64,000 nucleotides of DNA from positions 10,792-74,791 of the forward strand of contig CADBXE010000003.1 in the NCBI GenBank assembly GCA_902798595.1, in the 5' to 3' direction. The notes under the pieces are model-generated. The model was not told where the DNA came from, searched no databases, and saw nothing but the letters and a program-made list of their open reading frames with translations. The DNA is from an uncultured Erysipelotrichaceae bacterium (GTDB lineage Bacteria > Bacillota_I > Bacilli_A > RFN20 > CAG-826). The position numbers were made by a program, and so were the translations under genes. This document shows, in pieces, positions 1 through 64,000 of the stretch. Numbering within the stretch: the stretch's first letter is position 1; the number at the start of each line of letters is the position of its first letter.

Positions 1-30
1 TGTATAATAGCAAGAAAAGGAAGAGTCCCT

Positions 31-1062
31 ATGTCCATAGTCAACGACATGAAGCATCACTATAAAACAATTGATAAAACGTGTTTTACCGCGAATGTTG
101 TTTATCTATTTTTGCATTTACTCTATTTAGCGCTTTTCTTTGTTGAGAAGTATTATGCTTTGGTTATTGTTACTTCAGCGGTGGTCATGTTTTATGCTCT
201 CTCATTCTTATTAATTAAAAATAAAAAGTATTACCTATATGCATTATTATGCGGTAACGTCTTTTTTGTTTTTGTGTCAGCAACCACGATTATGCTCGGT
301 TTTAATACTGGCTTCCATTTCTTTTTAATTGGTTTGTGCGTTGTTTCTTTCTTCACGTCTTATTTTTCAAAACACAAAAACATTAAAGGCTCTATAGTGT
401 GGGTGGGATTATCCTTAATTATTTATTTAGTTTTGTATTTTGTAACCGCTTTTAATAAGCCACATTACGCTGTAGAAAAATGGTTAGAAATTACTTTATT
501 TACAATAAACGCTATCATGGTCTTTGCTTTTATCTTAGGTTATCTAGTTGTCTTTATTAGATATGCCTTATCTTTGGAAAAGAAGATTATGGATGAATCA
601 AGAACCGATGAATTAACACAAATTAGTAATAGATATGCTTTATATGACTACTTTGAGCAAGAAGAAGATAAGACTAATAAAGCATTGGTGCTTTTTGATA
701 TTGATGACTTTAAAAACGTTAACGATGTGTATGGACACGTGACTGGTGACCGTATTCTAAAGAAAGTTGCAGAAATCACTAATGAAGCACTTAAAGATTC
801 ATTCCTTTGTCGTTATGGTGGAGAAGAATTTGTTGCTGTTTTGGACAATCTAGAAGAAAACCAAGCTTATAACAAGATTGAAGAGTTAAGGAAACTCATT
901 GCAAACCAATCTTTCACATTACGTGATAAAGAAGTAAAAATCACCATTACCGCAGGTATGGTCATTTATCAAAAAGACATGGCCTTAAAGAAGTGGGTCG
1001 AAGCGGCTGATGAGAAGATGTACATCGGTAAAAAATCCGGTAAGAACGTTGTTATTGTCTAA
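31..1062 (+). CDS. Membrane-anchored diguanylate cyclase (GGDEF domain)
   Basis: 343-aa ORF. The N-terminal ~180 aa are strongly hydrophobic (several TM helices). The C-terminal GGDEF domain has DIDDFKNVNDVYGHVTGD and the active-site RYGGEEF motif. Confidence 0.85.
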   Translation: MSIVNDMKHHYKTIDKTCFTANVVYLFLHLLYLALFFVEKYYALVIVTSAVVMFYALSFLLIKNKKYYLYALLCGNVFFVFVSATTIMLGFNTGFHFFLIGLCVVSFFTSYFSKHKNIKGSIVWVGLSLIIYLVLYFVTAFNKPHYAVEKWLEITLFTINAIMVFAFILGYLVVFIRYALSLEKKIMDESRTDELTQISNRYALYDYFEQEEDKTNKALVLFDIDDFKNVNDVYGHVTGDRILKKVAEITNEALKDSFLCRYGGEEFVAVLDNLEENQAYNKIEELRKLIANQSFTLRDKEVKITITAGMVIYQKDMALKKWVEAADEKMYIGKKSGKNVVIV

Positions 1063-1065
1063 CTT

Positions 1066-2319
1066 TTACAATTCAATTCTTTCTGGAAATGCTTCTTTTC
1101 GCATAATACCCCACATCTTATCAATATAAGAAAGGGTATAGAAGTTTTCGTAGTAGTGGTAATAGAAGGCTCCTTTAAGTGTCATAGTGTAAACACCATC
1201 TTTTTCTTTAATATGGCCAAATAACTTAGCAATCCATAATTCAAAGCCATACATCTTCTTAAGCGGGATCCCAAAGAACCTTTCAAAGTCACGCTTATCC
1301 ACTTTCGTGGAATAAGCTGTCCAGAATAAGTAATAAATCATCCTTTGTCTTAATGTGAATCTAATAGTAAGAGATGTCGCTAGTTTAGAATCATTAATTC
1401 TTTTAATGTATTCCTGCACATTAAAGGTATTAATCTTAAATTGATCTTTTAATAACGTAGTAGCGCTGCAACCAAAGCCTAAGAAGTTGTCTCTAGTCAT
1501 TGATGAGTACTTAGCTTCTTTAACACTAGAGAATGTCCAAATAGAATTACGGTCATAGCCTTTTTCTAAACAATAATTGGTAATTTGATCTAACAACTTT
1601 CTCTTTTGCTTTTTAGGCATCGATTTTACTTCACTAGTGGTGAACGTGAAATCGATAAATGGGTAAATAGCGACGTGATTCGCACCTACACTAAAGGCGA
1701 TATCGATATCACTCTTTAAGTCTTCGTATGTTTGATTTGGTAACGCAAAGATAAAGTCCATACTGACTGTTTCAAAAGGTACTTTATTTAACGCTTCTTT
1801 TAACGCTTCTGGATTAACGGTCTTTCTTCCTAAAATGCTTTGATATTTATTTTGGAATGATTGGATGCCAATACTGATTTTAGTGATACCCGCTTCTTTA
1901 AGCATTAATAGTGTTTCTTCATTAACGTTATCAGGATGTAATTCTAAGCCTATACCTTCAGTAATGATGAAGTGTTCATTAACAGCGGTAATAATATCTT
2001 TCAAATAAGAAGCCGCTAAAGCGGGAGTGCCACCGCCAAAATATAAAGAAGTCACTTCTTTTTTACCTTCATATTGACTGCCTACCATATGTATTTCTTT
2101 AATCAATGCTTTGATATATTCATCGCATTGTTCTTTGTTATAGATGACCTTACAGTATGGGCAAAAATTACAAATACTCTTACAAAAAGGAATATGGATA
2201 TATAAACCTAAATTATGACATTCTTGGAATGGCAAAAACTGATCATATTCGTTTTTGAATATGAATGGTTTAGTGCTTCTAGTAAGCCACATTCTTGTTA
2301 AGTTAGTAATAAAACTCAT
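1066..2319 (-). CDS. HemN/HemW-like radical SAM protein (coproporphyrinogen-III oxidase family)
   Basis: 417-aa ORF with YIHIPFCKSICNFCPYC (CxxxCxxC cluster motif) and YFGGGTP, both typical of the HemN-like class. The substrate cannot be told from sequence. Confidence 0.8.
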   Translation of the reverse strand: MSFITNLTRMWLTRSTKPFIFKNEYDQFLPFQECHNLGLYIHIPFCKSICNFCPYCKVIYNKEQCDEYIKALIKEIHMVGSQYEGKKEVTSLYFGGGTPALAASYLKDIITAVNEHFIITEGIGLELHPDNVNEETLLMLKEAGITKISIGIQSFQNKYQSILGRKTVNPEALKEALNKVPFETVSMDFIFALPNQTYEDLKSDIDIAFSVGANHVAIYPFIDFTFTTSEVKSMPKKQKRKLLDQITNYCLEKGYDRNSIWTFSSVKEAKYSSMTRDNFLGFGCSATTLLKDQFKINTFNVQEYIKRINDSKLATSLTIRFTLRQRMIYYLFWTAYSTKVDKRDFERFFGIPLKKMYGFELWIAKLFGHIKEKDGVYTMTLKGAFYYHYYENFYTLSYIDKMWGIMRKEAFPERIEL

Positions 2320-2330
2320 ATTTGTATTCC

Positions 2331-3236
2331 TTAAATATATTTAAGATATGTTCTAAGCATTTCCCAAATAATTTTAAATTTACCTTTAAATAGCAAGGTA
2401 TATTCTGCAACAAAGAAATAACCACATTTTTCACATAATCCTGGTACATCTATGCATCTACCACATGTGGATATTTTACCGTTTTCAATAACTACACATT
2501 GATGACACGGGGTTGGGAAAGTATTGTTAATTAAATATGGGAAGGCACTGATTAAATTAAAGATAGGTGCTTTCTCTTTCTTTTTCATATATTTAATCGT
2601 TTCACAGACTTTAGCTTTCTCTTCTTTAGTGAGGGCTAATTCTTTAGTGTCTGGATATGGGGTATGGAAGTTAAAAGAAACCGCTTTGACATTTTTAGTG
2701 TCTCTTGCCTTACGACAAACATCCGCGACAGAATCTTTGTTGATTTGGTTAATTGCCATATAGAAACAAATATTGTTAGCGGTGGCTTTAGAGATATTTC
2801 CAAATATCTTATCGTAAGTATCACCACGAATGATATTATGATGTTCTTTATCTCCATCTAAACTTAAAAGAATTAAGTTAGCTTCTGGTAAATCAATTGG
2901 CCATGTGCCATTAGTGACCACATTAACAATTAAGAAACCCATCTTTTTAGCTTCGATAACTAAGTCTCTTAATGTCTTATCCCCATCTCTCCACATGAAT
3001 GTTTCACCACCGCAGAAAAAGAGAATACGGACACCCATATCGTATAAAATTTGCATTTCGTTTCTAATTTGAGCGTATGGATGAATAACCGCAGTGATGT
3101 TATTAACGGAGCAGTGCTTGCAGTGTAGATTGCACTTATCAGTGACAATCACTGTTCCCAAGATTGGATCTTTCTTTTTAAATAAAATGGTTTTTATGCC
3201 AAAACCAGCAAATTTCATAAATGATGTGAATTTCAT
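2331..3236 (-). CDS. Radical SAM protein with Cys-rich C-terminal auxiliary-cluster-like region
   Basis: 301-aa ORF with the VTDKCNLHCKHC radical SAM motif. The C-terminus has CHQC..CGRC..CEKC (SPASM/twitch-like). GGAGA RBS upstream. Lies 11 nt upstream of the HemN-like gene on the same strand (probable operon). Confidence 0.75.
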   Translation of the reverse strand: MKFTSFMKFAGFGIKTILFKKKDPILGTVIVTDKCNLHCKHCSVNNITAVIHPYAQIRNEMQILYDMGVRILFFCGGETFMWRDGDKTLRDLVIEAKKMGFLIVNVVTNGTWPIDLPEANLILLSLDGDKEHHNIIRGDTYDKIFGNISKATANNICFYMAINQINKDSVADVCRKARDTKNVKAVSFNFHTPYPDTKELALTKEEKAKVCETIKYMKKKEKAPIFNLISAFPYLINNTFPTPCHQCVVIENGKISTCGRCIDVPGLCEKCGYFFVAEYTLLFKGKFKIIWEMLRTYLKYI

Positions 3237-3452
3237 ATAAACTATTCTCCGTCACTAATAAGACCGACTACATCATAATAAACTGCCAAAGAGATTGCCG
3301 CTAGTAATAAATAAATCGTACATACGACATAAGATAATCGTAACTACTATTAAAAGATATTATGTATATTAGTTAATGAAGTATTTCATCTTAAGGTTCG
3401 TTTAAGTAAACAACTTTATAGTGAAATAAATAGACAATAAAGATAAAGGGGT

Positions 3453-5132
3453 ATGAATATGAGAAACATATTTAAGAAACTCACTTGCTTCACATTGGCT
3501 TTTTTAGTGTTAGGATGCGCAGGCACACGTACCAGTGGTGATAATTCTGAAAACACAAGTAGTGGTTCAAAAGAATCATCCACATCAGTTCCTTCCGTGA
3601 CATCCAGTCAACCAGATACCAAGCCATATGTTGAATCAGTTCCTGAAATTAGATTCACCTCTAATAACGCAAGTGAAATTGATTTCGCTACTAAAGCCAC
3701 TAAGAGTGACTTATCTCGTCCTGAAGTAAGTGGTAAATTTACTGTTACCAATTGTCCTGATTCGTTTAAGAAAACCGATTTAGAAGGCACAATGAAGGTT
3801 AGAGGTAATCAAACCGCAGGTTGGGCTAAGAAAGGCTTTAGAATTAAATTCGGTGGCAAAACAAACCTTTTAGGTTTAAATAACGGTAATAAATATAAGA
3901 AATGGGTCTTATTAGCGGACGCTAAGGACACAACCTTAGTAAGAACTGCTTTAGGCTTATATGTTTCTAGAGGTGTGGTCAGTGATGGTGATAACGTTTG
4001 GGTTAGTGATTACACACCAGTTAACGTTTACCTTAATGACCAATACTGGGGCTTTTACTATTTGTGTGAACAAAAAGAAGTTAAAGAAGGTAGAGTTAAT
4101 CTCCAAGAAGTTCCAGAAACAAGCAAGAGTATCAATATTGGCTATTGTTTTGAATTAGATCATTACGCTGATTCAGCGGGTTCACAAGGCGAAGCTAGTG
4201 AAATGGCTAAAGGTATTGATGGTGATCCAACATTTAGAATGAAGTATTCTCCAAAGATGGAACAAGGTCGTCCAAGCGGTCCTTTAGCGGCGGGTCAAAT
4301 TTGTACCTACACAATGCTTTCTGATATCACTGATGGTCCAGGTACCGAACACGTTCAAGCGGACTACACAAGCGTCGATAGCAGAACCGGTGTACCAAAT
4401 AGCAACGCTCAAAAGACAAGCAATAGTAATCAATTAACATTCATTAGAGACAGAATGGAAGCTTTATACCAAGTTCTCTATAGTGCGGCCATTGATAAGA
4501 AAGCTAAAGAAATCAATGATAGTAACGAAGTCATCAATTCTTCCAAGACCATTCAACAAGTCATGGAACAACACTTCAATTTAAAATCCTGGGTTGATGG
4601 TTATATCATTAATGCCTTCTCTTGCCCACCAGATTTAGGCTACTCATCCTTCTATATGTCATACGACAACACCACTAACGGTGATCATCAATTAAGATAT
4701 GACGTACCATGGGATTTCGATAGTAACTTTGGTAATAGAAATAACTTCTATGTCGACGCTGGAGGCGATACATATGTGGAAAATACATATAACACATGGT
4801 TGTATCTATTAAGCAAACTCTCATTCTTTGTGAACATGGTTAAAACAAAATGGAATCAAATCAGAGAAGCTAAGCTCTTTGAAAACATGTTCAAGATGAT
4901 GAATGAACACTTCGAAAAACACGATGGTGATATTCAAAGAAATCATCAAAAGTGGCCACAAAACGATGCAGCGCATCAACCACCAAACAACTTTGATGAA
5001 ATTAGAGAACCATACAAAGATCCAGCTAAATATAAAGAAGCTGAAGCTGAAACAATTAGCTGGTGCGCTAAACGTGTCAACTTCCTTGAAAAGAAGTGGG
5101 GCAGCGGTAGACCAAACGTCAGCACTAAATAG
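3453..5132 (+). CDS. CotH kinase-family lipoprotein
   Basis: 559-aa ORF. Lipobox LVLGC then a Ser-rich linker. CotH-like motifs KVRGNQTAGWAKKGFRIKF, VYLNDQYWGFYYLCEQ and WDFDSNFGN. The RBS spacing favours the ATG at 3459 as the true start. Confidence 0.75.
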   Translation: MNMRNIFKKLTCFTLAFLVLGCAGTRTSGDNSENTSSGSKESSTSVPSVTSSQPDTKPYVESVPEIRFTSNNASEIDFATKATKSDLSRPEVSGKFTVTNCPDSFKKTDLEGTMKVRGNQTAGWAKKGFRIKFGGKTNLLGLNNGNKYKKWVLLADAKDTTLVRTALGLYVSRGVVSDGDNVWVSDYTPVNVYLNDQYWGFYYLCEQKEVKEGRVNLQEVPETSKSINIGYCFELDHYADSAGSQGEASEMAKGIDGDPTFRMKYSPKMEQGRPSGPLAAGQICTYTMLSDITDGPGTEHVQADYTSVDSRTGVPNSNAQKTSNSNQLTFIRDRMEALYQVLYSAAIDKKAKEINDSNEVINSSKTIQQVMEQHFNLKSWVDGYIINAFSCPPDLGYSSFYMSYDNTTNGDHQLRYDVPWDFDSNFGNRNNFYVDAGGDTYVENTYNTWLYLLSKLSFFVNMVKTKWNQIREAKLFENMFKMMNEHFEKHDGDIQRNHQKWPQNDAAHQPPNNFDEIREPYKDPAKYKEAEAETISWCAKRVNFLEKKWGSGRPNVSTK

Positions 5133-5153
5133 CTAATCACCAATTTATAAAAC

Positions 5154-5182
5154 AAGACTGTCTAGACTTAGGCAGTCTTTTT
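5154..5182 (+). terminator. Rho-independent terminator after the CotH-like gene
   Basis: AGACTGTC...GGCAGTCT stem followed by TTTTT. Confidence 0.7.
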
Positions 5183-5333
5183 CATATACAGAACATGGTC
5201 TGGTATTTGACAATAATATATTTATACGCAATTAATATTATGCATTCCTTTAGGAATGCTCTGACAAGTTTATAAATATATTATTAGGAGGTCAATTATT
5301 ATTTTTATAAAAATAATAGTGTAAGATTTAAGT

Positions 5334-5564
5334 ATGAAAGCATTTTTTGAAGCCATCCAAATAGTTGTTGTGTCAGTATTCCAATCCGCTGTTGCTATTA
5401 TAACTGGCGCATTTGCTATAAAGAATTCCGTTGATACCGTAAAAGATCAAATACTCGCTGCTATATTAGGCATTCCTCTTATAATTATTTCCGTTGCTGG
5501 AATAATAACCGCCATAGTAGGAGTCATTCGATTTATTATTCGGTTGAAAGACAAATTATCATAA
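5334..5564 (+). CDS. Hypothetical small two-TM membrane protein
   Basis: 76-aa hydrophobic ORF. No convincing RBS next to the ATG. Its 3' end overlaps the convergent AraC gene by 6 nt. Confidence 0.35.
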   Translation: MKAFFEAIQIVVVSVFQSAVAIITGAFAIKNSVDTVKDQILAAILGIPLIIISVAGIITAIVGVIRFIIRLKDKLS

Positions 5565-6413
5565 ATATTGATTTCGATATTCGCTTGGAAGCATTTCCAT
5601 TGTTCTTTTAAATGCTTCGGTAAATGTCGATAGGTTTTTATAACCAACTTTATAAGCAATTTCTTGTAATGTTAACTTTTTATTCTTTAGTAATATCTTC
5701 GCATCTGAAGTTCTTCTTTTGTTAAGATGCATGATTGGAGTGTCATGCATATACTTCTTAAATGCTTTAGTGAAGTACGCTAATGAGTAGCCTGAATATT
5801 CAGCAATCTTAGCAATTGTTAAATCTGGATCTTTATAGTTATCTTCGATATAAAGAAGAATTTGCTTCATGTGCTTAGCGTATTTCTTCTCTGGTCTTCT
5901 TTTATCTTCTCCACTTGCTAGACCTAGTTTTACTAACGTATTAGTGATGTTAAACGCTAAGGTGTTGAGTATTTCTGATTTTGGATCCTTGATGTATTCT
6001 TCTTCAAATAGTTTGATCATATCCAAAAACTTATTTCTATAAATATAACGGGTATAGAAATATTGGTTTTTAAAACCCAATCTTTCTTTAATCGCATCAA
6101 CATACTCTCTTTTGATAGTGATAGATATTACTCTACTATGTAGATCGACTTCTAAACCATGATCTACATAAGGATTAACAGGGTAGATAAAACCTACCTC
6201 TCCGATATAGTTGGCTTTTTGATAGCAAAGTAACGGAATAGTGGTCAATGGGATTAGAAATTCATACTCTTCATGGTTATGTTTAAAAGCCTCTAATACT
6301 AGAGTCTTGTCTTCTAATACATTTTCCGCGATAGAAAAATAGTTTAAAGAGTAAATGAAATCATATTTCTTTAACTCATCGACGCTTTTCGCGTGGGCTG
6401 TTCTGACACTCAT
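5559..6413 (-). CDS. AraC-family transcriptional regulator
   Basis: 284-aa ORF. The C-terminal double HTH (IAKIAEYSGYSLAYFTKAFKKY ... LQEIAYKVGYKNLSTFTEAFKR) is typical of AraC/XylS. Confidence 0.85.
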   Translation of the reverse strand: MSVRTAHAKSVDELKKYDFIYSLNYFSIAENVLEDKTLVLEAFKHNHEEYEFLIPLTTIPLLCYQKANYIGEVGFIYPVNPYVDHGLEVDLHSRVISITIKREYVDAIKERLGFKNQYFYTRYIYRNKFLDMIKLFEEEYIKDPKSEILNTLAFNITNTLVKLGLASGEDKRRPEKKYAKHMKQILLYIEDNYKDPDLTIAKIAEYSGYSLAYFTKAFKKYMHDTPIMHLNKRRTSDAKILLKNKKLTLQEIAYKVGYKNLSTFTEAFKRTMEMLPSEYRNQYL

Positions 6414-6580
6414 AGGTTGTTCCGTTCTAATTTAGCACAATATTTATTGATGAAAACACACAATTTACACATTTTAAAAACTGTAAACTCATGATAGGTC
6501 ATTTCAAATATTTGTCTTTAATTGATTTAGGGAACCATATCAGGTTTTTATTAACAAATATAATAAAAGAAAGGAGATTT

Positions 6581-7270
6581 ATGTTTATGAAGCACAAACT
6601 TTTATTAGTTTTACCAATGATGTTCCTTCTTACCGCTTGTGACTTATCAAGCATATTTGGTAACAACGATAATAGTTCAACATCATCTAATAAGAAAGAA
6701 ACACTAGAACAAATGATGAATAAGGAGACCATCGCTCATGATGGTAGTGAGAAAACTCGTGATGAGTTTCTCTCTTTGGCCCCTAATAATCAAACATTAT
6801 CCGCGGAGGCAAGAGGGTACAATTACTGCACAGTTAGTTATTCTGCAGCCTATAACCAAATTAAAGATGAATTAGACAAGATGGGTAATCCAACCTATTA
6901 CATCAAACAATTTAGAGAAGAAGAAACTTATTATTGGGAGCAAGATAAGAAAGGTAACACCTTTGAAATTAACTACACTGATACATCTGATAACTACATC
7001 TATGGGACGGTGGAAAGCTTGGTCAAAACTTCAGAAAGAGAAATTGCTCAAAATATTGGTAAGTTCTATGTCGCTAGTGATAGTTACTATGCAGTGTTCC
7101 GCTATAAAACAAATACCGGCAAAAATACTTGGTACTACAGAAGAGAATTCAAGTGGAACAAAAATGGAGACATTTTAGCCGCTGATATCTTCGCTGGTCT
7201 AGATTACGATGGCTCAGAACAACATGAAAACTGGGCTATGACATTTGCCTATTCCACAAAAACAGCATAA
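6581..7270 (+). CDS. Hypothetical lipoprotein
   Basis: The track ORF starts at 6491, but AAGGAG (6572-6577) precedes the ATG at 6581. The product starts MFMKHKLLLVLPMMFLLTAC (signal peptide + lipobox). Confidence 0.7.
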   Translation: MFMKHKLLLVLPMMFLLTACDLSSIFGNNDNSSTSSNKKETLEQMMNKETIAHDGSEKTRDEFLSLAPNNQTLSAEARGYNYCTVSYSAAYNQIKDELDKMGNPTYYIKQFREEETYYWEQDKKGNTFEINYTDTSDNYIYGTVESLVKTSEREIAQNIGKFYVASDSYYAVFRYKTNTGKNTWYYRREFKWNKNGDILAADIFAGLDYDGSEQHENWAMTFAYSTKTA

Positions 7271-7287
7271 TTAGTTAACTAAAAAAC

Positions 7288-7326
7288 AAAGACCTTTCAC
7301 AAACGAGATGAAGGGTCTTTTTCTTT
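7288..7326 (+). terminator. Rho-independent terminator
   Basis: AAAGACCTTT...AAGGGTCTTT stem followed by a T-run. Confidence 0.7.
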
Positions 7327-7435
7327 TAAACAAAACATATTATTTGTCATTTTAATAACAATACCTTAACAATAATAGCGATATTTCATATTTATATATT
7401 GATATATAGCGGTGTTTAAGATATTATCAAAATCG

Positions 7436-7464
7436 TTGAAATATTGAGTATAAGGTCATAGTAT
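7436..7464 (+). promoter_or_regulatory. Sigma-70-like promoter for the 7586 surface-protein gene
   Basis: TTGAAA-N17-TAGTAT. This would give a ~115-nt leader before the AGGAGA RBS and the ATG at 7586. Confidence 0.45.
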
Positions 7465-7585
7465 GGTTGACCGTTTCTACATAGCACCGTTACTGCTATA
7501 CTACTCATTCATATTTTGTGAATGTTTATATACTCATATTAATTGTTCAACTCCCTAAGGGTTTTTTCGTGAAAGGAGAAAGCTT

Positions 7586-10117
7586 ATGAACAAATTTTTC
7601 ACAAAAATCATTGGCGCATCGTTAGCTATCGCCATGATGATTGGTGTTGGCGCTGGAATGAACGCTAATAAAGCGGCAAAAGAAGTGAACGCCGCTGAAT
7701 CGTCAGTTAGTTGGACAGCGACTAGTGGCGGGTTGGGTAGTGGTATTGGTTCCGGGACAATTTCGACAGGATCTTATTCATGGTCATACACCAGAACTTT
7801 AAAAAGTGGTACCAGTTATTCTGGCTGGACAAGCAATTGCATTCAATTAGGCAAGAACGGCGGCGTTGAAAATCTTTCTCTTACTACATCCGCTATCCCT
7901 GGAATAATTAAATCGGTTTCAGTGGAATGCTCTTCATATCAAGGCAAACATAACGTATCAATTACTGTTGGTTCTTCCACATATTTGGCCTCGACGGCAA
8001 CATCAAGCTGGACTACTGTCAGCGCTAAAACAGGTACTGGCACTTCTTCAGGCGCTATTACTATTTCTTTTACAGGTGGTACAAGAGCCTTATACATTAA
8101 GAGTCTGAATGTTGTATACGATACAGCTGTTGCGCCAGAAACCTATTATACCGTCTCTTTTGAGACAAATGGTGCTACGCCAATTCCAGAAGAAATTGTC
8201 GCTGATGACAATAACACTCCGGTTGAAAAACCAACTGATCCAGAAAAAAGAGGCTATGTATTTGGCGGCTGGTATAAAGAAGGAATGACTGAAGAGTACA
8301 ACTTTGATAATCCAGTCGAAGGCAATATGACTTTGTATGCAAAATGGGAAAAAGTAGATGTGGCATCTACATATTCTCCATCTATGTCGAATGGTGATTA
8401 TCGTATTGCTGGTGAAGTAACAGCTATCACTGGTTCAAGTGAGTTTTTCGTTCAATCTGGTAATAATGCGATGCATGTAGGCGGTGACAACTATACTACT
8501 TCGCTTCAGAACGGAAATAGTGTTGATTTATTTGGCACATATGTTGCAAGCAGTACAACTATCGGCAATTTAGCCTATTGTGATAAAACCGCTGAAGACA
8601 CAGATATTGAACAAGCATATTTGTCAAACTTAAACGATGTAACAGAAGCCAATTTATGCAAGTATGTTAGAATCGAAAACATTCAACTCGCATCTGGTTT
8701 TGATGCGAATAGCAAAAAAGCTTCTATTAAAAATAGCGAATTAATTGTTTTCTATAACGCAAAAACAAAAGTGGATAATAATACCTTTGAGCCAAATGAT
8801 TATGCAGCAAACGATTATGTTTCTGTCCATGGCGTTGTTTACAAACACAAAGATACATCCGAACTTGGTTTATATATCACTCATATTGAAAAGCCAGCAC
8901 AATTTGTTGTTACTTTCGATTACAATGATGGCCGTGGTACATATACCACTCAAAATGTTTTAAGTGGTGGTAACGCTCAAGCTCCAGTCGCTCCAACAAA
9001 GCCATCTGATGTTAATTACAATTATTCATTTGCTGGTTGGTATACAGATGAAGCGTGTAATAATGCTTATAACTTTAGTACGGCTGTTGCTTCATCCTTC
9101 CCTCTATATGCAAAATGGGAAAGAGTGCAAAGAGATGCGAGCGAAGTTATTGAAGGCACTTTAAAAACCAATTCATCTTTATCTTATAGTGCTTACACTC
9201 AAACTGGTTTTGGCATAAAAGATACATTAGACCGTGAATTTACGGGTAAAACCGGCACTTCTTATGGCAGTGACTGGACAAAAAATATTTCTACATCCGG
9301 AGTTACGTATGTAGGTAATTCTGCTGGTGACAATGGTGCCATTCAGCTTAGATCATCTAGCAATTCAGGAATTGTTACAACAACTGCTGCTCTTGCGGGT
9401 AACGCCACAAAAGTTACTGTTGCTTGGGAAAGTCATACTGCTGATGGTCGAACATTAAATGTTTACGGCAAGAATACTGCTTATGAGGCACCTGCAGATT
9501 TATATGACGCCAGCAAACAAGGCGAACTACTTGGCACAATCGTTTGTGGCACTTCTACAACCCTTGAAATCACAGGCGATTATGCATATATCGGTTTTAG
9601 ATCTAATGGTAGTGCTATGTATTTGAGTTCTGTTGAAATTCAATGGGGCGAAGATTTAAATTACGATTACACTGACTTGAAAATTAGATTTGCTGCTAAA
9701 GTAAGTGAAGAATTATGGACAAGATTAAATAATGAATCCACAATCACTGGTTATGGTATGTTACTCTCCACAACCGATGCGATTAATAATGAACATATTG
9801 ACACCCATTATGCTTCAGCAAAAGATTATCGTTCTTCTCTAAACGTTAAAAGTGAAGTTGTTAATTTTCCAAATACAAAAGCCACTCCAAATTTATCCGA
9901 AGGTAATTATGGTTGGTCCTTACACAAGAGTATTCCTGAAGCCGACTATACTACAACATTTATTGCAGTGGCATATATTATTACAGAAGATGATGGCGTG
10001 CTCTTCATGGACGAAATCAGAGCTTCTGCTAAGAGTCTTGCCGGTGATTTAATTCAAAATGGAACATATGAAGAAGATGCCTTTGGCGGCTCACTTAAGT
10101 TCTTAGCGGATCGATAG
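7586..10117 (+). CDS. Membrane-anchored surface protein with Listeria-Bacteroides repeats and the shared C-terminal module (paralogue 1, no nuclease domain)
   Basis: 843-aa ORF with an N-terminal TM/signal anchor. Two Flg_new-type repeats (..GYVFGGWYKEGMTEEYNFDNPVEGNMTLYAKWE; ..YSFAGWYTDEACNNAYNFSTAVASSFPLYAKWE). The C-terminal ~330 aa (..WESHTADGRTLNVYGKNTAY..) are homologous to the C-termini of the 10642 and 13150 products. Confidence 0.8.
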   Translation: MNKFFTKIIGASLAIAMMIGVGAGMNANKAAKEVNAAESSVSWTATSGGLGSGIGSGTISTGSYSWSYTRTLKSGTSYSGWTSNCIQLGKNGGVENLSLTTSAIPGIIKSVSVECSSYQGKHNVSITVGSSTYLASTATSSWTTVSAKTGTGTSSGAITISFTGGTRALYIKSLNVVYDTAVAPETYYTVSFETNGATPIPEEIVADDNNTPVEKPTDPEKRGYVFGGWYKEGMTEEYNFDNPVEGNMTLYAKWEKVDVASTYSPSMSNGDYRIAGEVTAITGSSEFFVQSGNNAMHVGGDNYTTSLQNGNSVDLFGTYVASSTTIGNLAYCDKTAEDTDIEQAYLSNLNDVTEANLCKYVRIENIQLASGFDANSKKASIKNSELIVFYNAKTKVDNNTFEPNDYAANDYVSVHGVVYKHKDTSELGLYITHIEKPAQFVVTFDYNDGRGTYTTQNVLSGGNAQAPVAPTKPSDVNYNYSFAGWYTDEACNNAYNFSTAVASSFPLYAKWERVQRDASEVIEGTLKTNSSLSYSAYTQTGFGIKDTLDREFTGKTGTSYGSDWTKNISTSGVTYVGNSAGDNGAIQLRSSSNSGIVTTTAALAGNATKVTVAWESHTADGRTLNVYGKNTAYEAPADLYDASKQGELLGTIVCGTSTTLEITGDYAYIGFRSNGSAMYLSSVEIQWGEDLNYDYTDLKIRFAAKVSEELWTRLNNESTITGYGMLLSTTDAINNEHIDTHYASAKDYRSSLNVKSEVVNFPNTKATPNLSEGNYGWSLHKSIPEADYTTTFIAVAYIITEDDGVLFMDEIRASAKSLAGDLIQNGTYEEDAFGGSLKFLADR

Positions 10118-10131
10118 GAGGGAATTAGAAT

Positions 10132-10251
10132 ATGAAGAAAAAACAATTCGAAAAACCAGAAGCAGAATTAATCAAGTTTGAAGATACAGATATTATTGCT
10201 ACATCTGGTCCTAATGACGGAGAAGATCCTGATAAAGAATGGGATTTCTAA
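10132..10251 (+). CDS. Micro-ORF A, 39-aa acidic peptide (candidate RiPP-type precursor)
   Basis: Hand translation: MKKKQFEKPEAELIKFEDTDIIATSGPNDGEDPDKEWDF. AGGAGGG (10116-10122, overlapping the upstream stop) lies 9 nt before the ATG. A strong terminator follows. Paralogous to micro-ORF B. Below the 60-aa cutoff of the ORF track. Confidence 0.5.
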   Translation: MKKKQFEKPEAELIKFEDTDIIATSGPNDGEDPDKEWDF

Positions 10252-10281
10252 TTCCTGAATTATAATTTACCAATAACGATC

Positions 10282-10310
10282 AAAAGGCGGGTTTTCATCC
10301 GCCTTTTTGT
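10282..10310 (+). terminator. Rho-independent terminator after micro-ORF A
   Basis: AAAGGCGG-loop-CCGCCTTT followed by TTTTT. Confidence 0.8.
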
Positions 10311-10394
10311 TTTAACAACTATCTCACTTACTATTTTTTGATTGATTCATCAGCGTTAACAACATATCATTAATTCTTGGAAGTAAACTATAGT

Positions 10395-10535
10395 ATGAAA
10401 ACAAATTCAGAAAATAGAAAAACATTTATAAAACCAGAATTAGAAATCATCTTATTTGAAGGTGAATTAGCTACTGGTGATCTTATTATCAATTCAAGTT
10501 TTGGTAATCCAGACGGTGATGATGGGGATATCTAA
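10395..10535 (+). CDS. Micro-ORF B, 46-aa acidic peptide (paralogue of micro-ORF A)
   Basis: Hand translation: MKTNSENRKTFIKPELEIILFEGELATGDLIINSSFGNPDGDDGDI. Possible TTGATT-N17-TATCAT promoter (10342-10370) and a weak GGAAG RBS. Has its own terminator. Confidence 0.45.
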   Translation: MKTNSENRKTFIKPELEIILFEGELATGDLIINSSFGNPDGDDGDI

Positions 10536-10550
10536 TAATAGATAAATCCA

Positions 10551-10576
10551 GGTGGGGCAAGCGCTCCACCTTTTTA
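10551..10576 (+). terminator. Rho-independent terminator after micro-ORF B
   Basis: GGTGGGGC-AAGC-GCTCCACC stem followed by TTTTT. Confidence 0.8.
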
Positions 10577-10588
10577 TATGATGTGCAC

Positions 10589-10616
10589 TTGCAAAAATAT
10601 AAATATAAACTATATT
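10589..10616 (+). promoter_or_regulatory. Putative promoter for the 10642 nuclease gene
   Basis: TTGCAA-N16-TATATT, about 25 nt upstream of the ATG. Confidence 0.4.
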
Positions 10617-10641
10617 ATTAATTGTTCCCACTTAGTGATAT

Positions 10642-13071
10642 ATGAAAATGAATACAAGAAAACAATTAATTAAAATAGGCGCTTTAGCAGCGGCTTTCTC
10701 TTTAACTGCTGGTGTATTTATCAATTTAGGTAGAAAAGCCTTTGAGGTCAACGCATACAGCATTGGTAATTTAGCAAAGGAAATTGATCTAAATGATTGC
10801 ACAGAACAAGAGATAAGAGATTATTATTCTAACCTTAATTCTTTAGATACATCAGAAAGACAAGGTACAAACCTTCTCATACAACTAAAAGATATCTTAT
10901 CAACTAACCAAGTGTATTTTAGTTATGACAGTGGCGATAAGATTTGGCAAATGTATGAAATAACTGACCGTGATTGGGAGAAGTCTCCTGCTAGTTCGAC
11001 TGTTTATGGTACATATGACCCTGTTACCAATACTATTTCTAATTACCAATATGGTGAAAGTAAAAGCAACAGTAAGAACAACCCATATATCCACGCTTTA
11101 TATATCAATAGGGACATTGACAATCAAACAACTGCGTGGGATGACCACAATCAAGATGCTTGGGGCATAAACCAAGAACATATTTGGGCCAAGTCACATG
11201 GCTTTGATACCAAAGGTAGCGATTCCAGCGGTGGCGCTAGAGGTGACCCAATGCACTTATGGGCAGGAAACGGCTGGGCCAACAATGTTCATAGCAACAA
11301 TTTCTTTGGCTTTGTTGACATAGATAGGGAATACACCGATTCAGGTACTAAATACCAAACCGCTTATGGTAATTTGTCTGGTTTTTCAAGAACTGTAGGT
11401 GGCAACGAAACCGTTTTTGAACCACAAGATTGTGATAAAGGCGATATTGCTAGAGCCATATTCTATATGGTTGCTAGATATAATAACTATGAAAACAAAA
11501 CCGAAGGTATTGATGGCAATAATCCAAACCTTATTTTGTTAAATGATTTATCAGAAAACACTAGAACTGGTACATCCGCTTTTGATGACCCATATGGTAT
11601 GGGCTTATTAAGCGATTTATTAGCCTGGAATAAGCTTGATCCAGTTGATGAATACGAAGTACATAGAAACAATCTTCTTTATAAAAACTACACAAAGAAT
11701 AGAAACCCATTCATAGATTTCCCTAATTGGGCTGACGCTATTTGGGGAACAGCGGATATAGATGGTACAAACTATAGTTCTACTGTAGTTGGCTACGCAT
11801 CTCCAACCACCGATCCAATTGGTTCTGTTACTGGTCCTTTAGATATCTCTAACGAAACAATGGAAATCATTGTTGGTGATACAGCGGAAATTTCCGCTAA
11901 AAATGCTTTAGATGTCATTACTTGGACAGTAGAAAACGACTCAATCGTGAGTTTAAATAAAACAACTTCCATTAACAAAGAAAAGCTTACTATTACCGCT
12001 TTAAGCACTGGTACAACAACTATTACCGCCACTTGCAATGGCGTTGATGTTTCTTGCACAGTGACTGTTAGAGAACCAACAGCAAAAGAAGCGATTGAAA
12101 GAACAGATACCGTTACCTCTTTAGCGTATCGCTATACAAGAGAAGAAGGTAAAGCCCAAACTACAGATACTTTAGATAAGACCTTTACTGAAGTAAGTGG
12201 TTCTTCATATGCCGAATGGACAAATAGTGGTGCATCTGATGTTACTTACAAAGGGACAACTGCTGGAAGCAACAACTCAATTACGCTTAAATCAACTGAT
12301 CACTCTGGCATTGTTACTACTGCTAACCTTAATGGTGCGAATGCACTCAACGTTACAGTGACATGGGAATCACACACCGCCGATGGCCGTACAATTGATA
12401 TTTATGGTAAAAACACCGCTTATACTGAGCCAGGAGATTTATACGCTAATGCTACAAGAGGTACAAAACTTGGATCTATTGTTTATGGCGAAAGCACAAG
12501 TCTAGCTATTACTAGCGACTATAAATACATTGGTATCAGAGCCAACAGCAATACATTGTATGCTTCTTCTATCGAAATAGGATGGAGTGCTACTCCTCCA
12601 AAATTCTCCTATTCTGATGCGTCTATTAGATTTACTGGCTTACTTAGCCAACAACTATGGAATGATTTAGATACTGAAAACTATGTTATTGAAGGCTTTG
12701 GTGTCATGATTGCCACTGATGATGTGATTAATGAAACCGCTAATATTAAAGATTCCTATGAATCCGCTATTTTATCTACGTTAAATCCTGATGTCACTGA
12801 AAATATAGTGGATTACTTTGTTTCAAAAGATACTAAGGCCACACCAACCATAAAAGGTGATGACTATTACTGGAATCTAAAATACAACATTGCCGAAGAA
12901 AACTATGCAACAACGTATGTTGCTGTAGCATATATTAAGACATCAACAAGCTATGTCTTCTTTAAACAAACAAGATATAGCGTTAAGTCATTAGCGGAAG
13001 ATTACATTGCTAATAGGGGCTATGATTCAGCAACCGCTAATGGTTCATTAGCAAACTTAGCAAATATCTAA
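10642..13071 (+). CDS. Membrane-anchored extracellular endonuclease-I family protein (paralogue 2)
   Basis: 809-aa ORF with an N-terminal TM anchor. Endonuclease-I motifs NQEHIWAKSHG, DPMHLWAGN, FEPQDCDKGDIARAIFYM and NRNPFIDFPNWA. A Big_2-like Ig domain precedes the shared C-terminal module (..WESHTADGRTIDIYGKNTAY..ANGSLANLANI). Confidence 0.85.
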   Translation: MKMNTRKQLIKIGALAAAFSLTAGVFINLGRKAFEVNAYSIGNLAKEIDLNDCTEQEIRDYYSNLNSLDTSERQGTNLLIQLKDILSTNQVYFSYDSGDKIWQMYEITDRDWEKSPASSTVYGTYDPVTNTISNYQYGESKSNSKNNPYIHALYINRDIDNQTTAWDDHNQDAWGINQEHIWAKSHGFDTKGSDSSGGARGDPMHLWAGNGWANNVHSNNFFGFVDIDREYTDSGTKYQTAYGNLSGFSRTVGGNETVFEPQDCDKGDIARAIFYMVARYNNYENKTEGIDGNNPNLILLNDLSENTRTGTSAFDDPYGMGLLSDLLAWNKLDPVDEYEVHRNNLLYKNYTKNRNPFIDFPNWADAIWGTADIDGTNYSSTVVGYASPTTDPIGSVTGPLDISNETMEIIVGDTAEISAKNALDVITWTVENDSIVSLNKTTSINKEKLTITALSTGTTTITATCNGVDVSCTVTVREPTAKEAIERTDTVTSLAYRYTREEGKAQTTDTLDKTFTEVSGSSYAEWTNSGASDVTYKGTTAGSNNSITLKSTDHSGIVTTANLNGANALNVTVTWESHTADGRTIDIYGKNTAYTEPGDLYANATRGTKLGSIVYGESTSLAITSDYKYIGIRANSNTLYASSIEIGWSATPPKFSYSDASIRFTGLLSQQLWNDLDTENYVIEGFGVMIATDDVINETANIKDSYESAILSTLNPDVTENIVDYFVSKDTKATPTIKGDDYYWNLKYNIAEENYATTYVAVAYIKTSTSYVFFKQTRYSVKSLAEDYIANRGYDSATANGSLANLANI

Positions 13072-13149
13072 AACATAGTTTTGTTTACATTTTTAATATT
13101 GATTATTATGAGTAAACCTCATATCATTTAATGCTAAGGTAAAAAACCT

Positions 13150-15708
13150 ATGAGAATAAAAAAACATATCCCAACAATAATTGCTTTAACCGCTGTTTTA
13201 ACTTTAGGCGCCAGTTTATACGTTAATTTTAAAAAAGCTCCTGTTGAAGCTGATGCCACTCAAGTAAATGAGAATTTTGCCCCATATACTTATAGTGGTA
13301 CTTATTACAGCGATCACAATATTGATTTTAATGCTGGCGATGGCATGAATGGTGCACTTAGAACAAAACTAAGAACCGAACTTAAACCAAAAGGTTTTGT
13401 AGAGTATAGCAGTGGATTATCAGACGAACTACAAGAAGCTGACGAAGATCCAAATAATACAGATAACATGGTGATGTTCTACACCCGTAACTCAATCACA
13501 AAAACTCCCGCTAGCAATGGTGGCATGGTTTGGAATAGAGAACACGTCTGGCCAAAGAATAAATCAAATGACAACTGGGGTACAACCAAAGGTGGTACAG
13601 ACATTCTTCACCTTAGACCAACATATGAGACACCAAACTCAACAAGAAGCAATCACCCATATGGTTATGCTCATAATGGCACAAAAAAGTCACACCTTAA
13701 CATGGATTATGGCTGGTTAGATGGCGATATCTTTGAACCTTTGGATTGCGTTAAAGGTGATGCCGCAAGAATCATTATGTATGTTTGGACAGTCTATGAT
13801 GGTTATTCGGGATATAATCCTTTATCAATCACTAGTGTTTTTGAAAGTTTTGACACTCTTCTTGAATGGCACACAATGGACAAGCCAGATGCCTTAGAAG
13901 GCCATAGAAATGATTATGTGCAAAACAGCACAGTACAAAAGAATAGAAATCCATTTGTTGATCATCCTGAATTAGCATGGAAGATTTTTGGTGATGCAAA
14001 TGGATTAAGCGCATCTGTTAAGAACGCCTGTATGGCAGCTTATCCAGATGGCAGTAATCCAATAGATCCAACCGGTATTACATTAAACAAAACAACTGCT
14101 TCTGTGGAAGTAGGAAAAACAACACAATTAACCGCTACATTGGAGCCATATGGTGCCTCAGGCAACATCACTTGGTCATCAAGCAATACTACTGTTGCCA
14201 CTGTTAATAACAATGGCTTAGTTACTGGTAAAGCAGTAGGTGAGTCCACAATTACTGCAACATGTGGTACCTTTAGTGCTTCTTGTGTAGTTACAGTCGC
14301 AGAAACTGTAAATATCTATGGCACATTAGAAAACCCATTAACAGTGTCTGAGGCTAGACAATTGATTGACGATGTTAACGGTGGCTACACAGCTGAAAAA
14401 ATGTACGTAAAAGGTACAGTGTCTTCTGGCTCGTACAATTCACAATATAGCAACTTTAATGATCTTTGGTTGCAAAGCGAAGATGGTGAAACCGCTAATT
14501 ATTTTGATTTATATCATGCTGAGTTAGATGACTCTGTTCCTGCTAAATACACTAATCCAACTGAATTAGAAGGCAAAGAAGTTATAGCCTATGGCTACGG
14601 CAAGAAATATAACTCTACTTATGAACTTGCTCCTCAAAACAATAACGTTAATAAGCCAGTTATTCTTTCGGTAAAAGATCCTAATCCAATTGAAAAGACC
14701 GCAAAAGAATTAATCGAAGAAGAAACTACTTCTGCAACATTAGCGTATCGGTACACTAAAGAAGGGAATGGTAGTAGTTCAGTTACTGATGCATTAACAA
14801 GAGATGTTACTGGAGTTGAGAGCGGTTCCACATCATATATAGATTGGACACATACTAATTCAACAAGCGCTATTACATACAAAGGACAAAGTGCTGGTAA
14901 CTACGATTCTATTCAAATCAGAAGTGATAAAAGTAATTCTGGTGTCGTTGTTTCTGCTAATACGAACTCTTCAAAAGTAAGTTCTGTTACAGTTGCCTGG
15001 AACACTAATACTTCCAATGGCCGCACATTGAACGTATACGGAAAGAATACCGCATATACTTCACCAACTGATTTATATGGTAATAATCAAGGTACTTTGC
15101 TTGGTACTATCGTTAAAGGTACTAGCACAAGTCTAGCCATTACTGGTGATTATCAATATATTGGACTCAGATCAAATTCTGGTGCAATGTATCTGGAAGA
15201 AATCGATATTCAATGGGGTGGTGCTAGCGCCGCTGTATTTGAATACTCTGATGTTTCGATTAGATTCACTGGCTCACTTAGCCAAGACTTATGGAATGAT
15301 TTAGATACCGAAAACCATGTTATTGAAGGTTTTGGTGTCATGATTACAGCAGTGTCTTCTTACGTAAATGGCACTAGTAAAATTAAAGAACAATATCAAT
15401 CAGCGGTTATTTCAACCGATAATCCAGATGTCACTGAAGACATAGTGAATTACTTTGTGCCTAAAGAAACTAAGGCAACACCTACCGCAAAGGGTAATGA
15501 TTATTATTGGAACTTGAAATACAACATCTCTGAAACTGACTTTAAGACAATCTATGTTGCCGCAGCGTATATTAAAACCGCCACTGAATATGTCTTCTTC
15601 AATCAAGCAAGATATTCTGTAAAAACACTAGCAGCGGATTATATCAATGAAAGAGACTATAATCCAACAACCGCTAATGGTTCATTAGCAAACTTAGCAA
15701 ATCTATAA
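13150..15708 (+). CDS. Membrane-anchored extracellular endonuclease-I family protein (paralogue 3)
   Basis: 852-aa ORF with a TM anchor. Motifs NREHVWPKN, DILHLRPT, FEPLDCVKGDAARIIMYV and NRNPFVDHPELA. Contains a Big_2-like domain (ITLNKTTASVEVGKTTQLTA..) and the shared C-terminal module ending ANGSLANLANL. Confidence 0.85.
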   Translation: MRIKKHIPTIIALTAVLTLGASLYVNFKKAPVEADATQVNENFAPYTYSGTYYSDHNIDFNAGDGMNGALRTKLRTELKPKGFVEYSSGLSDELQEADEDPNNTDNMVMFYTRNSITKTPASNGGMVWNREHVWPKNKSNDNWGTTKGGTDILHLRPTYETPNSTRSNHPYGYAHNGTKKSHLNMDYGWLDGDIFEPLDCVKGDAARIIMYVWTVYDGYSGYNPLSITSVFESFDTLLEWHTMDKPDALEGHRNDYVQNSTVQKNRNPFVDHPELAWKIFGDANGLSASVKNACMAAYPDGSNPIDPTGITLNKTTASVEVGKTTQLTATLEPYGASGNITWSSSNTTVATVNNNGLVTGKAVGESTITATCGTFSASCVVTVAETVNIYGTLENPLTVSEARQLIDDVNGGYTAEKMYVKGTVSSGSYNSQYSNFNDLWLQSEDGETANYFDLYHAELDDSVPAKYTNPTELEGKEVIAYGYGKKYNSTYELAPQNNNVNKPVILSVKDPNPIEKTAKELIEEETTSATLAYRYTKEGNGSSSVTDALTRDVTGVESGSTSYIDWTHTNSTSAITYKGQSAGNYDSIQIRSDKSNSGVVVSANTNSSKVSSVTVAWNTNTSNGRTLNVYGKNTAYTSPTDLYGNNQGTLLGTIVKGTSTSLAITGDYQYIGLRSNSGAMYLEEIDIQWGGASAAVFEYSDVSIRFTGSLSQDLWNDLDTENHVIEGFGVMITAVSSYVNGTSKIKEQYQSAVISTDNPDVTEDIVNYFVPKETKATPTAKGNDYYWNLKYNISETDFKTIYVAAAYIKTATEYVFFNQARYSVKTLAADYINERDYNPTTANGSLANLANL

Positions 15709-15747
15709 CAAATATTGCCTTTTTTATAATAATTTAGGAAAAATTTT

Positions 15748-15786
15748 AAAAACTCCGCCTATTAGTTAATAGAAGGAGTTTTTTTG
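15748..15786 (+). terminator. Rho-independent terminator
   Basis: AAAAACTCC...GGAGTTTTT stem followed by a T-run. Confidence 0.75.
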
Positions 15787-15827
15787 CTTAAACACAATAT
15801 TGAACATTATTAAGCAACGATTATGTT

Positions 15828-17708
15828 ATGATTAAAACAAGAAAAATGAAGACTTATTATCTAAAAATTAGAGAGAAATTTATAGAGCCGCTTAGGAACG
15901 GCATAAAGAAACATGAGTATCGTTTAGCTTCTCCAGAAAGACGCTCTATTAAGATTGGAGACAATCTTGTTTTGATATCAAACCAGGATAAGAAAAACTA
16001 TGTAAGAACAACCGTAACGGGAATTAATATTTATAAATCGTGGCGGGAGGCATTAGAAAACTATTGGGAAGAAGATTTCTCTGGGCTTTTTGATACTCTT
16101 GATATTGCTCTTACTGAATGCAATAAATTCTATTCTCGAGATGATGTTGATGAATACGGGATTATTGTATTTGATGTAAAGCCTGCGACCATCGATTACG
16201 GCAGCGCTTCTGTTCTACTGGATACAAACGTCATCGTTAGAAGAGAAAGTTACAACAACAGTTCTTCCGAAATAGCTAAATTATTTAATTACTTCAATAA
16301 AAAGAAAATCAGGACATTTGTTCATCAGAAAAGCAAAAACGAATTGGAAAAATACGCAAATCCAAATTACAAGAAATCTATCATAGATAAGTTAAATGCA
16401 TACGAAACCTTCCCAAACTATGTAGTTCGTCTTGATAATACTTTCAACGATATTGTTTCTCACTTTTCAAATGATGATAATAGTCAAGTTGATAATGCCC
16501 TTTTAGCGGAAGTATATTGTGGGAACGTGCAACTACTTTTGACGGATGACCGTCTAATGCTTTTAAAAGCAGAACAATTGTATATTAGAGAAAAAGTATT
16601 ATCTTCTATTGAACTTCTTGAAAAATACAAGGAACTCGATCCTAAAAATGTAAAGTATGACATTTTGAATGTTACACTCAAATCTTTTGCAGAAGTTGAC
16701 TTAGACGATTCATTTTTTGATACCTTGAAATATGATTACAACTTCGGTAATAACGAATTTGTTAATTGGTATAAGAGAAAGTCTGAAAAAAATGAAATGG
16801 CATACACTTTTTATGATGGCGACATCCTTAAAGGATTCTTATATTTAAAAGTTGAGGACAACGAAACGTATGACGACATTACTCCTAAGATGCCTAGGAG
16901 AAAAAGATTGAAGGTCGGAACGTTTAAAATCAATAGCACTGGCTTCAGACTTGGTGAACGCTTTTTCAAAATTATTTTTGATAACGCTCTTCTTCTAAAA
17001 GTCGATGAAATCTATGTGACACTTTTTGAAAACAAACGCAAAGAAATTGCAAAACTTAAATCTGATTTCGAAAAGTGGGGCTTTACCAAATTTGGATATA
17101 AAACAAATGGCGAAGCTGTTCTGGTGAAAGAAATAGCAAATCCTGTAATTGGTGATAATCCAAAACAATATTTTCCTGCTTTTAAGCCATCTGCTAAAAA
17201 ACTGTTTTTGCCGATTTTGCCTGAATACCATACAAGCCTATTTCCAGATAGCCATTTGAGAAATGAAAATTTAAGTTTCTTAAAAAGCAATCGAGCTCAT
17301 CAATATGCTTTGGAAAAGATATATCTGACAGGAGCAAACACAGATGGCATAAAACCAGGTGATGTTGTACTTATTTATCGCATTGGTGAAGATATGTTTA
17401 AAAGGTATTCCTCCACTCTCACCGGAGCTGCAATTGTTCAAGAGATTATTAAAACTAAGAATGTTGATGAATGCATAGATATATGTAGCAATCGTTCTAT
17501 CTTCAGTGAAAAAGAGATTAGAACGTTTTATGATAAATATCCAACAGTAGTTAAATTGTTATATAGAACTTCATTTGATCATAAAATTCTTCTAGATTAT
17601 TTATGGCAAAAGGGCATAATCGAACAAAACTGTGGCCCAAGATCATTTCAGCCTTTAAGCAACGACTATTTCAGTTTATTATATAAAAAAGGAACTGGAG
17701 AAGAGTGA
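15828..17708 (+). CDS. Multidomain ASCH - PIN - GNAT-like - ASCH-like protein
   Basis: 626-aa ORF. aa ~8-118 are ASCH-like (IEPLRNGIKKHEYRL..GDNLVL). aa ~128-255 are PIN-like (VLLDTNVIV ... LLLTDDRLM). aa ~280-436 are GNAT-like (..LKVGTFKINSTGFRLGERFFK..WGF). aa ~455-615 form a second ASCH/PUA-like region resembling the downstream 125-aa protein. Domain calls come from motif reading only. Confidence 0.55.
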   Translation: MIKTRKMKTYYLKIREKFIEPLRNGIKKHEYRLASPERRSIKIGDNLVLISNQDKKNYVRTTVTGINIYKSWREALENYWEEDFSGLFDTLDIALTECNKFYSRDDVDEYGIIVFDVKPATIDYGSASVLLDTNVIVRRESYNNSSSEIAKLFNYFNKKKIRTFVHQKSKNELEKYANPNYKKSIIDKLNAYETFPNYVVRLDNTFNDIVSHFSNDDNSQVDNALLAEVYCGNVQLLLTDDRLMLLKAEQLYIREKVLSSIELLEKYKELDPKNVKYDILNVTLKSFAEVDLDDSFFDTLKYDYNFGNNEFVNWYKRKSEKNEMAYTFYDGDILKGFLYLKVEDNETYDDITPKMPRRKRLKVGTFKINSTGFRLGERFFKIIFDNALLLKVDEIYVTLFENKRKEIAKLKSDFEKWGFTKFGYKTNGEAVLVKEIANPVIGDNPKQYFPAFKPSAKKLFLPILPEYHTSLFPDSHLRNENLSFLKSNRAHQYALEKIYLTGANTDGIKPGDVVLIYRIGEDMFKRYSSTLTGAAIVQEIIKTKNVDECIDICSNRSIFSEKEIRTFYDKYPTVVKLLYRTSFDHKILLDYLWQKGIIEQNCGPRSFQPLSNDYFSLLYKKGTGEE

Positions 17709-17709
17709 G

Positions 17710-18087
17710 ATGAAACGAAAAATATTGATTTCGGTTAATCCTGAGCATGTTGAAAACATTATTTCTGGCATAAAGAAGTATGAATATCGTCGCCATGTTG
17801 CCAAAAAGGATATTTCATCTATCATCATCTACGAAACAACACCGATTAAGCGTGTAGTCGCGGAAGCGGAAATCGAAGCCATTCTTTCTTATACCCCCGA
17901 TGAACTTTGGGAAATAACAAAGAATGAATCGGGTATTACAAGAGCTTTCTTTGATAAATATTTCAAAGGCAAAGAAATTGCACATGCTTACCGTATTGGC
18001 AAAGTTAAAGTCTTTAAAGAAAAGAAACTGCTTCAAGACTTTGGCGTTAGATGTGCACCTCAATCATTCGTCTACATCAATTACTAA
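17710..18087 (+). CDS. ASCH domain protein
   Basis: 125-aa ORF starting 1 nt after the upstream TGA. ISVNPEHVENIISGIKKYEYRR ... YETTPIKRVVAEAEI is typical of small ASCH (PUA-like) proteins. Confidence 0.7.
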   Translation: MKRKILISVNPEHVENIISGIKKYEYRRHVAKKDISSIIIYETTPIKRVVAEAEIEAILSYTPDELWEITKNESGITRAFFDKYFKGKEIAHAYRIGKVKVFKEKKLLQDFGVRCAPQSFVYINY

Positions 18088-18107
18088 TTAAAATATAAAG
18101 TAACAAA

Positions 18108-18131
18108 GGTGGAGTTTTACTCCACTTTTTA
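18108..18131 (+). terminator. Rho-independent terminator
   Basis: GGTGGAG-TTTTA-CTCCAC followed by TTTTT. Confidence 0.75.
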
Positions 18132-18145
18132 TATATAATAAGCAC

Positions 18146-18865
18146 ATGGTTAACTTTAAAATTGAAATCGCTAATACAGTATTTGAAATTAATGCTTTTA
18201 ATGAGTCCACTAAAAGGTATTGTGGGGATTTTTTAAGCGATAAAGAATCTGATTATGTTATTGATATGACTAAGGATGATTTAGAAAACGAAAAGCATAT
18301 CAGTGAAGATGGTAAAGTGTACGCGAATGAAGAGATATCAGCATTATATCGTAAGATAGCCAATATCTTTATAGAAAAGGATATTATGATCGCTCACGGT
18401 TCTTCTTTTAAAGTTGATAACTGTGGTTTTCTAGTGACTGCGAGAAGTGGAGTGGGTAAATCCACCCATGTTAATTTATTAAGAGAGTTATTAGGTAATG
18501 AATTTAGTTATATTAATGACGATAAGCCGTTATTAGAAGTTAATGATAATAACTGTATGCTTTATTCTTCACCATGGAATGGTAAAGAAAGAAGAGGTAA
18601 TAATACCTATGCTCCTTTAAAGGCTATTATCTTCCTTAATAGGGGTACTTCTAATACATATAGAAAGATTGAAAATAATAGTGATATCTATTTTAGATTA
18701 ATGACTCAAGTCTATTTACCATTAGATAAATCTAAAAGAGAAAAAGCTTTAACATTGATTGATATATTATTAAAGAGAATTAACTTCTATGAGATTAATG
18801 TTAATACTGATATATCAAGTGCGGTTATGACTTATGAAAGGATTATTAAAAATGAAATTAAATGA
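18146..18865 (+). CDS. HPr-kinase-like (HprK-related) P-loop kinase
   Basis: 239-aa ORF. HGSSFKVDNCGFLVTARSGVGKSTH resembles the HprK/P C-terminal domain Walker-A region. No RBS; TATAAT lies 6 nt upstream of the ATG. Confidence 0.55.
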   Translation: MVNFKIEIANTVFEINAFNESTKRYCGDFLSDKESDYVIDMTKDDLENEKHISEDGKVYANEEISALYRKIANIFIEKDIMIAHGSSFKVDNCGFLVTARSGVGKSTHVNLLRELLGNEFSYINDDKPLLEVNDNNCMLYSSPWNGKERRGNNTYAPLKAIIFLNRGTSNTYRKIENNSDIYFRLMTQVYLPLDKSKREKALTLIDILLKRINFYEINVNTDISSAVMTYERIIKNEIK

Positions 18866-19124
18866 AAACTTTTTAATCCATAGTTCTGATAATGGTGAAA
18901 TCTTAATCCCAGTGGGAGAAGAAACTAAAAAGTTCCATGGTGTGGTTAAACTTAATAACACCGGTAGTGAAATCGTTCACTTATTAGAAAATAACGATAT
19001 GTCATTAGAGGATCTCTTTGAACACTTCTATAAGAGCTGTCCTAATGATGATAAAGAAGTAATTAAACAAGGAGTTAGTGAGTTTATTAAAAAACTCTAT
19101 GAAATCAATGCCATCGTTGAATAA
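18834..19124 (+). CDS. PqqD-family peptide chaperone (RiPP recognition element)
   Basis: 90-96 aa (ATG at 18834 or 18852, both overlapping the kinase gene). ..LNNTGSEIVHLLENNDMSLEDLFEHFYK...VSEFIKKLYEINAI follows the PqqD/RRE pattern. Confidence 0.6.
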   Translation: MKGLLKMKLNENFLIHSSDNGEILIPVGEETKKFHGVVKLNNTGSEIVHLLENNDMSLEDLFEHFYKSCPNDDKEVIKQGVSEFIKKLYEINAIVE

Positions 19125-19539
19125 GTTTGAAGACGTTCTTAATAAAGAAGGAGAACTAATATTCACTAATGTTGGTTACTCTATGTATCCGCTCATCAAA
19201 CAAAGAGAGGATGTTTTAAGAATTGTTAAAAGCGATAACTATAAGAAAGGCGATATTGTTTTATATAAGTCTGAAATAGACCACTACGTGTTACATAGAA
19301 TCTTAAAGATTAAGAAAGATGTAGTTATCCTTGCGGGTGACTATAACTACTTTAAAGACAAACCTATTACAAAAGATAAGATTTTAGGCGTTTTAAGCAC
19401 AATTACTAAGAAAGATGGTAAAATAATCGACCTATCTAAGGATAAAAGGGCTAGAAGGTTCTTTTATACGAATTTCTTTTATATCAAAGCATTCTTCCAA
19501 ATGGTTGGGAAGGTATTACATTTAAGAAAAGTAAAATAA
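19078..19539 (+). CDS. S24/S26-family (signal-peptidase-I-like) serine peptidase
   Basis: ~145-153 aa. The likely ATG is at 19099 or 19108, overlapping the PqqD stop. Contains GYSMYPLI (GxSMxP catalytic Ser motif) and KGDIVLY..HRI. Confidence 0.55.
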   Translation: MSLLKNSMKSMPSLNKFEDVLNKEGELIFTNVGYSMYPLIKQREDVLRIVKSDNYKKGDIVLYKSEIDHYVLHRILKIKKDVVILAGDYNYFKDKPITKDKILGVLSTITKKDGKIIDLSKDKRARRFFYTNFFYIKAFFQMVGKVLHLRKVK

Positions 19540-19611
19540 TACTTCATCGGCAAAAAACAAAAAACTTTGTATAACTATTGTAAATCTTGCCGAATATAGT
19601 ATCATTAATGT

Positions 19612-20514
19612 ATGAATAAATTCATAACGGTCAAAGAAGCGGCAAATAAATGGAATGTTTCGGAAAGAAGCGTTCGTAATTACTGTGTCTTAGGAAGAGT
19701 TCCTGATGCAGTTTTTGAAAATGGATGCTGGCTCATACCAGAAACCGCTAAAAAGCCAATTAGGCTTAACGAAAAAGAAAACAAAAACCATCTTCTTGAG
19801 AGATTAAGGGAAGAAAAGAAGCACCAAATCAGTGGTGGAATATATCACAAACTTCAAATCGATTTAACTTATAACTCAAATCATATTGAAGGTAGCGAAT
19901 TAACGCACGATCAAACTAGATATATTTTCGAAACAAGAACCATTGGCTTAGAAAGCACAAATACATCAGTTAAAGTTGATGATGTGATTGAAACCATCAA
20001 TCACTTTTCTGCAATTGATAGAGTTATTGATTTTGCTAACTATGAACTTAGCGAATCATTTATCAAAGAACTGCATAAAATTTTAAAAACTGGGACATCT
20101 GATTCAAGACTTTCTTGGTTTGCGGTTGGCGAATATAAAAAAAGAGCGAATGAAGTAGGTGGCATAGCTACGACATCTCCTCAACAAGTTAATGATGAAA
20201 TGAAAAAACTCCTCAGCGATTATAATCAAAAGGACAAACATTCTTTTGAAGAAATAGTGGAATTTCATGTTAAATTTGAGAGAATCCATCCTTTCCAAGA
20301 TGGCAATGGTAGAGTTGGACGCCTCATTATTCTTAAAGAGTGTTTAAAAAACAACATCGTCCCTTTTGTTATTCTTGATAATAAAAAAATGTTTTACTAT
20401 CGCGGTCTCAAGAATTGGAACCAAGAACGCGGATGGTTATTAGATACTTGCTTGGATGGGCAAAATACAGTAAAAGCGTACCTAGATTATTTTGGAATAG
20501 TGTATCGTAATTAA
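19612..20514 (+). CDS. Fic-family protein with N-terminal HTH
   Basis: 300-aa ORF. An excisionase/MerR-like HTH (ITVKEAANKWNVSERSVRNYC) is followed by the canonical Fic motif HPFQDGNGRVGR. Confidence 0.9.
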   Translation: MNKFITVKEAANKWNVSERSVRNYCVLGRVPDAVFENGCWLIPETAKKPIRLNEKENKNHLLERLREEKKHQISGGIYHKLQIDLTYNSNHIEGSELTHDQTRYIFETRTIGLESTNTSVKVDDVIETINHFSAIDRVIDFANYELSESFIKELHKILKTGTSDSRLSWFAVGEYKKRANEVGGIATTSPQQVNDEMKKLLSDYNQKDKHSFEEIVEFHVKFERIHPFQDGNGRVGRLIILKECLKNNIVPFVILDNKKMFYYRGLKNWNQERGWLLDTCLDGQNTVKAYLDYFGIVYRN

Positions 20515-20524
20515 GGAAGCAAAG

Positions 20525-22165
20525 ATGAGAAACAAAGAAACACTAAGTTTTATTAACAAAAACATTAAAGGGAGTAAGAAGAAAGTCTTTATCCTTTCTT
20601 TAATTCAAACCTTATTAGGTGTTTTAACTGTTGGTTTCTCTTTCATGCTGAAGTTTGTTATCAATGCGATTGAAGATAAGAACAATGAATTATTAATTAG
20701 ATACGTCATTATCATTGCCTCAATTGCAGTCTTGCTTATCGCTTTACAAATCTTCTATCGCTTATATTACGAAGTTAGTTATATCGATATTGAAAATAGA
20801 TTAAAAAATAACTTATTTAAAACAATCTTGAATAAAGATTATCAAGATGTTAAAAACACTCATGATGAAGAATGGATCCATAGATTAACAAGTGATACCG
20901 CAGTAGTGGCATCCTCAATCCTATCAATCTTACCTTCATTATGTAGAATGGTTATCCAATTAGTTTTAGCCTTAGCCCTTATTATCTATTTATTCCCAGC
21001 GTTCGGTTTATCTTTATTGCCATTTATCGCTTTAGTAATTCTAATCACTTACTTTATGCGCAAACGTTTAAAAGCGTATCATCATTTAGCCCAAGAAAAA
21101 GATGGTAAAGCTAAAGTGTTCCTTTCCGAATCTCTTCAAGGTTTAGCAATTGTTCATAGCTTTGTTAAAGAAGATGTCTTTTCTAAAAAGAATGAACAAA
21201 ACTTAGAGGAATATAAGAAAGCGAGATTAAAAAGAAATACATTTAATGTCTTATGCTCTATTGGCTTTATAGTGGTCTACTATACTTTCTATATCTTAGC
21301 CATTATCTTCTGTGGACAAAAGATTATTAATGGTGCGATGACCATTGGCTTCTTAAGCGCGATTGTCGCGTTACTTTCACAGTTAACAGGTCCACTTGGA
21401 AATATCACCTCTATCATTCCTAAGTACTATAGTTTATTAGCGAGTGGTGAACGTTTAAGAATGGAAAATAGCGAGGACGTGGATTATTTATCTAAGAGTG
21501 AAATTGATAATTTCTATAACAATGGATTTAAAAAACTATCCATTAATAAGGTTTGTTATTCCTATTTAGATAAATATGGTAATAAGGTCCAAGCCCTTAA
21601 TAACTTCTCGCTTGTTATTAATAAAAACGAAAAGGTTTTAATTAAAGGCCATTCTGGTGGTGGCAAGTCCACTTTATTTAAACTAATACTTTCTTTATTA
21701 ACCCCAGAAAGTGGTGAAATTAAGATTAACGAACAACCACTTAATAAGAAATATGAAAAACTCTTCGCTTATGTCCCTCAAGATAACTTATTAATGGAGG
21801 GCACAATTAAGGAAGTAGTGACACTATTCGATAATGAACCGAATAATGAACTATTTAACAAAGCTTTAGAAATCAGTGATGCCTCTAACTTTGTTAATGC
21901 CTTAGTTAATAAAGAAGAAACATACCTTAATGAAAAAGGTAGTGGTCTTTCCTTAGGGGAAATGGAAAGAATCGCTATTGCTAGAGCCATTTACAGTGGT
22001 TCTCCAATCTTGCTATTAGATGAATGTTCAGCGTCCCTTGATGCCTCTAGTGAAAAGACAGTGATGTCTAATATTTTAAATATGAACAATAAGACCATTA
22101 TCTTAATTTCACATCATAAATATGATGAGAAGTTATTCGATAAGGTTATCGATCTTGGTGAATAA
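20525..22165 (+). CDS. ABC exporter, fused permease/ATPase
   Basis: 546-aa ORF. N-terminal 6-TM exporter domain, Walker A GHSGGGKST, signature LSLGEMERIAIARA, Walker B ILLLDE. Starts 10 nt after the fic stop. Confidence 0.85.
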   Translation: MRNKETLSFINKNIKGSKKKVFILSLIQTLLGVLTVGFSFMLKFVINAIEDKNNELLIRYVIIIASIAVLLIALQIFYRLYYEVSYIDIENRLKNNLFKTILNKDYQDVKNTHDEEWIHRLTSDTAVVASSILSILPSLCRMVIQLVLALALIIYLFPAFGLSLLPFIALVILITYFMRKRLKAYHHLAQEKDGKAKVFLSESLQGLAIVHSFVKEDVFSKKNEQNLEEYKKARLKRNTFNVLCSIGFIVVYYTFYILAIIFCGQKIINGAMTIGFLSAIVALLSQLTGPLGNITSIIPKYYSLLASGERLRMENSEDVDYLSKSEIDNFYNNGFKKLSINKVCYSYLDKYGNKVQALNNFSLVINKNEKVLIKGHSGGGKSTLFKLILSLLTPESGEIKINEQPLNKKYEKLFAYVPQDNLLMEGTIKEVVTLFDNEPNNELFNKALEISDASNFVNALVNKEETYLNEKGSGLSLGEMERIAIARAIYSGSPILLLDECSASLDASSEKTVMSNILNMNNKTIILISHHKYDEKLFDKVIDLGE

Positions 22166-22166
22166 G

Positions 22167-23285
22167 ATGAATAAAGAGAATTACGCGAATAACATTAATA
22201 AGTATGTGCGACTTATCGCAGCGTATCTAAATAATAAGATACTTAACGAAAGTATTGATGATAATCTTCTCTCTTTTTGTATCAAGATGTCCAAACATCA
22301 TTCCTTAACTGCGTTACTTTATAAGGCTATCGTAGAAACGCATAGTAAAGTAAATCCAGAGTTATTAAAGAAGCTAGAGCAGCATTATTACGCTAACTTA
22401 AGAAAGCACGCTTTATTTGAACAAGAAAGAAATGATTTGTTTAAGTATTTAGATGATAACAAGATTGATTATTTACCTTTAAAAGGCTTAATTGTTAAAG
22501 ACTATTATCCTGATCCATTTACTAGAGAATTTGCGGATAACGATATTCTTTTTAAGGGCAAAGATGAAGTGATAAAGAAGTTCTTCGTCGATAAAGACTA
22601 TGAGGTTGAACTATATAAAAAGAGCAATCATGATGTCTATTTAAAGAAGCCCTTCTATAACTTTGAAATGCACCGCGAATTATTCATGGAAAGAGAAGAC
22701 TTAACCGAGTTTGTTAAGTACTTTAAAAACTATTTAGATAAAGCCCCTATTAAAAAGAAGAAAGAACATTATTTAAGCAATGAAGATTTCTATATCTATT
22801 TCACCGCTCATTCATATAAACACTATAGTGCCTCTGGATGTGGAATTAGAACGCTCGTGGATTATTATTTATACTTAAGAAATAACAAACTAGATTTTAA
22901 ATACATCAATAAAGAATTAGAGAAGTTAAATCTCTTAGATTTCTCTAATCAAATGATCAATCTTTCAAATAAAGTATTTAATGAAGAAACATTAGATAAT
23001 GATGAATTAGAAACACTGCTATTTATCGCTAGCAGTGGTACTTATGGTACTTTAGAACACAGTGTCACTAAAGGCATTAAGAAAAAAGGAAAGTTTGGTT
23101 ATACGATGTCTCGCATCTTTCCACCTTATTCCTTCTATAAAACCACTTATCCTTGGGCGTATCACGTTGTCATCCTTATTCCAGTTGCGTGGACAATCCG
23201 CTTATTCAAAGTTTTGTTTACGAACCCTAAAAAAGCGGTGACAGAACTAAAGATGATTAAAGATTCTAAAGAAGAAAAAGAATAG
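22167..23285 (+). CDS. Uncharacterised nucleotidyltransferase family protein (PF14907-like)
   Basis: 372 aa from the ATG at 22167, 1 nt after the ABC stop. YLPLKGLIVKDYYPDPFTREFADNDILF matches the LKG...Y...R..D.D pattern of this family. Confidence 0.5.
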   Translation: MNKENYANNINKYVRLIAAYLNNKILNESIDDNLLSFCIKMSKHHSLTALLYKAIVETHSKVNPELLKKLEQHYYANLRKHALFEQERNDLFKYLDDNKIDYLPLKGLIVKDYYPDPFTREFADNDILFKGKDEVIKKFFVDKDYEVELYKKSNHDVYLKKPFYNFEMHRELFMEREDLTEFVKYFKNYLDKAPIKKKKEHYLSNEDFYIYFTAHSYKHYSASGCGIRTLVDYYLYLRNNKLDFKYINKELEKLNLLDFSNQMINLSNKVFNEETLDNDELETLLFIASSGTYGTLEHSVTKGIKKKGKFGYTMSRIFPPYSFYKTTYPWAYHVVILIPVAWTIRLFKVLFTNPKKAVTELKMIKDSKEEKE

Positions 23286-23300
23286 ATAATAACTATAAAT

Positions 23301-23333
23301 ATTCACCAAATTAATACTTGGTGAATTTTTTTG
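23301..23333 (+). terminator. Rho-independent terminator
   Basis: ATTCACCAA-loop-TTGGTGAAT, a 9-bp stem followed by T7. Confidence 0.8.
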
Positions 23334-23348
23334 TTCTATAATGAAGTC

Positions 23349-25745
23349 ATGATTATTATTAAAGAACTGACTAAGAAATATAACTCTAAATACAAAGATG
23401 AAGAAGTCATCGCTTTAAATAACATTAGCCTTGTGCTTCCTGATAAAGGCTTCATCGCTATTTATGGCGCCTCTGGATGTGGTAAATCAACATTACTTAA
23501 TGTTTTAGGAGGCCTTGATCAAGCAGATGAAGGAGAGATGATTGTTAATGGTCGTAGCACTAAAGGATTTAATGCTTATGATTGGAACTCTTATCGTAAC
23601 CAAGAAGTGGGCTTTGTCTTTCAAAACTACTTTCTCTTACCACATTTGAATGTCGCTGATAATATTGCCGTGACATTACAAATGTCTAAACAAACAGATA
23701 ACCTTAAGGCTAAAATCCGTAAGGCTCTTGATGAGGTGGGCTTAGTAAAGATTGAAAAACGTTATCCAAGACAACTTTCTGGTGGCCAACAACAACGTGT
23801 CGCTATCGCAAGAGCGTTAATCGCTAATCCATCTATCATTCTTGCGGATGAACCAACTGGGGCATTAGATGAAAAGTCTTCTAAACTAGTCATGAAGACA
23901 TTAAAAGAAGTATCTAAAGACCACCTTGTAGTGATGGTTACACATAACGAAAGAATGGCCAAAGAATATGCGGATAGATTAATTGAGATATCCTATGGCA
24001 ATATCACATTCGACTCCAATCCATTAACTATTAAGGGTGAACAAATTACTAAACAAGACCGCTTACCTTCTGTTCACTTACCATTTAGAACATCAATTAA
24101 ATGGTCATTAAGAAACGTTGTTAAAAAGAAAGGCAGATCTATTCCTATCGCTATTGCATCCGGTATTGGTTTAGCCGCAGCGGGTGTTGTTTTATCCATG
24201 ACCAAAGGCATCAATGACTATGTTGGCGTGGCTCAAAAAGCGGCGATTAAAGACTATCCTGTCTATGTGACATGCCACTCCAAAAACTCTAGCCAATCTA
24301 ACGAATTAACATTAACGGAATTCCCAGATTCACCAGATATCATTATTGAAAAGTCTGACTATAAAGCGCAAGAGCATTACATCACTATGCAAGATGACTT
24401 TACCGAATATATGAAAGGCTTAGAAGCGGGTAAAGACTACGCTCACGTGAGCACTAATAAGGCTGTTAACTTTAACTTATTTACCCAATCCACACGTGAC
24501 TCCTATGTCAAAGTGGATTCCACTTCCTATACAACATGCATCTCGCCAACCACAGAAACATATAAGTTCCTTCAAGATGACCAATATGACATCATCGCTG
24601 GTGATCATCTACCACAAAATAAAAATGAACTTACATTAGTCGTGGATACATATAACCGTATTGATTTATACGCTCTTCAAAGAATGGGCTTTGATACATC
24701 AGGTGATAGCATTAAAGCTAGCGATATCATTGATAAAAAAGAATACCGTATCGCTAGTAATGACGATATTTATTATGCAGAAAATAAAGAAGTTAAAACC
24801 GGTAGTGGTACGGTGACTAGAGAAGTCTATAAGACATATGGTACATCCCACTATAAGGACTTATATGATAATGGTGATTTAAGTTTAAGGATTGTTAGTG
24901 TCATTAGACCAAAACAAACAACCACCAATTCTATCTATAGCAACATCCTTTTATATCATCCTGATTTATTAGATTTCTTATTAAATGATGAAACAGGTTT
25001 AAATACCAAATCACATGTTGTAGAAGTACAAAAAGCCAACACCAAATGGGACATCATTACTGGTGAAGACTATGTCTCCACCTTCTATAACGGCTATGAA
25101 TTAACACCACAATATCAATATGAAAGTCGTTTAGTGGAGCTAGGAGGCAAAGATAGAATCACTTCCTACTTCTATTACACCGATACTTTTGCTCAAAGAA
25201 CAAAGATTATTGAATATGCTTCTAAATACAAGGTTGATCCAGAAAGCAATATTATTATTAAGACTAGAGACTATCTAGAAAGTGTGACTGCTTCTTTCTC
25301 ATCATTAGTTAGAACGTTCTCCACAATCTTATTAGCGTTCTCTCTTGTTTCTATCTTGGTGTCAGCGATTATGACCGCTATTTTGACTTATATTTCTGTT
25401 AATGAACGTAAACGCGAGATTGGTTTATTAAGATCATTAGGTGCTAGACAGCAAGATGTCTCATTAATGTTTATTACAGAAGCGTCACTTATTAGCATTG
25501 TCGCAGGCTTCTTAGGTGTTGGTTTGTGTTATGCTGCTGCACCTTTAGTATCTAGAGTGGTGGTTAATATCATTAAGATGGCCGGTACAAGCTTTATCAA
25601 TCCAAAATCTAATCAATTTGCGCAAGTACAGATTTGGTTAATACCAATTCTCTTTGCGGCCGCTATATTAATTGGTATTATTTCCTCGTTAGTACCAGCG
25701 ATAATCGCTGGTCGTAAGAAACCAGCGGAATCATTGAAAGAATAA
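23349..25745 (+). CDS. MacB-type ABC transporter, fused ATPase + FtsX-like permease
   Basis: ~798 aa from the ATG at 23349. [33 protein letters not shown] and DEPTGALD, then a large extracytoplasmic domain and a C-terminal FtsX-type 4-TM region ([15 protein letters not shown]). Confidence 0.85.
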
Positions 25746-25756
25746 AGGAGACTATT

Positions 25757-27247
25757 ATGAATAACATTCCTCAAATTAAAGTGGGTATTGTGGCAGTATC
25801 TAGAGACTGCTTCCCAATTGAATTATCGATTAAAAGAAGAAAAGCACTCGTAGAAGCTTATCAAAAGAAATATAACAAAGACGACATTTATGAATGTCCT
25901 ATTTGCATCTTTGAAAGTGAAATCGACATGGTTAAATCTTTAGAGGATGTGAAAGCTCATGGTTGTAACGCCTTGTGTGTCTTCTTAGGTAACTTTGGTC
26001 CAGAGATTAGTGAAACATTGTTAGCCAAGCATTTTGATGGTCCTAAGATGTTCATCGCCGCGGAAGAAGAAAACATTGGTGTTCTTTCTAGCGATAGAGG
26101 TGATGCTTATTGTGGTTTATTAAATGCTTCCTATAACTTAAAACTTAGAAACATTAATGCCTATATTCCTGAATCACCAGTGGGGGACGCTGATGACTTA
26201 GCGGACCGTATTCATGACTTCTTACCAATCGCTAGAACAATTGTTGGCTTAAATAACTTAAAAATAATTACCTTTGGTCCTAGACCACAAAACTTCCTCG
26301 CGTGTAACGCGCCCATCAAGCAACTCTATAACATCAATGTGGAGATTGAGGAGAATAGTGAACTTGATCTTTTTGAGTCATTTAAGAAACACGAAAACGA
26401 TGAAAGAATCCCTTCTGTCGTTGAAGATATGGCTAAAGACTTAGGCGCGGGTAATAAGATTCCTTCTATCTTACCTAAGTTAGCCCAATATGAATTAACT
26501 TTATTAGACTGGGTAGAAAAACATAGAGGCTATAGAAAGTATGTCGCTATCGCGGGTAAGTGCTGGCCAGCTTTCCAAACTATGTTTGGTTTTGTCCCGT
26601 GCTATGTTAATTCCAGATTAACCATGAGAGGTATTCCGGTTTCATGTGAAGTTGATATCTATGGCGCATTATCTGAATATATTGGTACATGTGTGAGTCA
26701 ATCACCAGTTACTTTATTAGATATCAATAACACCTTACCGAAAGAGCTATATAAGCAAGATATCGAAGGTAAATATAACTACGCATTTAGAGATACATTT
26801 ATGGGTTTCCACTGCGGAAACACATGCACGTCCCTCTTATGTAAGCCAGAAATGAAATATCAAAAGATTATGGCTAGAGCCCTTCCTAAGGAAGTCACTA
26901 ATGGTACTTTAGAAGGCGATATTAAACCAGGAGACATTACATTTTATAGATTACAATCTACATCAGATAACCACTTATTAGCGTACGTTGCGGAAGGTGA
27001 AGTCTTACCAGTTCCAACCCATTCATTTGGTTCCATTGGCGTTTTCGCTATTAAAGAAATGAACAGATTCTATAGACATGTACTTATTGAAAACGGTTTC
27101 CCACATCATGGAGCGGTGGTGTTTGGACATTATGGCAAAACCATCTTTGAGGTCTTTAAGTATTTAAACGCTGAAAAGATTGGCTATAACCAACCAAAGA
27201 ATCTCCCATATCCAACAGAAAACCCATTCGAAAATAACCAATTCTAA
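25757..27247 (+). CDS. L-fucose/L-arabinose isomerase-family protein
   Basis: 496-aa soluble protein. Its size and N-terminal pattern (KVGIVAVSRDCFP..., ..FLGNFGPE..) resemble FucI/AraA-like sugar isomerases. The assignment is tentative. Confidence 0.45.
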   Translation: MNNIPQIKVGIVAVSRDCFPIELSIKRRKALVEAYQKKYNKDDIYECPICIFESEIDMVKSLEDVKAHGCNALCVFLGNFGPEISETLLAKHFDGPKMFIAAEEENIGVLSSDRGDAYCGLLNASYNLKLRNINAYIPESPVGDADDLADRIHDFLPIARTIVGLNNLKIITFGPRPQNFLACNAPIKQLYNINVEIEENSELDLFESFKKHENDERIPSVVEDMAKDLGAGNKIPSILPKLAQYELTLLDWVEKHRGYRKYVAIAGKCWPAFQTMFGFVPCYVNSRLTMRGIPVSCEVDIYGALSEYIGTCVSQSPVTLLDINNTLPKELYKQDIEGKYNYAFRDTFMGFHCGNTCTSLLCKPEMKYQKIMARALPKEVTNGTLEGDIKPGDITFYRLQSTSDNHLLAYVAEGEVLPVPTHSFGSIGVFAIKEMNRFYRHVLIENGFPHHGAVVFGHYGKTIFEVFKYLNAEKIGYNQPKNLPYPTENPFENNQF

Positions 27248-27286
27248 TTTATTTTTTATATCATACTTGATATAATAATATTGGCC

Positions 27287-27338
27287 AAGACGAAAACAAG
27301 AAGATAATCTAAACAATCGTTTTCGTCTTTTCTTTTTG
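27287..27338 (+). terminator. Terminator-like hairpin
   Basis: AAGACGAAAAC ... GTTTTCGTCTT, an 11-bp stem with a 21-nt loop, followed by a T-rich tract. Confidence 0.55.
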
Positions 27339-27388
27339 TCACGATATAAATGAGTTGTGTGTACACGAGAGGTAGGTATATAATATGT

Positions 27389-27677
27389 ATGATTAAAAGC
27401 TTTGCTGATAAAGAAACTGAAAAAAGTATTTAATCAGGAATTCTCTAGGAAACTACCTGAGAATATCCAAAAAGTCGCATTAAGAAAGCTAATGATGATC
27501 AATGCTGCTGAATGTCTAACTGATTTGAAAATTCCCCCAGCGAATCGATTAGAAATGCTGCTCGGAGACCGCTTTGGTCAGTGGAGCATCAGAATCAATG
27601 ATCAGTGGAGAATCGTGCTTATTCCAGTAAGCAACGGAGCGAACTATGAATGTGTAGAGATAGTGGACTATCATTAA
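27389..27677 (+). pseudogene. higB: higB (RelE/ParE-superfamily, plasmid-maintenance-killer type toxin), frameshifted in an A6 run
   Basis: The ATG at 27389 gives MIKSFADKETEKSI* (stop at 27431-27433). The rest of the toxin (VFNQEFSRKLP...PPANRLEMLLGDRFGQWSIRINDQWRIV...VEIVDYH) is in the frame of the 27402 track ORF. Deleting one A from the run at 27420-27425 joins them into a canonical ~95-aa HigB. Confidence 0.7.
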
Positions 27678-27689
27678 GGAGACAGAATT

Positions 27690-27986
27690 ATGAATCGTAT
27701 TGAAACACCAAATATTAGTGAAATTCTTCGTGAAGAATTCATGATTCCTTATCATCTATCAGCATATCGTCTCGCTAAAGAAATCAACGTCCCTATTTCT
27801 CGTATTCAGGATCTGCTTCATGATAGACGTAAGATTACTGCCGAAACATCTATTAAACTGGGCAAGTTTTTTGGCGTAAGTGAAAAATACTTTCTAAACT
27901 TACAAAATGATATTGATATTAGAGAAGCGAAGAAACTCTTTTCTAACAGTGTAAAGAAAATAATGCCTCTTATCAAAAATATATAG
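27690..27986 (+). CDS. higA: HigA-family antitoxin (XRE-type HTH)
   Basis: 98-aa ORF, 12 nt downstream of higB. ILREEFMIPYHLSAYRLAKEINVPISRIQDLLHDRRKITAETSIKLGKFFG is the typical HigA HTH. Confidence 0.85.
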   Translation: MNRIETPNISEILREEFMIPYHLSAYRLAKEINVPISRIQDLLHDRRKITAETSIKLGKFFGVSEKYFLNLQNDIDIREAKKLFSNSVKKIMPLIKNI

Positions 27987-28009
27987 ATATATTGGGGTAA
28001 TTTACTATA
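27975..28009 (+). repeat. Copy 1 of a duplicated promoter-like element
   Basis: AAAAATATATAGATATAT + 6 nt + AATTTACTATA. The second copy is at 28945-28980. Contains a TATAAT at 28006-28011. Confidence 0.6.
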
Positions 28010-28086
28010 ATTTCATTAGTGGTTTTTTGATTGTTGTTTTCAATATTTAACAGAAAACCCATTTAAAGAATAGAAGGTATTACACC

Positions 28087-28932
28087 ATGAAAAAAGAATT
28101 TCCATTACTTGCTGTTATAGCAACTTTGCTCATGACCAGTTGTCAAAATGGTCGCAATCAATTTAAGGATCACTTTAAGGAATATTCTTTTAAAGGCCCT
28201 ATCAGTGATAAAGACCAAACTCCCATTACTGACGGTTATCAAAAGACTAAGCTTAAAGTATCTTCTTTTGAAATTTTGGAAGAAGAATATAACCATAATG
28301 GCTATACCGAAACAAGCGTAGTCAGAAAAGCTAAAATTGTTATCAAAGAAGACGCCAATAAACCTGGCAATCTAATTACTGAACAAACAATCACAACTGA
28401 AAGTGATATCTCTGATAATGGAATCAGTTATAAGACCTCTGTTAAACAAGAAATTAAAGAATGGTATAACGTTTATGCTGTCTATACCATGACTACAACC
28501 ACGCAAGATGGCAAAAGGACAAAAGATACAAGCAAAGCAAATACAACCTATGGCGCAACAGAATATAAAGATAGATATATAAGTAAATATTTTGTTGATT
28601 TATGGGGATACTATTATTACAAAAATGATGGGACATACGCAGTAATTAATAGTGAGAAAGACAGAAGAGTAAGCGCCTCGCAGTGGGGTACAGAAACAAA
28701 AGAATATGTTGTCTCGACTAAACGTCAAACAGTGTCTTCTATTAATAAAAAATACGAACTAACTAACTACTATTCCTATTTCGAAAGCAGGAGAAATCAA
28801 GATTATGAGACTAGTGAATGGTTTAATTCGGAAAGACTAGTTAAAAGAAGTTATAAATCAATTAACTATAAATACGAAGCTAGAGAAAAGGCATCCATTG
28901 CTTCTCTTGATGCTGCGTGGAAAAAGCAATAA
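28087..28932 (+). CDS. Hypothetical lipoprotein
   Basis: 281-aa ORF. MKKEFPLLAVIATLLMTSC is a signal peptide with a lipobox. No recognisable domain. Confidence 0.7.
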   Translation: MKKEFPLLAVIATLLMTSCQNGRNQFKDHFKEYSFKGPISDKDQTPITDGYQKTKLKVSSFEILEEEYNHNGYTETSVVRKAKIVIKEDANKPGNLITEQTITTESDISDNGISYKTSVKQEIKEWYNVYAVYTMTTTTQDGKRTKDTSKANTTYGATEYKDRYISKYFVDLWGYYYYKNDGTYAVINSEKDRRVSASQWGTETKEYVVSTKRQTVSSINKKYELTNYYSYFESRRNQDYETSEWFNSERLVKRSYKSINYKYEAREKASIASLDAAWKKQ

Positions 28933-28944
28933 TTACTCTTATTT

Positions 28945-28980
28945 AAAAATATATAGATATATCATCACGAATTTACTATA
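28945..28980 (+). repeat. Copy 2 of the duplicated promoter-like element
   Basis: AAAAATATATAGATATAT + 7 nt + AATTTACTATA, 30 nt upstream of the ATG at 29010. Confidence 0.6.
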
Positions 28981-29009
28981 GTTTTTTATGGTGAAATTGG
29001 AGGTATAAC

Positions 29010-30062
29010 ATGCCGCATTCTTCAGGTGGTGGATTTCATGGAGGAGGCTTCCATACTGGTGGTGGTTTCCACAGTGGTGGTCACTCTGGTCATAATCTAA
29101 ACATAGTTACTCATCGCATTTCTAAAACTCATTACGCTGGAGCTCATGCTTATATTTTTTATCATCACCATTTTCCGCATGTTGTCTATAGCAGCGAGAG
29201 TCCTCTTGAAAAGGATCTCACTAAATCTTGGATACACACAATTATCTTGTTTCTTGTGTGCTTAATTCCTTTTGGAATCATTTTTGGTACAGGTCTACAT
29301 TTCCCAAAAAAGTTAAACACTAATTACGACACTAGAATAATCATCGAAGATGATGCAGGTTATTTAACGGACGACCAAGAAACACTGTTAAAGAATACCT
29401 TCCTTACTTTTTATGATAAAACAGGCATCACGCCTTCATTTGCTGCTCCTGGTGGATTTACTATGATGTTTTGGCCTTCTTCTTTAGAAGACTATGCTTA
29501 CGCCGATTATTTAACAAAGTTCAAAGATGAAAAGCACTGGCTAATTGTTTATAGAGGTGGTGAAAACTATCACTTTGAATGCATTCAAGGTAACGACACC
29601 GACCATATATTAAATCTCAAAGTTAGACAAGATTTTTATAAATATTTAAATGACCACTTAGAAGATGGCGAACACATTTATACCGCTTTAACGGGGGCTT
29701 TTGATTTCATCATGCCGACAGTGATGAACCCTTGTTTTTGCCCTGAAAGTGACGCTATTGCGCCCGCTGTTCTTATTGGACTAGTAGCTATACCTGCTTT
29801 AGGTTTCGCAATTTACCAACTAGTAGCGTCATATCGCTTTAAAGATGCTGTTAAGTATCCAGATGGTTCTATTTTGAAACACTGCCCATATTGTTCCAAT
29901 CCATATTACACAAAGACAGTTAAGAAATGTCCTAAGTGTGGTGCGATACTAGAGGACGATACTCCTCAAGTAAAGCCAAAAACCAAAGAAAAAGATAGTA
30001 TTCAAGAAGACGAATACGCTATCGATCCAAAACAATTTGAAATCGATAAAGATAATTTCTAG
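29010..30062 (+). CDS. Membrane protein with Gly/His-rich N-terminus, TPM-like central domain and C-terminal zinc ribbon
   Basis: 350-aa ORF with a GGAGG RBS. N-terminus MPHSSGGGFHGGGFHTGGGFHSGGHSGHN. Two TM segments flank a domain with DDAGYLTDDQETLLKNTF..YDKTGI (TPM-phosphatase-like). The C-terminus has CPYC-x16-CPKC. Confidence 0.6.
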   Translation: MPHSSGGGFHGGGFHTGGGFHSGGHSGHNLNIVTHRISKTHYAGAHAYIFYHHHFPHVVYSSESPLEKDLTKSWIHTIILFLVCLIPFGIIFGTGLHFPKKLNTNYDTRIIIEDDAGYLTDDQETLLKNTFLTFYDKTGITPSFAAPGGFTMMFWPSSLEDYAYADYLTKFKDEKHWLIVYRGGENYHFECIQGNDTDHILNLKVRQDFYKYLNDHLEDGEHIYTALTGAFDFIMPTVMNPCFCPESDAIAPAVLIGLVAIPALGFAIYQLVASYRFKDAVKYPDGSILKHCPYCSNPYYTKTVKKCPKCGAILEDDTPQVKPKTKEKDSIQEDEYAIDPKQFEIDKDNF

Positions 30063-30104
30063 TATCTTATTTCAAATAAGTTTTTACTAATGTAAAATAC
30101 AGGC

Positions 30105-30791
30105 ATGAGAAATTTTAGAGATTTGTCTTATCTTGGCTTAAAAGAAGGAATGATATGTAGAAGTGATGTTCTATATCAACTTTCTTCTGAAGAAAAGATA
30201 TTTCTAAAGAAAGACCACAACATTAGAATCACTATCGATTTAAGAAGGAAAGAGGAACGTCATAGATTAAAAGATTCTTTTATATTTGGAACTAGACACT
30301 ATGCCCTCCCTTTAGCCGCGGGTGGTGAGATTAAAACAATTGAACTTATGGGTATGACTTTACCTGATATGAAAGCGTTTTATAAAGAGATAGTGGGACC
30401 AAGCAAAAAGAAGATTTGGACTAAAATATTTAAGTTGTTACTTAAAAATAATAACAAAGGTATCTTATATCACTGCTCATCTGGTAAAGATAGAACGGGT
30501 GTTTTAACTGCGGTTATTCTTTACGTTTTAGGCTTTGATAAAGAGACAATTTATCAAGACTACTTATTAACTAACGAAAGCCCTCTTTACTATAAAGAAC
30601 ATGTTCCTGAACAATTAAACGATGAACAAAAAGAAGCGTTTTTAGAATATTTTAAAGCGAGAAAAGAATATCTCGATATCTCTTTTAACGAAATTGACGC
30701 ACAATTCGGTTCATTAGATAACTTTTTAGTAGAAAACTGTTCTTTAAACGAAGAGAAGATTAAAAGACTAAAAGCAAAATACCTCAAATAA
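30105..30791 (+). CDS. Protein-tyrosine phosphatase (Y_phosphatase3-like)
   Basis: 228-aa ORF with the CX5R active-site loop HCSSGKDRTG. Confidence 0.8.
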   Translation: MRNFRDLSYLGLKEGMICRSDVLYQLSSEEKIFLKKDHNIRITIDLRRKEERHRLKDSFIFGTRHYALPLAAGGEIKTIELMGMTLPDMKAFYKEIVGPSKKKIWTKIFKLLLKNNNKGILYHCSSGKDRTGVLTAVILYVLGFDKETIYQDYLLTNESPLYYKEHVPEQLNDEQKEAFLEYFKARKEYLDISFNEIDAQFGSLDNFLVENCSLNEEKIKRLKAKYLK

Positions 30792-30966
30792 AAAGATTCG
30801 ATTATTCCACTTTTTTAAGAAAAATAATCATTTTTTCATATTTGTCATTTTTCTTTTTATCATATTCATTTACATGAAAAATAACGGAGAGTAAGATTGA
30901 AGTCGTGAGTGTGTGCGCGAGCACACTATTATTTGCATACACATCACGCAAAGAAAGGACATATCG

Positions 30967-33900
30967 ATGTCAATGGAAAAGAAATCTTTCATCAAGGTTG
31001 CCGCTCTTACTTTGGGCATGACACTCGTCATGACAGCGTGCAATTTCGGTCATTCTAGCGTGACCGAATCCAGTGTTTCTTCTTCTAGTGAAGCAAACAC
31101 AACATCTACTACCCAAGTTACATCATCTGAAAGTTCTATTAGTGCACCAACATCTACCTCTAGCAGCTCATCCAGTAGTGTTAGTAGTGTGAGTAGTACA
31201 TCCACTAGTAGTTCAATTATTCCAACTCTCCAAAGCATTTCTTTAAACACAGATAATGTGAAAAAAGAATATAACTATGGAGACACATTGACACTTGCCG
31301 GTTTAGTGGTTACCGCTAACTATAGCGACAACACCACACAACAAGTGACAAACTATAGTACTAACATTGCAGATGGTAGTGAACTTAAAACTGTTGGGGA
31401 AAACGATATCGTTGTTACCTACCAAAACCTCACTGCCTCATTCAAAATTACAGTTAGTAAAGTCTTAACAGGTATTGAGCTTAATACTGAAGCAGTTAAG
31501 AAATCCTATGGTTATAATGAAGCCTTAGATCTTACTGGTTTAGTGGTTACCGCTAAATACAACGATAATACTGAAGCGGTTGTTACTGATTACACAACCA
31601 ATCCAGCAAATGGTACAGTCTTAACAAATGTTGGTGAATTCACCGTTACAGTTACTTACCAAGGCAAAACCGCTACATTTGATTATGAAGTTAACAAAGT
31701 CTTAACTGGTATCCGTGTGGACGTCGAAAACGTTAAAAAGAATTACTTCTATGGTGATGCCTTAGATTTAACTGGTATGAACGTTTTTGGTCTTTATAAC
31801 GACGATACAGAAGCCACAGTCTTTGGCTACACAGTTGATCCTGCTAATGGTACAGAATTAAAAACAGTCGGTGAAAACACTGTTACTGTTACCTATGAAG
31901 GCAAAACTGATTCATTCAAAATTAACGTCGAAAGAAAGTTAGAGGGTATTGACCTTCTTAGCTTACTCAATGTTAAGACCGAATATGTTGAAGGCGAAGC
32001 TTTAGACCTTACAGGTTTACGTATTAGAGCCTATTACAATGACCAAACTAGCGAAGTTATCGAAACAGGTTACACAACAAATCCTGCTAACGGCACAATC
32101 TTAAATACAGTTGGTAAACAAATGGTCACTCTTACCTATAAAACAATGAGTGTTTATTTCTATGTGACTGTTAGAGAAGCTTTAGTGGCTGAAACAGGTA
32201 CAGAATTACTTCTCGATTTAAGTGTTGCTCCTGAATTCGAAGGTAACGTTGCTAATGTTACCGCTCGTGGTACAACTCCAAAGAGTGATTACTTTGTCAA
32301 TTTCAAATTAACAAACAACTCCAGCTCAATTGATTCAATGACAATGGTCAATTCCAAATTAAGAGTGATGCAAGGTGACACAATCGAAAATACCGAATCA
32401 TTACATGGTGTGACCGCTATTACTGTTAATGGTGGTAATGGTAACTATAAACTCTATGCTGGTTATACCGCTACTGAAATGTATGAATTCTTAGAAGCCG
32501 AAAGTAATGGTGGCGATCGTATTTTTGAAAACATTCCAAACGTCAACTACATCAAGTTAGTTGGTAAATATGATACTCACCCAGCAGATATCCTCTCCAT
32601 CGAATTCACATATACACGTGATGCTGATCATAAGCCAGTTGATGGTGCTGCTACACCAATCAGCACATTAACTGTTAACGAAGGTTGCTACATCAAAGGT
32701 GGTAAGACCTTATACATTGATGGTGATACAGCTAGTGTCGATGCTAAAACATACACCTACGCCGGTATCGTTTATGAAAATGCTCTTCTTTATGTAAATG
32801 AATACGGTGCAGGTTTATTAATCAAATTCGTTAATAATACCGCAGTGGTCGTGAGAGACACTCTTGATCCATATTCAGCCTTATCTGGTAATTACACAAA
32901 AGTGATTTCCGCTACAAAGATTCAAATGAGCATCAATGGTGTCGAAACAGCTTTCAACACCGCTGATACAAGAAAAGAAATGGATCTCGGCGAAACATTC
33001 AGAGTCAGTGCCACATGTGACGCTGTTCCAACTGAAGAAGTCCAAATCTCCTTAGTGGATGAATCAAACACAGGTGAAGTTGATCCATTTGTTGGTACAT
33101 ACACTCCTAAAGGTACTTTATATTTCATCGATGCTATTCTTGGTGAAGAAGCCAACATCGTAATCGATCCAATCGTTGTTACTTATGAAGAAGATGGATA
33201 CTACATCACATATAGCGATACCGCTGATGGTTTCTATCCAGGCTTCTCTGGTAAATTTGAAGCTTTTGAAAACAAAGGTAGACTCGTTTCCTATGCGACT
33301 GATGAATTAATGATTAAAATCGTTCCAGAAAACAAAACAATTGAATTAGGCTACTATGACTTAGAAGGCTATTCGTTCTGGTCAGAAGGTAGTGTTGGTT
33401 ACAACTTTGAATCCGCTAATAAGCCAACCGCTTCATTAGAAAATGGTGTGGTTAAAGCTCTTAACGCTGGTAACTTCTATCTTGAATTCAAGACAAGCAA
33501 TAACATCGTAGAAAAATACTACGTTAATGTTAAAACTTATGTTCCAGCCACAATCACTGTGGATACAACCCCAGTCACATTAACTGAAGGCGATACACAT
33601 CAAATCAATGCTTCCGTTAACGCTGATGCCACTGATAAGACAATCTTATTTGACTCCAGCGATAAGAAAGTTCTCACAGTTAGTGAAACAGGTTTAGTTA
33701 CCGCTGTTAAAGAAGGCACAGCTGTTGTTACTATCACAAGTAACGATGACGAAGAACAAATCGCCTTCACAGTTAATAAAGGTGCTAACAAAATCACTGT
33801 TACAACTTATACATTTGATGATGAAAACGCTGATACACATACCCTTGTGATTAAAGAAGGCGTTTCCGCTAAACTCGATGATGCTTATAACTTTACATAT

Positions 33901-34428
33901 AACAACGGTTCATACGTTTATGACGAAGATGAAAGTGTTGTGATTAGCATTAGAGTCTCCGGTTCACAAGCTTACTTATGTTTTACCGATGATGATATGG
34001 TCATCTTTGGTTATAACGGTGGCCCAGTTCTCATCTTTGACTTCTATAACGACATCATGTTGACATTTGTTTCTAGTGAACAAGTGGAAGACAATCAAGG
34101 TCAAGGCGGTGAACAAGGCCAAGGTGGTGAACAAGGCCAAGGCGGCGAACAAGAAGTCGTTGTTAACTACACATTCTATGATGATGGTGGTAACGACCAC
34201 GCATTAGCCGTCATTGAAGGCAAAGAAGCCACAATTGACGGTACATTCCATTTCACATACAACAACGGTCATTATTATTTCGATGATGATGACACATGCT
34301 ACTTTGATATCAGACATGCTGGTGCCGATTTATTCGATTACTATGGCGAAAACATGGCGTACTATCTTAACGGAATCGCTGAGTTCTACGCCGATGAAGG
34401 CACCGCTGACCTCACAGTTGTTGACTAA
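30967..34428 (+). CDS. Large surface lipoprotein with four tandem Big_3-type Ig-like repeats and a Big_2 domain
   Basis: The track ORF starts at a GTG at 30913. The ATG at 30967 (AAGGA RBS) gives MSMEKKSFIKVAALTLGMTLVMTAC (lipobox), then a Ser-rich linker, 4 x ~79-aa repeats, a Big_2-like domain (..TLTEGDTHQINASV..VTAVKEGTAVVTITS) and a Gly/Gln/Glu tandem repeat. Confidence 0.8.
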   Translation: MSMEKKSFIKVAALTLGMTLVMTACNFGHSSVTESSVSSSSEANTTSTTQVTSSESSISAPTSTSSSSSSSVSSVSSTSTSSSIIPTLQSISLNTDNVKKEYNYGDTLTLAGLVVTANYSDNTTQQVTNYSTNIADGSELKTVGENDIVVTYQNLTASFKITVSKVLTGIELNTEAVKKSYGYNEALDLTGLVVTAKYNDNTEAVVTDYTTNPANGTVLTNVGEFTVTVTYQGKTATFDYEVNKVLTGIRVDVENVKKNYFYGDALDLTGMNVFGLYNDDTEATVFGYTVDPANGTELKTVGENTVTVTYEGKTDSFKINVERKLEGIDLLSLLNVKTEYVEGEALDLTGLRIRAYYNDQTSEVIETGYTTNPANGTILNTVGKQMVTLTYKTMSVYFYVTVREALVAETGTELLLDLSVAPEFEGNVANVTARGTTPKSDYFVNFKLTNNSSSIDSMTMVNSKLRVMQGDTIENTESLHGVTAITVNGGNGNYKLYAGYTATEMYEFLEAESNGGDRIFENIPNVNYIKLVGKYDTHPADILSIEFTYTRDADHKPVDGAATPISTLTVNEGCYIKGGKTLYIDGDTASVDAKTYTYAGIVYENALLYVNEYGAGLLIKFVNNTAVVVRDTLDPYSALSGNYTKVISATKIQMSINGVETAFNTADTRKEMDLGETFRVSATCDAVPTEEVQISLVDESNTGEVDPFVGTYTPKGTLYFIDAILGEEANIVIDPIVVTYEEDGYYITYSDTADGFYPGFSGKFEAFENKGRLVSYATDELMIKIVPENKTIELGYYDLEGYSFWSEGSVGYNFESANKPTASLENGVVKALNAGNFYLEFKTSNNIVEKYYVNVKTYVPATITVDTTPVTLTEGDTHQINASVNADATDKTILFDSSDKKVLTVSETGLVTAVKEGTAVVTITSNDDEEQIAFTVNKGANKITVTTYTFDDENADTHTLVIKEGVSAKLDDAYNFTYNNGSYVYDEDESVVISIRVSGSQAYLCFTDDDMVIFGYNGGPVLIFDFYNDIMLTFVSSEQVEDNQGQGGEQGQGGEQGQGGEQEVVVNYTFYDDGGNDHALAVIEGKEATIDGTFHFTYNNGHYYFDDDDTCYFDIRHAGADLFDYYGENMAYYLNGIAEFYADEGTADLTVVD
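31225..32178 (+). repeat. Four tandem ~237-nt coding repeats (Big_3-type Ig-like domains)
   Basis: Each repeat unit carries ..NVKK.Y.YG(D/E)ALDLTGL.V.A.Y.D.T...V..YT.NPANGT.L..VGE..VTVTY... Confidence 0.8.
34096..34149 (+). repeat. 3 x 18-nt in-frame tandem repeat (QGQGGE)3
   Basis: caaggtcaaggcggtgaa / caaggccaaggtggtgaa / caaggccaaggcggcgaa. Confidence 0.9.
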
Positions 34429-34442
34429 TAAATAATTATCAA

Positions 34443-34472
34443 TTGGAAGCCGGGCTTAGTTCCGGCCTCCAA
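34443..34472 (+). terminator. GC-rich terminator-like hairpin
   Basis: TTGGAAGCCGG-loop-CCGGCCTCCAA (11-bp stem, 1 mismatch). The T tract is weak. Confidence 0.55.
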
Positions 34473-34505
34473 TATTTAGTCATCTAATACAAATAGGAGG
34501 GAAAA

Positions 34506-35894
34506 ATGAGAAAACATATTAGATTATTTGCCCTAGCATTAGTTCCGTTAATGGTAGTGGCGTGTCAAAAACCAAACACATCTAGTGAAATTAGTGGTAG
34601 TGAATCTTCAATTATTTCTAGCTCCGAAGAATCAGTAACTACTTCTAGTACCACTAGTGAAGTAAGTACATCATCCTCTTCTTCGATTGTTTCCTCTACT
34701 TCTAGCAGTAGTAGCAGCACATCTTCTTCCAGCATTTCATCCTCAACAAGTAGTGCACCATCTTCTACAAGCATTCCTTCAAGCAGCAGCAGTTCTTCCT
34801 CTAGTACATCTAGTGAAAAACCTGCTATGACACCAGAAGATGTTAAACTTGGTGAATTATATGTTGCCCATTATTGGGATGAGACAATTAAAAGCGTTGC
34901 CAAAAGAGCTTTAGGCGATTCATGGGAAAAAGTTCCTGAATTCATTGCCCCAAGCTATGACACAATGCTTAAAAAAGAGACCGTTGATGGTCAAGAAGTC
35001 CTCGTTATGGAAGTTGCCTGCTATGGCATCAATCCAAAAAGTTGTGTCCGTCTTTATAGAGAAAAGATGGAACAATATGGCTACTATTTCAGTGGTTATG
35101 GCGATTATGGTTACCAAATGGAGGACTATTATTCAGACTTATATTTAAGTTATGAAATTTGTGAAGAAAATAGCAGCGACCCATATTTCTTAATTTCCGC
35201 TTTTATTAAGCAAACAAGAGAAAAGGTGTGGGCTGGTGAATTCATTAACTTATATACAGGTATGAACATTCCAGTGTGTGACGCTAAATGTTACTACACT
35301 GTCTACGATAATATAAAAGACACTCTTTCAGTGACAGCGTTGTTTATCGACCGTCAAACCGCTTTAACTACATACATGAATCAATTATGTAATAGTGGTT
35401 TCACTGTTCATAGCACTGACGCTCATGGCATCACCACCTTGATCAGTGATGATGGTTATCTCACTGCGCAGTTATATATCACCGCGAGTGATTATGAATG
35501 TGATGCCTTATATATCAACTTTGTGAACTTATGGCCAAGCATTGGTATTACTTCATTTGTCGGTGCCACAAACTTCCCAAAACTTGATAGTGAATCTGCA
35601 ATCTATGATGGTTATTCATATGTTGATTCAAAAGGCCAAGGTAGAGATGAAGATTACACCCTTTGTATATACTACAAACAAGCCTCTTCCACTGATTTTG
35701 GTACATACGTTAACCAATTAGCACAATTAGGCTTAAACAAAGGTGAAACAGTCGTCTATGACGATAATGTCACATATAGTGTTGATCTTGATGTCACCAC
35801 AAGTGAAAACTTCTACGTTCATATTAGTGTGTTATACCGTTCATCAACAAATGTTCTTTGTATTGTTATATTCCAAGGAATCATTCTCAAATAG
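34506..35894 (+). CDS. Hypothetical lipoprotein with Ser-rich linker
   Basis: 462-aa ORF with a GGAGGG RBS. Lipobox LMVVAC, followed by ~80 aa that are almost pure Ser/Thr. Confidence 0.75.
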   Translation: MRKHIRLFALALVPLMVVACQKPNTSSEISGSESSIISSSEESVTTSSTTSEVSTSSSSSIVSSTSSSSSSTSSSSISSSTSSAPSSTSIPSSSSSSSSSTSSEKPAMTPEDVKLGELYVAHYWDETIKSVAKRALGDSWEKVPEFIAPSYDTMLKKETVDGQEVLVMEVACYGINPKSCVRLYREKMEQYGYYFSGYGDYGYQMEDYYSDLYLSYEICEENSSDPYFLISAFIKQTREKVWAGEFINLYTGMNIPVCDAKCYYTVYDNIKDTLSVTALFIDRQTALTTYMNQLCNSGFTVHSTDAHGITTLISDDGYLTAQLYITASDYECDALYINFVNLWPSIGITSFVGATNFPKLDSESAIYDGYSYVDSKGQGRDEDYTLCIYYKQASSTDFGTYVNQLAQLGLNKGETVVYDDNVTYSVDLDVTTSENFYVHISVLYRSSTNVLCIVIFQGIILK

Positions 35895-35907
35895 GAGATA
35901 AGTCATT

Positions 35908-38421
35908 ATGAAAAAACAATTATTATTTTTAGCGCTTCTCTCTGGCTTAGTTATCTCTGGTTGCCACAAACCAACATCCACAAATAGTGAATCAAGTAAC
36001 TCCGCTAGCGAAAGCACATCAACATCATTAACAACAAGCGAAGGAGAAACAACTTCTAGTGTTACTTCTTCCACAAGTACTTCTACATCTACTAGCACAT
36101 CTAGTTCTAATCCAAGTACTACATCAAATCCAAGTTCAAACCCAACATCTAGCTCAACATCTAACCCAAACACAAACACCAGCTCTAGTTCCTCTTCTAG
36201 CTCTCAATTACCACCTCCACCAGTGATTGTTGGTACTGGTCTTGAAGAAGCTTTAAAGAAAGACTACAGTAACATGACCGTTGAATTCGCTTTGAATTCC
36301 GAAATGTATGGTGAAGAAAGCGGTGTTGAATACTACTGTGGCAAAAACAACTTTGTTGCGGTTTTAAATAGCAATGCTGCACAAACAATGGGTTATGAAC
36401 GCGCTTGGGATTTCTATTGCTTCTATGAAGGCGAATCTTATACCTACTGGGGTGAAGATATGCGCATGCAAACAACTGGTTGGATTTCTACAGGCAGCCA
36501 AGGTACTAAAGTTGGTATCGACAAAGTATATTTCTACATGCCATATTTCTTAAACGTTCTTACTGAAAATGACGCTGAAAGCGTCTTAGGCAGTTATGTC
36601 GTTAAAGAATCATCAATTGAAAAAATCATGGGTGGCTTAAAGTTCTTATGGACTAACGATATTACATATATTGATTTCTTCATCAATGAAGATGGTTACA
36701 TCAGCCGTATCAGAGGCTTTGATGATCCTAATGATGACTCAATCGGCTTTGCTATTAAATTAAGCAATTTTGGCATCACAAAAACTCCTGAATCAATTAA
36801 TATCCCACCAGAAATTAATGAATCAAACATTAAAACATACGCTGATATGTTAGGTCATGAAGAAGAACCAAATGTTTATATTGAAAGCATGACCATTAAC
36901 ATCAATGAAACAGTGGAAAGTGATGAACAACATCAAATCGTCATGTATCCAGATGATTCAGTCGATGTTTCCTTCTCCTACTTACCAGCAAACGCTAATA
37001 AGAAAGAAGTTCACTGGCACACATCTAACGAAGATGTTGTTGAACTTATTCCATCATTTGAATCTGGTCACCAATACTTAAGAGCAGTCTCTGAAGGTGA
37101 AGCAGAAATCTATGTCACACACATTAACGGTGACAAACAAACAATTACATCTGAAAAACTTAAAGTCAAAGTCAACGCTCCAAAACAAGTGGAACAAAGC
37201 GCTCAAGACGTCTATAGATTCCAATTAATTGATGCTATTTCCGCAGATAATGATGGTCACTATGATGTCAGTGCTGTTAACACCATTGCTGGCAGCAAAG
37301 CACCATTTGATATCACCACTTGGAGAGTGGACGTGAGAGATGGCCGCAACAGTGACAACTTTGCTGATACTGATGTCGTCTTCTATAGCGCTCCAAATAG
37401 CCAAACAAACGCTTATGGTGATGGTGGTTTCCAAGATTCAATCTTCTTTGATTTTGCTAACCAACAAGTCAATAAAATTTCCTTTTCTTATGCGATGTTT
37501 AGATGCAATTCTAAGAACTCCTTAAGTCGTCTTGAATCAGTTACTATCTTAACAAGTAATGATGGTTCTAGCTGGGCCACAATTGACGTGACTGATGAAG
37601 TGAGAGCGGAATTTGAAAAAGCTTCCTTAAGCACAGGTATGTCTCCAAAAGTTATGAGTAAGACATTCTTACCAGCTTCTATGGTCAAAGTCGTCCTTAA
37701 GGCTAACCAAATCGGTGGCTATGACTTAGCAATCGGTTTAAAAGATTTCGTCTTCTCAGCGGACGAAAACTGCGCGAATTTCGATGATGTAGAGGCTGTC
37801 CCAGTGACTTCCATCGTCGCTAGCGCTCCAAGAGATAGATTAAAGATTGGTTCATCCATGAAATTAACTGCGAAAGTTAATCCAGAAGATGCTTCTAATA
37901 AAAACGTCAGATGGGTTTCTGAAAATCCAGAAATCGTTTCTGTTGACTCAAGAACTGGTTTAGTTACTGCTTTGGATGAAGGTAGCGCTCAAATCTATGC
38001 TGTTTCCACAACTAATAGTGAAATGATTTCTAACAAAGTTAGTATCACCACATATAGCCAAGAAACAATTGGTGATTTAGACAATATCTTCATTGGCAAA
38101 GTCTTCTATGCTAGCGATGTGATGAGTGGTAACAACAAATACAATGTCACATTCACAGTGAAAGACGAAACAACAGCAACCTTAATCCTTGCCTTAGACT
38201 TAGGCTTAGGTCAACCAATTGAACTCACCTATAACTTAGTCTTTGATCACTATGATTACGTTTCTGAAATCTATGAATTCGTTGGCACAAATGGTGAATT
38301 TGTTACTGTTAAATTAGCCGCAGATGGCAGCTATATTGAATTAACATATAGAGCCACATATGAAAGTGATTACACATTCGGTGATGCCGCTAGTGGTATC
38401 ATCCTTAGCAAGGTGAAATAA
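35908..38421 (+). CDS. Lipoprotein with Ser/Thr/Pro linker and Big_2-type Ig-like domains
   Basis: 837-aa ORF with lipobox LVISGC. Big_2-like segments (..VSFSYLPANANKKEVHWHTSNEDVVEL..; ..LKIGSSMKLTAKVNPEDASNKNVRWVSENPEIVSVDSRTGLVTALDEGSAQIYA). Confidence 0.75.
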   Translation: MKKQLLFLALLSGLVISGCHKPTSTNSESSNSASESTSTSLTTSEGETTSSVTSSTSTSTSTSTSSSNPSTTSNPSSNPTSSSTSNPNTNTSSSSSSSSQLPPPPVIVGTGLEEALKKDYSNMTVEFALNSEMYGEESGVEYYCGKNNFVAVLNSNAAQTMGYERAWDFYCFYEGESYTYWGEDMRMQTTGWISTGSQGTKVGIDKVYFYMPYFLNVLTENDAESVLGSYVVKESSIEKIMGGLKFLWTNDITYIDFFINEDGYISRIRGFDDPNDDSIGFAIKLSNFGITKTPESINIPPEINESNIKTYADMLGHEEEPNVYIESMTININETVESDEQHQIVMYPDDSVDVSFSYLPANANKKEVHWHTSNEDVVELIPSFESGHQYLRAVSEGEAEIYVTHINGDKQTITSEKLKVKVNAPKQVEQSAQDVYRFQLIDAISADNDGHYDVSAVNTIAGSKAPFDITTWRVDVRDGRNSDNFADTDVVFYSAPNSQTNAYGDGGFQDSIFFDFANQQVNKISFSYAMFRCNSKNSLSRLESVTILTSNDGSSWATIDVTDEVRAEFEKASLSTGMSPKVMSKTFLPASMVKVVLKANQIGGYDLAIGLKDFVFSADENCANFDDVEAVPVTSIVASAPRDRLKIGSSMKLTAKVNPEDASNKNVRWVSENPEIVSVDSRTGLVTALDEGSAQIYAVSTTNSEMISNKVSITTYSQETIGDLDNIFIGKVFYASDVMSGNNKYNVTFTVKDETTATLILALDLGLGQPIELTYNLVFDHYDYVSEIYEFVGTNGEFVTVKLAADGSYIELTYRATYESDYTFGDAASGIILSKVK

Positions 38422-38423
38422 TC

Positions 38424-39491
38424 ATGAAGAATTTACGTTATTTATTAATTATTCCAGCTTTATTACTAGGGGCTTGCAAAGGCAAGTCCTCTAGTGAAGA
38501 GCCAATAAGTAGCGGAACTGAATCTAGCACTAGTGAAGTGAGTAGTGTTTCTACCACTAGCAGTGTGGAATCACTCATCTCTAGTGTTAGTTCGTCAACA
38601 TCATCTATTCCTTCTTCAATCCCTTCGTCTTCATCCTCCTCTTCTTCATCTAGTTCTTCTAGTGAACCAGAGATCAATCCACTAGTGAAAGATTCTAAAT
38701 GGGGTCAACAAGCCGCACAAGCATGCTATGACGCTATTGGGGATGTCATTCCTTATATGGACTGTGAAGCCTTTGAATATGAAACCACAACTGATAGCTA
38801 TGGTGATGCCGCTTTTTGGTTCTACTTATACTATGAAAGCGAAGAAATTGCTGAATCTAAAATCGTTGATTACGCTTATGTTGCCTGGGAAATTGGCTAC
38901 TATGAATGCGTAGTTAAACCAGATTGGTTCAATGATGGTAACTTCTACTGGCAACAAACCGCTTTATACGCTGATAAGACATTAAATAAATACCAAGCTG
39001 TGGAAATTGTCGGTGTTGCTTCTATTAAAAGCTATAACGGCAAACAAATGGGCTGTTTAGGCTTATATAGCTTCAACTACGTGCCAAATGTAGATAAAAC
39101 TAAATTCCCAATGAACGCTGTGGAAGTGTACTTAGATTGGTATACTCCAGTTCCTGAAATTGAAGGAGAAGGGTATACATTCTCATTCCAATTCATCGTC
39201 TTTGAAGATGGTAGCAAGTGCTTACAAGTCCTCGTGAAGTCCGATGATAAGTTTTATGAAATGGAAGAAGAGTATTTCTATGCTTTATTAGGTAGAAGAT
39301 ATCGTATTGCCCAATGGGATGAAAGCGTTGGAGATTTTACCGAACATATTTTTGAACAAGGTGATACTTATCCAGAATACGAAGATTCAATTTGCTACTA
39401 TGCTTATGAAAGATTCGGCTCATTCTTCATCTATGTGGATTACGATTTATCCAACGGTGTTTTGGTTCTAGAATTCTACACTCTCGGATAA
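38424..39491 (+). CDS. Hypothetical lipoprotein with Ser-rich linker
   Basis: 355-aa ORF starting 2 nt after the upstream stop. Lipobox LLLGAC, then a poly-Ser tract. Confidence 0.75.
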   Translation: MKNLRYLLIIPALLLGACKGKSSSEEPISSGTESSTSEVSSVSTTSSVESLISSVSSSTSSIPSSIPSSSSSSSSSSSSSEPEINPLVKDSKWGQQAAQACYDAIGDVIPYMDCEAFEYETTTDSYGDAAFWFYLYYESEEIAESKIVDYAYVAWEIGYYECVVKPDWFNDGNFYWQQTALYADKTLNKYQAVEIVGVASIKSYNGKQMGCLGLYSFNYVPNVDKTKFPMNAVEVYLDWYTPVPEIEGEGYTFSFQFIVFEDGSKCLQVLVKSDDKFYEMEEEYFYALLGRRYRIAQWDESVGDFTEHIFEQGDTYPEYEDSICYYAYERFGSFFIYVDYDLSNGVLVLEFYTLG

Positions 39492-39511
39492 TCTTTAATC
39501 AAATTATTGAT

Positions 39512-39541
39512 AAGACGTCTACATTTGTAGGCGTCTTTTTC
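39512..39541 (+). terminator. Rho-independent terminator
   Basis: AAGACGTCTAC-ATTT-GTAGGCGTCTT stem followed by TTTTT. Confidence 0.8.
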
Positions 39542-39618
39542 TTGCTTTTATTTAAACGTTATCTTTTTGTTTCTTAACAAAATAGTGCATGCTAACATTA
39601 AGTATCTGAGGTAGGGTT

Positions 39619-40866
39619 ATGGAAATATATCGTGGTCACATTGTCTATTCTAAAAATTCCAAAGAGTTAGAAGAGATATCAAATGGTTATATCGTTGTTA
39701 ATAACGGTGTTATCCAAGATGTATTTAAAGAACTACCTACACAATTTAGTGAAGAAAAGATTATCGATTTTGGTAAGGGTGTTATTATCCCTGCTTTTAG
39801 CGATTTGCATGTGCACGCTCCGCAATATCCTAATCGCGGAATAGCGATGGATGCTTTGCTATATGATTGGCTTAATCAATATACGTTCCCTTTAGAAAGC
39901 AAATATCAAGATGAAGAGTTTGCAAAACAAGTCTACAGTGCGTTTATTGATAATTTAATTAAGCACGGCACAATGCACGCAGTAGTGTTCTCCACAATTC
40001 ATAATCAGGCTTCTGATATCTTGATTAAAGGATTAGAAGATAAAGGCATCTTATCTTATGTTGGTAAGGTTAATATGGATAAGGATAGCCCTGATTATTT
40101 AATTGAAGAAACAACGCAATCAATTAAAGACACCGAGAATTTTATCAAGAAACATCTTAATAACAAATACGCTAAACCGATATTAACTCCAAGATTTGCA
40201 CCTACTTGTTCTTTTGAGCTATTAAAAGAATTAGGCGAACTCGCTGATAAATATCATATTGGCTGTCAAACCCATATCGTTGAATCATTATGGGAAAAAG
40301 AAGAGGCTAAAAAATGCTTTAAAGACTGTAGATGTGATATGCAAATATATGAGGAAGCAGGTCTATTAAAAAATAAACCATTTATCGCTGCGCATTTCAT
40401 CTTCCCAAGTGAAGAAGATATCGCCTTATTGAATAAGTGTGAAGGCTACGCTGTTCAATGTCCTGACGCCACAACGAATGTTATTGCTGGTATCATGCAA
40501 ACAGGTAAATTACTTGATACGGGTATTAATTTAGGTATTGGTAGTGATATCTCTGCAGGATCATATCTAGGTATTTATAGACAAGTAGCTAGCTCAGTTA
40601 GATTATCTAAAATCAAATCATTCTATGAACCTGATAATAGAATAATTTCATTCAATGAAGCCTTTTATATGGCCACGAAAAAGAGTGGGGCGTTATTTGG
40701 TAAAGTTGGCAGTTTAGAAAAAGGCTATAGTTTTGATGCTTTAGTGATTGATGATTTAGAGGATGATTTTATAACACTAAAGCCCACAGAAATCGTGGAA
40801 CGCTTCTGCTACTCAGGAGAAGTTAGCAACATTAAACATAAATTCCTCAGAGGTAAGGAAATATAA
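39619..40866 (+). CDS. guaD: Guanine deaminase (amidohydrolase superfamily)
   Basis: 415-aa ORF. HVHAPQYPNRG...LLYDWLNQYTFPLESKYQDEEFA...GTMHAVVFSTIH and HIVES parallel the E. coli GuaD metal-binding and substrate motifs. Confidence 0.7.
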   Translation: MEIYRGHIVYSKNSKELEEISNGYIVVNNGVIQDVFKELPTQFSEEKIIDFGKGVIIPAFSDLHVHAPQYPNRGIAMDALLYDWLNQYTFPLESKYQDEEFAKQVYSAFIDNLIKHGTMHAVVFSTIHNQASDILIKGLEDKGILSYVGKVNMDKDSPDYLIEETTQSIKDTENFIKKHLNNKYAKPILTPRFAPTCSFELLKELGELADKYHIGCQTHIVESLWEKEEAKKCFKDCRCDMQIYEEAGLLKNKPFIAAHFIFPSEEDIALLNKCEGYAVQCPDATTNVIAGIMQTGKLLDTGINLGIGSDISAGSYLGIYRQVASSVRLSKIKSFYEPDNRIISFNEAFYMATKKSGALFGKVGSLEKGYSFDALVIDDLEDDFITLKPTEIVERFCYSGEVSNIKHKFLRGKEI

Positions 40867-40917
40867 GCAAAACAAAAAGGCGCTAGGAGAAGGAAGGCGC
40901 CTTTTTGAAAGGAATTA

Positions 40918-41835
40918 TTACTTATCCAGGAATTGTTCGAATTTTTCAGCGAACAATTTGCCGAGTAATACTTGTGATTCCGTATCGTAGTGAGCGGTAT
41001 CCACTTCATCAAATGGTTCTTGGTTAGTGTGTAGACCCGCTTCAATGGTGTCGATATAAATATTGTTTTCACTATCGTTAGCGAACTGTTCTTTAGCTTC
41101 GTTAACTTTGCGATAGTATTGCCACTGTGGTGAATTATTAATACCTGCATCAATAAATGGTATTTCTTTATTGCCTGCAAGTTCTTTTAAGTCTGTTCTG
41201 ACGTTGCCAACGAATTCTTTTAAGTTATCGTAGTACTCTTGATAGTAACCATCATAGGAATCGCCTTCACCTTGCATCCAACAGAATGCTTTAATAGTGG
41301 GCTCATAGCCTTGTTTTTTAAGATTACCCATTTGGTTCTTCACATATTCAATGAAACGACCATACATTGGGGAATTACGCTTTGTCCAATCATCTTTAAG
41401 ATTAGAAGCACCACAAGCGTATTTAATTAAAAATAATTTTCCAGCGTACTTTTCATGCATACTTTCCGCGATACCAATTTCAGGACCGAATGTCGATAAA
41501 GAGTTACCTTGACCTAACATGACTTTCACAAAGCCATCATCTTTAGATTTGTTTTGTGAAAAGAAGTAGAAAGAATTATCTGCTTTCACATCTTTAGTCC
41601 AACAGTCGTAAGCAATCTTAATGCCTTCGTATCCTCTCATATATTCGGTTTCCTTGGAGGAACCGATGCTTCTTTTAATACATTTGGTAAATGTACAGCC
41701 AACTGCGTTACTTTGACCAGAGATAACCACAACATCAATTGGTTTTAATTCTTTTGGTTCCTCTGGTTTGTTTTGACAACCGATAGTGGAAAAAACCACT
41801 GGTGATAAGAGAAATAGTTTAAAAATGTTTTTCAT
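40918..41835 (-). CDS. Lipoprotein carbohydrate esterase, sialate-O-acetylesterase (SASA/DUF303)-like
   Basis: The likely start is the ATG at 41835 (MKNIFKLFLLSPVVFSTIGC lipobox); the track ORF extends to 41928. The VVVISGQSNAVG motif is typical of the SASA family. Confidence 0.7.
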   Translation of the reverse strand: MKNIFKLFLLSPVVFSTIGCQNKPEEPKELKPIDVVVISGQSNAVGCTFTKCIKRSIGSSKETEYMRGYEGIKIAYDCWTKDVKADNSFYFFSQNKSKDDGFVKVMLGQGNSLSTFGPEIGIAESMHEKYAGKLFLIKYACGASNLKDDWTKRNSPMYGRFIEYVKNQMGNLKKQGYEPTIKAFCWMQGEGDSYDGYYQEYYDNLKEFVGNVRTDLKELAGNKEIPFIDAGINNSPQWQYYRKVNEAKEQFANDSENNIYIDTIEAGLHTNQEPFDEVDTAHYDTESQVLLGKLFAEKFEQFLDK

Positions 41836-41853
41836 ACATTTATATAATAAACA

Positions 41854-41870
41854 ATGTTTTAGTAAACTTT
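41854..41870. promoter_or_regulatory. Copy 1 of the 17-nt exact repeat ATGTTTTAGTAAACTTT (candidate operator)
   Basis: Lies in the divergent intergenic region between the 41835(-) and 41928(+) genes. A second TTTTAGTAAAC follows 20 nt later (41877-41887). Confidence 0.45.
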
Positions 41871-41927
41871 CTAAATTTTTAGTAAACAAAACTAATTTTA
41901 TTTGCGGATTCTTTCGCACAATATACA

Positions 41928-42902
41928 ATGAAGTCGATGAATGATATTGCTAGATTACATATTAATGGTAGATATCTTTTTAAAGATAATCTCCTCTATT
42001 TATATAATGGTGGCTCCTCCGTTTCTTTTAAAATGTATGGAACCGCTTTTACTGTCAAACTAGAACATATTCCTTCTCCAGGATATTTCTATATCGTTAT
42101 TGATAGAGACTTTAAGAATAAACGCAAAATCTTTAATGATGAGGGTTTTCAAAGTGTTGTCTTTAAGAAAAAAAGTATTCATTACATCGATATTATTAAA
42201 GCCAATGAGGCTAATGATGACACCTTGTTAATTCAGGATATTGCCGTTAATGGAGAGATGTTAAAATACGATCATGAATACACTAAAAAGGTAAGAGTGT
42301 TTGGAGACTCCACAGTTGCGGGTTTTGGTATCTTAGGTCATCATGAAGAGGCATCTATCCATACCTCTGATTCAGTGCAAGATTTTGTTTATCAAGCTTT
42401 ATATGAACTTAATATGGAAAGCGATATCTTCTCTGCTTCTGGTTGGGGCTTAACTTTTTCTAGCTATACATCACCAAAAAATATCGGTGTCATCGATTTT
42501 ATTAAAAAAGTTGAAGTAAATTCCAATATTGATTATGAAGATGAATTTAAACCAGATTTATTAATTATTTCTCTAGGTTGTAATGATAATTCTTATATCG
42601 AAGAAGACCCGCTTTTTAGGGAAACAAGAATCAATTATTTTAAGCGACAATATCAGGCTCTTATTGATTCACAAATAAAGGACAATAAAGAACTTAAAAT
42701 ATTAATGGTTTATGGCACTTTAAAAGAAGAAAATGCCTACTATTTATATGAAGAAGTTTATGAATATCTAAAACCTTTATATAAATATTTATATATCCAT
42801 AAGTTTAATGGCGATAATTCAGCGATTAGTAACCATGCTTATGTGAGTGCTCACGAAAGAATGAAAGAAGAACTCAAAACAGTCATTAAAGAGATCTTGT
42901 AA
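41928..42902 (+). CDS. SGNH/GDSL esterase with N-terminal beta-sandwich (CE2-like acetyl esterase)
   Basis: 324-aa ORF. RVFGDSTVAGFG (block I GDS) and SLGCNDN (block III). The ~120-aa N-terminal extension resembles that of CE2 enzymes. Confidence 0.65.
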   Translation: MKSMNDIARLHINGRYLFKDNLLYLYNGGSSVSFKMYGTAFTVKLEHIPSPGYFYIVIDRDFKNKRKIFNDEGFQSVVFKKKSIHYIDIIKANEANDDTLLIQDIAVNGEMLKYDHEYTKKVRVFGDSTVAGFGILGHHEEASIHTSDSVQDFVYQALYELNMESDIFSASGWGLTFSSYTSPKNIGVIDFIKKVEVNSNIDYEDEFKPDLLIISLGCNDNSYIEEDPLFRETRINYFKRQYQALIDSQIKDNKELKILMVYGTLKEENAYYLYEEVYEYLKPLYKYLYIHKFNGDNSAISNHAYVSAHERMKEELKTVIKEIL

Positions 42903-43013
42903 AAAGCACTAAAAAATAAACGAAATTTTAAAAAGTTTACAAACGCTTTTTTTCTTTATATATCCTTAATTATTTATTTTATTTTTATATATTTATTTTT
43001 AGTTTATCTTCAT

Positions 43014-43030
43014 ATGTTTTAGTAAACTTT
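43014..43030. promoter_or_regulatory. Copy 2 of the 17-nt exact repeat ATGTTTTAGTAAACTTT
   Basis: Followed by an inverted partner: GTAAAC (43022-43027) - N10 - GTTTAC (43038-43043). Upstream of the 43166 lipoprotein gene. Confidence 0.45.
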
Positions 43031-43093
43031 TCAAAATGTTTACAAAAAACACCCTAAAGTTTATCAGTTTTTACTTTAATAGCCATTTCATCG

Positions 43094-43107
43094 TGCATTA
43101 TAATGCA
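43094..43107. promoter_or_regulatory. Perfect 14-nt palindrome TGCATTATAATGCA overlapping a TATAAT box
   Basis: Self-complementary by inspection. A related 13-nt palindrome, TTGCATAATGCAA, is at 43139-43151. Confidence 0.45.
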
Positions 43108-43165
43108 ATTGTCAAGGAGTCCAAAACTCTCTTACATATTGCATAATGCAAGGAAGGAAAATCTT

Positions 43166-46100
43166 ATGAAAAATAAGACAAAATTTGCTTTTCTATCGCT
43201 TGCTCTTGTTTCAAGTATGATTTTTGCTGCGTGTAATAAACCAGTAGAAACAACTAAATCAACAGAAGCGCCACAAAGCACAGAACCAGCAAGTACTTCT
43301 CAACCAAGCAGTGACCCAACTACCGCAAAACCAAGTAGCTCATCCAGCAGTACTCCGAGTAGTTCCACTAGCTCAACACCAAGTACTTCTGTTCCATCTT
43401 CATCATCTAGTAGTTCTAGCACTTCCGTTGCCCCAACTGTAACTAGCATTGCTGTCAATCTTGATAATGTTAAGACAGCTTATGTTCGCGGCGAAGCGCT
43501 AAACTTAACAGGTCTTGTGGTTACAGGTACTTTCTCTGACGGCACTAGTAGAGCCGTTAGAAGTTACACAACCAATCCTGCTAATGGCACAGTCTTAAAT
43601 GAAGTGGGCGAACAAGAAATCGTCGTCACTTATAAAGAAGTCACCACATCATTTAAAGTTACAGTCGCTAATCAAAAATTCACAGTTAGATTCCTCGTTG
43701 ATGGTCAAGAAGTAAAATCTTACCAAGTCGAAGATGGCCAAAAAGTCGTTTACGATGGTGAACAACCAACCAAAGCAGCAGACGCTAATGCTGTTAAGTA
43801 CAGATTCAAAGGTTGGGATAAAGACTTAAATCAACCAATTACTCAAGACACAACAATCAACGCAGTGTTCGCAGCTTATGCCGCTGAACAAGCGGTGGAT
43901 AATTTCGAAGCTTATGACAGCAATGCCGATATGGCGGACGCTTGGAAAGTCGAAGCTTATACAACCGCTTGGGGCGATACATCCGCTTCAGTCGTTGTTG
44001 GTAGCAAAGCCACTGAAGGTAACAAATCCCTTAGATTCAATGCATGGGAAAATGGCACTGGTTTCAGATTCCTTAAACATTTAGAAGCTAATGCATTACC
44101 AAAATCTGCAAATGCTATTAAGTTCAATTTACAAATCCCAGCATTAAATACCGTTAAGGTCATCTTAAAAGGTAAAGCCACAATCGCAGGTGAAGAAAAA
44201 GAACCATCATTCACATATGAATTCAAACCAACAACTGATGAATATGTTGAATACACAATCCCACTTGATGCTGATGAATGGCAATTATGGGCTCAAGCTG
44301 GTCAATCTATCAAAGCGGTTGCTGATTATATCGGTATCCATCAAGACGATGTCGTCAATTACTTAACTGATGTTGGCTTCTTCGTCCAAGGTAAGAACGA
44401 TGGTAATCTTCCATACTTCGCTTTCGTTGATAACATCCGTTTCGTCACATTAGATGAACCAGTGGCTAAATCCGAAATCGAAACAATGGGCCAATACACA
44501 AAATATACTGGCTTATTAAATAATGGTTACACAGTTAAAGTCGAATTAGGCGCTCAAGGTGCTGCAACCGCAACAATCCTTGATGCTCCACAACAACAAG
44601 TCATTCAAGGCAACGTTGCTATCGACGCTAACAAGAACATAACATTCACCTCCGCTGATAACGGTGCCACATTAGTTTATAAGGCGGCGTTAAAGAACGG
44701 TGGTCAATCCATGAAGTTCGTCCAAGCCGGTGGCGCATTTGCCGAAGCGGTTACAAACGTTGATCTCAACGCTGTTCAAGTCGTTGACAACTTTGATCAA
44801 TATACCGAAGACGGCTTATCCTATTGGCAAGGCAATATGGATATCAACAATAGAAGAGGCTGCCGTGGTGCATACTACTCAGAATATTATTCTGGTACCA
44901 ATCCATCCTACGAAACATTCGGTGGAAATGGTTGGATATTAATGGGTGGAAATACTGGTGGTGATCAACTTAAACTTAAGAACGATGGTGGTCACTCCGG
45001 CGATAACTACCTCTGCATGAAGTACTCTTCTGGTGCTGCTATGAGATATATGCAATGGGGCTTATTCGATGGTACATCAGAACAAAATAACTTCCGTGGT
45101 TCCAAATTAAGTTTCTGGGCCAAGACAAGTGGTAAAGTTCCTGCATTCAAGGTTGCGATGTATTCACAAACAAAACCAAGAAATGCTACAAAGGATCAAT
45201 ATGTTAAACAAGAAACATTCACATTCACAGACGCTATCGGTGAATGGAAACATTTCGAAATCGATCTTAATCCAAACGTTACATATTATGGCTTCTTAGT
45301 CTTCATGGACAAAGCAGGCGGCTCTAATGCACTCCTATATATGGATGATGTTGAAGTCTATACCGCTAATCCATATGCAACATATGTTCCAGAAGTTCCA
45401 CCAGTTCAAGACAAAGTCTTAAAACGTGGCATGCACTTCATGGCCAAAATGAACGGCTTAGTTACTGCACATATCGAAATCGAAGATGATGGTGCTGTTT
45501 CATTAGCAGCTCCAGGCTTACAGATGAATGTTGAAGGCACATATGTCATCAATGGCAATGATGTCACAATGACATTCGGTCAAACAGAATATATGGCAAC
45601 TATCGCTGACGATTACAGCAAACTAACATATAAAAACGTTACTGGTACTGATATGGTCGCTATGGGATTAAATGGTCTTAGCTTTGACGCCGTAGATTTC
45701 GCTGAAACAGCTGAATTCTATGATGAAGATGGCAAGATGTACTATGATGGCAATACTGACGAATCCACAATCAGTGGCGCTCGTGGCGCTTACTATTGTG
45801 ACCGTTATGCTAACGGTACTCCAAGTCCTGTTGGTGGTAGTGGTTGGGCATTATTAGGAGCAGGTGACCAAATTAAGCTCGATAAGACTGATGCTGTTGA
45901 AGGAAAACAATCCATCACTTTCAAGAGAAGTAGTGGTGCAAACATCAGATATATGCAATGGGACCTTTACAAAGGTACAGCTAAAGAACGTACTGGTGTG
46001 AATAAATTCACAATCTTCTTAAAGAACCCAGAAGCAAACGAATTAAAAGTTAAAATCTATGTCTTCAAGAATAAACAAGTTACTGCTTCCAATCAAACTG

Positions 46101-46588
46101 ATAGAGTTGAAAAAGAAATCACTTTAGCAGCAAATCAAAATTGGACACCATATACACTCGATTTAAGTGTTACAGGTAAGTACTACGGTTATGGTTTATA
46201 CACATTCAAAGGTGACACCAACACTTACTTAAAAGTTGACTCTGCTTTCTTCAGCGGTCCAGACTTTGACCCAATGCTTAGCTTCTCTGCTAAGAAAGGC
46301 GTGGAATTAAGTGCCACAACAAATGCTGGTCCAGCAACAATTAAATTTGGTGATACCGGCAAAGTCTACTTAACATGCGCCAGTGCGAACTTCAACAACG
46401 TTGAAGGCACCTACACAATGGCACAAGGTGAAACCGGTCAAACAATGACTATCAAGATTGGCGATAACACATTAACTGGTGTTTATGCCGTCGATCCAAT
46501 GCAAGGTTACAAAGTAACATTTACAGTCACTGAAGCAGGAGGCCAATTTGCAGCACTAGTTGCGGCCAATACTGTCTTCTCAAACTAA
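43166..46588 (+). CDS. Large surface lipoprotein with Big_3 Ig-like domain, Listeria-Bacteroides repeat and repeated CBM-like modules
   Basis: The ATG at 43166 (GGAAGGA RBS) gives MKNKTKFAFLSLALVSSMIFAAC. A Ser/Pro linker is followed by a Big_3-like repeat, a Flg_new-like repeat (..YRFKGWDKDLNQPITQDTTINAVF) and recurrent VDNF(E/D)xY...W modules suggestive of carbohydrate binding. Confidence 0.7.
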   Translation: MKNKTKFAFLSLALVSSMIFAACNKPVETTKSTEAPQSTEPASTSQPSSDPTTAKPSSSSSSTPSSSTSSTPSTSVPSSSSSSSSTSVAPTVTSIAVNLDNVKTAYVRGEALNLTGLVVTGTFSDGTSRAVRSYTTNPANGTVLNEVGEQEIVVTYKEVTTSFKVTVANQKFTVRFLVDGQEVKSYQVEDGQKVVYDGEQPTKAADANAVKYRFKGWDKDLNQPITQDTTINAVFAAYAAEQAVDNFEAYDSNADMADAWKVEAYTTAWGDTSASVVVGSKATEGNKSLRFNAWENGTGFRFLKHLEANALPKSANAIKFNLQIPALNTVKVILKGKATIAGEEKEPSFTYEFKPTTDEYVEYTIPLDADEWQLWAQAGQSIKAVADYIGIHQDDVVNYLTDVGFFVQGKNDGNLPYFAFVDNIRFVTLDEPVAKSEIETMGQYTKYTGLLNNGYTVKVELGAQGAATATILDAPQQQVIQGNVAIDANKNITFTSADNGATLVYKAALKNGGQSMKFVQAGGAFAEAVTNVDLNAVQVVDNFDQYTEDGLSYWQGNMDINNRRGCRGAYYSEYYSGTNPSYETFGGNGWILMGGNTGGDQLKLKNDGGHSGDNYLCMKYSSGAAMRYMQWGLFDGTSEQNNFRGSKLSFWAKTSGKVPAFKVAMYSQTKPRNATKDQYVKQETFTFTDAIGEWKHFEIDLNPNVTYYGFLVFMDKAGGSNALLYMDDVEVYTANPYATYVPEVPPVQDKVLKRGMHFMAKMNGLVTAHIEIEDDGAVSLAAPGLQMNVEGTYVINGNDVTMTFGQTEYMATIADDYSKLTYKNVTGTDMVAMGLNGLSFDAVDFAETAEFYDEDGKMYYDGNTDESTISGARGAYYCDRYANGTPSPVGGSGWALLGAGDQIKLDKTDAVEGKQSITFKRSSGANIRYMQWDLYKGTAKERTGVNKFTIFLKNPEANELKVKIYVFKNKQVTASNQTDRVEKEITLAANQNWTPYTLDLSVTGKYYGYGLYTFKGDTNTYLKVDSAFFSGPDFDPMLSFSAKKGVELSATTNAGPATIKFGDTGKVYLTCASANFNNVEGTYTMAQGETGQTMTIKIGDNTLTGVYAVDPMQGYKVTFTVTEAGGQFAALVAANTVFSN

Positions 46589-46618
46589 AAACACGCTAAA
46601 TGCGTAGAACGCGTATTT

Positions 46619-46642
46619 GGAGGGGTAATTATATACCCCTCC
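46619..46642 (+). terminator. Terminator-like hairpin
   Basis: GGAGGGGTA-loop-TACCCCTCC, a 9-bp stem with no clear T-run. Confidence 0.5.
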
Positions 46643-46686
46643 TATACTCGTATATTAATAATTAATAAATTAAAGATAATAAGAAT

Positions 46687-47694
46687 ATGAAAAAACCAAC
46701 TTTAGATCAAATTGCAATAGAATGCGGCGTTACTAAGGGTTTAGTCTCTAGAGCGCTAGGGGGAAAGAACAATGTTTCTGACGCCACTAGAGAAAAAATC
46801 ATTAGAAAAGCCACAGAACTCGGTTATGACACTTCTAAACTAAAAGTGCATAAAGTCGCGTCTAACCGTGTCCTTTTAATCGGCTCCAGCCGTATTTTGT
46901 TCAAAGAAGATTTCTGGCAACCAATCATCACTGCGATATCTTCCACTTTATCTAGAAGCAATTTGATCGTGGAATACTTCGCTTTTGAAGAAGACAAAAT
47001 TGATGATGGCCTTCTTAAAAAGCTTAAAGAATCATCATGTAGTGCCTTTATTATCATCCATGTCGCTCCCCAAGAAATCGTGGACGTCTTAGCGGGTAAA
47101 GGCAAACCACTCGTCATTGTGGATCCAAAAACATTCCACAGTGAAGCAACACAGTTTAAGTTCTCAAACTATGATTCCGCCTATTTAGCGGTCCAACGTT
47201 TAATTGAACAAGGTCATACCAATATTGCCTTCTATGGTAGTGATTCCCATAGCTTGTCATTCAGAGAAAGACATGAAGGCTATATGGCGTGTATGGAAAA
47301 CCATAAAAACGAAGTTAAGCCATGTTCCATTATCTTTAATAACGAAAAGAAAAATTACGCTGATGAGAAAATGCTCATTGACGCACTTAATAGCCATCCA
47401 ATATCTGCAATTGTGTGTGCTAATGACATTATTGCCTTAAACGCTATGAAAACCATTAATAGATTAGGCAAAAAGGTTCCTGAAGATATCTCTGTTATCG
47501 GTTTCGATAACATCAGGACTGGAGACTTTATGACTCCAAGATTATCAACATTTAATATTCCTCGACAAGAAATCGGAGAGGAGGTCGCTAAGTATGTGGC
47601 TAACTCCATTAAGTCACATCAAATCCCATATTCTCAAATAGTCATTAGATGCGACTTTATTGAAAGAGAATCAAATATACAAATAAAAAAGTAG
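46687..47694 (+). CDS. LacI-family transcriptional regulator
   Basis: 335-aa ORF. N-terminal HTH PTLDQIAIECGVTKGLVSRALGGKNNVSDATREKI, then a periplasmic-binding-protein-like sugar-binding core. Confidence 0.9.
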   Translation: MKKPTLDQIAIECGVTKGLVSRALGGKNNVSDATREKIIRKATELGYDTSKLKVHKVASNRVLLIGSSRILFKEDFWQPIITAISSTLSRSNLIVEYFAFEEDKIDDGLLKKLKESSCSAFIIIHVAPQEIVDVLAGKGKPLVIVDPKTFHSEATQFKFSNYDSAYLAVQRLIEQGHTNIAFYGSDSHSLSFRERHEGYMACMENHKNEVKPCSIIFNNEKKNYADEKMLIDALNSHPISAIVCANDIIALNAMKTINRLGKKVPEDISVIGFDNIRTGDFMTPRLSTFNIPRQEIGEEVAKYVANSIKSHQIPYSQIVIRCDFIERESNIQIKK

Positions 47695-47703
47695 GTATTA
47701 ATT

Positions 47704-48687
47704 ATGAAACATAAAATCTATGGAAAAGAATTAGCTAATATGCCATTTGAACCTCGCCCTGCAGGTTCAGATTCTCCACTATGGAGATACTCTCAAAACC
47801 CTGTTATCTCAATGAATCCATTCCCAAATGCTTCTAGAGTCTTTAATAGTGCGGTTATGGCATATAATGGTGAATTCATCGGTGTCTTTAGAGCAGACAC
47901 AAAAAATGGCATCCCATTCTTATTTGTGGGACACTCCAAAGACGGTATCCATTTTGATTTTGAAATAGATCCAATCGTTTTCCACGATAAAGAAGGAAAA
48001 CCAATTAAATTAGAATATGCTTATGACCCACGTTTAGTGGAACTTGAAGGTACATATTACATTATCTTCTGTACCTCTAACCACGGACCAACATTAGGCA
48101 TTGGTAAAACCAAAGACTTCAAAGACTTTGAATTAGTGGACAACCCATTCCTTCCATTTAATAGAAATGGTGTCTTATTCCCAAGAAAGATTAATGGTGA
48201 ATACGCGATGTTCTCTCGTCCAAGTGACTCAGGACATACACAATTCGGTGATATCTTCCTTTCCTATTCCAGAGATATGGAATATTGGGGTAAACATAGA
48301 CACGTTATGGAAAGAGGATATGAATGGTGGTGTGGCACTAAAATTGGTGCGGGACCAACACCTATTGAATGTGATTTAGGTTGGTTAGTATTCTTCCATG
48401 GCGCTAATCTCACCTGTTCAGGTTTAGTTTATTCCATCGGTGCGGCAATCGTTGATAGAGACGATCCAAGCAAAGTATTACATAGATGCGGTAATTTCTT
48501 ACTCGCTCCTGAAAAGATTTATGAAACAAGTGGATACGTCCCTAACGTTTTATTCCCTGTTTCATGTTTAACCGACGCTAAAACAGGACGTATCGCTATC
48601 TATGCCGGTGGTGCAGATACAGTCACTGAATTATTATTCACTGATATTGATACAGTGATTGATTACATTCTTAAATACGAAAGATAA
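47704..48687 (+). CDS. GH130 beta-mannoside phosphorylase/hydrolase family protein
   Basis: 327-aa ORF. ..NPVIS...VFNSAV..FIGVFR.. and YDPRLVELEGTYYIIFC are typical of GH130. Confidence 0.8.
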   Translation: MKHKIYGKELANMPFEPRPAGSDSPLWRYSQNPVISMNPFPNASRVFNSAVMAYNGEFIGVFRADTKNGIPFLFVGHSKDGIHFDFEIDPIVFHDKEGKPIKLEYAYDPRLVELEGTYYIIFCTSNHGPTLGIGKTKDFKDFELVDNPFLPFNRNGVLFPRKINGEYAMFSRPSDSGHTQFGDIFLSYSRDMEYWGKHRHVMERGYEWWCGTKIGAGPTPIECDLGWLVFFHGANLTCSGLVYSIGAAIVDRDDPSKVLHRCGNFLLAPEKIYETSGYVPNVLFPVSCLTDAKTGRIAIYAGGADTVTELLFTDIDTVIDYILKYER

Positions 48688-48692
48688 CTTAT

Positions 48693-49634
48693 ATGGAACT
48701 CACGACAATCGCCAAACGTAACAATCCATTTAGAAAATTCGGGGCTAAGTTCTGGAGAAGCAAGTACTTAGTTATGATGATTATCCCCGCGATTATTTTC
48801 TATATTGTTTTCTGCTACGTGCCAATGTATGGCGTTTTGATGGCATTCCAAAAATTTAATCCTAAAGTCGGTATCTTCGGTTCAAACTTTGTCGGCTTTA
48901 ATAACTTTATTAAGGTCTTTGAAGAACCTAAGTTCTGGTTAGCGTTTAGAAATACGTTAATCATTGGTTCTGTAAAGATTGTGATTTCCTTCTTAGGTGC
49001 AGTTATTATTGCCTTATTACTTAATGAACTAAGAATGATTAAAACAAAGAAGACTATTCAAACCATCGTCACCTTCCCACACTTCCTTTCCTGGGTTGTT
49101 GTCTCTGGTTTCGTCTTTTCTTTGTTTGCCTATAATGGTGCGGTTAATGCTTTAGTGGAAGCAATGGGTGGAACAAGAACAAACTTCCTCACCGATAAAG
49201 GCTTCTTCTTTGGCATGGTCTTTGCTTCTGATATATGGAAAGAAGCAGGATGGGGTAGCATTATCTACCTCGCCACTATGGCGGGTATCCCACAAGACCA
49301 ATATGAAGCTGCGGACATTGATGGTGCGACGCGTTTACAAAAGATTTGGCATATTACCTTGCCTGGTATTAAGCCAACCGCTATCTTACTACTCATTATG
49401 TCCGTTGGTGGTGTTCTCTCTGCAGGCTTTGACCAAATCCTTAACTTAGGTAATGACCTCATTAGAGAAGACGTCAATATTATTGATACATATATTTATT
49501 ATCACTACGTCAGTGGTTCAGGCAATGCGGGTATTGGTACTGCGATTGGTTTATTTAAATCTGTCGTGTCTTTTGCCCTTGTTATTGCCGTTGATAGAAT
49601 CGCTAAAGCATGTGGGGAAAGGGGTATTATCTAA
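48693..49634 (+). CDS. Carbohydrate ABC transporter permease (LplB-type)
   Basis: 313-aa ORF with 6 TM. N-terminus FWRSKYLVMMIIPAIIFYIVFCYVPMYGVLMAFQKF, and the EAA-loop region EAADIDGATRLQKIWHITLP. Confidence 0.9.
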   Translation: MELTTIAKRNNPFRKFGAKFWRSKYLVMMIIPAIIFYIVFCYVPMYGVLMAFQKFNPKVGIFGSNFVGFNNFIKVFEEPKFWLAFRNTLIIGSVKIVISFLGAVIIALLLNELRMIKTKKTIQTIVTFPHFLSWVVVSGFVFSLFAYNGAVNALVEAMGGTRTNFLTDKGFFFGMVFASDIWKEAGWGSIIYLATMAGIPQDQYEAADIDGATRLQKIWHITLPGIKPTAILLLIMSVGGVLSAGFDQILNLGNDLIREDVNIIDTYIYYHYVSGSGNAGIGTAIGLFKSVVSFALVIAVDRIAKACGERGII

Positions 49635-50539
49635 TGAAACAAGAATTAGAAAGATTACCACTTCGTCCAAGAGGCTCTTCTAGAGATAGAAAGATTCAAA
49701 GCCTAGATGTTATCATCTGCGTGATATTAGTTATCTACGCTGCCTTAATTATCTTCCCATTTTGGAATGCTTTTGTGATTTCCATTTCTAGTGAAGCGTC
49801 ATACTTAAAGAGTAATCTCTTATTATGGCCATCTGAACTAGATTTATCAGCCTATCAACAAGTGTTCACTAATAATCAGCTATGGTCTGGTTTTGGTATC
49901 ACTATGATCCTTTTAATCGGTGGCACCTTATATCAATTATTCTTCACGGTTATTACCGGCTATGCGATGAGTAGAAACAAATGGACTGGTAAGAACTTTG
50001 TGATGAATATGATTTTAGTCACTATGTTCTTTGGCGGTGGTATGGTTCCTTACTACTACTTAATTAAATCGCTAGGCATGATGAATACCATTTGGGTCAT
50101 GATTATCCCAGGTGCGATTGATACATTCAACATGCTCCTTATGCGTAACTATTTCGCATCCCTTCCAGCGGAAATGGAAGAAAGTGCGAAGATTGATGGT
50201 GCTAACGATATCATCATCTTCACTAAGATTTTCTTACCATTATCTTTACCAATGCTTGCCACAATTGGCTTATTCTTCGCGGTTGGTAACTGGAACTCAT
50301 GGTATAACGCGATGCTGTTTATACCAGATAGAACGGACATTTGGCCATTACAAATGGTCTTAAGAAATATGATTGCAACTGTTTCAACCAATATCGAAAA
50401 CCCAGAAGCAGTGGATGGCTTCTCACAAGGTCTTACAATGGCGAGTATCTTCTTCACCATTGTGCCTATGATGTGCTTCTATCCATTCTTACAAAGGTTC
50501 TTCGTTAAAGGTATTGTCGTCGGTGCAATCAAAGGATAA
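49634..50539 (+). CDS. Carbohydrate ABC transporter permease (LplC-type)
   Basis: The ATG at 49634 overlaps the upstream TAA (TAATG). 6 TM. EAA loop ESAKIDGANDIIIFTKIFLP. Confidence 0.9.
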   Translation: MKQELERLPLRPRGSSRDRKIQSLDVIICVILVIYAALIIFPFWNAFVISISSEASYLKSNLLLWPSELDLSAYQQVFTNNQLWSGFGITMILLIGGTLYQLFFTVITGYAMSRNKWTGKNFVMNMILVTMFFGGGMVPYYYLIKSLGMMNTIWVMIIPGAIDTFNMLLMRNYFASLPAEMEESAKIDGANDIIIFTKIFLPLSLPMLATIGLFFAVGNWNSWYNAMLFIPDRTDIWPLQMVLRNMIATVSTNIENPEAVDGFSQGLTMASIFFTIVPMMCFYPFLQRFFVKGIVVGAIKG

Positions 50540-50561
50540 ATATTGGAGGTTTTAAATATTT

Positions 50562-52175
50562 ATGAAAAGAAAAATCATCTATGGTGCGTTATTAACCGCT
50601 TTAATGAGCTTAGGTGCCCTAACAGGCTGCGGCCGCAAAAGCGGTGAAGACAAATATGATAAAGACGGTCGTCTTATCTTAAATCTTAAAAACGTCTACT
50701 TTGATCAATGGCAAGGTGAAGACATGTACACAGACATTATTAATGAAAAGTTTAATGTCAAAATCAATGCTTCTAACTATGCTTACGAAGATTGGGACAC
50801 AATGGTTAACACCGCGATTAACGGTAATAACTTAACCGATACCATTCAATTTAACTTAAAGGCCTATAACTTTGGTTCTACTTATGAATCATGGGTTGAC
50901 TTTGATATGCTCAAACCATTACCAAATAATATGTCTAAGTGGCCAAATCTTAAGAAGATGTTAGATAACATTTCTAACGTTGATTCTTTAAAGATTAATG
51001 GTAAGTTATATGGCATTCCAATCGCTAACGACATTACCAATCCACAAAAGGACTTCTCAAACTTCACCTATGTTTATAGAAGAGACTGGGCTAAGAAGAT
51101 TGATGAAATGTATCCAGATAGAGAACCTGTCTATAGAGAAGGCGATGTTTATACATGGGAGGAATTCACACGTTTGTGTGATGCTTTCAATACCAACTTC
51201 AAAACCTTATCTGGTTTCTCCAGTGGTAGCGTTCTCGTTGATGAAGAGTGGGGCTTCCCAAGTGTCACTAACTTCTATAAAGACGCGCCTCACTGCTACG
51301 CCAAAGACAGTAACGGCAAAGCCATTGCTAACTTTGCTGGTGAAAAATACCTTGCTGGTTTAGAAGCTGCTAAAGAATTCGTCAGTGGTAAAAAGATTTA
51401 CTCCCAAGACCAATTTAACTTTGCAGCGAATAAAGCCAACCAATTATATTTAGGCGGACAAGCCGCAATCCTTTATGATAATTATTCCTTAGCTAATTAC
51501 ATTAAGTTAAGAAAGTTATTCAAAGCTTCTCAAAAGCTTGTGGATTTAGATGATGGTACAGCGTTCCTTAAGATTAAAGGACCAGATGGTAAATTCGCTT
51601 TAGAAGGTACTGAAAACTGGTTCTCTATGACCATGTTTAACGCTGATATTTCTGATGCCAAACAAGAAAAGATTTTAGATATCTTAGATTACTTATTAAC
51701 CGAAGAAGGTACTAGACTTGCCATTTATGGCAAAGAAGGCTATGACTACTCTATCGTTGATAATAAAGTTGTTTTAAACGAAATGGGTTGGGAAAAAGAT
51801 TCCATGACTGGTCAATACGCCACTAAGACAAATGGTGCTAAATATTTAAGATATATGGCCACCTTGGGTAATGATACAAAGTCCTATGACCCATTTACTG
51901 AACAAGATGCCTACAATCTCTTAAATGCTTGGCAAGAAGAAATGAAAGCCGCGAAAGCCGCGGGCAACTTACGTGTTGTTAAAGAGCCAGCGGATATTTC
52001 CTGGATGTCCACCCCAAGTAAGAATGATAAAACTGAAGGCTTATTAAACGATGCGAATACCGCAGTTTTAAAATACTGCTTTGATAAGATTTCTTTCGAT
52101 GCTTATAAGAAAGAATTTGAAAGCAATAACTGGAAGAAAGTTTTAGACGAAATTAACGCTAAGTTAGGAAAATAA
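50562..52175 (+). CDS. Extracellular solute-binding lipoprotein (LplA-type, large SBP)
   Basis: 537-aa ORF with lipobox ALTGC. Its size and position directly after the two permease genes fit LplA-like oligosaccharide binders. Confidence 0.8.
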   Translation: MKRKIIYGALLTALMSLGALTGCGRKSGEDKYDKDGRLILNLKNVYFDQWQGEDMYTDIINEKFNVKINASNYAYEDWDTMVNTAINGNNLTDTIQFNLKAYNFGSTYESWVDFDMLKPLPNNMSKWPNLKKMLDNISNVDSLKINGKLYGIPIANDITNPQKDFSNFTYVYRRDWAKKIDEMYPDREPVYREGDVYTWEEFTRLCDAFNTNFKTLSGFSSGSVLVDEEWGFPSVTNFYKDAPHCYAKDSNGKAIANFAGEKYLAGLEAAKEFVSGKKIYSQDQFNFAANKANQLYLGGQAAILYDNYSLANYIKLRKLFKASQKLVDLDDGTAFLKIKGPDGKFALEGTENWFSMTMFNADISDAKQEKILDILDYLLTEEGTRLAIYGKEGYDYSIVDNKVVLNEMGWEKDSMTGQYATKTNGAKYLRYMATLGNDTKSYDPFTEQDAYNLLNAWQEEMKAAKAAGNLRVVKEPADISWMSTPSKNDKTEGLLNDANTAVLKYCFDKISFDAYKKEFESNNWKKVLDEINAKLGK

Positions 52176-52178
52176 TTT

Positions 52179-53732
52179 ATGAAACAAAGGACCAAAAATA
52201 TTGTCTCCCTCATATTGTTGTCCTCTTCCCTTATCGCGATGGCGGGTTGTAATCAAAGCAAAGGAAAGGTCGATAAAGATCACCTTGTCTTTGATAAAGA
52301 ACATATCGTCCTCGATAATTTTGAAGGTTTAGGCGTGGAATGGGGTACCTATGAAGACCCTGATAAACTTTCTAGTGACTCTTGGGAAAGATCCTTAAAG
52401 ATTATGGATAGATTAAATCCTCAAGTGACTAGATGCATGCTTAACTATGACTGGTTTATCACCAACTTTGATGATAAATACGATAACGACACAAGTAATG
52501 ATACATGGGAGTATAACTTTAGCAATAAGCTGATGAATAACACCATTGATGTCCTTAGATATTGCGATGACCACGATATTGACGTGGCATTTGGCTGTTG
52601 GAACGTTCCTGGTAGCTTAGGTAAAGATGAATACAACATGTTTACTAAAGTAACTAGTGATCCAAGATGGGCTACAATGACCGCGGATATCTTAGAATAT
52701 CTCATCAAATTCCAAGGCATTAAATGCATTAAGTATTTCGTTAACTCCAACGAACCAAACTACTCTGGTGTTGAAGGTAAATCTAAAAACTATAACAACA
52801 CCTTTGATGTTTGGGCGCAAGGTGTGAAAAACGTTAGAAAAGCTCTTGATGATAGAGGCTTTAACAATATCAAAATCATCGGTGGTGACACCACTGGCTT
52901 TGAAGGTACAATCGAATACTTTAATGGCATCTCTACATCAAACGAATTAAAAGAAGCAGTAGGTGATTATGGTTTCCACGTCTATTGTCCAAATATGATT
53001 ATCGATACTGGTGACTTAGCGGTCCGTATTAGAGATATCTATGGCAAAGTTAAAAAGAATGATAAGGATTTAGGCGTCACACGTATCCCACATATTTGGG
53101 AAGCTGGTCTTTATGACGGCAAAAACGCTGAAACCGATAGTAATGCTTATATCGCTAACTACTCATATGGTCTTAGAATGGCGGACTATACATTACAATG
53201 CGCTGTCGCAGGCGTTAACTCCATAGTCTATTGGGACTTTGATGATGGCATGCACTTTATGTATAACGCGGATGGCACAATGACATCTAAAGGTTGGGGT
53301 ATGTTCTCCTCCTTAAGTACCGATAGTGCCATGAAACAAAGATTAAGACCTTGGTATCATTCCAGTGTTCTTCTCACAAACTTAATGAGAAAAGGCTGCA
53401 AGATCATTGATACTGACGCGAATAACCCAGAAGTTGATAATTCTTTCAGAAGTATGGGTGTTGTGGGTCCTAACGCTACATATGCAGGCGTGGTCGCAGT
53501 TAATCGTGGCATGATGCCTGTCACTAAGACATTCAGATTTTCTGAAGAGTTCTTAGCTAATGCGATAAATCCAAATAGAATCTATGTTTATATCTACAAC
53601 GAAGCGGATTTAAAGATTGGTGAAGATGGCTTTGTAAAAGAGAACCAAATTTTAGAATTATCCTTAAAAGATGAAATTGAAATTAGTGTTCCTCAAAACT
53701 CCATGGTCATTCTTTCTAGCAAGGAGCTATAA
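52179..53732 (+). CDS. Putative clan GH-A glycoside hydrolase lipoprotein (GH5/GH30-like)
   Basis: 517-aa ORF with lipobox AMAGC. VNSNEPNY (NEP acid/base-like motif) and HIWEAGL (possible nucleophile Glu). The family assignment is uncertain. Confidence 0.45.
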   Translation: MKQRTKNIVSLILLSSSLIAMAGCNQSKGKVDKDHLVFDKEHIVLDNFEGLGVEWGTYEDPDKLSSDSWERSLKIMDRLNPQVTRCMLNYDWFITNFDDKYDNDTSNDTWEYNFSNKLMNNTIDVLRYCDDHDIDVAFGCWNVPGSLGKDEYNMFTKVTSDPRWATMTADILEYLIKFQGIKCIKYFVNSNEPNYSGVEGKSKNYNNTFDVWAQGVKNVRKALDDRGFNNIKIIGGDTTGFEGTIEYFNGISTSNELKEAVGDYGFHVYCPNMIIDTGDLAVRIRDIYGKVKKNDKDLGVTRIPHIWEAGLYDGKNAETDSNAYIANYSYGLRMADYTLQCAVAGVNSIVYWDFDDGMHFMYNADGTMTSKGWGMFSSLSTDSAMKQRLRPWYHSSVLLTNLMRKGCKIIDTDANNPEVDNSFRSMGVVGPNATYAGVVAVNRGMMPVTKTFRFSEEFLANAINPNRIYVYIYNEADLKIGEDGFVKENQILELSLKDEIEISVPQNSMVILSSKEL

Positions 53733-53735
53733 ACT

Positions 53736-56396
53736 ATGAAGAAAAGATTATTAGGTTTATTGCTCTTACCATTCATGCTTATTGGCTGTGGTCAACAAGC
53801 TAATAAAGAATCTTACAATCAAGAAAGTATCCAAAAAGCCACGAAGACTGGTGAAATCGGTGACTTCAATTTAACTGGTCCTGAAAATGGCTTTGTCACT
53901 GATACATATTTCACATTTACTTGGCAAGAAGCGAGTAACGCGGATAATTACCAAATTGAAATTGCCTCTACTGCCTCTTTTGTTAACGATGACGAAGACG
54001 AAGTCTACGTTAAAGAAAGTAATTTGGCGAGCAATCAATACGCGCTTAATTTTAATCTTCCTAAGAAAGATATTCTCTATTACTGGAGAGTGACCGCGGT
54101 TAATGCGGACCACACTAAGAAATCCCCAGTGGGTAATTTCTTCTGCGCTTCTCCACATATTGATGAAATCCCAATCAAGATTGAAGACGAACAAGATTGG
54201 GTCTTACATAAAGAAGGTAGCTACGCTGATATCAAGATTGATAGAAGTGACTTCTTTGGTACTGGTCATGACTCCTTAGCCATCGTCTTTGATAAAGAAC
54301 ACACATTACAAGGTAAACCAAGTAGTGATGGTTGGATCGTTATTACTAAGAGTGAAGACCGTGAGTTATATGGTACTGACTCTTTCTATTTCAATTTCTA
54401 TTATTCAGGTCACGATGCCTCTGTTTTAGTTCGTGTCTTGGACTATGACGGGGAATACTGGCATAAACAAGTACAAATCTCTAATAACGCCAAACAAACA
54501 ATCTTAATGCGTTATGAAGATTTTGAACTTAGAACAGCCGGCACAAATATCTTTAACAGAAAGTTTGACTGGCAACATATCAGATACTTTGAAATCGTCT
54601 TTGAAAGAACATTCGGTGATGGTATTTGCTTGTTCTCTAACATCAAAGCGGTCAAATACGATGACTACAAAGATATGTTCATTGAAAAGATGGACTTCAG
54701 AAGTACTGATCCAAAAGATTGGACATATGAAAACTTTGACTTTAGAAACGATATGGTCATTTCTGAAGATGGTAGTGAGTTAACACTTAACTTCACTGCT
54801 AAAAACGCAGAAACAAATCCAAATGGTTTCTCTGGTTATGGTTTCCAAAACGTTAACGTTTATAGATACTTCGTCCAAGGTGATGCAATCAGAATGAAAG
54901 TTAAATATACAGGAGCGTCCTCTAACTCCATGTTCTACTTCCGTATCTTAGAAGAAGATAACGATAGATGGCAGTTTAAGCTTTCATTCAATTACTTAAT
55001 CAAGGATGACTATAAAGAATTAATCATCCCACTTAAAGCGTTCCAAAGAACCGATTATATGACTGGTGATGGCGCGAAACAGTTCTACTTCATCCAGAAG
55101 TTTAATATCGGTTTAGCGGATAACTATTCTACAGGTAGTTTATCCATTAAAGATTTAGAAGTTATCAAGATTGATGATGTCGTGGAAAATCGTAGACGTG
55201 TCGTCTCAAATGATGGCTGTATCGATAACTTTAATGACTATAACGTCTATACGGAAATGTATTACTACTGGGATCAAAGTGTCGTCAATAAAGACGAAGC
55301 GATGAAACTTGATACTATCCATAAGAGTGGTGGTAGTTCTAATACATACTGCGCAGAATTCGACTATAAAGCGGATATGGAAATGGCGACATATCAAATC
55401 ATGTTAGACACTAAAGGTGTTAACGCTGATATGAATGCTTTCTCTATCTGGCTTAAAGATGCCTCTGTGAAATTTGATGATCCAGCGGTCTCTTATCTTG
55501 ATGAAAAAGATATCGCCGCAGAAATGACCATCCAATTAACCATGGATACAGGTGAATGGTATAGATATGTCATCGACAAAGTCGAAAAAGAATGGCATAA
55601 ATACACAATTAAGTTCACTGACTTCACATTAAATAATGGTGATCAATTATTTGATAAGCCAAATCCATTAGATGTTAACCATATCATTCATATGGCCTTT
55701 GGCTTCAAATATCTCTACTATGACCAACAAGGTAATCACCATCCAACATACGCGATTGCTAACCCAGTCTATATTGACGAGATCTACTTCACTAATGCCT
55801 CTGAAACATCCATTACAGAAATCAGTGGCACGATTAAGGAAGATACCGATAATCCAAATAGAATCACCATTGAAACAATGGAAAAATACGCGAAAGACGC
55901 AGATATCTTTGAAAACTGGAGCTACGCAACAGAAAGAGATTATAACGAAATGGCATTGGCCACTGATGTTAGTAGTCAAGGTGGTGCTAAATCCTTAAGA
56001 ATGCACTATAAGGGCTATGAATCCATCTCTTACTCAAGAGTAACGCAGTTCGCTAATACAATTACTGCCAAAGGCTTCTCAATTGATATTAAGGGTGATG
56101 GTAAAGCTACTGTTTACCTCAACCTCAACTGGAGAAGTGGTTCATCCTTAATGAAGATGAGAGTCACATTAAATAATCTTCCAACTACTTGGACACATTA
56201 CGAAATTGGCTTCGAACTCTTTAAAGATGTCAATGGTAGCAGTAAGACTATTTCCGCTAATTACGCCAAAAACATTGAATCAGTGTCCTTTGGTATCGTG
56301 AATGGCGATTACACAGCTAGTGATATCTATGTCGATAACTTAAGACTCCTTAAGGATATTGGCTATACCACTAACACAAGAACAGCAATTAACTAG
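53736..56396 (+). CDS. Large lipoprotein with FN3-like and repeated CBM-like beta-sandwich modules
   Basis: 886-aa ORF with lipobox MLIGC. An FN3-like segment (FTWQEASNADNYQIEIAS) and several ~150-aa modules with the DNF.DY...W pattern also seen in the 43166 product. Confidence 0.6.
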   Translation: MKKRLLGLLLLPFMLIGCGQQANKESYNQESIQKATKTGEIGDFNLTGPENGFVTDTYFTFTWQEASNADNYQIEIASTASFVNDDEDEVYVKESNLASNQYALNFNLPKKDILYYWRVTAVNADHTKKSPVGNFFCASPHIDEIPIKIEDEQDWVLHKEGSYADIKIDRSDFFGTGHDSLAIVFDKEHTLQGKPSSDGWIVITKSEDRELYGTDSFYFNFYYSGHDASVLVRVLDYDGEYWHKQVQISNNAKQTILMRYEDFELRTAGTNIFNRKFDWQHIRYFEIVFERTFGDGICLFSNIKAVKYDDYKDMFIEKMDFRSTDPKDWTYENFDFRNDMVISEDGSELTLNFTAKNAETNPNGFSGYGFQNVNVYRYFVQGDAIRMKVKYTGASSNSMFYFRILEEDNDRWQFKLSFNYLIKDDYKELIIPLKAFQRTDYMTGDGAKQFYFIQKFNIGLADNYSTGSLSIKDLEVIKIDDVVENRRRVVSNDGCIDNFNDYNVYTEMYYYWDQSVVNKDEAMKLDTIHKSGGSSNTYCAEFDYKADMEMATYQIMLDTKGVNADMNAFSIWLKDASVKFDDPAVSYLDEKDIAAEMTIQLTMDTGEWYRYVIDKVEKEWHKYTIKFTDFTLNNGDQLFDKPNPLDVNHIIHMAFGFKYLYYDQQGNHHPTYAIANPVYIDEIYFTNASETSITEISGTIKEDTDNPNRITIETMEKYAKDADIFENWSYATERDYNEMALATDVSSQGGAKSLRMHYKGYESISYSRVTQFANTITAKGFSIDIKGDGKATVYLNLNWRSGSSLMKMRVTLNNLPTTWTHYEIGFELFKDVNGSSKTISANYAKNIESVSFGIVNGDYTASDIYVDNLRLLKDIGYTTNTRTAIN

Positions 56397-56407
56397 AGGT
56401 GACCATC

Positions 56408-57424
56408 ATGAAATTTACTAAATTCGAAAATAATCCAATTTTAAAACCAAATCCTAAAAACCAATGGGAAGAACTTTGCGTTCTTAATCCAGCGGCTATC
56501 TATAACGAAGAAGATCAAACCTTCTACATGATTTATAGAGCGGCAGGTAATGATAAGACCCATCTTATCCATTTAGGATTAGCCACTAGTAAAGATGGTA
56601 TTAACTTCACACGTATGAGTGATAACACACTCTTAAGTGGTGACCCTAATGGTTTAGATGCTGGGGGTTGTGAAGATCCACGTCTAGTTAAAATGGGAGA
56701 CTATTTCTACTTAACATATGCCTCCCGCCCATTCCCTCCAGGCCAATACTGGAGAGAAGATAAAGAATACTTTGGTTTCCAACCAGAGTATGGTCCAAAA
56801 GTTTTAGTGTATAACAACACATTAACTCATTTAGCCATTTCTAAAGACTTAAAGAAGTGGAAGAAATTAGGACCAATTACTGATAGCCATTTCGATGATA
56901 GAGATGTCTTCATCTTCCCAGAAACTATCAACGGTAAGTTCTATATGCTCTCTAGAGCGATGGAAAGATGTGGTGAAGGCTATCCGAATAAGAATCCTGC
57001 TATCTGGTTAAGTGAAAGCGATGATTTATTACACTGGGACAATTACACCTTATTAATGCAAGGTGAAACAGATTGGGAAGATAAAAAGATTGGTGCGGGT
57101 ACCCCTCCAATTAAAACTAAAGATGGTTGGTTAGTTCTTTATCATGGTGTTAGCACTAAAGATGATGCCTACAGAGTGGGCGCTATTCTCTTAGATTTAA
57201 ACAATCCATACAAGATTATCGCTAGAACTAAAGACTTCTTAATGGAACCAGAAGAAGAATACGAAACTAATGGTTACTATAACGGCTGCGTCTTCCCAAC
57301 CGCAGTGGTGCCACATAATGGCACTTTATACATCTATTATGGAGCGGGTGATAAAGTCATCTGCTTAGCCACAGTGAAAGAAGACGAACTTCTGAAGTAT
57401 CTAAAGGAGGAATGTCATGTCTAA
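56408..57424 (+). CDS. GH130 family protein (second copy)
   Basis: The ATG at 56408 follows a GAGGTG RBS. NNPILKPN..WEELCVLNPAAIY and EDPRLVKMGDYFYLTYA are typical of GH130. Confidence 0.8.
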   Translation: MKFTKFENNPILKPNPKNQWEELCVLNPAAIYNEEDQTFYMIYRAAGNDKTHLIHLGLATSKDGINFTRMSDNTLLSGDPNGLDAGGCEDPRLVKMGDYFYLTYASRPFPPGQYWREDKEYFGFQPEYGPKVLVYNNTLTHLAISKDLKKWKKLGPITDSHFDDRDVFIFPETINGKFYMLSRAMERCGEGYPNKNPAIWLSESDDLLHWDNYTLLMQGETDWEDKKIGAGTPPIKTKDGWLVLYHGVSTKDDAYRVGAILLDLNNPYKIIARTKDFLMEPEEEYETNGYYNGCVFPTAVVPHNGTLYIYYGAGDKVICLATVKEDELLKYLKEECHV

Positions 57425-58697
57425 AAAATATTTATTACCCGTGATTGGTTTAGCGTTATGTTCCGTTGTGGCCATTGGTGTGGCCTCAGGAGCGTACGCC
57501 ACTGAACCACAAGCCCGTACATTCCAAGTTGATTTCTTTAATAACTATTTAAGAGAGGAATTCACTCTTTCTAACGGCACTAAAGGTAAAGGCAATAATC
57601 TCCTTTATAAATCCGTTGAAGCCATGGAAAATAATTTGCTTGAAAAACCAACTGATCCAGTGAGAGCGAGATATGATTTCCAAGGCTGGTATTTAGAAGA
57701 AGAATGTAAAACAGTCTGGAACTTTGAAAGTGATTTAGTAAAGGGCAACATGCGCTTATTCGCTAAATGGGGCATCGCCCAAGAAGATGAAGGCGCTGAG
57801 CCTGCTTATACTCCTCCATCCACAGTCTTACCAGGAGAAGCTGGTGTTGATTATCAATTAGAAAGCATCATGCACTTCAAAGTGGAAAATAACGTTGTTA
57901 ATCTTCCAACTGCGGCTATCGCTAAGTTAGAAGCTAATAAAGATAATGTTCTTCCACTTATGGAATATCGCGTTAAAGCGAGTTTATCAATCGCTGCGAC
58001 ATATGCAAATAACAAAATCACCATCAATATAAACGGTGAACAAGCTAGAGTTATCACAGTTAAAGATAATTCCTTGGATTTAAGAATGGATAACTCTAAC
58101 TATGAAACAAAAGCTAAGAAGTATGAGGCTAATGCCTTAGTTGAAGAAAGTTATCACGTCATGTTAGCGGGTTCATCCTCTATTGAGTTCTGGGAATCTT
58201 CTAAAGAAGACTTGGAGCCAATTGTGAGTTATAATCACGGCATTGGTGGTACCACAATCGAAGAGTGGGATACAAAACTTAATCAAAGACTAGTGTTCCC
58301 ATATAAACCAAAAATGGTGGTCTACTATGTTGGTATTAATAATGTGATTAACTCTAAACAAGATGCGACCACAATTTGGAACAACCTAAAGAACTTCTTT
58401 GACCACACACACGAAGCGTTACCAAACACTAAAGTGCAATATATCATGATGAACCTCATTCCAGGTTATACGACATATTTCGACACAATTAACGCTGTTA
58501 ACGCGAATGTTACCGAATATCAAAAGAGCAATACTTGGTTAACTCTTATTAATCCAGGTACAGCACTTCTTAAAGAAAACGGCCAACCAAACGCTGCCTA
58601 CTTTAGAACAGATGGTTTACATCTCTCCTACTATGGCTATGTCGTTTGGGGAGGCATCATCAAACAATCAATTGTTAAAGGATTAGAAAATAACTAA
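57417..58697 (+). CDS. Membrane-anchored SGNH esterase with Listeria-Bacteroides repeat
   Basis: 426-aa ORF with an N-terminal TM anchor. A Flg_new-like repeat (..RYDFQGWYLEEECKTVWNFESDLVKGNMRLFAKW). SGNH blocks MLAGSSS, HGIGGTT, YVGINN and DGLHLS. Confidence 0.7.
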   Translation: MSKKYLLPVIGLALCSVVAIGVASGAYATEPQARTFQVDFFNNYLREEFTLSNGTKGKGNNLLYKSVEAMENNLLEKPTDPVRARYDFQGWYLEEECKTVWNFESDLVKGNMRLFAKWGIAQEDEGAEPAYTPPSTVLPGEAGVDYQLESIMHFKVENNVVNLPTAAIAKLEANKDNVLPLMEYRVKASLSIAATYANNKITININGEQARVITVKDNSLDLRMDNSNYETKAKKYEANALVEESYHVMLAGSSSIEFWESSKEDLEPIVSYNHGIGGTTIEEWDTKLNQRLVFPYKPKMVVYYVGINNVINSKQDATTIWNNLKNFFDHTHEALPNTKVQYIMMNLIPGYTTYFDTINAVNANVTEYQKSNTWLTLINPGTALLKENGQPNAAYFRTDGLHLSYYGYVVWGGIIKQSIVKGLENN

Positions 58698-58700
58698 TTT

Positions 58701-59186
58701 ATGAATTATCAAATGGACGTCAGTAAAGAATATCAAACTGCGAGAAAAAGTTTGTTTACTCTCTCTTTACTTTTCTCCCTCCTATTCAGTGTGGTACTTA
58801 TTGCTGACGTTCTTCTGGTGGTTCTCGCTAATGAGGATTATCTAGTCAATCTCATCATCTCTATCGTCATCAGTATCTTGTTTGTTTGGTTTGCTATTTA
58901 TTTCTTCTCCAATATCTTCAATGATGTGAACGAAAAGTATCTCTTCTATAGAGGCTATGAAAGTGGCCTCAAAGAAGAAGGAGAAGTGGAACTAGTGAGT
59001 ATTGATGACGAGCTCAGCTACATGAACGGCCTATATGTCTACGCAGTGAGTGTGAGGTACATTAACGGTTTAGAAAGAATTGATAAAATCATCTACTCTG
59101 TTAATAAGGATTTGGGATTTAGGGTAGGTAGTAAGCTAAGCATTACGACCTATCGTAGAATCCTAACGAAAGCGAGACTCCATTAA
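58701..59186 (+). CDS. Hypothetical membrane protein
   Basis: 161-aa ORF with two TM helices followed by a soluble tail. Tightly packed in the operon. Confidence 0.55.
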   Translation: MNYQMDVSKEYQTARKSLFTLSLLFSLLFSVVLIADVLLVVLANEDYLVNLIISIVISILFVWFAIYFFSNIFNDVNEKYLFYRGYESGLKEEGEVELVSIDDELSYMNGLYVYAVSVRYINGLERIDKIIYSVNKDLGFRVGSKLSITTYRRILTKARLH

Positions 59187-59785
59187 TGAATAGCATTAAA
59201 AAGAATCGCATTAAAAACAATATGAGATATATGTGGCCAGTATATCTCGTTAGTGCGGTAGTGATCGCTATCATTCTTAACGTTATCTTTGGTATCGTTC
59301 ATAAGTTACCTGCCTATAAGACACTTACCATCTTTGTCTCTGGTGAAGTAACTGATTCTAAGGGCTTACAAAAAGACCTATTGGAAAAGTACCAAGATAA
59401 AGAACTGAAAAGTGTCACTACAATATCCGCGAAACCTAATGAAGGACATTACAACACTAAACTAACGGTACCGGGTTATAGCTCCGCGGATGTACTCATC
59501 ATTCCTATTTCTAAACTTAATAATCTAGATATTGGTTACTTCGCTTTAGATTTGAAGGATGAACTAATTACTTCCTTCTATAGTGGTTACACTCTCTATT
59601 CTCAAAAGGAAGTTAATTATGGTATCAAAATTAACAAAGAATTAGTTAAGTCCTATATGAACTTGCCTAATGAAGACTGCTATATGTTCCTTAATGGTGG
59701 TAGTCAAAATATAGGCGAATACGCTAATAAGCCAAATAAGGATCATGACTTAGCCTTACAACTAGTAAAAGACTGGGGTATTTAA
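59186..59785 (+). CDS. Hypothetical single-pass membrane protein
   Basis: 199-aa ORF. Its start overlaps the upstream stop (TAATG). One N-terminal TM. Confidence 0.55.
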   Translation: MNSIKKNRIKNNMRYMWPVYLVSAVVIAIILNVIFGIVHKLPAYKTLTIFVSGEVTDSKGLQKDLLEKYQDKELKSVTTISAKPNEGHYNTKLTVPGYSSADVLIIPISKLNNLDIGYFALDLKDELITSFYSGYTLYSQKEVNYGIKINKELVKSYMNLPNEDCYMFLNGGSQNIGEYANKPNKDHDLALQLVKDWGI

Positions 59786-60642
59786 TGAAAAAAGAAGAAA
59801 AACACATTACTGATCAAGACGCTAAACAGTCTCTTCCTACAAGTAGGAAAGAAGTGTTTTTCGACTTGTTAAGAAACCGCAAGATGACACTCTTTGCGTT
59901 ATCTTGCTATACCTTTATGTTCTTCATCCCATTAGCGGTTGATTTAATCTATTTCAATTTCGTTGAATCGATGGCAATAAGCGCTGAAAAGTTTGAATAT
60001 CTATTCTCTTTAATCTTCTATTCCATGCTTATCATGCTTCCATGTATTGTGATTGGATTTATTGGCTTAGCAGGCGCTTTCTATACAGCAAAAAAACTAG
60101 TGTGGCAAGAAGGTGTCTCTTTAGCTAGTGATTTCTTTAAAGGCATTAAAGAGAACTGGAAACATGCTCTTATTAATGGCGTAATCTTTGGCTTAGTTTT
60201 ATTTGGTTTAATCATTGGTGGTTCATTCATGCTGATATACGCCGATGTGCACGCTGTAGTGCGTGGCATCGCAATTGGAGCGCTCATCGTTCTCTTCTTA
60301 ATATTTGGTATGGTGACAGTACTTAACTTTACGCAAGGAGTATATTACGAGAACTCCTTTGGAGTCACTCTTAAAAACTCCTTCTCATTCTTAGGATTAT
60401 TAAATTGGAAAGTATTAGTTATTTATTTACTTTCTACAGGAGTGGTAGTCACTCTTGGATTATTTAATTTCCTAACTCTCGTAATCGGTTTATTACTATT
60501 TGCGGTCCTTAACAGTGTGGTTATTGTTTTGTACACACTGATCTCCCATTCCGCATTTGATAAATATATTAATCAAGAACATTACCCTGACATGGTTAAC
60601 AAGGGTTTGTATAAAGTTAGTCAAGACGACAAGGAGGCCTAA
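59785..60642 (+). CDS. Polytopic membrane protein, YesL/DUF624-like
   Basis: 285-aa ORF with ~6 TM. Its start overlaps the upstream stop. The topology and sugar-operon context resemble YesL-family proteins. Confidence 0.5.
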   Translation: MKKEEKHITDQDAKQSLPTSRKEVFFDLLRNRKMTLFALSCYTFMFFIPLAVDLIYFNFVESMAISAEKFEYLFSLIFYSMLIMLPCIVIGFIGLAGAFYTAKKLVWQEGVSLASDFFKGIKENWKHALINGVIFGLVLFGLIIGGSFMLIYADVHAVVRGIAIGALIVLFLIFGMVTVLNFTQGVYYENSFGVTLKNSFSFLGLLNWKVLVIYLLSTGVVVTLGLFNFLTLVIGLLLFAVLNSVVIVLYTLISHSAFDKYINQEHYPDMVNKGLYKVSQDDKEA

Positions 60643-60645
60643 TTT

Positions 60646-63012
60646 ATGGCAGATGTAACACTTAAACACGTTTATAAGGTTTACGATGGTGGAGTTCGCG
60701 CGGTTAACGACTTTGACCTTGATATTAAGGATAAAGAATTCGTTGTCTTCGTTGGTCCTTCGGGATGTGGCAAATCCACAACTTTAAGAATGATCGCAGG
60801 CTTAGAAGAAATTACCGCTGGTCAATTATATATTGATGGTGAACTCATGAATGAAGTTGAACCAAAGAATAGAGATATCGCAATGGTTTTCCAAAGCTAT
60901 GCTTTATATCCACATATGACTGTTTATGAAAACATGGCCTTTGGTTTAAAACTTAGACATACACCTAAGGAAGAAATTGATAAGCGCGTTAAGGCCGCTG
61001 CGGAAATCTTAGAAATCTCTGAATTACTTTCTAGAAAACCAAAAGCATTATCTGGTGGTCAAAGACAACGTGTCGCTTTAGGTAGAACCATTGTTAGGCA
61101 ACCAAAAGTCTTCCTTCTTGATGAACCATTATCTAACTTAGACGCTAAATTACGTGTCTCTATGCGTAGTGAAATTACTAAACTCCATGAAAAATTAGAA
61201 ACCACATTTATTTATGTTACCCACGACCAAACAGAAGCCATGACAATGGGTAGTCGTATTGTCGTTATGAAAGACGGCTTTATTCAACAAGCCGATACCC
61301 CAATTACTTTATTTGAAGATCCGTGTAACTTATTTGTCGCTACATTCTTAGGTAGCCCTCAAATGAATATCGTGGATGCAGAATTATTTATGGACGGTAA
61401 ACAATTAAAAGCTAAGTTAAATGATTTAGATAACATGGTTGTTACTTTCCCTGAAGTCAAGGCCAAACAACTCGCTAATAAGAAGTACATTGGACAAAAA
61501 GTCTTGTTAGGTATTAGACCAGAACACGTCCATCCAAATAATGGCGATTTAGCGGCTTTCATTGAAGTCGTGGAACACTTAGGTGATGAATCTATCCTCT
61601 ACTGCAAGATGGAAAATAGAAAAGATCAATTCATTATCAAAGTGCCATTTAATAGTAAGATTCACGCTAACGAAGATGTTAATGTGGAATTTGATATGGA
61701 ACACGCCTATCTCTTTGATGTTGATACACATAAAGCAATTATGGGCATTCCACACGAAGATGAAATCCCAGTGAGAATTAATAACAATATTTTATCGATG
61801 GGCGAACAAGACTTCGTTTTAGAACCAGAATTCATCCAACACCTATTAGATAGCGCTTTCGCTAACGATGTTAATTTAGCAATCAAGCCAGAATATGTTA
61901 GTTTAACTAGACCAACTGAGGGCAATGAAATCCCTGTTCTAGTTAAAGATAATGTCTTAACCATTGGTAAACAAACATTTGAGATTAATGAAGACAATAT
62001 GGCTTCTTTATACGACAAAGTATTTACAGATGATATGGTCTTAGTCAATCATCCATGGGATATTTCGTTAGAAGAAGTGGAAAACGCATTAGCGATAACC
62101 GCTAAAGTCACCAAAGTAGAAGAAGATGAAAAGACCAAAGTCATCAGCTTTGCCATCGATGGTGTTGAAGATGTTTATAAAGTTGAAATTTCTAAACCAG
62201 TAGTGGAAGAGGCTATAGAAGAGCCTAACGATAACGAAGGTGAAGACGCTGAGGCTGAACCAGTTGAAGAAGTTAAAACTGAACAAGCGGAAGAAACTGA
62301 AGCTGAACCAGAAGTCGAAGAACCTGATATTGTTGAAGGACAAGAAATCACCCTCTATATCCCATACGATAAGTTTGAAGTATTACCTGCTAATCGTTTA
62401 GCCATTGAAATTAAAGCTAAAGTGGAATTCATGGAACAAAAAACTGACTATCAAGCAGTTTACTTCTCCTTAAAGGGTATTGATGGATACTTCGCCTTCA
62501 AGATGAGAAACGATGAAACTGTACCTTTAGGTAAAGAAATCACCCTCTATCTACCATATCGTAGAATCAATATTTACGATCAGCAACATAACAAAGTTAA
62601 CTCTCGTGAAGCTGTTTATGAAAATACAGGTGTTGCGATGGTGAGCGTTAAAGAAAACTTAGTGAATATTAAAGTTGGTGGCGCTACTCTTACATACGAA
62701 AACAGGAATAACTATACTGATGGCAAATATGAGATTACTTTTATGCAAGATAAGCTCGTTCCAATCTACACTAAGAAGATGTTAAAGAAGAATGATAAGT
62801 TAGAAAACCCAGAAATGGAACGTCGTAATGTCATTAAAGTTTCCGCTTATGATGAAGATGTCTTGGGCAATAAGTTATTAGTGTACGTTCAAGTCCCAGG
62901 CTTTGAGAATTATCAATCATTCGTCGTGGATAATAAGTTCTCCGTTTATAAAATGCCAAAGTTTGAAATGCACGTACCTGAAGATGCATTTACATTAAAA
63001 CGCCTTGATTAA
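60646..63012 (+). CDS. MsmK/MalK/UgpC-type sugar ABC ATPase with ~420-aa C-terminal extension
   Basis: 788-aa ORF. The first ~365 aa are a canonical MalK-like ATPase ([33 protein letters not shown] and a TOBE-like end ..HAYLFD). These are followed by duplicated 55-aa segments, an acidic linker and further TOBE-like repeats. Confidence 0.85.
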   Translation: MADVTLKHVYKVYDGGVRAVNDFDLDIKDKEFVVFVGPSGCGKSTTLRMIAGLEEITAGQLYIDGELMNEVEPKNRDIAMVFQSYALYPHMTVYENMAFGLKLRHTPKEEIDKRVKAAAEILEISELLSRKPKALSGGQRQRVALGRTIVRQPKVFLLDEPLSNLDAKLRVSMRSEITKLHEKLETTFIYVTHDQTEAMTMGSRIVVMKDGFIQQADTPITLFEDPCNLFVATFLGSPQMNIVDAELFMDGKQLKAKLNDLDNMVVTFPEVKAKQLANKKYIGQKVLLGIRPEHVHPNNGDLAAFIEVVEHLGDESILYCKMENRKDQFIIKVPFNSKIHANEDVNVEFDMEHAYLFDVDTHKAIMGIPHEDEIPVRINNNILSMGEQDFVLEPEFIQHLLDSAFANDVNLAIKPEYVSLTRPTEGNEIPVLVKDNVLTIGKQTFEINEDNMASLYDKVFTDDMVLVNHPWDISLEEVENALAITAKVTKVEEDEKTKVISFAIDGVEDVYKVEISKPVVEEAIEEPNDNEGEDAEAEPVEEVKTEQAEETEAEPEVEEPDIVEGQEITLYIPYDKFEVLPANRLAIEIKAKVEFMEQKTDYQAVYFSLKGIDGYFAFKMRNDETVPLGKEITLYLPYRRINIYDQQHNKVNSREAVYENTGVAMVSVKENLVNIKVGGATLTYENRNNYTDGKYEITFMQDKLVPIYTKKMLKKNDKLENPEMERRNVIKVSAYDEDVLGNKLLVYVQVPGFENYQSFVVDNKFSVYKMPKFEMHVPEDAFTLKRLD

Positions 63013-63044
63013 TATATAATCATAGAAAAGGAATCTTAAAACTT

Positions 63045-64000
63045 ATGAAAGATTATTTAGCAACATATCAAGAATGGCTTAATAGTGATCTTCTTAGCAA
63101 AGAAGAAAAGGAAGAACTCCTTTCCATTAAAGATAATGAAGAAGCAATTAAAGACCGTTTCTATAAAGACTTAACATTTGGTACTGGTGGTTTACGTGGT
63201 GTCATGGAAATCGGCACCAATCGCATGAATAGATTTGTCATTAGAAGAGCCAGCCAAGGCTTAGCTAACTTCTTAAACAAGAAATACGATAAACCAAGTG
63301 TCGCGATTGCTTATGATAGCCGTAACCATAGTGATGAATTCGCTAAAGAGACAGCATCTGTTTTAGCGGCTAATAACATCAAAGTGTATTTATATAAAGA
63401 GCTCATGCCAACGCCAGCGTTATCATTCGCCACTAGATATTTTAAGTGTCAAGCGGGTGTCGTAGTTACAGCATCCCATAACCCAAAGATTTATAACGGT
63501 TATAAGGCGTATGGCTCTGATGGCTGTCAATGTACCGATGAACTCGCGAATGGTATCTATCAAGAAATCATTGTCTTAGATATGTTTAAAGACGTGAAGG
63601 TCGGTGACTTTGACGCTTTAGTGAAAAATAATCAAATTAGCTTAATTGGTGATGACTGCTTTAGAGCGTTCATCGATAGCAATAAGAAGCAATCAATCTA
63701 TAACGAAAATAGAAACATCAAAATCATCTATACCCCTCTTAATGGAGCGGGTCGTAAGTGTGTCACCACAATCTTAAAAGAAGATGGTTTTGAAGATGTC
63801 CGAGTGGTCAAAGAACAAGAAATGCCTGATGGTAATTTCCCAACTTGCCCATATCCAAATCCAGAAATCCATGAAGCCTTAAAGTTAGGTATTGATAAAT
63901 TAGTGAATGAACAAGCGGATATACTCGTCGCTACTGACCCTGATAGTGATAGATGTGGTGTAGTAGTGAACACTAAAGATGGCCCACACATCTTAACGGG
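63045..64000 (+). CDS. Phosphoglucomutase/phosphomannomutase (alpha-D-phosphohexomutase), 3' end outside the window
   Basis: Hand translation from the ATG at 63045: MKDYLATYQEWLNSDLLSKEEKEELL...FGTGGLRGVMEIGTNRMN...VVVTASHNPKIYNGYK (catalytic Ser loop). The reading frame is open to the window end, so it is absent from the ORF track. Confidence 0.85.
   Translation, partial: MKDYLATYQEWLNSDLLSKEEKEELLSIKDNEEAIKDRFYKDLTFGTGGLRGVMEIGTNRMNRFVIRRASQGLANFLNKKYDKPSVAIAYDSRNHSDEFAKETASVLAANNIKVYLYKELMPTPALSFATRYFKCQAGVVVTASHNPKIYNGYKAYGSDGCQCTDELANGIYQEIIVLDMFKDVKVGDFDALVKNNQISLIGDDCFRAFIDSNKKQSIYNENRNIKIIYTPLNGAGRKCVTTILKEDGFEDVRVVKEQEMPDGNFPTCPYPNPEIHEALKLGIDKLVNEQADILVATDPDSDRCGVVVNTKDGPHILT

Follow-up and report, generated by a model that had tools for sequence, protein, structure and literature searches.

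Two paralogous micro-ORFs in a surface-protein array of an uncultured Erysipelotrichaceae bacterium as probable precursors of a divergent linear polyphosphorylated peptide system

The two micro-ORFs studied here, ORF-A and ORF-B, are probably lppA-type precursors of a divergent linear polyphosphorylated peptide (LPP) RiPP system, whose enzyme genes would be those at 18146-23285, arranged as K-B-S-(Fic insert)-D-N. All positions refer to the window, which is the whole 64-kb stretch of DNA (64,000 nt) that was analysed. LPP clusters, with the gene order lppA-K-B-S-D-N, entered the literature only in 2026 (Popov et al., Nat Commun 2026; PMC13381572), in a survey that covered cultured Bacillales with a Tyr-based motif and a search radius of 2-5 kb, and no erysipelotrich or rumen entry is found in the supplementary files of that study. 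The window appears to hold the same machinery as it occurs in uncultured rumen and gut Erysipelotrichaceae-like bacteria, with precursors that escape current annotation as well as motif-based mining.

Table 1. Features of the micro-ORF array and of the downstream cassette, in window coordinates.
Feature	Position	Strand	Remarks
843-aa surface protein	7586..10117	+	Signal peptide, Flg_new repeats (Pfam E=1.7e-27), C-dom HMM E=7.5e-52
Shine-Dalgarno AGGAGG of ORF-A	10116..10121	+	Read from the sequence; overlaps the TAG stop of the 843-aa gene
ORF-A, probable LPP-type precursor	10132..10251	+	ATG start, 39 aa; putative leader M1-A23 (F6-x-x-P9, I21-I22-A23), Ser25 invariant, putative core TSGPNDGEDPDKEWDF
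Intrinsic terminator ending the putative bicistron 843-aa gene/ORF-A	10282..10307	+	11-bp stem with 5 G-C pairs, T-run
Weak sigma-70-like promoter candidate for ORF-B	10342..10370	+	TTGATT-17-TATCAT
ORF-B, probable LPP-type precursor	10395..10535	+	ATG start, 46 aa; 4-residue leader insert (GELAT type), Ser34 invariant, putative core NSSFGNPDGDDGDI
Intrinsic terminator 3' of ORF-B	10550..10571	+	9-bp stem with 6 G-C pairs, T-run
809-aa surface Endonuclease_1/Big_2 protein	10642..13071	+	Same C-terminal region as the 843-aa protein
852-aa surface Endonuclease_1/Big_2 protein	13150..15708	+	Same C-terminal region as the 843-aa protein
Two ASCH-domain genes (626 and 125 aa)	15828..18087	+	Pfam
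lppK-like HprK-family kinase	18146..18865	+	239 aa; Pfam Hpr_kinase_C E=1.3e-3, below threshold
lppB-like discrete RRE, PqqD family	18834..19124	+	96 or 90 aa; PF05402 30.8 bits, cut-off 23.4
lppS-like soluble SpI/SipW-type serine leader peptidase	19099..19539	+	146 aa; 153 aa from GTG at 19078
Fic/DOC gene in variable slot between lppS and lppD	19612..20514	+	Pfam Fic E=4e-21
lppD-like MsbA-type ABC exporter	20525..22165	+	546 aa, without peptidase domain; ABC_membrane E=9e-33, ABC_tran E=8.5e-26
lppN-like PF14907 nucleotidyltransferase	22122..23285	+	387 aa; PF14907 E=1.1e-41

Both micro-ORFs had been proposed in a first-pass annotation, and their translations agreed exactly with the sequences quoted there. 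The proposed paralogy was borne out, as the best non-self match in a six-frame tblastn search of the window was that between ORF-A and ORF-B, with 42% identity over 38 columns and E=6e-4 to 1e-3; the same search revealed no third copy in the whole window. The FxxPxL motif was exact in ORF-B, as had been stated, with the corresponding version in ORF-A being FxxPxA. The stop codon of the 843-aa gene is followed after 14 nt by the ATG of ORF-A, the ribosome-binding site of which had correctly been placed on that stop (Table 1), and GGAG-type boxes occur at the equivalent junction in the related loci L001, L002 and L003. A G+C-stem/T-run terminator was detected after each micro-ORF, also as claimed, with three terminator-like sites observed in the region versus 0.4 ± 0.6 expected from shuffles, and terminator-like hairpins downstream of the micro-ORF were seen in L001, L002 and L003 as well. 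The promoter boxes suggested for ORF-B are indeed present, but match at only 9 of 12 positions, and promoter-like matches in the region were not above chance (6 observed, 4.6 ± 1.9 expected). For ORF-B, a TTG at 10377 is another possible start, giving 52 aa. Pfam and NCBIfam scans of both peptides at E≤1 returned no family, and an Rfam scan of 9900-10800 gave sub-threshold chance matches only.

The micro-ORFs are genuine, conserved coding genes under purifying selection. They are members of a family, so far without annotation, that numbers at least 137 distinct peptides of 37-74 aa and keeps both the reading frame and the leader throughout, with 772 protein database matches at E≤1 and 120 at E≤2e-11, the latter all of 37-74 aa. 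The search among relatives that had been called for thus yielded homologues with a conserved frame in the hundreds, and the accompanying check for purifying selection was equally clear when ORF-A was compared with its orthologue in L003 (pN/pS 0.11, from 12.5 synonymous differences at 20.7 sites and 6.5 non-synonymous ones at 96.3 sites). Within the family, dN/dS was lower in the leader (0.23) than in the tail (0.38). Orthologues of ORF-B were found as P0002 and at 5561-5713 in L010.

The peptides of this family combine a conserved leader with a variable core, occur in several copies per locus and have no signal peptide. The aromatic residue of the leader was Phe in all of 136 peptides (by pattern count, FxxP in 135/137 and [YW]xxP in 1/137), and the evidence supports assignment of the N-terminal half of ORF-A and ORF-B as an RRE-type leader of the form aromatic-xxP-x-L/A. 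A Ser residue is invariant throughout the family, at a fixed spacing from the leader Pro and following I-I-[T/V/A]-x, such that the arrangement reads P-x11-I-I-[TVA]-x-S, or is longer by 4 residues. The mean net charge of the strongly acidic tails was -2.9, and the acidic cores extend 12-37 residues past the Ser, usually with a terminal Trp; the C-terminal residues found were Trp, Phe, Asn, Asp or Ile. Ser and Thr residues next to the tails had earlier been suggested as kinase targets; judged by analogy with LppA, the invariant Ser directly ahead of the tail would be the likeliest one, and the putative cleavage site and phospho-Ser of ORF-A have likewise been assigned from LppA likeness.

The cassette starting some 8 kb downstream encodes, in order, an HprK-like kinase, a PqqD RRE, an SpI-like peptidase, the Fic insert, an ABC exporter and a PF14907 protein, and its enzymes are, as judged from sequence comparison, homologous to the LPP machinery. 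An AF2 model of the kinase (pLDDT 90.4) had HPr kinase/phosphatase or PEPCK structures as all of its top 39 Foldseek matches in the PDB, at probability 1.00 and TM 0.3-0.55. The RRE gene overlaps both the kinase gene and the peptidase gene, and its profile aligned by hhalign to a 15-sequence LppB profile (E=3e-4, 55 columns), an alignment in which N33 was conserved and D70 stood against Gly; because these profiles were shallow (Neff 1.2 for the window type), the equivalence of D70 with Gly is tentative. The peptidase (19099-19536) matched LppS WP_029196374.1 in BLASTP with 31% identity over 108 aa (E=2e-16), its S29, H68 and D93 aligning with the Ser (GYSMYP), His (VLHR) and Asp (FKDK) of LppS, and gave a TIGR02228 match at E=6.7e-12 that, at 45.6 bits, lies below the cut-off of 51.85 bits. 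It shares its family and the Ser/His catalytic motifs G-x-S-M-x-P, H-R and G-D-x-N with the SipW-type (archaeal-type) signal peptidase I of the Bacillus subtilis tapA-sipW-tasA operon, where the enzyme is also encoded beside its dedicated substrates, but unlike SipW it has no hydrophobic or transmembrane segment; by homology, it would act in the cytoplasm on a leader presented by the RRE, and not on Sec signal peptides. The best NCBIfam match of the exporter was MsbA_rel. The Fic/DOC gene is probably an insertion, as the position between lppS and lppD is occupied by Fic in L028/29, by AAA_14/DUF4143 in L030 and by no gene in L022. Sequence-only PDB searches with the kinase, the peptidase, the RRE and the RRE profile gave chance-level matches only (such as VHL, haemagglutinin and thioredoxin); the entries for LppB and PbaB1 were not recovered. 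The machinery is common, with more than 120 clusters at ≥69% identity to the kinase in uncultured rumen and gut Erysipelotrichaceae-like bacteria.

Between ORF-A/ORF-B and the kinase gene lie 7.6-7.9 kb with two large genes, the two ASCH genes and terminators, and the first-pass annotation had raised the possibility that the micro-ORFs encode the missing substrates of a cassette with no adjacent precursor. The micro-ORF array and the cassette proved to be in synteny. All of the cassette loci having sufficient upstream sequence (the window/L019, L010, L011, L015, L022, L024 and L028-31, where the kinase shares 70-100% identity with that of the window) have 1-3 or more family members on the same strand, 57 nt to 11.5 kb upstream, and in both L022 and L023 a copy is found 57 nt upstream of the kinase start. 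Unrelated genes at the junction vary by lineage with the neighbours unchanged, and the ASCH genes, which are missing from the junction in L010, L011, L015, L022 and L028-31, are a lineage-specific insertion outside the system. With the array kept beside the cassette in diverged relatives, and with the closely placed copy in L022, the proposal of missing substrates is very probable. As to the suggested co-occurrence with PqqD, kinase and PF14907 genes, the array stays with the cassette in these relatives; at least five distinct family members, in L001, L005, L027, L032 and L035, have no cassette within ~10 kb.

Compared with the published LPP clusters, the window cassette has the same K-B-S-D-N gene set and order, an SpI/SipW-like Ser-His-Asp peptidase and no cyclase or B2 gene. 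In both, precursors come in 1-3 or more copies; their conserved leader is of the aromatic-xxP-x-[L/V/A] kind, a Ser is conserved close to where leader and core meet, and the variable core is of low complexity, with many Gly, Pro and Asn/Asp residues. In LppA, the junction F-E-T↓A-Q-S is cut after T-1 and Ser3 is polyphosphorylated (PMC13381572), which resembles the I-I-[T/V/A]-x-S of the window type. The leader profile of the family aligned by hhalign to an LppA profile at E=1.8e-3 over 21 columns, in the aromatic-xxP-x-[L/A] stretch; judged from these alignments, the LppA likeness of the micro-ORFs is weak and confined to ~20 residues. There are also clear differences. The published leader is YxxPxVLxHQxIxFETxxS, that is, with a P-x9-F-x-[T/A] motif, in which the Tyr is the main determinant of recognition by LppB and D70 of LppB is the acceptor of the Tyr-OH (PMC13381572), whereas P-x9-F-x-[T/A] was found in 0/137 peptides of the window family, with the longer P-x11 spacing (or 4 residues more) in its place, and the invariant leader Phe goes together with a Gly at the D70 position of the RRE in the tentative alignment. 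FxxP would thereby constitute a third leader code, paired with loss of the Tyr-binding Asp, and the FxxP/Gly pairing may serve as a natural test of the leader-discrimination model of PMC13381572. Moreover, the LppA cores are ~45 residues long, Gly/Asn-rich and basic, in contrast to the shorter, acidic and usually Trp-ended cores of the window family. Window-type precursors can be encoded as far as 11.5 kb away from lppK, on the 3' ends of surface-protein genes and in some cases without a cassette within 10 kb, and the system is found in a surface-protein/nuclease array of uncultured rumen/gut Erysipelotrichaceae-like bacteria, whereas published LPPs come from capsule loci of Bacillales.

Taking the studied Paenibacillus lpp cluster as the model for RRE binding, phosphorylation, cleavage and export, we infer the following pathway. 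The leader (K-K-x-F-x-K-P-E-[LA]-E-I-I-x-F) would dock as a beta-strand in the discrete PqqD-type RRE by means of its F-x-x-P knobs, whereupon the HprK-like kinase would place one or several phosphates on Ser25 of ORF-A or Ser34 of ORF-B. Presented by the RRE, the junction I-I-[T/V/A]↓x-S would then be cut by the soluble SpI-like serine peptidase to release the leader, possibly with further decoration of the phosphate by the PF14907 enzyme, and the short acidic core, rich in Gly, Pro, Asp and Trp, would be exported by the MsbA-like ABC transporter.

What accompanies the micro-ORFs most constantly is not the cassette, but the 3' end of a gene for a surface protein that carries a conserved C-terminal domain, here denoted C-dom. 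In 26 of the 28 copies that could be assessed, representing all lineages, the micro-ORF starts 12-22 nt past the stop codon of such a gene, with the upstream partner proteins matching the C-dom HMM at E values of 1e-40 to 1e-60, and orthologous pairs of a C-dom gene and a micro-ORF were found in L002, L003, L005, L006 and others. C-dom is always C-terminal and has a narrow distribution like that of the micro-ORFs (425 representative clusters). In the 843-aa protein, to the gene of which ORF-A is attached at the 3' side, it forms the last ~150 aa of the shared C-terminal region of ~330 aa. No micro-ORF follows the 809-aa gene in the source genome and none is coupled to the 852-aa gene, as with many C-dom genes; ORF-B and the copy at 5561-5713 in L010 are solo copies, apart from any C-dom gene. 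The C-dom profile gave nothing significant in the PDB and Pfam, with a T9SS C-terminal domain protein as the best match (E=0.09), and an AF2 model from the three window paralogues was poor (pLDDT 47). A 259-aa protein of the window (6491-7270) had no BLASTP match at 1e-3 to the 240-262-aa proteins that precede orphan modules. The ribosome-binding site on the stop of the 843-aa gene had been seen before, with the attachment to a surface-protein gene being taken as incidental.

Since the micro-ORFs would be the last cistron of surface-protein operons, their position suggests a precursor peptide that is made together with, and perhaps for, the surface proteins that it follows, which offers a concrete, testable clue tying LPPs to the cell surface. 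A surface role for LPPs has been put forward by Popov et al. as a speculation from capsule-locus neighbourhoods (PMC13381572). One bold extension, which we consider rather unlikely, is that the exported polyphosphorylated and possibly decorated acidic peptide would be a dedicated ligand or anchor for C-dom, such that the LPP product would act as a peptide analogue of teichoic acid that tethers or organizes surface enzymes (nucleases, Flg_new, Big_2). If true, this would give a first function for LPPs and a new mode of surface-protein display in these uncultured Bacillota. As a separate observation, the LPP model does not account for C-dom as the constant partner of orphan copies.

The same attachment could instead mean that the micro-proteins are primarily partners of the preceding surface proteins, either as a cytoplasmic chaperone or escort or as a strand-donating subunit for C-dom, with proximity to the cassette being secondary. 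Besides the 26 of 28 coupled copies, the orphan pairs lacking a cassette within ~10 kb, the invariably C-terminal and similarly restricted C-dom (those 425 clusters) and a strand-prone leader all agree with such a role. We nevertheless hold it to be distinctly improbable as the primary one, because the partners are secreted whereas the peptides lack a signal peptide, ORF-B and its L010 counterpart would be expressed away from C-dom genes, and C-dom genes often stand without a micro-ORF, as the 809- and 852-aa genes do. Nor would such a role explain why the leader has its aromatic-xxP motif, why one Ser is invariant while the cores vary, or why the genes have stayed adjacent to an LPP-type cassette. 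A partnership with surface proteins and the LPP reading are not mutually exclusive and can both hold.

Far less probable is that the micro-ORFs encode lasso precursors, with a cyclase and a B2 protease elsewhere in the genome forming a Gly1-Asp7/9 macrolactam, as the lasso-like core proposed for ORF-A in the first-pass annotation would imply. The leader is similar to the [Y/W]xxPx[L/V] motif of lasso peptides, positions -2, 1, 7 and 9 of ORF-A are Thr, Gly, Asp and Asp, HprK, PqqD and PF14907 genes are the usual accessories of Bacillota lasso clusters, and more than half of the LPP hosts also carry lasso enzymes. We found, however, no Asn-synthetase-like macrolactam synthetase and no transglutaminase-like B2 among all window ORFs of 80 aa or longer, nor in the related loci. 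The core geometry was inconsistent as well: Asp/Glu at 7-9 occurred in 47/136 peptides and Thr at -2 in 66/136, all core criteria plus a tail of at least 6 residues were found in 25/136, and ORF-A itself has only 5 residues past Asp9. The peptidase, being an LppS homologue, is the hallmark of the cyclase-less LPP pathway, to which the cassette fits, and the lasso-core claim was consequently rejected. Phosphorylated lasso clusters of the paeninodin type (padeA-K-C-B1-B2-D; pseudomycoidin with PsmN) do have an HprK-like Ser kinase, a discrete PqqD-type RRE (B1), PF14907 and an ABC exporter in common with the window, as well as a leader with an aromatic-xxP motif for RRE binding. They differ in having a macrolactam synthetase and a B2 cysteine protease, in place of which the window has an SpI-type serine enzyme as leader peptidase, in using WxxP and not FxxP leaders, and in phosphorylation of a C-terminal Ser in paeninodin, whereas the window-family peptides end otherwise and have cores without a consistent ring acceptor. 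The cassette itself is likewise not a lasso cluster: its gene set and order are those of the LPP core, without a cyclase or B2 in the window.

The strongly acidic tails, and the many loci in which a micro-ORF lies just upstream of an Endonuclease_1 gene, could also fit with DNA-mimic inhibitors or immunity factors for the neighbouring surface Endonuclease_1 proteins. This is very hard to sustain, as the upstream genes to which the micro-ORFs are coupled encode mainly Flg_new or Big_2 proteins rather than nucleases, no nuclease is found near orphan pairs, ORF-B is set apart from the nuclease gene by a terminator, and the best-conserved part of the peptides is the non-acidic leader. Finally, the notion of chance spacer ORFs or of non-coding terminator or attenuator elements, which their very short length below the 60-aa filter and the flanking hairpins might bring to mind, can be dismissed almost entirely, having no Rfam family match and an individual ribosome-binding site for each ORF against it, and being refuted by the strong synonymous excess and the hundreds of homologues with a conserved frame.

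The two micro-ORFs ORF-A and ORF-B are probably the precursors of a divergent, FxxP-type linear polyphosphorylated peptide (LPP) system encoded by the gene cassette at 18146-23285. Translation of the window gave both ORFs exactly as quoted in the first-pass annotation, and their paralogy was borne out by a six-frame search of the entire window, in which they were mutual best non-self matches (42% identity, E ~6e-4 to 1e-3) and no third copy was found. The ribosome-binding box described for ORF-A is present as AGGAGG (10116-10121) over the TAG stop of the 843-aa surface-protein gene, 14 nt separating this stop from the ORF-A start, and both proposed terminators were detected (3 sites observed, 0.4 expected). 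The promoter-like boxes ascribed to ORF-B amounted to a weak 9/12 match with no excess over chance. Neither peptide matched Pfam or NCBIfam, and no Rfam family covered the micro-ORF region. Ahead of the ORF-B ATG, the in-frame stretch 10377-10394 reads (TTG)-E-V-N-Y-S, a similar stretch (E-T-N-H-N) precedes the orthologue in the related locus L010 (5540-5560), and gene callers place the starts of the database proteins P0001 and P0160 in that upstream stretch, which leaves it ambiguous at which codon ORF-B-type genes truly begin.

A profile of ORF-A and ORF-B retrieved seven micro-proteins of 39-52 aa from a collection of 5.8 billion proteins. With the alignment enlarged by members from related loci, a second search gave 772 proteins at E<=1, 120 of these at E<=2e-11, its micro-proteins all being of 37-74 aa, none of them named and none with a Pfam domain. 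Reading frame and N-terminal half were conserved over 137 distinct sequences, the tail being variable. ORF-A and its L003 orthologue differed at 12.5 of 20.7 synonymous and 6.5 of 96.3 non-synonymous sites (pN/pS 0.11), and family-wide dN/dS came to 0.23 in the leader half and to 0.38 in the tail. The micro-ORFs are real genes, and their substitution patterns show purifying selection. Only two species-representative genomes carry the family, both MAGs of uncultured bacteria, one a rumen Erysipelotrichaceae and the other a "Bacillales"; the G+C content of the window is 36%.

LPPs were defined by Popov et al. 2026 through lppA-K-B-S-D-N clusters without a cyclase, encoding besides the precursor an HprK-like kinase, a discrete PqqD-type leader-binding protein (RRE), a SipW-like leader peptidase, an MsbA-like pump and an NTP transferase; experiments showed polyphosphorylation of core Ser3 by LppK, and cleavage after T-1 by LppS only with the leader presented by LppB (PMC13381572). 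The window cassette has the same gene order, K-B-S-[Fic]-D-N. Its peptidase is 31% identical to LppS over 108 aa (E=2e-16), with identical residues at the mutationally verified S29, H68 and D93, and has no hydrophobic segment, implying a soluble enzyme. The confidently predicted kinase model (pLDDT 90.4) had only HPr kinase/phosphatase and PEPCK among its top 39 structural neighbours, and the RRE profile matched one built from 15 LppB sequences (E=3e-4). Kinase and RRE genes overlap by 32 nt (18834-18865), RRE and peptidase genes by 26-47 nt (19078/19099-19124) and exporter and PF14907 genes by 44 nt (22122-22165), suggesting that the enzyme genes are translationally coupled. In the window, but not in L022, L024 and L028, the PF14907 gene is directly followed by one for an 804-aa fusion of ABC ATPase and FtsX permease (23331-25745), which probably lies outside the conserved cassette.

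As for the peptides, the leader aromatic was Phe in all 136 examined, followed by x-x-P-x and then L (117) or A (15). The distance from the Pro to an invariant Ser is 16 residues, and 20 in peptides with a 4-residue GELAT-type insert; this Ser is preceded by I-I-[T/V/A]-x and directly followed by Gly in 98/136. The tails (12-37 residues; 24% Gly, 15% Asp, 11% Pro, 8% Trp) have a mean net charge of -2.9 and almost no Cys, and 71 end in WW. By analogy with LppA, which reads Y-x-x-P-x-V-L-...-F-E-T|A-Q-S (PMC13381572), the leader would be cleaved after I-I-[T/V/A] and the invariant Ser phosphorylated, the predicted cores being TSGPNDGEDPDKEWDF (ORF-A) and NSSFGNPDGDDGDI (ORF-B). The LPP motif P-x9-F-x-[T/A] was found in 0/137 family peptides, and the profile-profile match to LppA was weak (E=1.8e-3) and limited to the aromatic-xxP stretch. 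With LPP-type enzymes and a deviating precursor, the locus would thus work like an LPP system, as a variant rather than a plain member. The main leader recognition determinant in LPPs is Tyr, hydrogen-bonded to LppB D70 (PMC13381572); the window-type RRE retains N33 but has Gly aligned with D70, which is tentatively consistent with a Phe-specific pocket, the alignment with LppB being shallow. Taken by itself, ORF-A does resemble a lasso peptide, as seen earlier, but a lasso precursor is rejected since D/E occurs at positions 7-9 in only 47/136 peptides, all lasso criteria hold in only 25/136, and neither an asparagine-synthetase-like cyclase nor a transglutaminase-like B2 protease was found anywhere in the 64 kb, an LppS-type peptidase standing in their place.

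Every cassette locus that reached far enough upstream (L019, the window's own scaffold, and L010, L011, L015, L022, L024/25 and L028-31; kinases 70-100% identical to the window's) had family members ahead of the cassette in the same orientation, at distances of 57 nt to 11.5 kb. Kinase homologues numbered 770, and >120 clusters reach an identity of 69% or more. L022 and L023 have a family member 57 nt ahead of the kinase start, where a precursor gene is classically found. Inserts in the array/cassette junction and the peptidase/exporter slot differ by lineage and are mutually unrelated; persistence of the flanking partners despite them speaks for selection on the linkage between cassette and array (surface-protein genes plus micro-ORFs), and the two sites resemble hot spots for insertion within a biosynthetic cluster. 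Just past its cassette, L022 has an IS605-type transposase pair (15347-17199).

Coordinates of features in the window and in related loci
Feature	Locus	Position	Remarks
ORF-A	window	10132-10251	39 aa
Terminator after ORF-A	window	10282-10307	
ORF-B	window	10395-10535	46 aa; 52 aa if started at TTG 10377
Terminator after ORF-B	window	10550-10571	
C-dom copies	window	9665-10114, 12619-13068, 15256-15705	
Cassette gene 1	window	starts 18146	239 aa; sub-threshold HPr-kinase match
Cassette gene 2	window	18834-19124	96-aa PqqD-family protein
Cassette gene 3	window	start 19099 or 19078	S24/S26-like peptidase, 146-153 aa
Cassette gene 4	window	19612-20514	Fic protein; insert
Cassette gene 5	window		MsbA-like ABC exporter
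Cassette gene 6	window	22122-23285	PF14907 nucleotidyltransferase
Insert	window	15828-18087	two ASCH genes
Insert	L024	8381-9987	DUF6088/AbiEii
Insert	L030	14198-15526	AAA_14/DUF4143
Insert	L022		none
Orphan-module lead genes	L002	1882-2631	240-262-aa proteins
	L005	7386-8174	
	L027	7434-8180	
	L035	1818-2540	
Radical-SAM/CotH/AraC region	window	1066-3236 (-), 3453-5132, 5559-6413	
HigB-like toxin/HTH antitoxin	window	27402-27986	

The ribosome-binding box over the 843-aa gene stop, rightly noticed in the first-pass annotation, is one instance of a family-wide coupling to surface-protein genes that had been missed: for 26 of the 30 distinct peptides with context, the micro-ORF follows a large gene and starts 12-22 nt past its stop codon, the others being two solo second copies behind another micro-ORF (ORF-B and L010 5561-5713) and two at contig edges. 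The proteins of all 26 large genes share one C-terminal domain of ~150 aa (C-dom; HMM E 1e-40 to 1e-60), with variable N-terminal parts (Flg_new, Big_2, Endonuclease_1). C-dom has no relative in Pfam or PDB and accounts for only 425 representative clusters in 1.84 billion proteins. Practically every full-length match has it at the very C-terminus, and in the window it occurs solely in the three array proteins. It ends in ...NGSL-x-x-LA-x, its host surface proteins are of 550-1230 aa, and it is also found in L002, L003, L005, L006, L010, L022, L028 and others. A second shared module of ~170 aa (…VTV-W-ESHTADGRT…YGKNTAY…) precedes it in all three array proteins (9116-9660 in the 843-aa protein), for which a low-confidence AF2 model (pLDDT 47) suggests beta-sandwiches.

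The coupling may reflect simple co-expression; an action of the exported phosphopeptide on C-dom, or together with it, seems improbable. No cassette was found within ~10 kb of the C-dom gene/micro-ORF pairs in L001, L005/L027, L032 and L035, where unrelated genes surround them; the orphan module L036 came from the same sample as L028, a full array with cassette. An orphan module comprises three genes, always beginning with one for a 240-262-aa protein without Pfam domain, followed by that for a ~595-aa Flg_new/C-dom protein and then the micro-ORF; the first protein showed no BLASTP similarity to the 259-aa protein of the window (6491-7270).

Entries from Erysipelotrichs or the rumen are absent from the supplementary files of the LPP paper, as are all of these leader strings; its precursor search used a 2-5 kb radius and a Tyr/Phe-x-[T/A] motif (PMC13381572), limits by which FxxP precursors as described here would escape that survey. 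Elsewhere in the window, a pair of neighbouring radical-SAM genes, of which one is HemN-like and the other generic with no clear family, stands next to genes for a CotH-kinase-domain protein and an AraC regulator; this region could be another candidate cluster.

Follow-up and report, generated by a model that had tools for sequence, protein, structure and literature searches.

The two adjacent genes at positions 15828-18087 of the 64,000-nucleotide stretch of DNA analysed here (the window) encode a large multidomain protein followed by a small stand-alone ASCH protein. They raise the question of what kind of system such a pair represents, and whether it has been described before. The original prediction, made from the DNA letters and their translations, was that of a toxin-antitoxin (TA) or abortive-infection design of unrecognised architecture.

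Layout of the unit and domains of the large protein

The two-gene unit proved to be real, with both open reading frames co-directional and placed as predicted (Table 1). The genes are indeed 1 nt apart, the junction reading GAG TGA g ATG, with the stop codon at 17706-17708, the second ATG at 17710 and a GGAG about 10 nt 5' of the latter. Judging by the start point of most homologs, the true start of the large gene may be M7 (15846). The terminators said to insulate the unit were also found, a stable hairpin and U-run flanking it on each side. None of 200 shuffles was as stable as the hairpin at 15748-15783, and the same result (0/200) was obtained for 18105-18129; a simple terminator consensus scan flagged the downstream hairpin and not the upstream one. 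The upstream terminator ends the preceding nuclease operon and insulates the two-gene unit. Rfam and tRNA scans gave no match within the unit.

Table 1. Features of the two-gene unit and its flanks (window positions)
Feature	Position	Strand	Evidence
Upstream terminator (hairpin + U-run)	15748..15786	+	RNA fold dG -13 kcal/mol, z -3.4
Large gene	15828..17708	+	ORF, 626 aa, ASCH-PIN-GNAT-EVE
N-terminal ASCH, PH0355-type (aa ~8-120)	15849..16187	+	Pfam, PDB 2z0t, Foldseek
PIN, VapC-like (aa ~126-270)	16203..16637	+	Family PIN_3 matches, acidic tetrad, Foldseek
GNAT-like domain (aa ~285-440)	16680..17147	+	Foldseek, Acetyltransf_1 matches, column conservation
C-terminal EVE-like, PUA-superfamily (aa ~455-612)	17190..17663	+	Pfam EVE in family, PDB profiles, conservation
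Stand-alone ASCH partner, putative antagonist/antitoxin	17710..18087	+	ORF, 125 aa, ZmASCH/GevA-type
Downstream terminator (hairpin + U-run), closes unit	18105..18131	+	RNA fold dG -13 kcal/mol, z -4.8

Four domains had been predicted in the large protein, and all four were borne out by profile searches, PDB comparisons and Foldseek searches with AlphaFold models, the C-terminal one being reclassed as EVE. The mean pLDDT of the whole-protein model was 85. With the window protein alone, Pfam returned no GNAT or EVE match and a PIN match that was sub-threshold; these three calls were settled by scanning 79 diverse family members against Pfam. The N-terminal domain matched Pfam ASCH with an E-value of 2.6e-5, beyond the curated cutoff, and its family profile matched PDB 2z0t (E 1.6e-12; Foldseek TM 0.87). 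The GxKxxExR motif is present in this domain as K27, E30 and R32.

The boundary checks by structure and profile search also supported the PIN and GNAT assignments. The two motifs from which the PIN domain had been recognised, LLDTNVIV and LLTDDRLM, are located at aa 130-137, which includes D132, and aa 237-244. PIN_3 matched the window protein weakly (E 0.0086) and was matched by 20 of the 79 scanned family members, at best with an E-value of 8.9e-7. The acidic tetrad D132/E172/D222/D241 was kept in 61-64 of the 65-66 members that carry a PIN domain. The whole-protein Foldseek search gave no PIN chain among its top 50 matches, and an AlphaFold model of the PIN domain alone was needed, for which the nearest solved structures were almost all VapC, SMG6 and HARP PIN domains.

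For the GNAT-like domain, Foldseek returned PaiA, Naa50 and AtaT at E-values of 1e-5 to 6e-4, and Acetyltransf_1 was matched by 10 of the 79 members. The core of the domain is strongly conserved (K341, E343, K362, Y396, T398 and G418-F419). The canonical acetyl-CoA pyrophosphate-binding motif A (Q/R-x-x-G-x-G/A) was found in no register of the domain, its place being taken by a loop of the form G372-x-[RK]-x-G376-E377. Motif A has been reported as missing in the GNAT domain of the family, which was argued to be catalytically dead (PMC5499597).

The C-terminal region had been predicted to be ASCH-like. Its PUA-like nature stood, and its assignment was changed from ASCH to EVE-like, since Pfam EVE was matched by 17 of the 79 members (best E 2.1e-5). 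Within this domain K497 is invariant, and Y499, D512 and Y517 are nearly so. Matches to PDB profiles were marginal, with E-values of 0.012 for 2ar1, an EVE-family structure, and 0.09 for ZmASCH. A viral fold library produced generic ASCH and GNAT matches only.

The 125-aa ASCH partner

The partner matched Pfam ASCH, and its family profile aligned over the full length with ZmASCH of Zymomonas mobilis (5gus, E 4e-20), to which the window partner itself is 30% identical (E 2e-16). ZmASCH has been crystallised (PDB 5GUQ/5GUS); it binds single-stranded RNA and DNA alike and shows weak cleavage of ssRNA, with Y47 and S128 as key residues (Kim et al. 2017, PMC5615036). These two residues correspond to Y41 and S119, both invariant in the partner family, while the counterpart of ZmASCH K53 in the window partner is K47, in a column where the family consensus is also K. 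The two proteins differ in that the ZmASCH chain carries the name helix-turn-helix domain-containing protein and the window partner is a bare ASCH; ZmASCH was, moreover, characterised alone and outside an operon context, and its RNase activity is weak. For the partner family, a crystal structure and in-vitro data are already at hand in ZmASCH, and they supply mutants for testing. In NCBIfam, the partner partially matched the C-terminal part of the ‘L22/unknown domain fusion’ model (E 2.4e-11) and otherwise nothing useful.

E. coli YqfB, an ASCH N4-acylcytidine amidohydrolase, provides a precedent for an ASCH protein taking an acyl group off a base (PMC12707154). It resembles the window proteins in its ASCH fold and GxKxxExR-type motif region; in contrast, the window partner is of ZmASCH type and the N-terminal domain of PH0355 type. 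No YqfB chain was found among the PDB profile matches to E 10 with either the N-terminal ASCH or the partner as query.

In 82 of 83 loci, the large gene was immediately followed by the partner gene in the same orientation. All parts of the pair are under purifying selection, which is strongest for the partner, the most conserved component (dN 0.014-0.025 vs 0.09-0.41 across the large protein's domains; saturation of synonymous sites limited the use of dN/dS). The partner is a well-folded domain and its conservation exceeds that of the putative toxin, which is not what a classical type II antitoxin usually shows.

The partner had also been taken for a paralogue of the C-terminal region of the large protein; a close paralogy was not upheld. 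It is a remote relative that has the superfamily in common with that region (hhalign probability 81%, E 1.2e-5; BLASTP E 0.023). The three PUA-like modules belong to separate subfamilies, the partner to the ZmASCH type, the N-terminal domain to the PH0355 type and the C-terminal domain to the EVE-like type. They are only remotely homologous, and a recent duplication of the C- or N-terminal domain as the origin of the partner was ruled out.

Family membership, relatives and gene neighbourhood

The original prediction was wrong in regarding the architecture as undescribed. PIN-GNAT-PUA/EVE proteins with a second ASCH gene have been predicted since 2013 and are represented in PADLOC. The large protein matched PADLOC PDC-M11A (PDLC04422) at E 2.7e-141, with aa 129-623 aligned over positions 3-493 of the 501-position model, and the partner matched PDC-M11B (PDLC04425) at E 1.2e-40. 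PDC-M11 is a PADLOC candidate system (Payne et al., bioRxiv 10.1101/2024.01.29.577857), and (PIN)-GNAT-EVE + ASCH operons were placed in groups PIN_15/PIN_17 by Matelska et al. 2017 (PMC5499597) and were also treated by Bell et al. 2020 (PMC7641849). In both papers, as here, a PIN-GNAT-PUA/EVE fusion is followed by a separate ASCH gene, and a type I restriction-modification (RM) link with AAA_17 and HTH companions is common to this literature and to the relatives of the window pair. The hallmarks of PDC-M11 present in the window are both profiles, the GNAT-EVE fusion, the PIN domain N-terminal to GNAT and the ASCH gene in the operon. On sequence grounds, the pair is assigned to this family, and PDC-M11 / (PIN)-GNAT-EVE + ASCH, GevTA-like, is the fitting label for it.

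Compared with described PDC-M11, the window protein has an extra PH0355-type ASCH domain (aa 1-125) before PIN, of which no mention was found in the searchable literature on the (PIN)-GNAT-EVE + ASCH family. No PDC-M11A model reaches this domain, so that PADLOC covers the ASCH-fused four-domain variant from residue 129 onward only. Three architectures of ~620, ~500 and ~350 aa were distinguished, with the GNAT-EVE core common to all; within PDC-M11, the four-domain form fused to ASCH stands out as a variant of its own that occurs commonly. A stand-alone PH0355-type ASCH gene was sought beside the 500-aa forms, and none was found. The large protein has more than 1858 homologs, and 1537 matches were obtained among 50%-identity cluster representatives.

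In the record of Escherichia phage PhiR47_2 (GenBank PV340567.1), homologs of both proteins bear the names GevT (toxin) and GevA (antitoxin); the labels are database annotation, for which no source publication was found. GevA is 39% identical to the window partner over its full length (E 6e-34), and the GNAT-EVE part of GevT is 37% identical to the window protein (E 1e-52). The gene order is the same, the genes being overlapping or adjacent. Unlike the window protein, GevT (357 aa) consists of GNAT-EVE without PIN and the N-terminal ASCH. The GevT and GevA genes lie between cI and kil, in the prophage immunity region of a lambdoid phage, a slot held by rexAB in lambda.

Related loci were found in Bacilli, Clostridia, Cloacimonadota, Endomicrobium, an archaeon, plasmids and phages; the family occurs in Firmicutes of gut and rumen, on proteobacterial plasmids, in lambdoid prophages and in archaea. 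This patchy occurrence across phyla, phages and plasmids, together with neighbours that vary and are often of defence type, shows the unit to be accessory rather than core, and the original prediction had placed it in an accessory stretch. Tallied from annotated recurring neighbour clusters, recurring defence-type neighbours were present in 30/79 loci. Type I RM subunits were near the pair in 16/79, and at two loci (L050 and L062) the pair was embedded in type I RM operons. AbiTii, HaeIII, T5orf172 and PDC-S01 also adjoin the pair in some loci, and recombinase genes are abundant in the family neighbourhoods besides RM and Abi.

A separate XRE HTH gene was just upstream of the pair in 21/79 loci, and an HNH_5 endonuclease gene followed the partner in 19/79 and was fused to it at locus L081. 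An AAA_17 gene was present in 0/53 loci with the extra N-terminal ASCH vs 9/26 without it. The former frequently have the XRE HTH gene upstream and the HNH_5 gene downstream, neither of which is present in the window; the HNH gene is also absent from its closest relatives. The window pair is in no RM or BREX island, and the window as a whole has no RM system. The Fic and HigBA genes predicted in the same stretch were located 1.5 kb (Fic, PDC-S04/SoFic-like) and 9.3 kb (HigBA) downstream.

Proposed function of the pair and alternatives

The family is widespread and has been predicted repeatedly since 2013; for PDC-M11, GNAT-EVE and GevT/GevA, no experimental study of toxicity, neutralisation or phage protection was found in the literature. 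The TA or abortive-infection design put forward in the original prediction is also the reading given in PMC5499597 and PMC7641849, and it fits PDC-M11 and the GevT/GevA labels. On balance, and with modest confidence, we consider the pair to be a TA-like, abortive-infection-type defence module with the large protein as effector and the small ASCH as its restraint. The alpha-proteobacterial versions have an antitoxin-like feature, the fusion of ASCH to an XRE HTH domain (see also PMC5499597, PMC7641849), and the separate XRE HTH gene upstream in 21/79 loci is another such feature.

The proposal that PIN and GNAT are both toxin effectors stood with respect to the two folds and the intact PIN tetrad, while a TacT/AtaT-type label is unproven because the GNAT domain is without canonical motif A. 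The window protein shares with VapBC the VapC-like PIN fold and a D/E/D/D tetrad with VapC-like spacing. It differs in that PIN is joined to three other domains in a chain of 626 aa, and that the partner is encoded downstream and has an ASCH fold where VapBC has an antitoxin of the AbrB, RHH, Phd or HTH kind; no HTH gene is present upstream of the pair in the window. With TacT/AtaT/ItaT it shares the GNAT fold (AtaT by Foldseek, E 2e-4 to 6e-4) and a two-gene TA-like setting. However, PaiA and N-terminal acetyltransferases are structurally nearer to the window GNAT than AtaT, and the unit is without both the canonical Q/R-x-x-G-x-G/A motif and an RHH antitoxin.

For the favoured TA-like module, we infer that it is toxic, which part each protein plays, that RNA is the target, and the trigger. 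The large protein would be the effector, with its VapC-type PIN and intact four-acid active site cutting RNA. The GNAT-like and EVE core, probably the ancestral part of the family, would bind and possibly acylate a nucleic-acid substrate, and EVE and the N-terminal ASCH would recognise bases or the ends of RNA. The ZmASCH-type partner, presumably co-translated off the same transcript, would restrain the effector, either by binding to it directly or by sitting on the same single-stranded nucleic acid. The family brings two classic toxin folds together with as many as three modified-base reader domains, and working out its function could uncover a new mode of nucleic-acid sensing or marking in immunity.

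An idea that PMC5499597 and PMC7641849 attribute to Iyer et al. 2013 is that the GNAT domain acetylates a DNA or RNA base and that EVE and ASCH read the mark, which would make the pair an epigenetic-like self/non-self layer beside type I RM and not a toxin. The highly conserved GNAT-like core, the three PUA-like reader domains, the repeated position beside or within type I RM operons (L050 and L062, for example) and the fusion of ASCH to HsdS in Methanohalophilus (PMC7641849) are consistent with it. We nevertheless regard this reading as unlikely: motif A is missing, PIN with its intact active site of the RNase type is ill-suited to a system that does nothing but mark, an RM partner is absent from many loci, the window among them, and no acetylated DNA base tied to such loci was found in the literature. 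A bolder version, by analogy with DarT/DarG, would be a TA system based on reversible nucleic-acid acylation, and this we hold to be quite doubtful. The divergent GNAT, guided by EVE and the N-terminal ASCH, would mark an RNA or DNA base or a charged tRNA; the ASCH partner would erase or clear the mark as a YqfB-type deacylase or ZmASCH-type RNase; and PIN would deliver a second, irreversible strike on marked RNA during infection. The extra N-terminal ASCH of the Firmicutes variant would replace the AAA_17 role of other lineages.

The small ASCH could instead serve an obligate complex as its sensor or specificity subunit, steering nucleases to modified or single-stranded invader nucleic acid in a manner akin to modification-dependent restriction, the nucleases being PIN in the window protein and, in many relatives, HNH as well. 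The conservation of the partner, highest of all components, and its homology to a protein binding ssDNA and ssRNA would fit such a role, as would the HNH_5 genes after, or fused to, the partner and the use of EVE and ASCH as type IV restriction specificity modules (PMC7641849, PMC12707154). An improbable reading it nonetheless remains, with the HNH gene missing from the window and its closest relatives, VapC-type PIN domains being RNases and not DNases, and the HTH-ASCH fusions and GevA label favouring a regulator or antitoxin. By far the least credible is a housekeeping RNA-modification or processing pair, such as a tRNA or rRNA acetylation enzyme with an ASCH cofactor and no conflict role. 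Translation-related RNA modification often involves PUA, ASCH and GNAT domains, part of the L22 fusion model resembles the partner, and all parts of the pair are under purifying selection. Against this stand the patchy cross-phylum spread with phages and plasmids, the variable neighbourhoods rich in RM, Abi and recombinase genes, and the gene order around the pair, which matched that of the window in two close relatives only.

The gene pair and its products

The 626-aa large protein and its 125-aa ASCH partner are encoded by adjacent genes whose junction reads TGA-g-ATG, leaving a one-base gap, with a GGAG approximately 10 nt 5' of the partner ATG. A hairpin followed by a U-run lies on either side of the pair; in a consensus terminator scan the downstream hairpin was detected and the upstream one missed. 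Since most homologs start at the equivalent of M7 of the large protein, the start of its gene may be 15846. No compositional break was found around the pair, the GC content being ~33-36% on either side.

Features of the gene pair and nearby candidate genes (window coordinates; aa, residues of the large protein)
Feature	Position	Strand	Evidence
Upstream hairpin then U-run	15748-15783	+	-13 kcal/mol, z -3.4, 0/200 shuffles as stable
Large gene	15828-17708	+	ORF, 626 aa
N-terminal ASCH	aa ~8-120		Pfam E 2.6e-5, above Pfam cutoff
PIN domain	aa ~126-270		PIN_3 weak in single sequence, E 0.0086
GNAT-like domain	aa ~285-440		Fold matches PaiA, Naa50, NatD, AtaT, E 1e-5 to 6e-4
C-terminal PUA-like domain	aa ~455-612		Pfam EVE matched by 17 of 79 relatives
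Partner gene	17710-18087	+	ORF, 125 aa
Downstream hairpin then U-run	18105-18129	+	-13 kcal/mol, z -4.8, 0/200 shuffles as stable
Fic-domain protein, N-terminal HTH	19612-20514	+	PDC-S04 E 4.6e-108; SoFic E 3e-25
HigB-like toxin	27402-27677	+	Pfam E 5e-17
HTH_3 HigA-like antitoxin	27690-27986	+	

The domain assignments of the original prediction were good, with ASCH, PIN, GNAT-like and C-terminal PUA-like domains all supported. The structure of the large protein was modelled with AlphaFold2 from 35 homologs (mean pLDDT 85). The N-terminal ASCH domain resembled Pyrococcus PH0355 and PF0455 (profile E 1.6e-12; fold TM 0.87). PIN_3 was matched in 20/79 diverse relatives (best E 8.9e-7), and the solved structures closest to a PIN-only model (pLDDT 82) were VapC, SMG6, HARP and other PIN domains. 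Residues D132, E/D172, D222 and D241, all acidic, show VapC-like spacing and are retained in 61-64 of 65-66 PIN-bearing members. By column conservation in the family alignment, the canonical acetyl-CoA motif Q/R-x-x-G-x-G/A was absent from the GNAT-like domain, the same absence having been described by Matelska et al. (PMC5499597). Acetyltransf_1 was matched by 10 of 79 relatives; invariant residues of the GNAT-like core are F297, Y304, F311, W314, K341, K362, Y396, T398 and F419, and its E343, G372, G376, E377 and G418 are present in ~91-99% of members. For the C-terminal domain, PDB profile matches were marginal, to ZmASCH and to the EVE-family structure 2ar1.

The partner is an ASCH protein (Pfam E 6.4e-5). 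Its family profile matched ZmASCH (PDB 5GUS, 5GUQ) over the full length (E 4e-20), and the window partner is 30% identical to it (E 2e-16). Both ssDNA and ssRNA are bound by ZmASCH, which in the presence of Mg2+ also cuts ssRNA weakly; Y47, K53 and S128 contribute to nucleic-acid binding/cleavage (PMC5615036). In the alignment, Y47 and S128 correspond to two invariant residues of the partner family, Y41 and S119, and K53 to partner K47, where the family consensus is K. By hhalign, the partner matched the N-terminal ASCH with a probability of 88% and the C-terminal domain with 81%, against ~1% for the GNAT and PIN domains used as controls. The three PUA-like modules are related to each other only remotely, so recent paralogy of the partner to either end of the large protein was rejected.

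Relatives, neighbours and identity of the system

A HMMER search of 1.84 billion cluster representatives returned 1537 relatives of the large protein in three length classes, namely ~620 aa with the N-terminal ASCH, ~500 aa from the PIN domain, and ~350 aa with GNAT-EVE alone. A scan of species-representative genomes gave 292 relatives, the best 80 of which came from Bacilli, Clostridia, 'Mollicutes', Cloacimonadota, Coriobacteriaceae, Endomicrobium and the archaeon Methanimicrococcus. Plasmids (32) and phage records (16) also carried the family. The partner directly followed the large gene in 82/83 loci, the sole exception being a contig end.

Neighbouring genes were counted at 79 loci. An XRE HTH gene lay immediately upstream of the large gene in 21, and in 19 the partner was directly followed by an HNH_5 endonuclease. 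One of the latter, L081 (3162-4259), encodes the partner and HNH_5 fused as a single 365-aa protein, and in 18 further loci this HNH_5 protein has a gene of its own, directly 3' of the partner's. This fusion and adjacency argue for a DNA nuclease as a putative, optional fourth component. An AAA_17 P-loop protein of ~185 aa adjoined the large gene upstream at nine loci, all with the 500-aa form (L060, L064, L065, L071, L072, L074, L075, L081 and L083), overlapping its start in several (e.g. L064, L065, L071 and L074); it was found beside the ASCH-fused 620-aa form in 0/53 loci. Within five genes, type I RM subunits occurred at 16 loci (L050 and L062 having the pair embedded among them), recombinases or integrases at 11, and PDC-S01, Dcm, HEPN/RES and AbiTii at 15 combined. 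HaeIII REase, T5orf172 and YgjP-like genes were each immediately upstream at one locus.

In PADLOC-DB the large protein matched PDC-M11A (E 2.7e-141, aa 129-623) and the partner PDC-M11B (E 1.2e-40). The PDC systems are 145 putative candidates, recovered from within BREX, DISARM or type I RM loci (PADLOC). PIN-GNAT-PUA/EVE with a second ASCH gene, sometimes with HTH-ASCH and an AAA_17 ATPase, appears in PMC5499597 and PMC7641849, which refer to Iyer et al. 2013 and both report no experimental characterisation. The gene pair is real and belongs to a kind of system already known as a candidate. What sets the window system apart is the N-terminal PH0355-type ASCH fusion, which is frequent among Firmicutes of the gut and rumen, lies outside the PDC-M11A models and had no mention in the papers searched on this architecture.

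In the lambdoid coliphage PhiR47_2 (Escherichia phage, L084; PV340567.1, a 2025 GenBank record), a GNAT-EVE and ASCH pair at 2965-4393 is labelled GevT toxin and GevA antitoxin. The pair is in the prophage immunity region, with cI on one side and kil on the other; in lambda this position is that of rexAB. The window large protein and partner are 37% and 39% identical to GevT and GevA, respectively, and at least eight records of E. coli phages contain near-identical copies of the phage pair; literature searches found no publication behind the names. On an Azospirillum thermophilum plasmid (L085 3232-6081), overlapping genes encode, in order, HTH-ASCH, PIN-GNAT-EVE (annotated 'GNAT family N-acetyltransferase') and an AAA ATPase, with ISAs1 transposases close by. 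Because this HTH-ASCH is 33% identical to ZmASCH, the crystallised protein is a member of this operon family.

Constraint and possible function

Among 52 four-domain relatives, mean identity to the window protein was highest in the partner (63%), followed by the N-terminal ASCH and GNAT (56%), EVE (48%) and PIN (45%). Against the two closest relatives, the partner had a dN of 0.014-0.025 (dN/dS ~0.02-0.03) and the large-protein domains 0.09-0.41. All parts look functional, with the partner the most constrained. Comparison of L005 (10001-12254) with window 15828-18087 gave 84% identity for the N-terminal ASCH (dN 0.09) and 95% for the partner (dN 0.025), while PIN, GNAT and EVE had diverged to 54-56% (dN 0.37-0.41). 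This mosaic of conserved ends and diverged centre suggests recombination or exchange at domain boundaries.

The best-supported reading of the pair is a toxin-antitoxin-like defence module, for which we infer toxicity, target and trigger. It draws on how strictly the two genes are paired and coupled, the intactness of the PIN site, the HTH-ASCH fusions found in other lineages, the labelling of homologs as GevT/GevA and a distribution linked to defence. The large protein would be the effector and act on RNA: its VapC-type PIN domain would be active, and its GNAT-EVE core would bind the substrate and may be catalytic. The ZmASCH-type partner would be its antagonist. Unlike the disordered type II antitoxins, the partner is globular and highly conserved, so an enzymatic or competitive antagonist fits better. 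The same conservation and fold keep alive two other readings, in which the partner is a sensor or specificity subunit acting with nucleases, or the pair is a base-acylation system. A housekeeping function is unlikely given the patchy and mobile distribution.

Surroundings in the window

On one side of the pair are two secreted Endonuclease_1 genes and on the other a peptide-export-like cluster; only L004 and L005 share this neighbourhood. The Fic gene, 1.5 kb downstream, is a second candidate defence gene. HigBA, originally predicted near the pair, was recovered as HigB-like and HigA-like genes at 27402-27986, 9.3 kb downstream.

The gene run at 18146-25745 (+), in which the Fic gene is embedded, encodes a 239-aa protein carrying a GVGKST P-loop, PqqD, an S24-like peptidase, an ABC exporter, NTP_transf_5 and an ABC/FtsX protein, and resembles a cluster for modifying and exporting peptides. 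L004 and L005 have its first part at least, which in L004 runs from the 239-aa gene to the ABC exporter inclusive. Further upstream, a purine riboswitch at 7426-7523 (+; Rfam RF00167, 57 bits, E 3e-7) lies just 5' of a Listeria-Bacteroides-repeat surface protein, which is followed by the two large Endonuclease_1 proteins (genes 7586-15708); the region 7426-15708 has the look of a purine-controlled system for scavenging nucleic acid outside the cell. Genes for two radical SAM proteins lie at 1066-3236 on the minus strand, and one for a CotH kinase-like protein at 3453-5132; they appear unrelated to the gene pair.

Follow-up and report, generated by a model that had tools for sequence, protein, structure and literature searches.

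A recurrent cyclase-less, lasso-like peptide cassette of gut and rumen bacteria and its candidate precursor peptides

Overview

A conserved operon, widespread in gut and rumen bacteria and apparently unstudied, most likely trims, modifies, and exports members of a very large unnamed family of short acidic peptides, whose genes often sit directly behind genes for giant surface proteins. The unit that recurs has five genes, encoding a predicted HprK/PEPCK-fold kinase (K), a PqqD-like peptide-binding protein (Q), a SipW/Sec11-type S26 peptidase homologue without an N-terminal membrane anchor (S), an ABC exporter (A), and a PF14907 nucleotidyltransferase (N). The example that prompted this work lies in a 64,000-nt stretch of DNA from an uncultured Erysipelotrichaceae bacterium (GCA_902798595.1, contig CADBXE010000003.1, positions 10,792 to 74,791), hereafter the window, to which all coordinates refer. 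No paper describing the cassette was found.

A preliminary description, made from the sequence alone, had reported six co-directional genes in this region, namely the five above and a Fic gene, and its observation is confirmed, since all six reading frames are present where it had placed them. Its interpretation, an exported linear peptide phosphorylated and/or nucleotidylated by an uncharacterised RiPP-like pathway, is only partly supported, for the reasons given in the following sections.

Composition of the locus

The features of the region, all on the + strand, are the following.

7586-10117 (+), giant Sec-signal surface protein (843 aa) with a signal-peptide-like N-terminus and Pfam Flg_new repeats; context and a possible functional partner.
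10132-10251 (+), candidate precursor peptide A (39 aa), MKKKQFEKPEAELIKFEDTDIIATS / GPNDGEDPDKEWDF; its Shine-Dalgarno sequence AGGAGGG (10116-10122) overlaps the stop codon of the upstream giant gene, and an intrinsic terminator lies at about 10284-10313.
10395-10535 (+), candidate precursor peptide B (46 aa from the ATG at 10395; the ORF opens at the TTG at 10377), ...KTFIKPELEIILFEGELATGDLIINSS / FGNPDGDDGDI; its leader is divergent, with a 4-residue insertion, it has no clear Shine-Dalgarno sequence and its own terminator at about 10551-10577, and it may be degenerate.
10642-15708 (+), two tandem Endonuclease_1/Big_2 secreted proteins (809 and 852 aa), which by alignment carry the same C-terminal domain as the 843-aa protein; context.
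15828-18087 (+), two ASCH-domain genes (626 and 125 aa) matching the PADLOC phage-defence candidate PDC-M11A/B (469.9 and 137.1 bits); an insertion, not part of the cassette.
18108-18131 (+), hairpin plus T-run (GGTGGAG-TTTTA-CTCCAC-TTTTT at 18108-18130), terminator of the upstream unit, followed by TATAAT at 18134-18139.
18146-18865 (+), K, HprK/PEPCK-fold P-loop kinase-like protein of the ScmC-like superfamily (239 aa; ARSGVGKSTH at residues 99-108).
18834-19124 (+), Q, PqqD-like RiPP recognition element (96 aa).
19099-19539 (+), S, S26B (SipW/Sec11-type) serine peptidase homologue with the motif GYSMYP (146 aa; the alternative GTG at 19078 gives 153 aa), without an N-terminal transmembrane segment and with a hydrophobic, basic C-terminal tail; the presumed leader peptidase.
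19538-20509 (+), a 972-bp insertion with a promoter-like site (19578-19605) and an HTH-Fic gene (19612-20514; HPFQDGNGRVGR); not a core member.
20525-22165 (+), A, half-size ABC exporter (transmembrane plus nucleotide-binding domain, 546 aa) without a C39 peptidase domain.
22167-23285 (+), N, PF14907 (NTP_transf_5) Pol-beta-fold nucleotidyltransferase with a hydrophobic C-terminal segment (372 aa; an upstream ATG at 22122 gives 387 aa).
23301-23333 (+), intrinsic terminator closing the cassette (hairpin at 23301-23326 plus a T-run).

The spacing is as the preliminary description had it. K and Q overlap by 32 nt, Q and S overlap by 26 nt from the ATG at 19099 or 47 nt from the GTG at 19078, and gaps of 72 nt, 10 nt, and 1 nt precede Fic, the exporter, and the ATG of N at 22167, respectively. 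The TATAAT element ends 6 nt before the start codon of K, which has no Shine-Dalgarno sequence, so that a leaderless start is possible. Co-directionality alone is not evidence of an operon here, because nearly every long ORF of the window is on the + strand; the real evidence consists of the overlaps and of the conserved gene order in distant genomes.

Profile and structural support

Profile searches supported Q with Pfam PqqD at 30.8 bits (gathering threshold, GA, 23.4), Fic at 76 bits, A with ABC_membrane at 114.5 bits and ABC_tran at 91.6 bits, and N with NTP_transf_5 at 143.5 bits (GA 31.2). Relatives of Q score 48.6 bits and hit lasso PqqD chaperone models weakly, while A matches bacteriocin/NHLP exporter models only from their transmembrane region onward. 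Two assignments fall below the curated cut-offs by sequence: Hpr_kinase_C scores 18.7 bits on K (GA 33.3), and, on S, Peptidase_S24 scores 19.6 bits and TIGR02228 45.6 bits (E 6.7e-12) against a cut-off of 51.85. Both are rescued by other evidence. An AlphaFold2 (AF2) model of K (pLDDT 91) was searched against the PDB with Foldseek, and the top 50 hits are all HprK/P or PEPCK (best E 4e-5), with only HprK/P and ATP-PEPCK chains at the top, whereas the S family has invariant GxSMxP, HR, and GD(N) motifs in 38 homologues, and its profile aligns to human SEC11A/C across those motifs.

The motifs expected of active enzymes are intact. In K, which combines a Walker A and a DD motif, residues H84, G104, K105, T107, H108, N124, D126, K127, and P128 are invariant and D125 is conserved among close relatives; in N, K106-G107, D124, and D126 (KG...DxD), plus a further His/Arg/Asp set, are invariant in 35 homologues. 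Nor is the kinase family without a name, since relatives carry Pfam PF27840 "ScmC", and their best NCBIfam hit is TIGR04249, the SynChlorMet cassette protein ScmC (30 bits), a computationally defined and uncharacterised family.

Recurrence of the cassette and absence of a lasso cyclase

Relatives of K were found in 573 stretches of species-representative genomes, and K has 4,843 clusters at 50% identity with E<=1e-3. Among the 51 best loci with at least 4.5 kb downstream of K, which span Ruminococcus, Lachnospiraceae, Oscillospiraceae, Erysipelotrichaceae, Bacteroidales, and Synergistaceae, Q accompanies K in 43, S in 37, and N in 28, and K-Q-S-A-N is the commonest order.

The preliminary description had related the set to the accessory genes of paeninodin-type lasso clusters, had noted that the Asn-synthetase-like cyclase and the B2 protease are lacking and that a serine peptidase takes the place of the leader protease, and had reasoned that constant adjacency of homologous cassettes to a cyclase/B2 pair would make this a decayed remnant. 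The relation to that accessory set, the lack of both lasso genes, and the position of the serine peptidase are supported: it is a RiPP-like (ribosomally synthesized, post-translationally modified peptide) cassette centred on a PqqD-type RiPP recognition element (RRE). No Asn-synthetase PP-loop ORF (SGGxDS) occurs anywhere in the window, and no Asn_synthase or transglutaminase was found among its size-compatible ORFs or, from precomputed Pfam annotation, within +/-10 kb. Likewise, no SGGxDS ORF lies within +/-10 kb of the 80 species-representative cassettes, and the recurrent neighbour families contain none. The cyclase-less form thus recurs widely and is not a remnant.

The Fic enzyme, counted in the preliminary description as a third phosphoryl/nucleotidyl-transfer enzyme, is not part of the cassette, which leaves two such enzymes and not three. 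The gene is absent from the related loci L005, L007, and L011 and from all 80 species-representative loci, it lies in an insertion defined relative to L005, L007, and L011 by a break in blastn synteny and by alignment of the junctions, it has its own promoter-like site, and it matches the PADLOC defence candidate PDC-S04 at 358 bits. The two ASCH genes, which separate the surface-protein and peptide genes from the cassette, are likewise absent at this position in L005, L007, and L011.

Candidate precursor peptides

The preliminary description found no precursor gene adjacent to the cassette; however, candidate precursors do exist 7.6 kb upstream, separated from it by the two nuclease genes and the inserted PDC-M11 pair. 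A profile HMM of the peptide family gave only two significant hits in the six-frame translation of the window, namely peptide A (E 2.6e-18, 62 bits) and peptide B (E 3.3e-12). The family comprises 5,782 sequence clusters at E<=0.01, and none of the 120 best listed has a Pfam domain or a functional name. Its members are 32-60 aa long, with a conserved N-terminal leader, (K)-x-Y/F-x-x-P-x-x-x-V/I-V/I-x-F-x-x-x-D-V/I-I-T-T-S, followed by a short (median 13 aa), Gly-rich, acidic, and hypervariable core.

In relatives, the peptide genes abut the cassette. The leader HMM finds them in 31 of the 80 loci, often directly beside K, with six tandem copies upstream of K in locus L050, four in L037, and one 3 nt before K in L025. 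In L005, a 74%-identical relative, the orthologous nuclease gene is followed by a peptide gene and then by K, with the peptide gene 11 nt upstream of the K ORF. However, 49 of the 80 loci show no peptide within +/-10 kb and many peptide genes lie far from any cassette, so that the link between enzymes and substrates rests on guilt by association and not on an obligatory pairing. In the window itself, peptides and cassette are in separate transcription units. In the reverse direction, starting from the peptides, P0313 sits right after K-Q-S-A-N in three places, and P0273 is followed by a lipoprotein gene and then by a truncated K gene. Peptide genes also commonly start within about 30 nt of the stop codon of giant secreted-protein genes, and some cores share an ELPFVP motif with neighbouring lipoprotein C-termini.

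The C-terminal part appears to be the modified core, given that loci with an inserted radical SAM/SPASM (rSAM/SPASM) maturase have Cys-containing cores in 5 of 6 cases, against 2 of 36 elsewhere (Fisher p = 1.4e-4). Of 149 cores, 58 (39%) have no Ser, Thr, or Tyr and only 5 end in Ser. The chemistry put forward in the preliminary description remains possible, but C-terminal serine phosphorylation as in paeninodin can therefore not be the general chemistry.

Proposed maturation pathway

The explanation we favor, with moderate confidence, is that the region encodes a self-contained, RRE-dependent peptide maturation and export cassette, K-Q-S-A-N, into which a defence-type Fic gene has been inserted. 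The gene content, its recurrence, the peptide family and its co-location with the cassette, the intact catalytic motifs, and the status of Fic as an insertion come directly from the analysis, whereas every chemical step, including modification, cleavage, and export, and the biological role are inferred from sequence, predicted structure, and precedent.

In this view, Q would bind the Y/FxxP part of the leader and present the peptide to K, whose gene overlaps that of Q. Then K, an active-looking HprK/PEPCK-fold kinase, would phosphorylate the peptide, most likely at the Thr-Thr-Ser of the leader/core junction, which holds the only hydroxyls conserved across the family, core residues being possible only where they exist. 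N, an active-looking Pol-beta-fold transferase, would elaborate the product. As precedents, PadeK and PsmK phosphorylate precursor peptides, and in pseudomycoidin biosynthesis PsmN, a homologue of N, is required for the addition of a hexose to a phosphoserine (PMC6993621, PMC7533575). S, viewed as a cytoplasmic or tail-anchored signal-peptidase-like Ser/His enzyme, would remove the leader next to the invariant Ser, where the residues are small (-3 Thr, -1 Ser, +1 Gly) as in a signal-peptidase site, and finally A would export the product.

Some features sit uneasily with this scheme. If S cuts after the invariant Ser, a phosphorylated Thr-Thr-Ser would leave with the leader, and K and N would then have no obvious role on the product side. 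K might also be a phosphorylase, or an ATPase with a role other than that of a kinase, as its similarity to HprK amounts to about 14% identity with TM-scores of 0.35-0.5, and S lacks the membrane topology of every characterised S26 enzyme.

Alternative readings

The leading alternative, although unlikely on present evidence, concerns the biological role and is compatible with the biochemistry proposed above. It holds that the exported peptides are neither antimicrobials nor free signals, but cognate ligands, anchors, or release factors of the giant surface proteins encoded immediately upstream of them. In about 20 independent cases the peptide gene starts between -4 and +31 nt from the stop codon of a gene for a 560-2,080-aa Sec-signal protein carrying LRR_5, Big_2, Flg_new, Endonuclease_1, or Glug domains, or none known, and the window is one such case. 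These otherwise unrelated giants share C-terminal domains of roughly 200 aa that fall into a few types, and that of the 843-aa protein is similar to those of the giant proteins preceding peptide genes in L005 and L007 (E 1e-14 to 1e-21). BspA-type LRR giants flank the cassette in 20 of 80 loci. However, this evidence is purely positional and motif-based, giant surface proteins are common in these genomes, and hitch-hiking in an operon for expression is an alternative. An AF2 model of the C-terminal domain from the window was poor (pLDDT 69) and gave no fold match. Small lipoproteins ending in ELP[FW][VIL]Pxx lie next to the cassette in at least 11 loci, and the same motif, with matching W/F and V/I variants, ends the peptide cores of the same loci in L017, L025, and L073; yet only 25 of 149 cores carry a [LTMIE]-P-x-[VILFP] motif near the C-terminus, and the clade of the window has a different tail motif (DPD), with no matching lipoprotein found.

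A more doubtful reading is that the conserved N-terminal 24-mer is the product and the variable acidic tail a discarded follower, with S cutting after the invariant Ser to create a C-terminal Ser that K would phosphorylate and N elaborate, exactly as in paeninodin and pseudomycoidin. PadeK and PsmK do act on a C-terminal Ser, the invariant Ser and the most conserved block (D-V/I-I-T-T-S) lie exactly at the junction, and many tails lack any hydroxyl. On the other hand, the tails carry clade-specific motifs (DPD, ELPFVP, TPxx) and so are not junk, the co-occurrence of Cys-containing tails with rSAM/SPASM maturases marks the tail as the modified part, and the Y/FxxP motif near the N-terminus is the classical RRE-binding leader element.

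A split lasso system, in which a cyclase and a B2 protease encoded elsewhere in the genome make a lasso peptide from these precursors while the cassette supplies the accessory functions (RRE, kinase, NTase, exporter), is improbable. The leader does resemble firmicute lasso leaders (Y/WxxPxxE..., Thr at -2, Gly at +1), with a faint hit to NF033524, the paeninodin family (E 0.49), and rumen lasso precursors look similar, for example ...TAF/GPDDPNHVDD. Against it, besides the absence of a cyclase within +/-10 kb of the 80 cassettes and from the 64-kb window, a dedicated peptidase (S) already fills the role of B2, some cores are only 8 residues long, and Asp/Glu shows no ring-forming register, as 70% of Gly1 cores have D/E at positions 7-9, against 68% at 4-6 and 69% at 10-12.

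Least likely, and already largely refuted by the recurrence of the five genes with intact catalytic motifs in many families and phyla, is a decayed paeninodin-type lasso cluster or part of an anti-phage defence island with no role in peptide maturation, because, although PDC-M11 and PDC-S04 flank and interrupt the cassette in the window, AbiEii and HepT/MNT genes occupy the same spots in L007, and a truncated K lies next to a Fic gene in loci L098 and L099, K, Q, S, and N have no PADLOC match and only 2 relatives of K were found in 2.9 million viral contigs.

Biological meaning

In the favored explanation no macrolactam (lasso) ring is made, and the cassette would work as a platform for peptide maturation, into which some relatives have inserted rSAM/SPASM maturases, with cores that then contain Cys. 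If the reading based on surface proteins is also true, the cassette would be the shared maturation machinery of a peptide-epitope-based system for surface display or shedding.

Gene content and domain assignments

The preliminary description placed six genes in one block, namely an HPr-kinase-like protein, a PqqD-like protein, an S24/S26 peptidase, a Fic enzyme, an ABC exporter and a nucleotidyltransferase, and this observation is confirmed, since all six ORFs are present as described:

18146-18865, K, the kinase-like protein (239 aa, P-loop ARSGVGKSTH)
18834-19124, Q, the PqqD-like protein (96 aa)
19078/19099-19539, S, the serine peptidase homologue (GYSMYP)
19612-20514, Fic (HPFQDGNGRVGR)
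20525-22165, A, the ABC exporter (546 aa)
22122/22167-23285, N, the nucleotidyltransferase (NTase)

K and Q overlap by 32 nt, and Q and S by 26 nt, whereas Fic is preceded by a 72-nt gap and separated from the exporter by 10 nt, and the NTase ATG at 22167 lies 1 nt after the exporter stop. Hairpins followed by T-runs bracket the block at 18108-18130 and 23301-23333. That the genes are co-directional means little here, because nearly all ORFs of at least 100 aa in the window that look real are on the + strand, and cumulative GC skew rises steadily; co-directionality is therefore not evidence for operons in this window. K and Fic both lack a Shine-Dalgarno sequence and have a -10-like hexamer (TATAAT and TATCAT, within 18134-18148 and 19600-19614, respectively) ending 6 nt before the ATG, which suggests leaderless or near-leaderless mRNAs.

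Profile searches firmly support four of the assignments: PqqD (PF05402, 30.8 bits against a Pfam gathering threshold, GA, of 23.4), Fic (76 bits), the exporter (114.5 and 91.6 bits) and PF14907, NTP_transf_5 (143.5 bits, GA 31.2). Relatives of Q also hit NF033530, the lasso PqqD chaperone, at 30 bits, which is below its cut-off of 70. In the NTase family, K106-G107, D124 and D126 are invariant in 35 homologues, in agreement with a Pol-beta-type G[GS]...DxD catalytic motif, and the two aspartates would correspond, by inference, to the D134/D136 pair shown to be essential in PsmN (PMC6993621).

The kinase and the peptidase fall below curated thresholds, and both were examined further. K scores 18.7 bits against Hpr_kinase_C (PF07475, GA 33.3), with only the P-loop region aligned, and 16.8 bits against TIGR00679 (cut-off 240), so that it does not belong to HPr kinase/phosphorylase by sequence. 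A sequence profile of K searched against PDB sequences gave only P-loop-level hits (midasin, ABCB1, PEPCK and HprK, E 0.005-0.5), and the fold assignment needed an AlphaFold2 (AF2) model, which has a pLDDT of 91. The top 50 Foldseek hits of this model in the PDB are all HprK/P or PEP carboxykinase chains, with E from 4e-5 to 2e-3 and TM 0.26-0.53. In addition, the Walker A residues G104, K105, T107 and H108, together with N124 and D126, are invariant across 43 diverse homologues, and D125 is conserved among close relatives, so that the predicted PEPCK-like P-loop kinase fold comes with Walker A and an acidic DD metal-binding motif.

S scores 19.6 bits against Peptidase_S24 and 45.6 bits (E 6.7e-12) against TIGR02228, just under its cut-off of 51.85. 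However, an alignment of 38 homologues has invariant GxSMxP, HR and GD(N) motifs, which are the Ser/His/Asp-box motifs of ER/archaeal-type (S26B) signal peptidases, and the family profile aligns to human SEC11A/C over exactly these motifs (E 0.006). As read from the sequences alone, none of the 38 aligned homologues has a hydrophobic N-terminal segment, and only a C-terminal hydrophobic, basic tail is present; the membrane anchor that would place the catalytic domain outside the cytoplasm is thus missing.

The two defining lasso enzymes were looked for and are absent. No ORF longer than 200 aa with the PP-loop motif SGGxDS of the Asn-synthetase-like macrolactam synthetase (C protein, PF00733) occurs in the window or beside the cassette in the 80 loci described below, where the only two hits are ORFs of 258 and 369 aa lying 5-8 kb away. 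Asn_synthase was likewise not found among size-compatible window ORFs or in precomputed Pfam annotation within +/-10 kb. The transglutaminase-like leader protease B2 (PF13471) is not among the Pfam hits of genes within +/-10 kb of the cassette, either in the window or in the loci L005, L007, L010 and L091 (handles with L designate the loci collected in this analysis), nor among the size-compatible window ORFs, a set that leaves out some of the small ORFs.

Relatives of the kinase and the recurring unit

The exact K protein occurs on rumen metagenome contigs, the longest being a 266.8-kb scaffold from the STEW19 assembly set, and the nearest species-representative genome is a "Bacilli bacterium" rumen metagenome-assembled genome, at 62% identity. 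K belongs to a large family, with 4,843 clusters at the 50%-identity level with E<=1e-3, of which 153 have E<=1e-30. A scan of one genome per species gave at least 573 confirmed relatives, and the best 80 of these come from Ruminococcus (including the isolate R. flavefaciens Y1), Lachnospiraceae, Oscillospiraceae, Erysipelotrichaceae and Christensenella, but also from Bacteroidales, Muribaculaceae and Synergistaceae. Conversely, only 2 relatives of K were found in a viral contig collection, and a phage origin was rejected on this basis.

The ORFs of these loci were searched with the proteins of the window and then with family HMMs. In the 51 loci with at least 4.5 kb downstream of K, Q is present in 43, S in 37 and N in 28, and K-Q-S-A-N in that order is the commonest architecture, although permutations (QNKSA, SQKA, KQSN) also occur. 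The recurrent neighbour families are BspA-type LRR surface proteins (20 loci) and radical SAM/SPASM (rSAM/SPASM) maturases (5 loci), not lasso enzymes; a further neighbour cluster seen in 15 loci turned out to be antisense ORFs overlapping Q and S, an artefact of crude gene calling. The idea that the cassette is a remnant is refuted by this recurrence, because the cyclase-less, S-containing form is the norm and its catalytic motifs are intact everywhere.

Inserted genes and other neighbours

Regarding Fic, which the preliminary description counted among the members of the cassette, it is an insertion. The protein has the Fic motif HxFx(D/E)GNGRxxR, in the form HPFQDGNGRVGR, and matches the PADLOC candidate defence gene PDC-S04 (model PDLC04836) at 358 bits. 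In the close relatives L005 and L007, whose K proteins are 73-74% identical, and in L011, S abuts the exporter with no Fic, and DNA alignment shows that window 19538-20509 has no counterpart in them. The junction carries an imperfect duplication of the S-stop/exporter-start region, and a promoter-like site lies at 19578-19605, 6 nt before the Fic ATG. A Fic gene 51% identical to that of the window also follows a K gene truncated after 155 aa in the unrelated loci L098 (6733-8083) and L099 (6704-8054); this is a second, independent association, here with a decayed cassette and in an unrelated organism, but two associations are too few to be called functional.

Just upstream of the cassette, at 15828-18087, two ASCH-domain genes (626 and 125 aa), overlapping by design, match the two-gene PADLOC phage-defence candidate PDC-M11A/B at 470 and 137 bits, respectively. 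Their position is occupied by AbiEii/DUF6088 in L007 and by a precursor peptide gene in L005, which suggests a hot spot for defence-gene insertion. K, Q, S and N match nothing in PADLOC. Both PDC systems are candidates, not validated defence systems, and their similarity concerns the inserted genes only.

Other genes of the window lie further away:

1066-2319 (-), radical SAM protein (417 aa, 59.9 bits)
3453-5132 (+), CotH-kinase-domain protein (559 aa, 73 bits)
27402-27986, a downstream pair of ORFs (91 and 98 aa), the second with a weak HTH_3 hit

The first two are about 13-17 kb upstream of the cassette, while the last pair, judged by eye, resembles a HigB/HigA-type toxin-antitoxin module.

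The candidate precursor peptides

Gene calls in relatives showed ORFs of 46-49 aa, and translating them and then scanning the window revealed two candidate precursor peptides that the preliminary description had not seen:

10132-10251, peptide A
10377/10395-10535, peptide B

They share a leader, K-x-F/Y-x-x-P-E-x-x-V/I-V/I-x-F-x-x-x-D-V/I-I-x-T-S, followed by a variable acidic tail. In the whole six-frame translation of the window only these two ORFs score with the peptide-family HMM (E 2.6e-18 and 3.3e-12; the next best is 0.08). Peptide A has a strong Shine-Dalgarno sequence (AGGAGGG) overlapping the stop codon of the upstream 843-aa gene, and its own terminator, whereas peptide B has a divergent leader, no Shine-Dalgarno sequence and its own terminator, and may be decaying.

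The leader HMM finds such genes in 31 of the 80 loci, and many are directly beside the cassette: six tandem copies lie upstream of K in L050 and four in L037, one lies 3 nt before K in L025, and others come after S in L038 and L054 or after N in L057, L064 and L091. In L005 one lies 11 nt before the K ORF, at the spot where the window has the PDC-M11 insertion. A profile search returned 5,782 clusters at E<=0.01, and none of the 120 best listed has a Pfam domain or a functional name. Of three of these clusters that were looked up, one sits right behind K-Q-S-A-N and two sit behind giant proteins, one of which is followed by a lipoprotein gene and a K fragment. Searches of the peptides against Pfam and NCBIfam gave no family, with only faint N-terminal hits to the paeninodin-family and SSH RaS-RiPP leaders.

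In 149 non-identical members, the junction between leader and core is T (139) - T (134) - S followed by G (121). Cores have a median length of 13 aa (range 8-33) and are 24% Gly, 14% Asp and 9.5% Glu, with a mean net charge of -3.1; all contain Asp or Glu, 58 contain no Ser, Thr or Tyr, and only 5 end in Ser. So the reaction known for the homologous lasso kinases, namely phosphorylation of a C-terminal Ser (PMC6993621; PMC7533575), cannot be general here, and the only hydroxyls conserved across the family are those of the Thr-Thr-Ser at the junction. Although Gly at +1 is frequent, Asp/Glu shows no positional preference, being found at positions 7-9, where lasso cores have a conserved Asp/Glu for ring closure, in 70% of cases, at 4-6 in 68% and at 10-12 in 69%, which argues against a hidden lasso-type ring. 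The possibility that K or N activates an Asp/Glu carboxylate for cyclisation was considered and dropped, because this register is flat and there is no precedent for these folds.

The tail, rather than the conserved head, appears to be the modified part. One or two rSAM/SPASM peptide maturases, whose best NCBIfam match, TIGR04463, is far below its cut-off, are inserted in the cassette variants of five loci (L029, L032 7339-8649, L038 5686-8449, L049 and L054 5181-6614), and in these loci 5 of 6 cores contain Cys (for example ECCECVIEQLE and GCSPVEDDELIKIGP), against 2 of 36 elsewhere (Fisher p = 1.4e-4).

Giant surface proteins and small lipoproteins

In about 20 independent cases the peptide gene begins between -4 and +31 nt from the stop codon of a Sec-signal protein of 560-2,080 aa. 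Examples are:

window 7586-10251 (843-aa Flg_new protein, 14-nt gap)
L005 369-2997, 3285-6867 and 7020-9944
L073 3383-9324
L094 5988-10114
L097 4788-10114

These giants have unrelated N-terminal parts (LRR_5, Big_2, Flg_new, Endonuclease_1, Glug, or no known domain) but share C-terminal domains of roughly 200 aa that fall into a few types, and the three tandem giants of the window share one type with those of L005 and L007. No Pfam family covers these domains. For the C-terminal domain of the 843-aa protein, a homologue search limited by its word index found only 2 proteins, the resulting 5-sequence AF2 model was poor (pLDDT 69), and Foldseek gave only generic Ig/FnIII-like hits at E>=0.06, from which nothing can be concluded about the fold.

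Small lipoproteins with a lipobox, a low-complexity Thr/Pro/Glu-rich linker and a C-terminal ELP[FW][VIL]Pxx motif lie next to the cassette in at least 11 loci, among which are:

L017 3198-3953
L020 9555-10004
L025 5380-5919
L035 177-629
L036 9469-9984
L061 9427-9957
L069 9638-9982
L073 9449-9955
L091 10179-10610
L097 10186-10683

In L017, L025 and L073 the peptide core of the same locus ends in the same motif, with the same W/F and V/I variant. This suggests that the exported peptides, the lipoprotein tails and the C-terminal domains of the giant proteins belong to one surface-associated system, although it is only an association, and the clade of the window has different tails (DPD motif), for which a search for a lipoprotein with a matching C-terminus found none.

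Comparison with known systems

The closest characterised systems are the firmicute lasso peptide clusters of the paeninodin and pseudomycoidin type (padeA-C-B1-B2-K-D and psmC-A-K-B1-B2-N-D). They share four of the five protein types with the cassette, namely an HprK-fold kinase (predicted, in the case of K), a PqqD-type RRE, a PF14907 nucleotidyltransferase and a half-size ABC exporter, along with a precursor leader that has an aromatic-x-x-Pro motif, Thr at -2 and usually Gly at +1. Here, however, the Asn-synthetase-like cyclase and the transglutaminase-like B2 are absent and an S26B-type serine peptidase takes their place, the cores lack the Asp/Glu ring register, and, as they rarely end in Ser, the known target of PadeK and PsmK is missing.

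The closest database concepts are the uncharacterised HprK-like/PqqD cassettes defined computationally by Haft: the SynChlorMet cassette, with ScmC (TIGR04249/PF27840), PqqD and two rSAM/SPASM proteins, and the HprK-related kinase A/B systems (TIGR04352 and TIGR04355). These also pair a small HprK-like P-loop protein with a PqqD-family protein, without a cyclase, and a subset of the cassettes found here contains rSAM/SPASM maturases, although no rSAM gene lies in the cassette of the window. Relatives of K hit ScmC best, at 24-30 bits against an equivalog cut-off of 125, and some of them (P0093, L091) carry PF27840 in precomputed Pfam annotation, but the window protein does not; PF27840 gave no match in the Pfam copy searched. 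The window protein gives no hit to ScmC at E<=0.1 and hits none of these models at E<0.05, with HprK_rel_B scoring 11.9 bits, while its relatives score 12-21 bits against the HprK-related models, whose cut-off is 200 bits. Membership in these equivalogs is therefore not supported, and the signature S26B peptidase and the present peptide family are not known to be part of those definitions.

With respect to the S26B signal peptidases (B. subtilis SipW and eukaryotic SEC11), S has the same Ser (GxSMxP), His (HR) and Asp-box (GDN) motifs, and the junction of the peptides has small residues at -1 and -3, like a signal-peptidase site. SipW is likewise a dedicated peptidase for a few specific substrates, TasA and TapA. 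On the other hand, S has no N-terminal membrane anchor or signal sequence, so that its catalytic domain should face the cytoplasm, and its presumed substrate is a hydrophilic RiPP-type leader instead of a hydrophobic signal peptide.

Full-text literature searches on these gene sets and protein families found only lasso-peptide papers that mention HPr kinase or nucleotidyltransferase genes, and no paper describing the cyclase-less cassette, its peptide family or the coupling to giant proteins, within a collection largely without subscription journals and with the name ScmC obscured by unrelated acronyms. Genome-mining work on rumen isolates lists many unexplained "RRE-containing" regions (PMC13289728), which may include this cassette.

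Proposed pathway and its significance

The interpretation given in the preliminary description is partly supported: it is right in outline, in that the cassette is RiPP-like, cyclase-less and uncharacterised, but it is wrong about Fic, incomplete about the precursors, and too close to the lasso model in its chemistry. While the gene content, its recurrence, the peptide family and the insertion of Fic come directly from the sequences, all function, including leader binding, phosphorylation, elaboration, cleavage and export, is inferred.

In the most likely mechanism, Q would bind the Y/FxxP leader and hand the peptide to K, whose gene overlaps that of Q and with which it forms the most constant pair. 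K would then phosphorylate the peptide, and N would elaborate the product, by analogy with its homologue PsmN, which is needed for hexose on a phosphoserine (PMC6993621). S, which has no N-terminal anchor and should therefore act on the cytoplasmic side, would remove the leader at the small-residue junction, and the exporter, which lacks a C39 peptidase domain, would secrete the product. The step we trust least is where K and N act, because, if S cuts after the invariant Ser, a modified Thr-Thr-Ser would leave with the leader; alternatives are that the cut falls before TTS, that the head is the product, or that K has a non-kinase role.

A more far-reaching possibility, which we consider unlikely although it is not excluded, is that the cassette matures a new class of linear, leader-dependent peptides acting as cognate partners of giant surface proteins, each giant adhesin or nuclease gene carrying its own translationally coupled peptide gene. 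After leader removal by a cytoplasmic signal-peptidase-like enzyme, modification by K and N, and export, the peptide would display a short C-terminal epitope, for example ELPFVP, which is also found at the C-terminus of membrane lipoproteins encoded beside the cassette. This epitope would be bound by the conserved C-terminal domain of the giant protein, giving a previously unknown non-covalent anchoring or release system for the cell surface of gut Firmicutes.

We regard the cassette as a probable RRE-dependent RiPP pathway that is abundant, unstudied and experimentally tractable, with an odd leader peptidase and a puzzling link to surface proteins. If this reading is right, one of the most abundant RRE-containing gene sets of gut and rumen Firmicutes is not a broken lasso cluster but would be its own pathway, with thousands of kinase clusters and about 5,800 peptide clusters. 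It would also have a type of leader peptidase (S26B, facing the cytoplasm) that has not, to our knowledge, been described for RiPPs, and the HprK-like K and the PF14907 N would have substrates that cannot be the ones known from lasso peptides. For annotation, the Fic and ASCH genes in such loci are inserted defence candidates and should not be counted as biosynthetic genes. The analysis provides a defined substrate family, a predicted cleavage site and compact reference loci, such as L073, and it links small peptides to giant surface proteins and lipoproteins, which could bear on how these bacteria build or remodel their surface in the gut.
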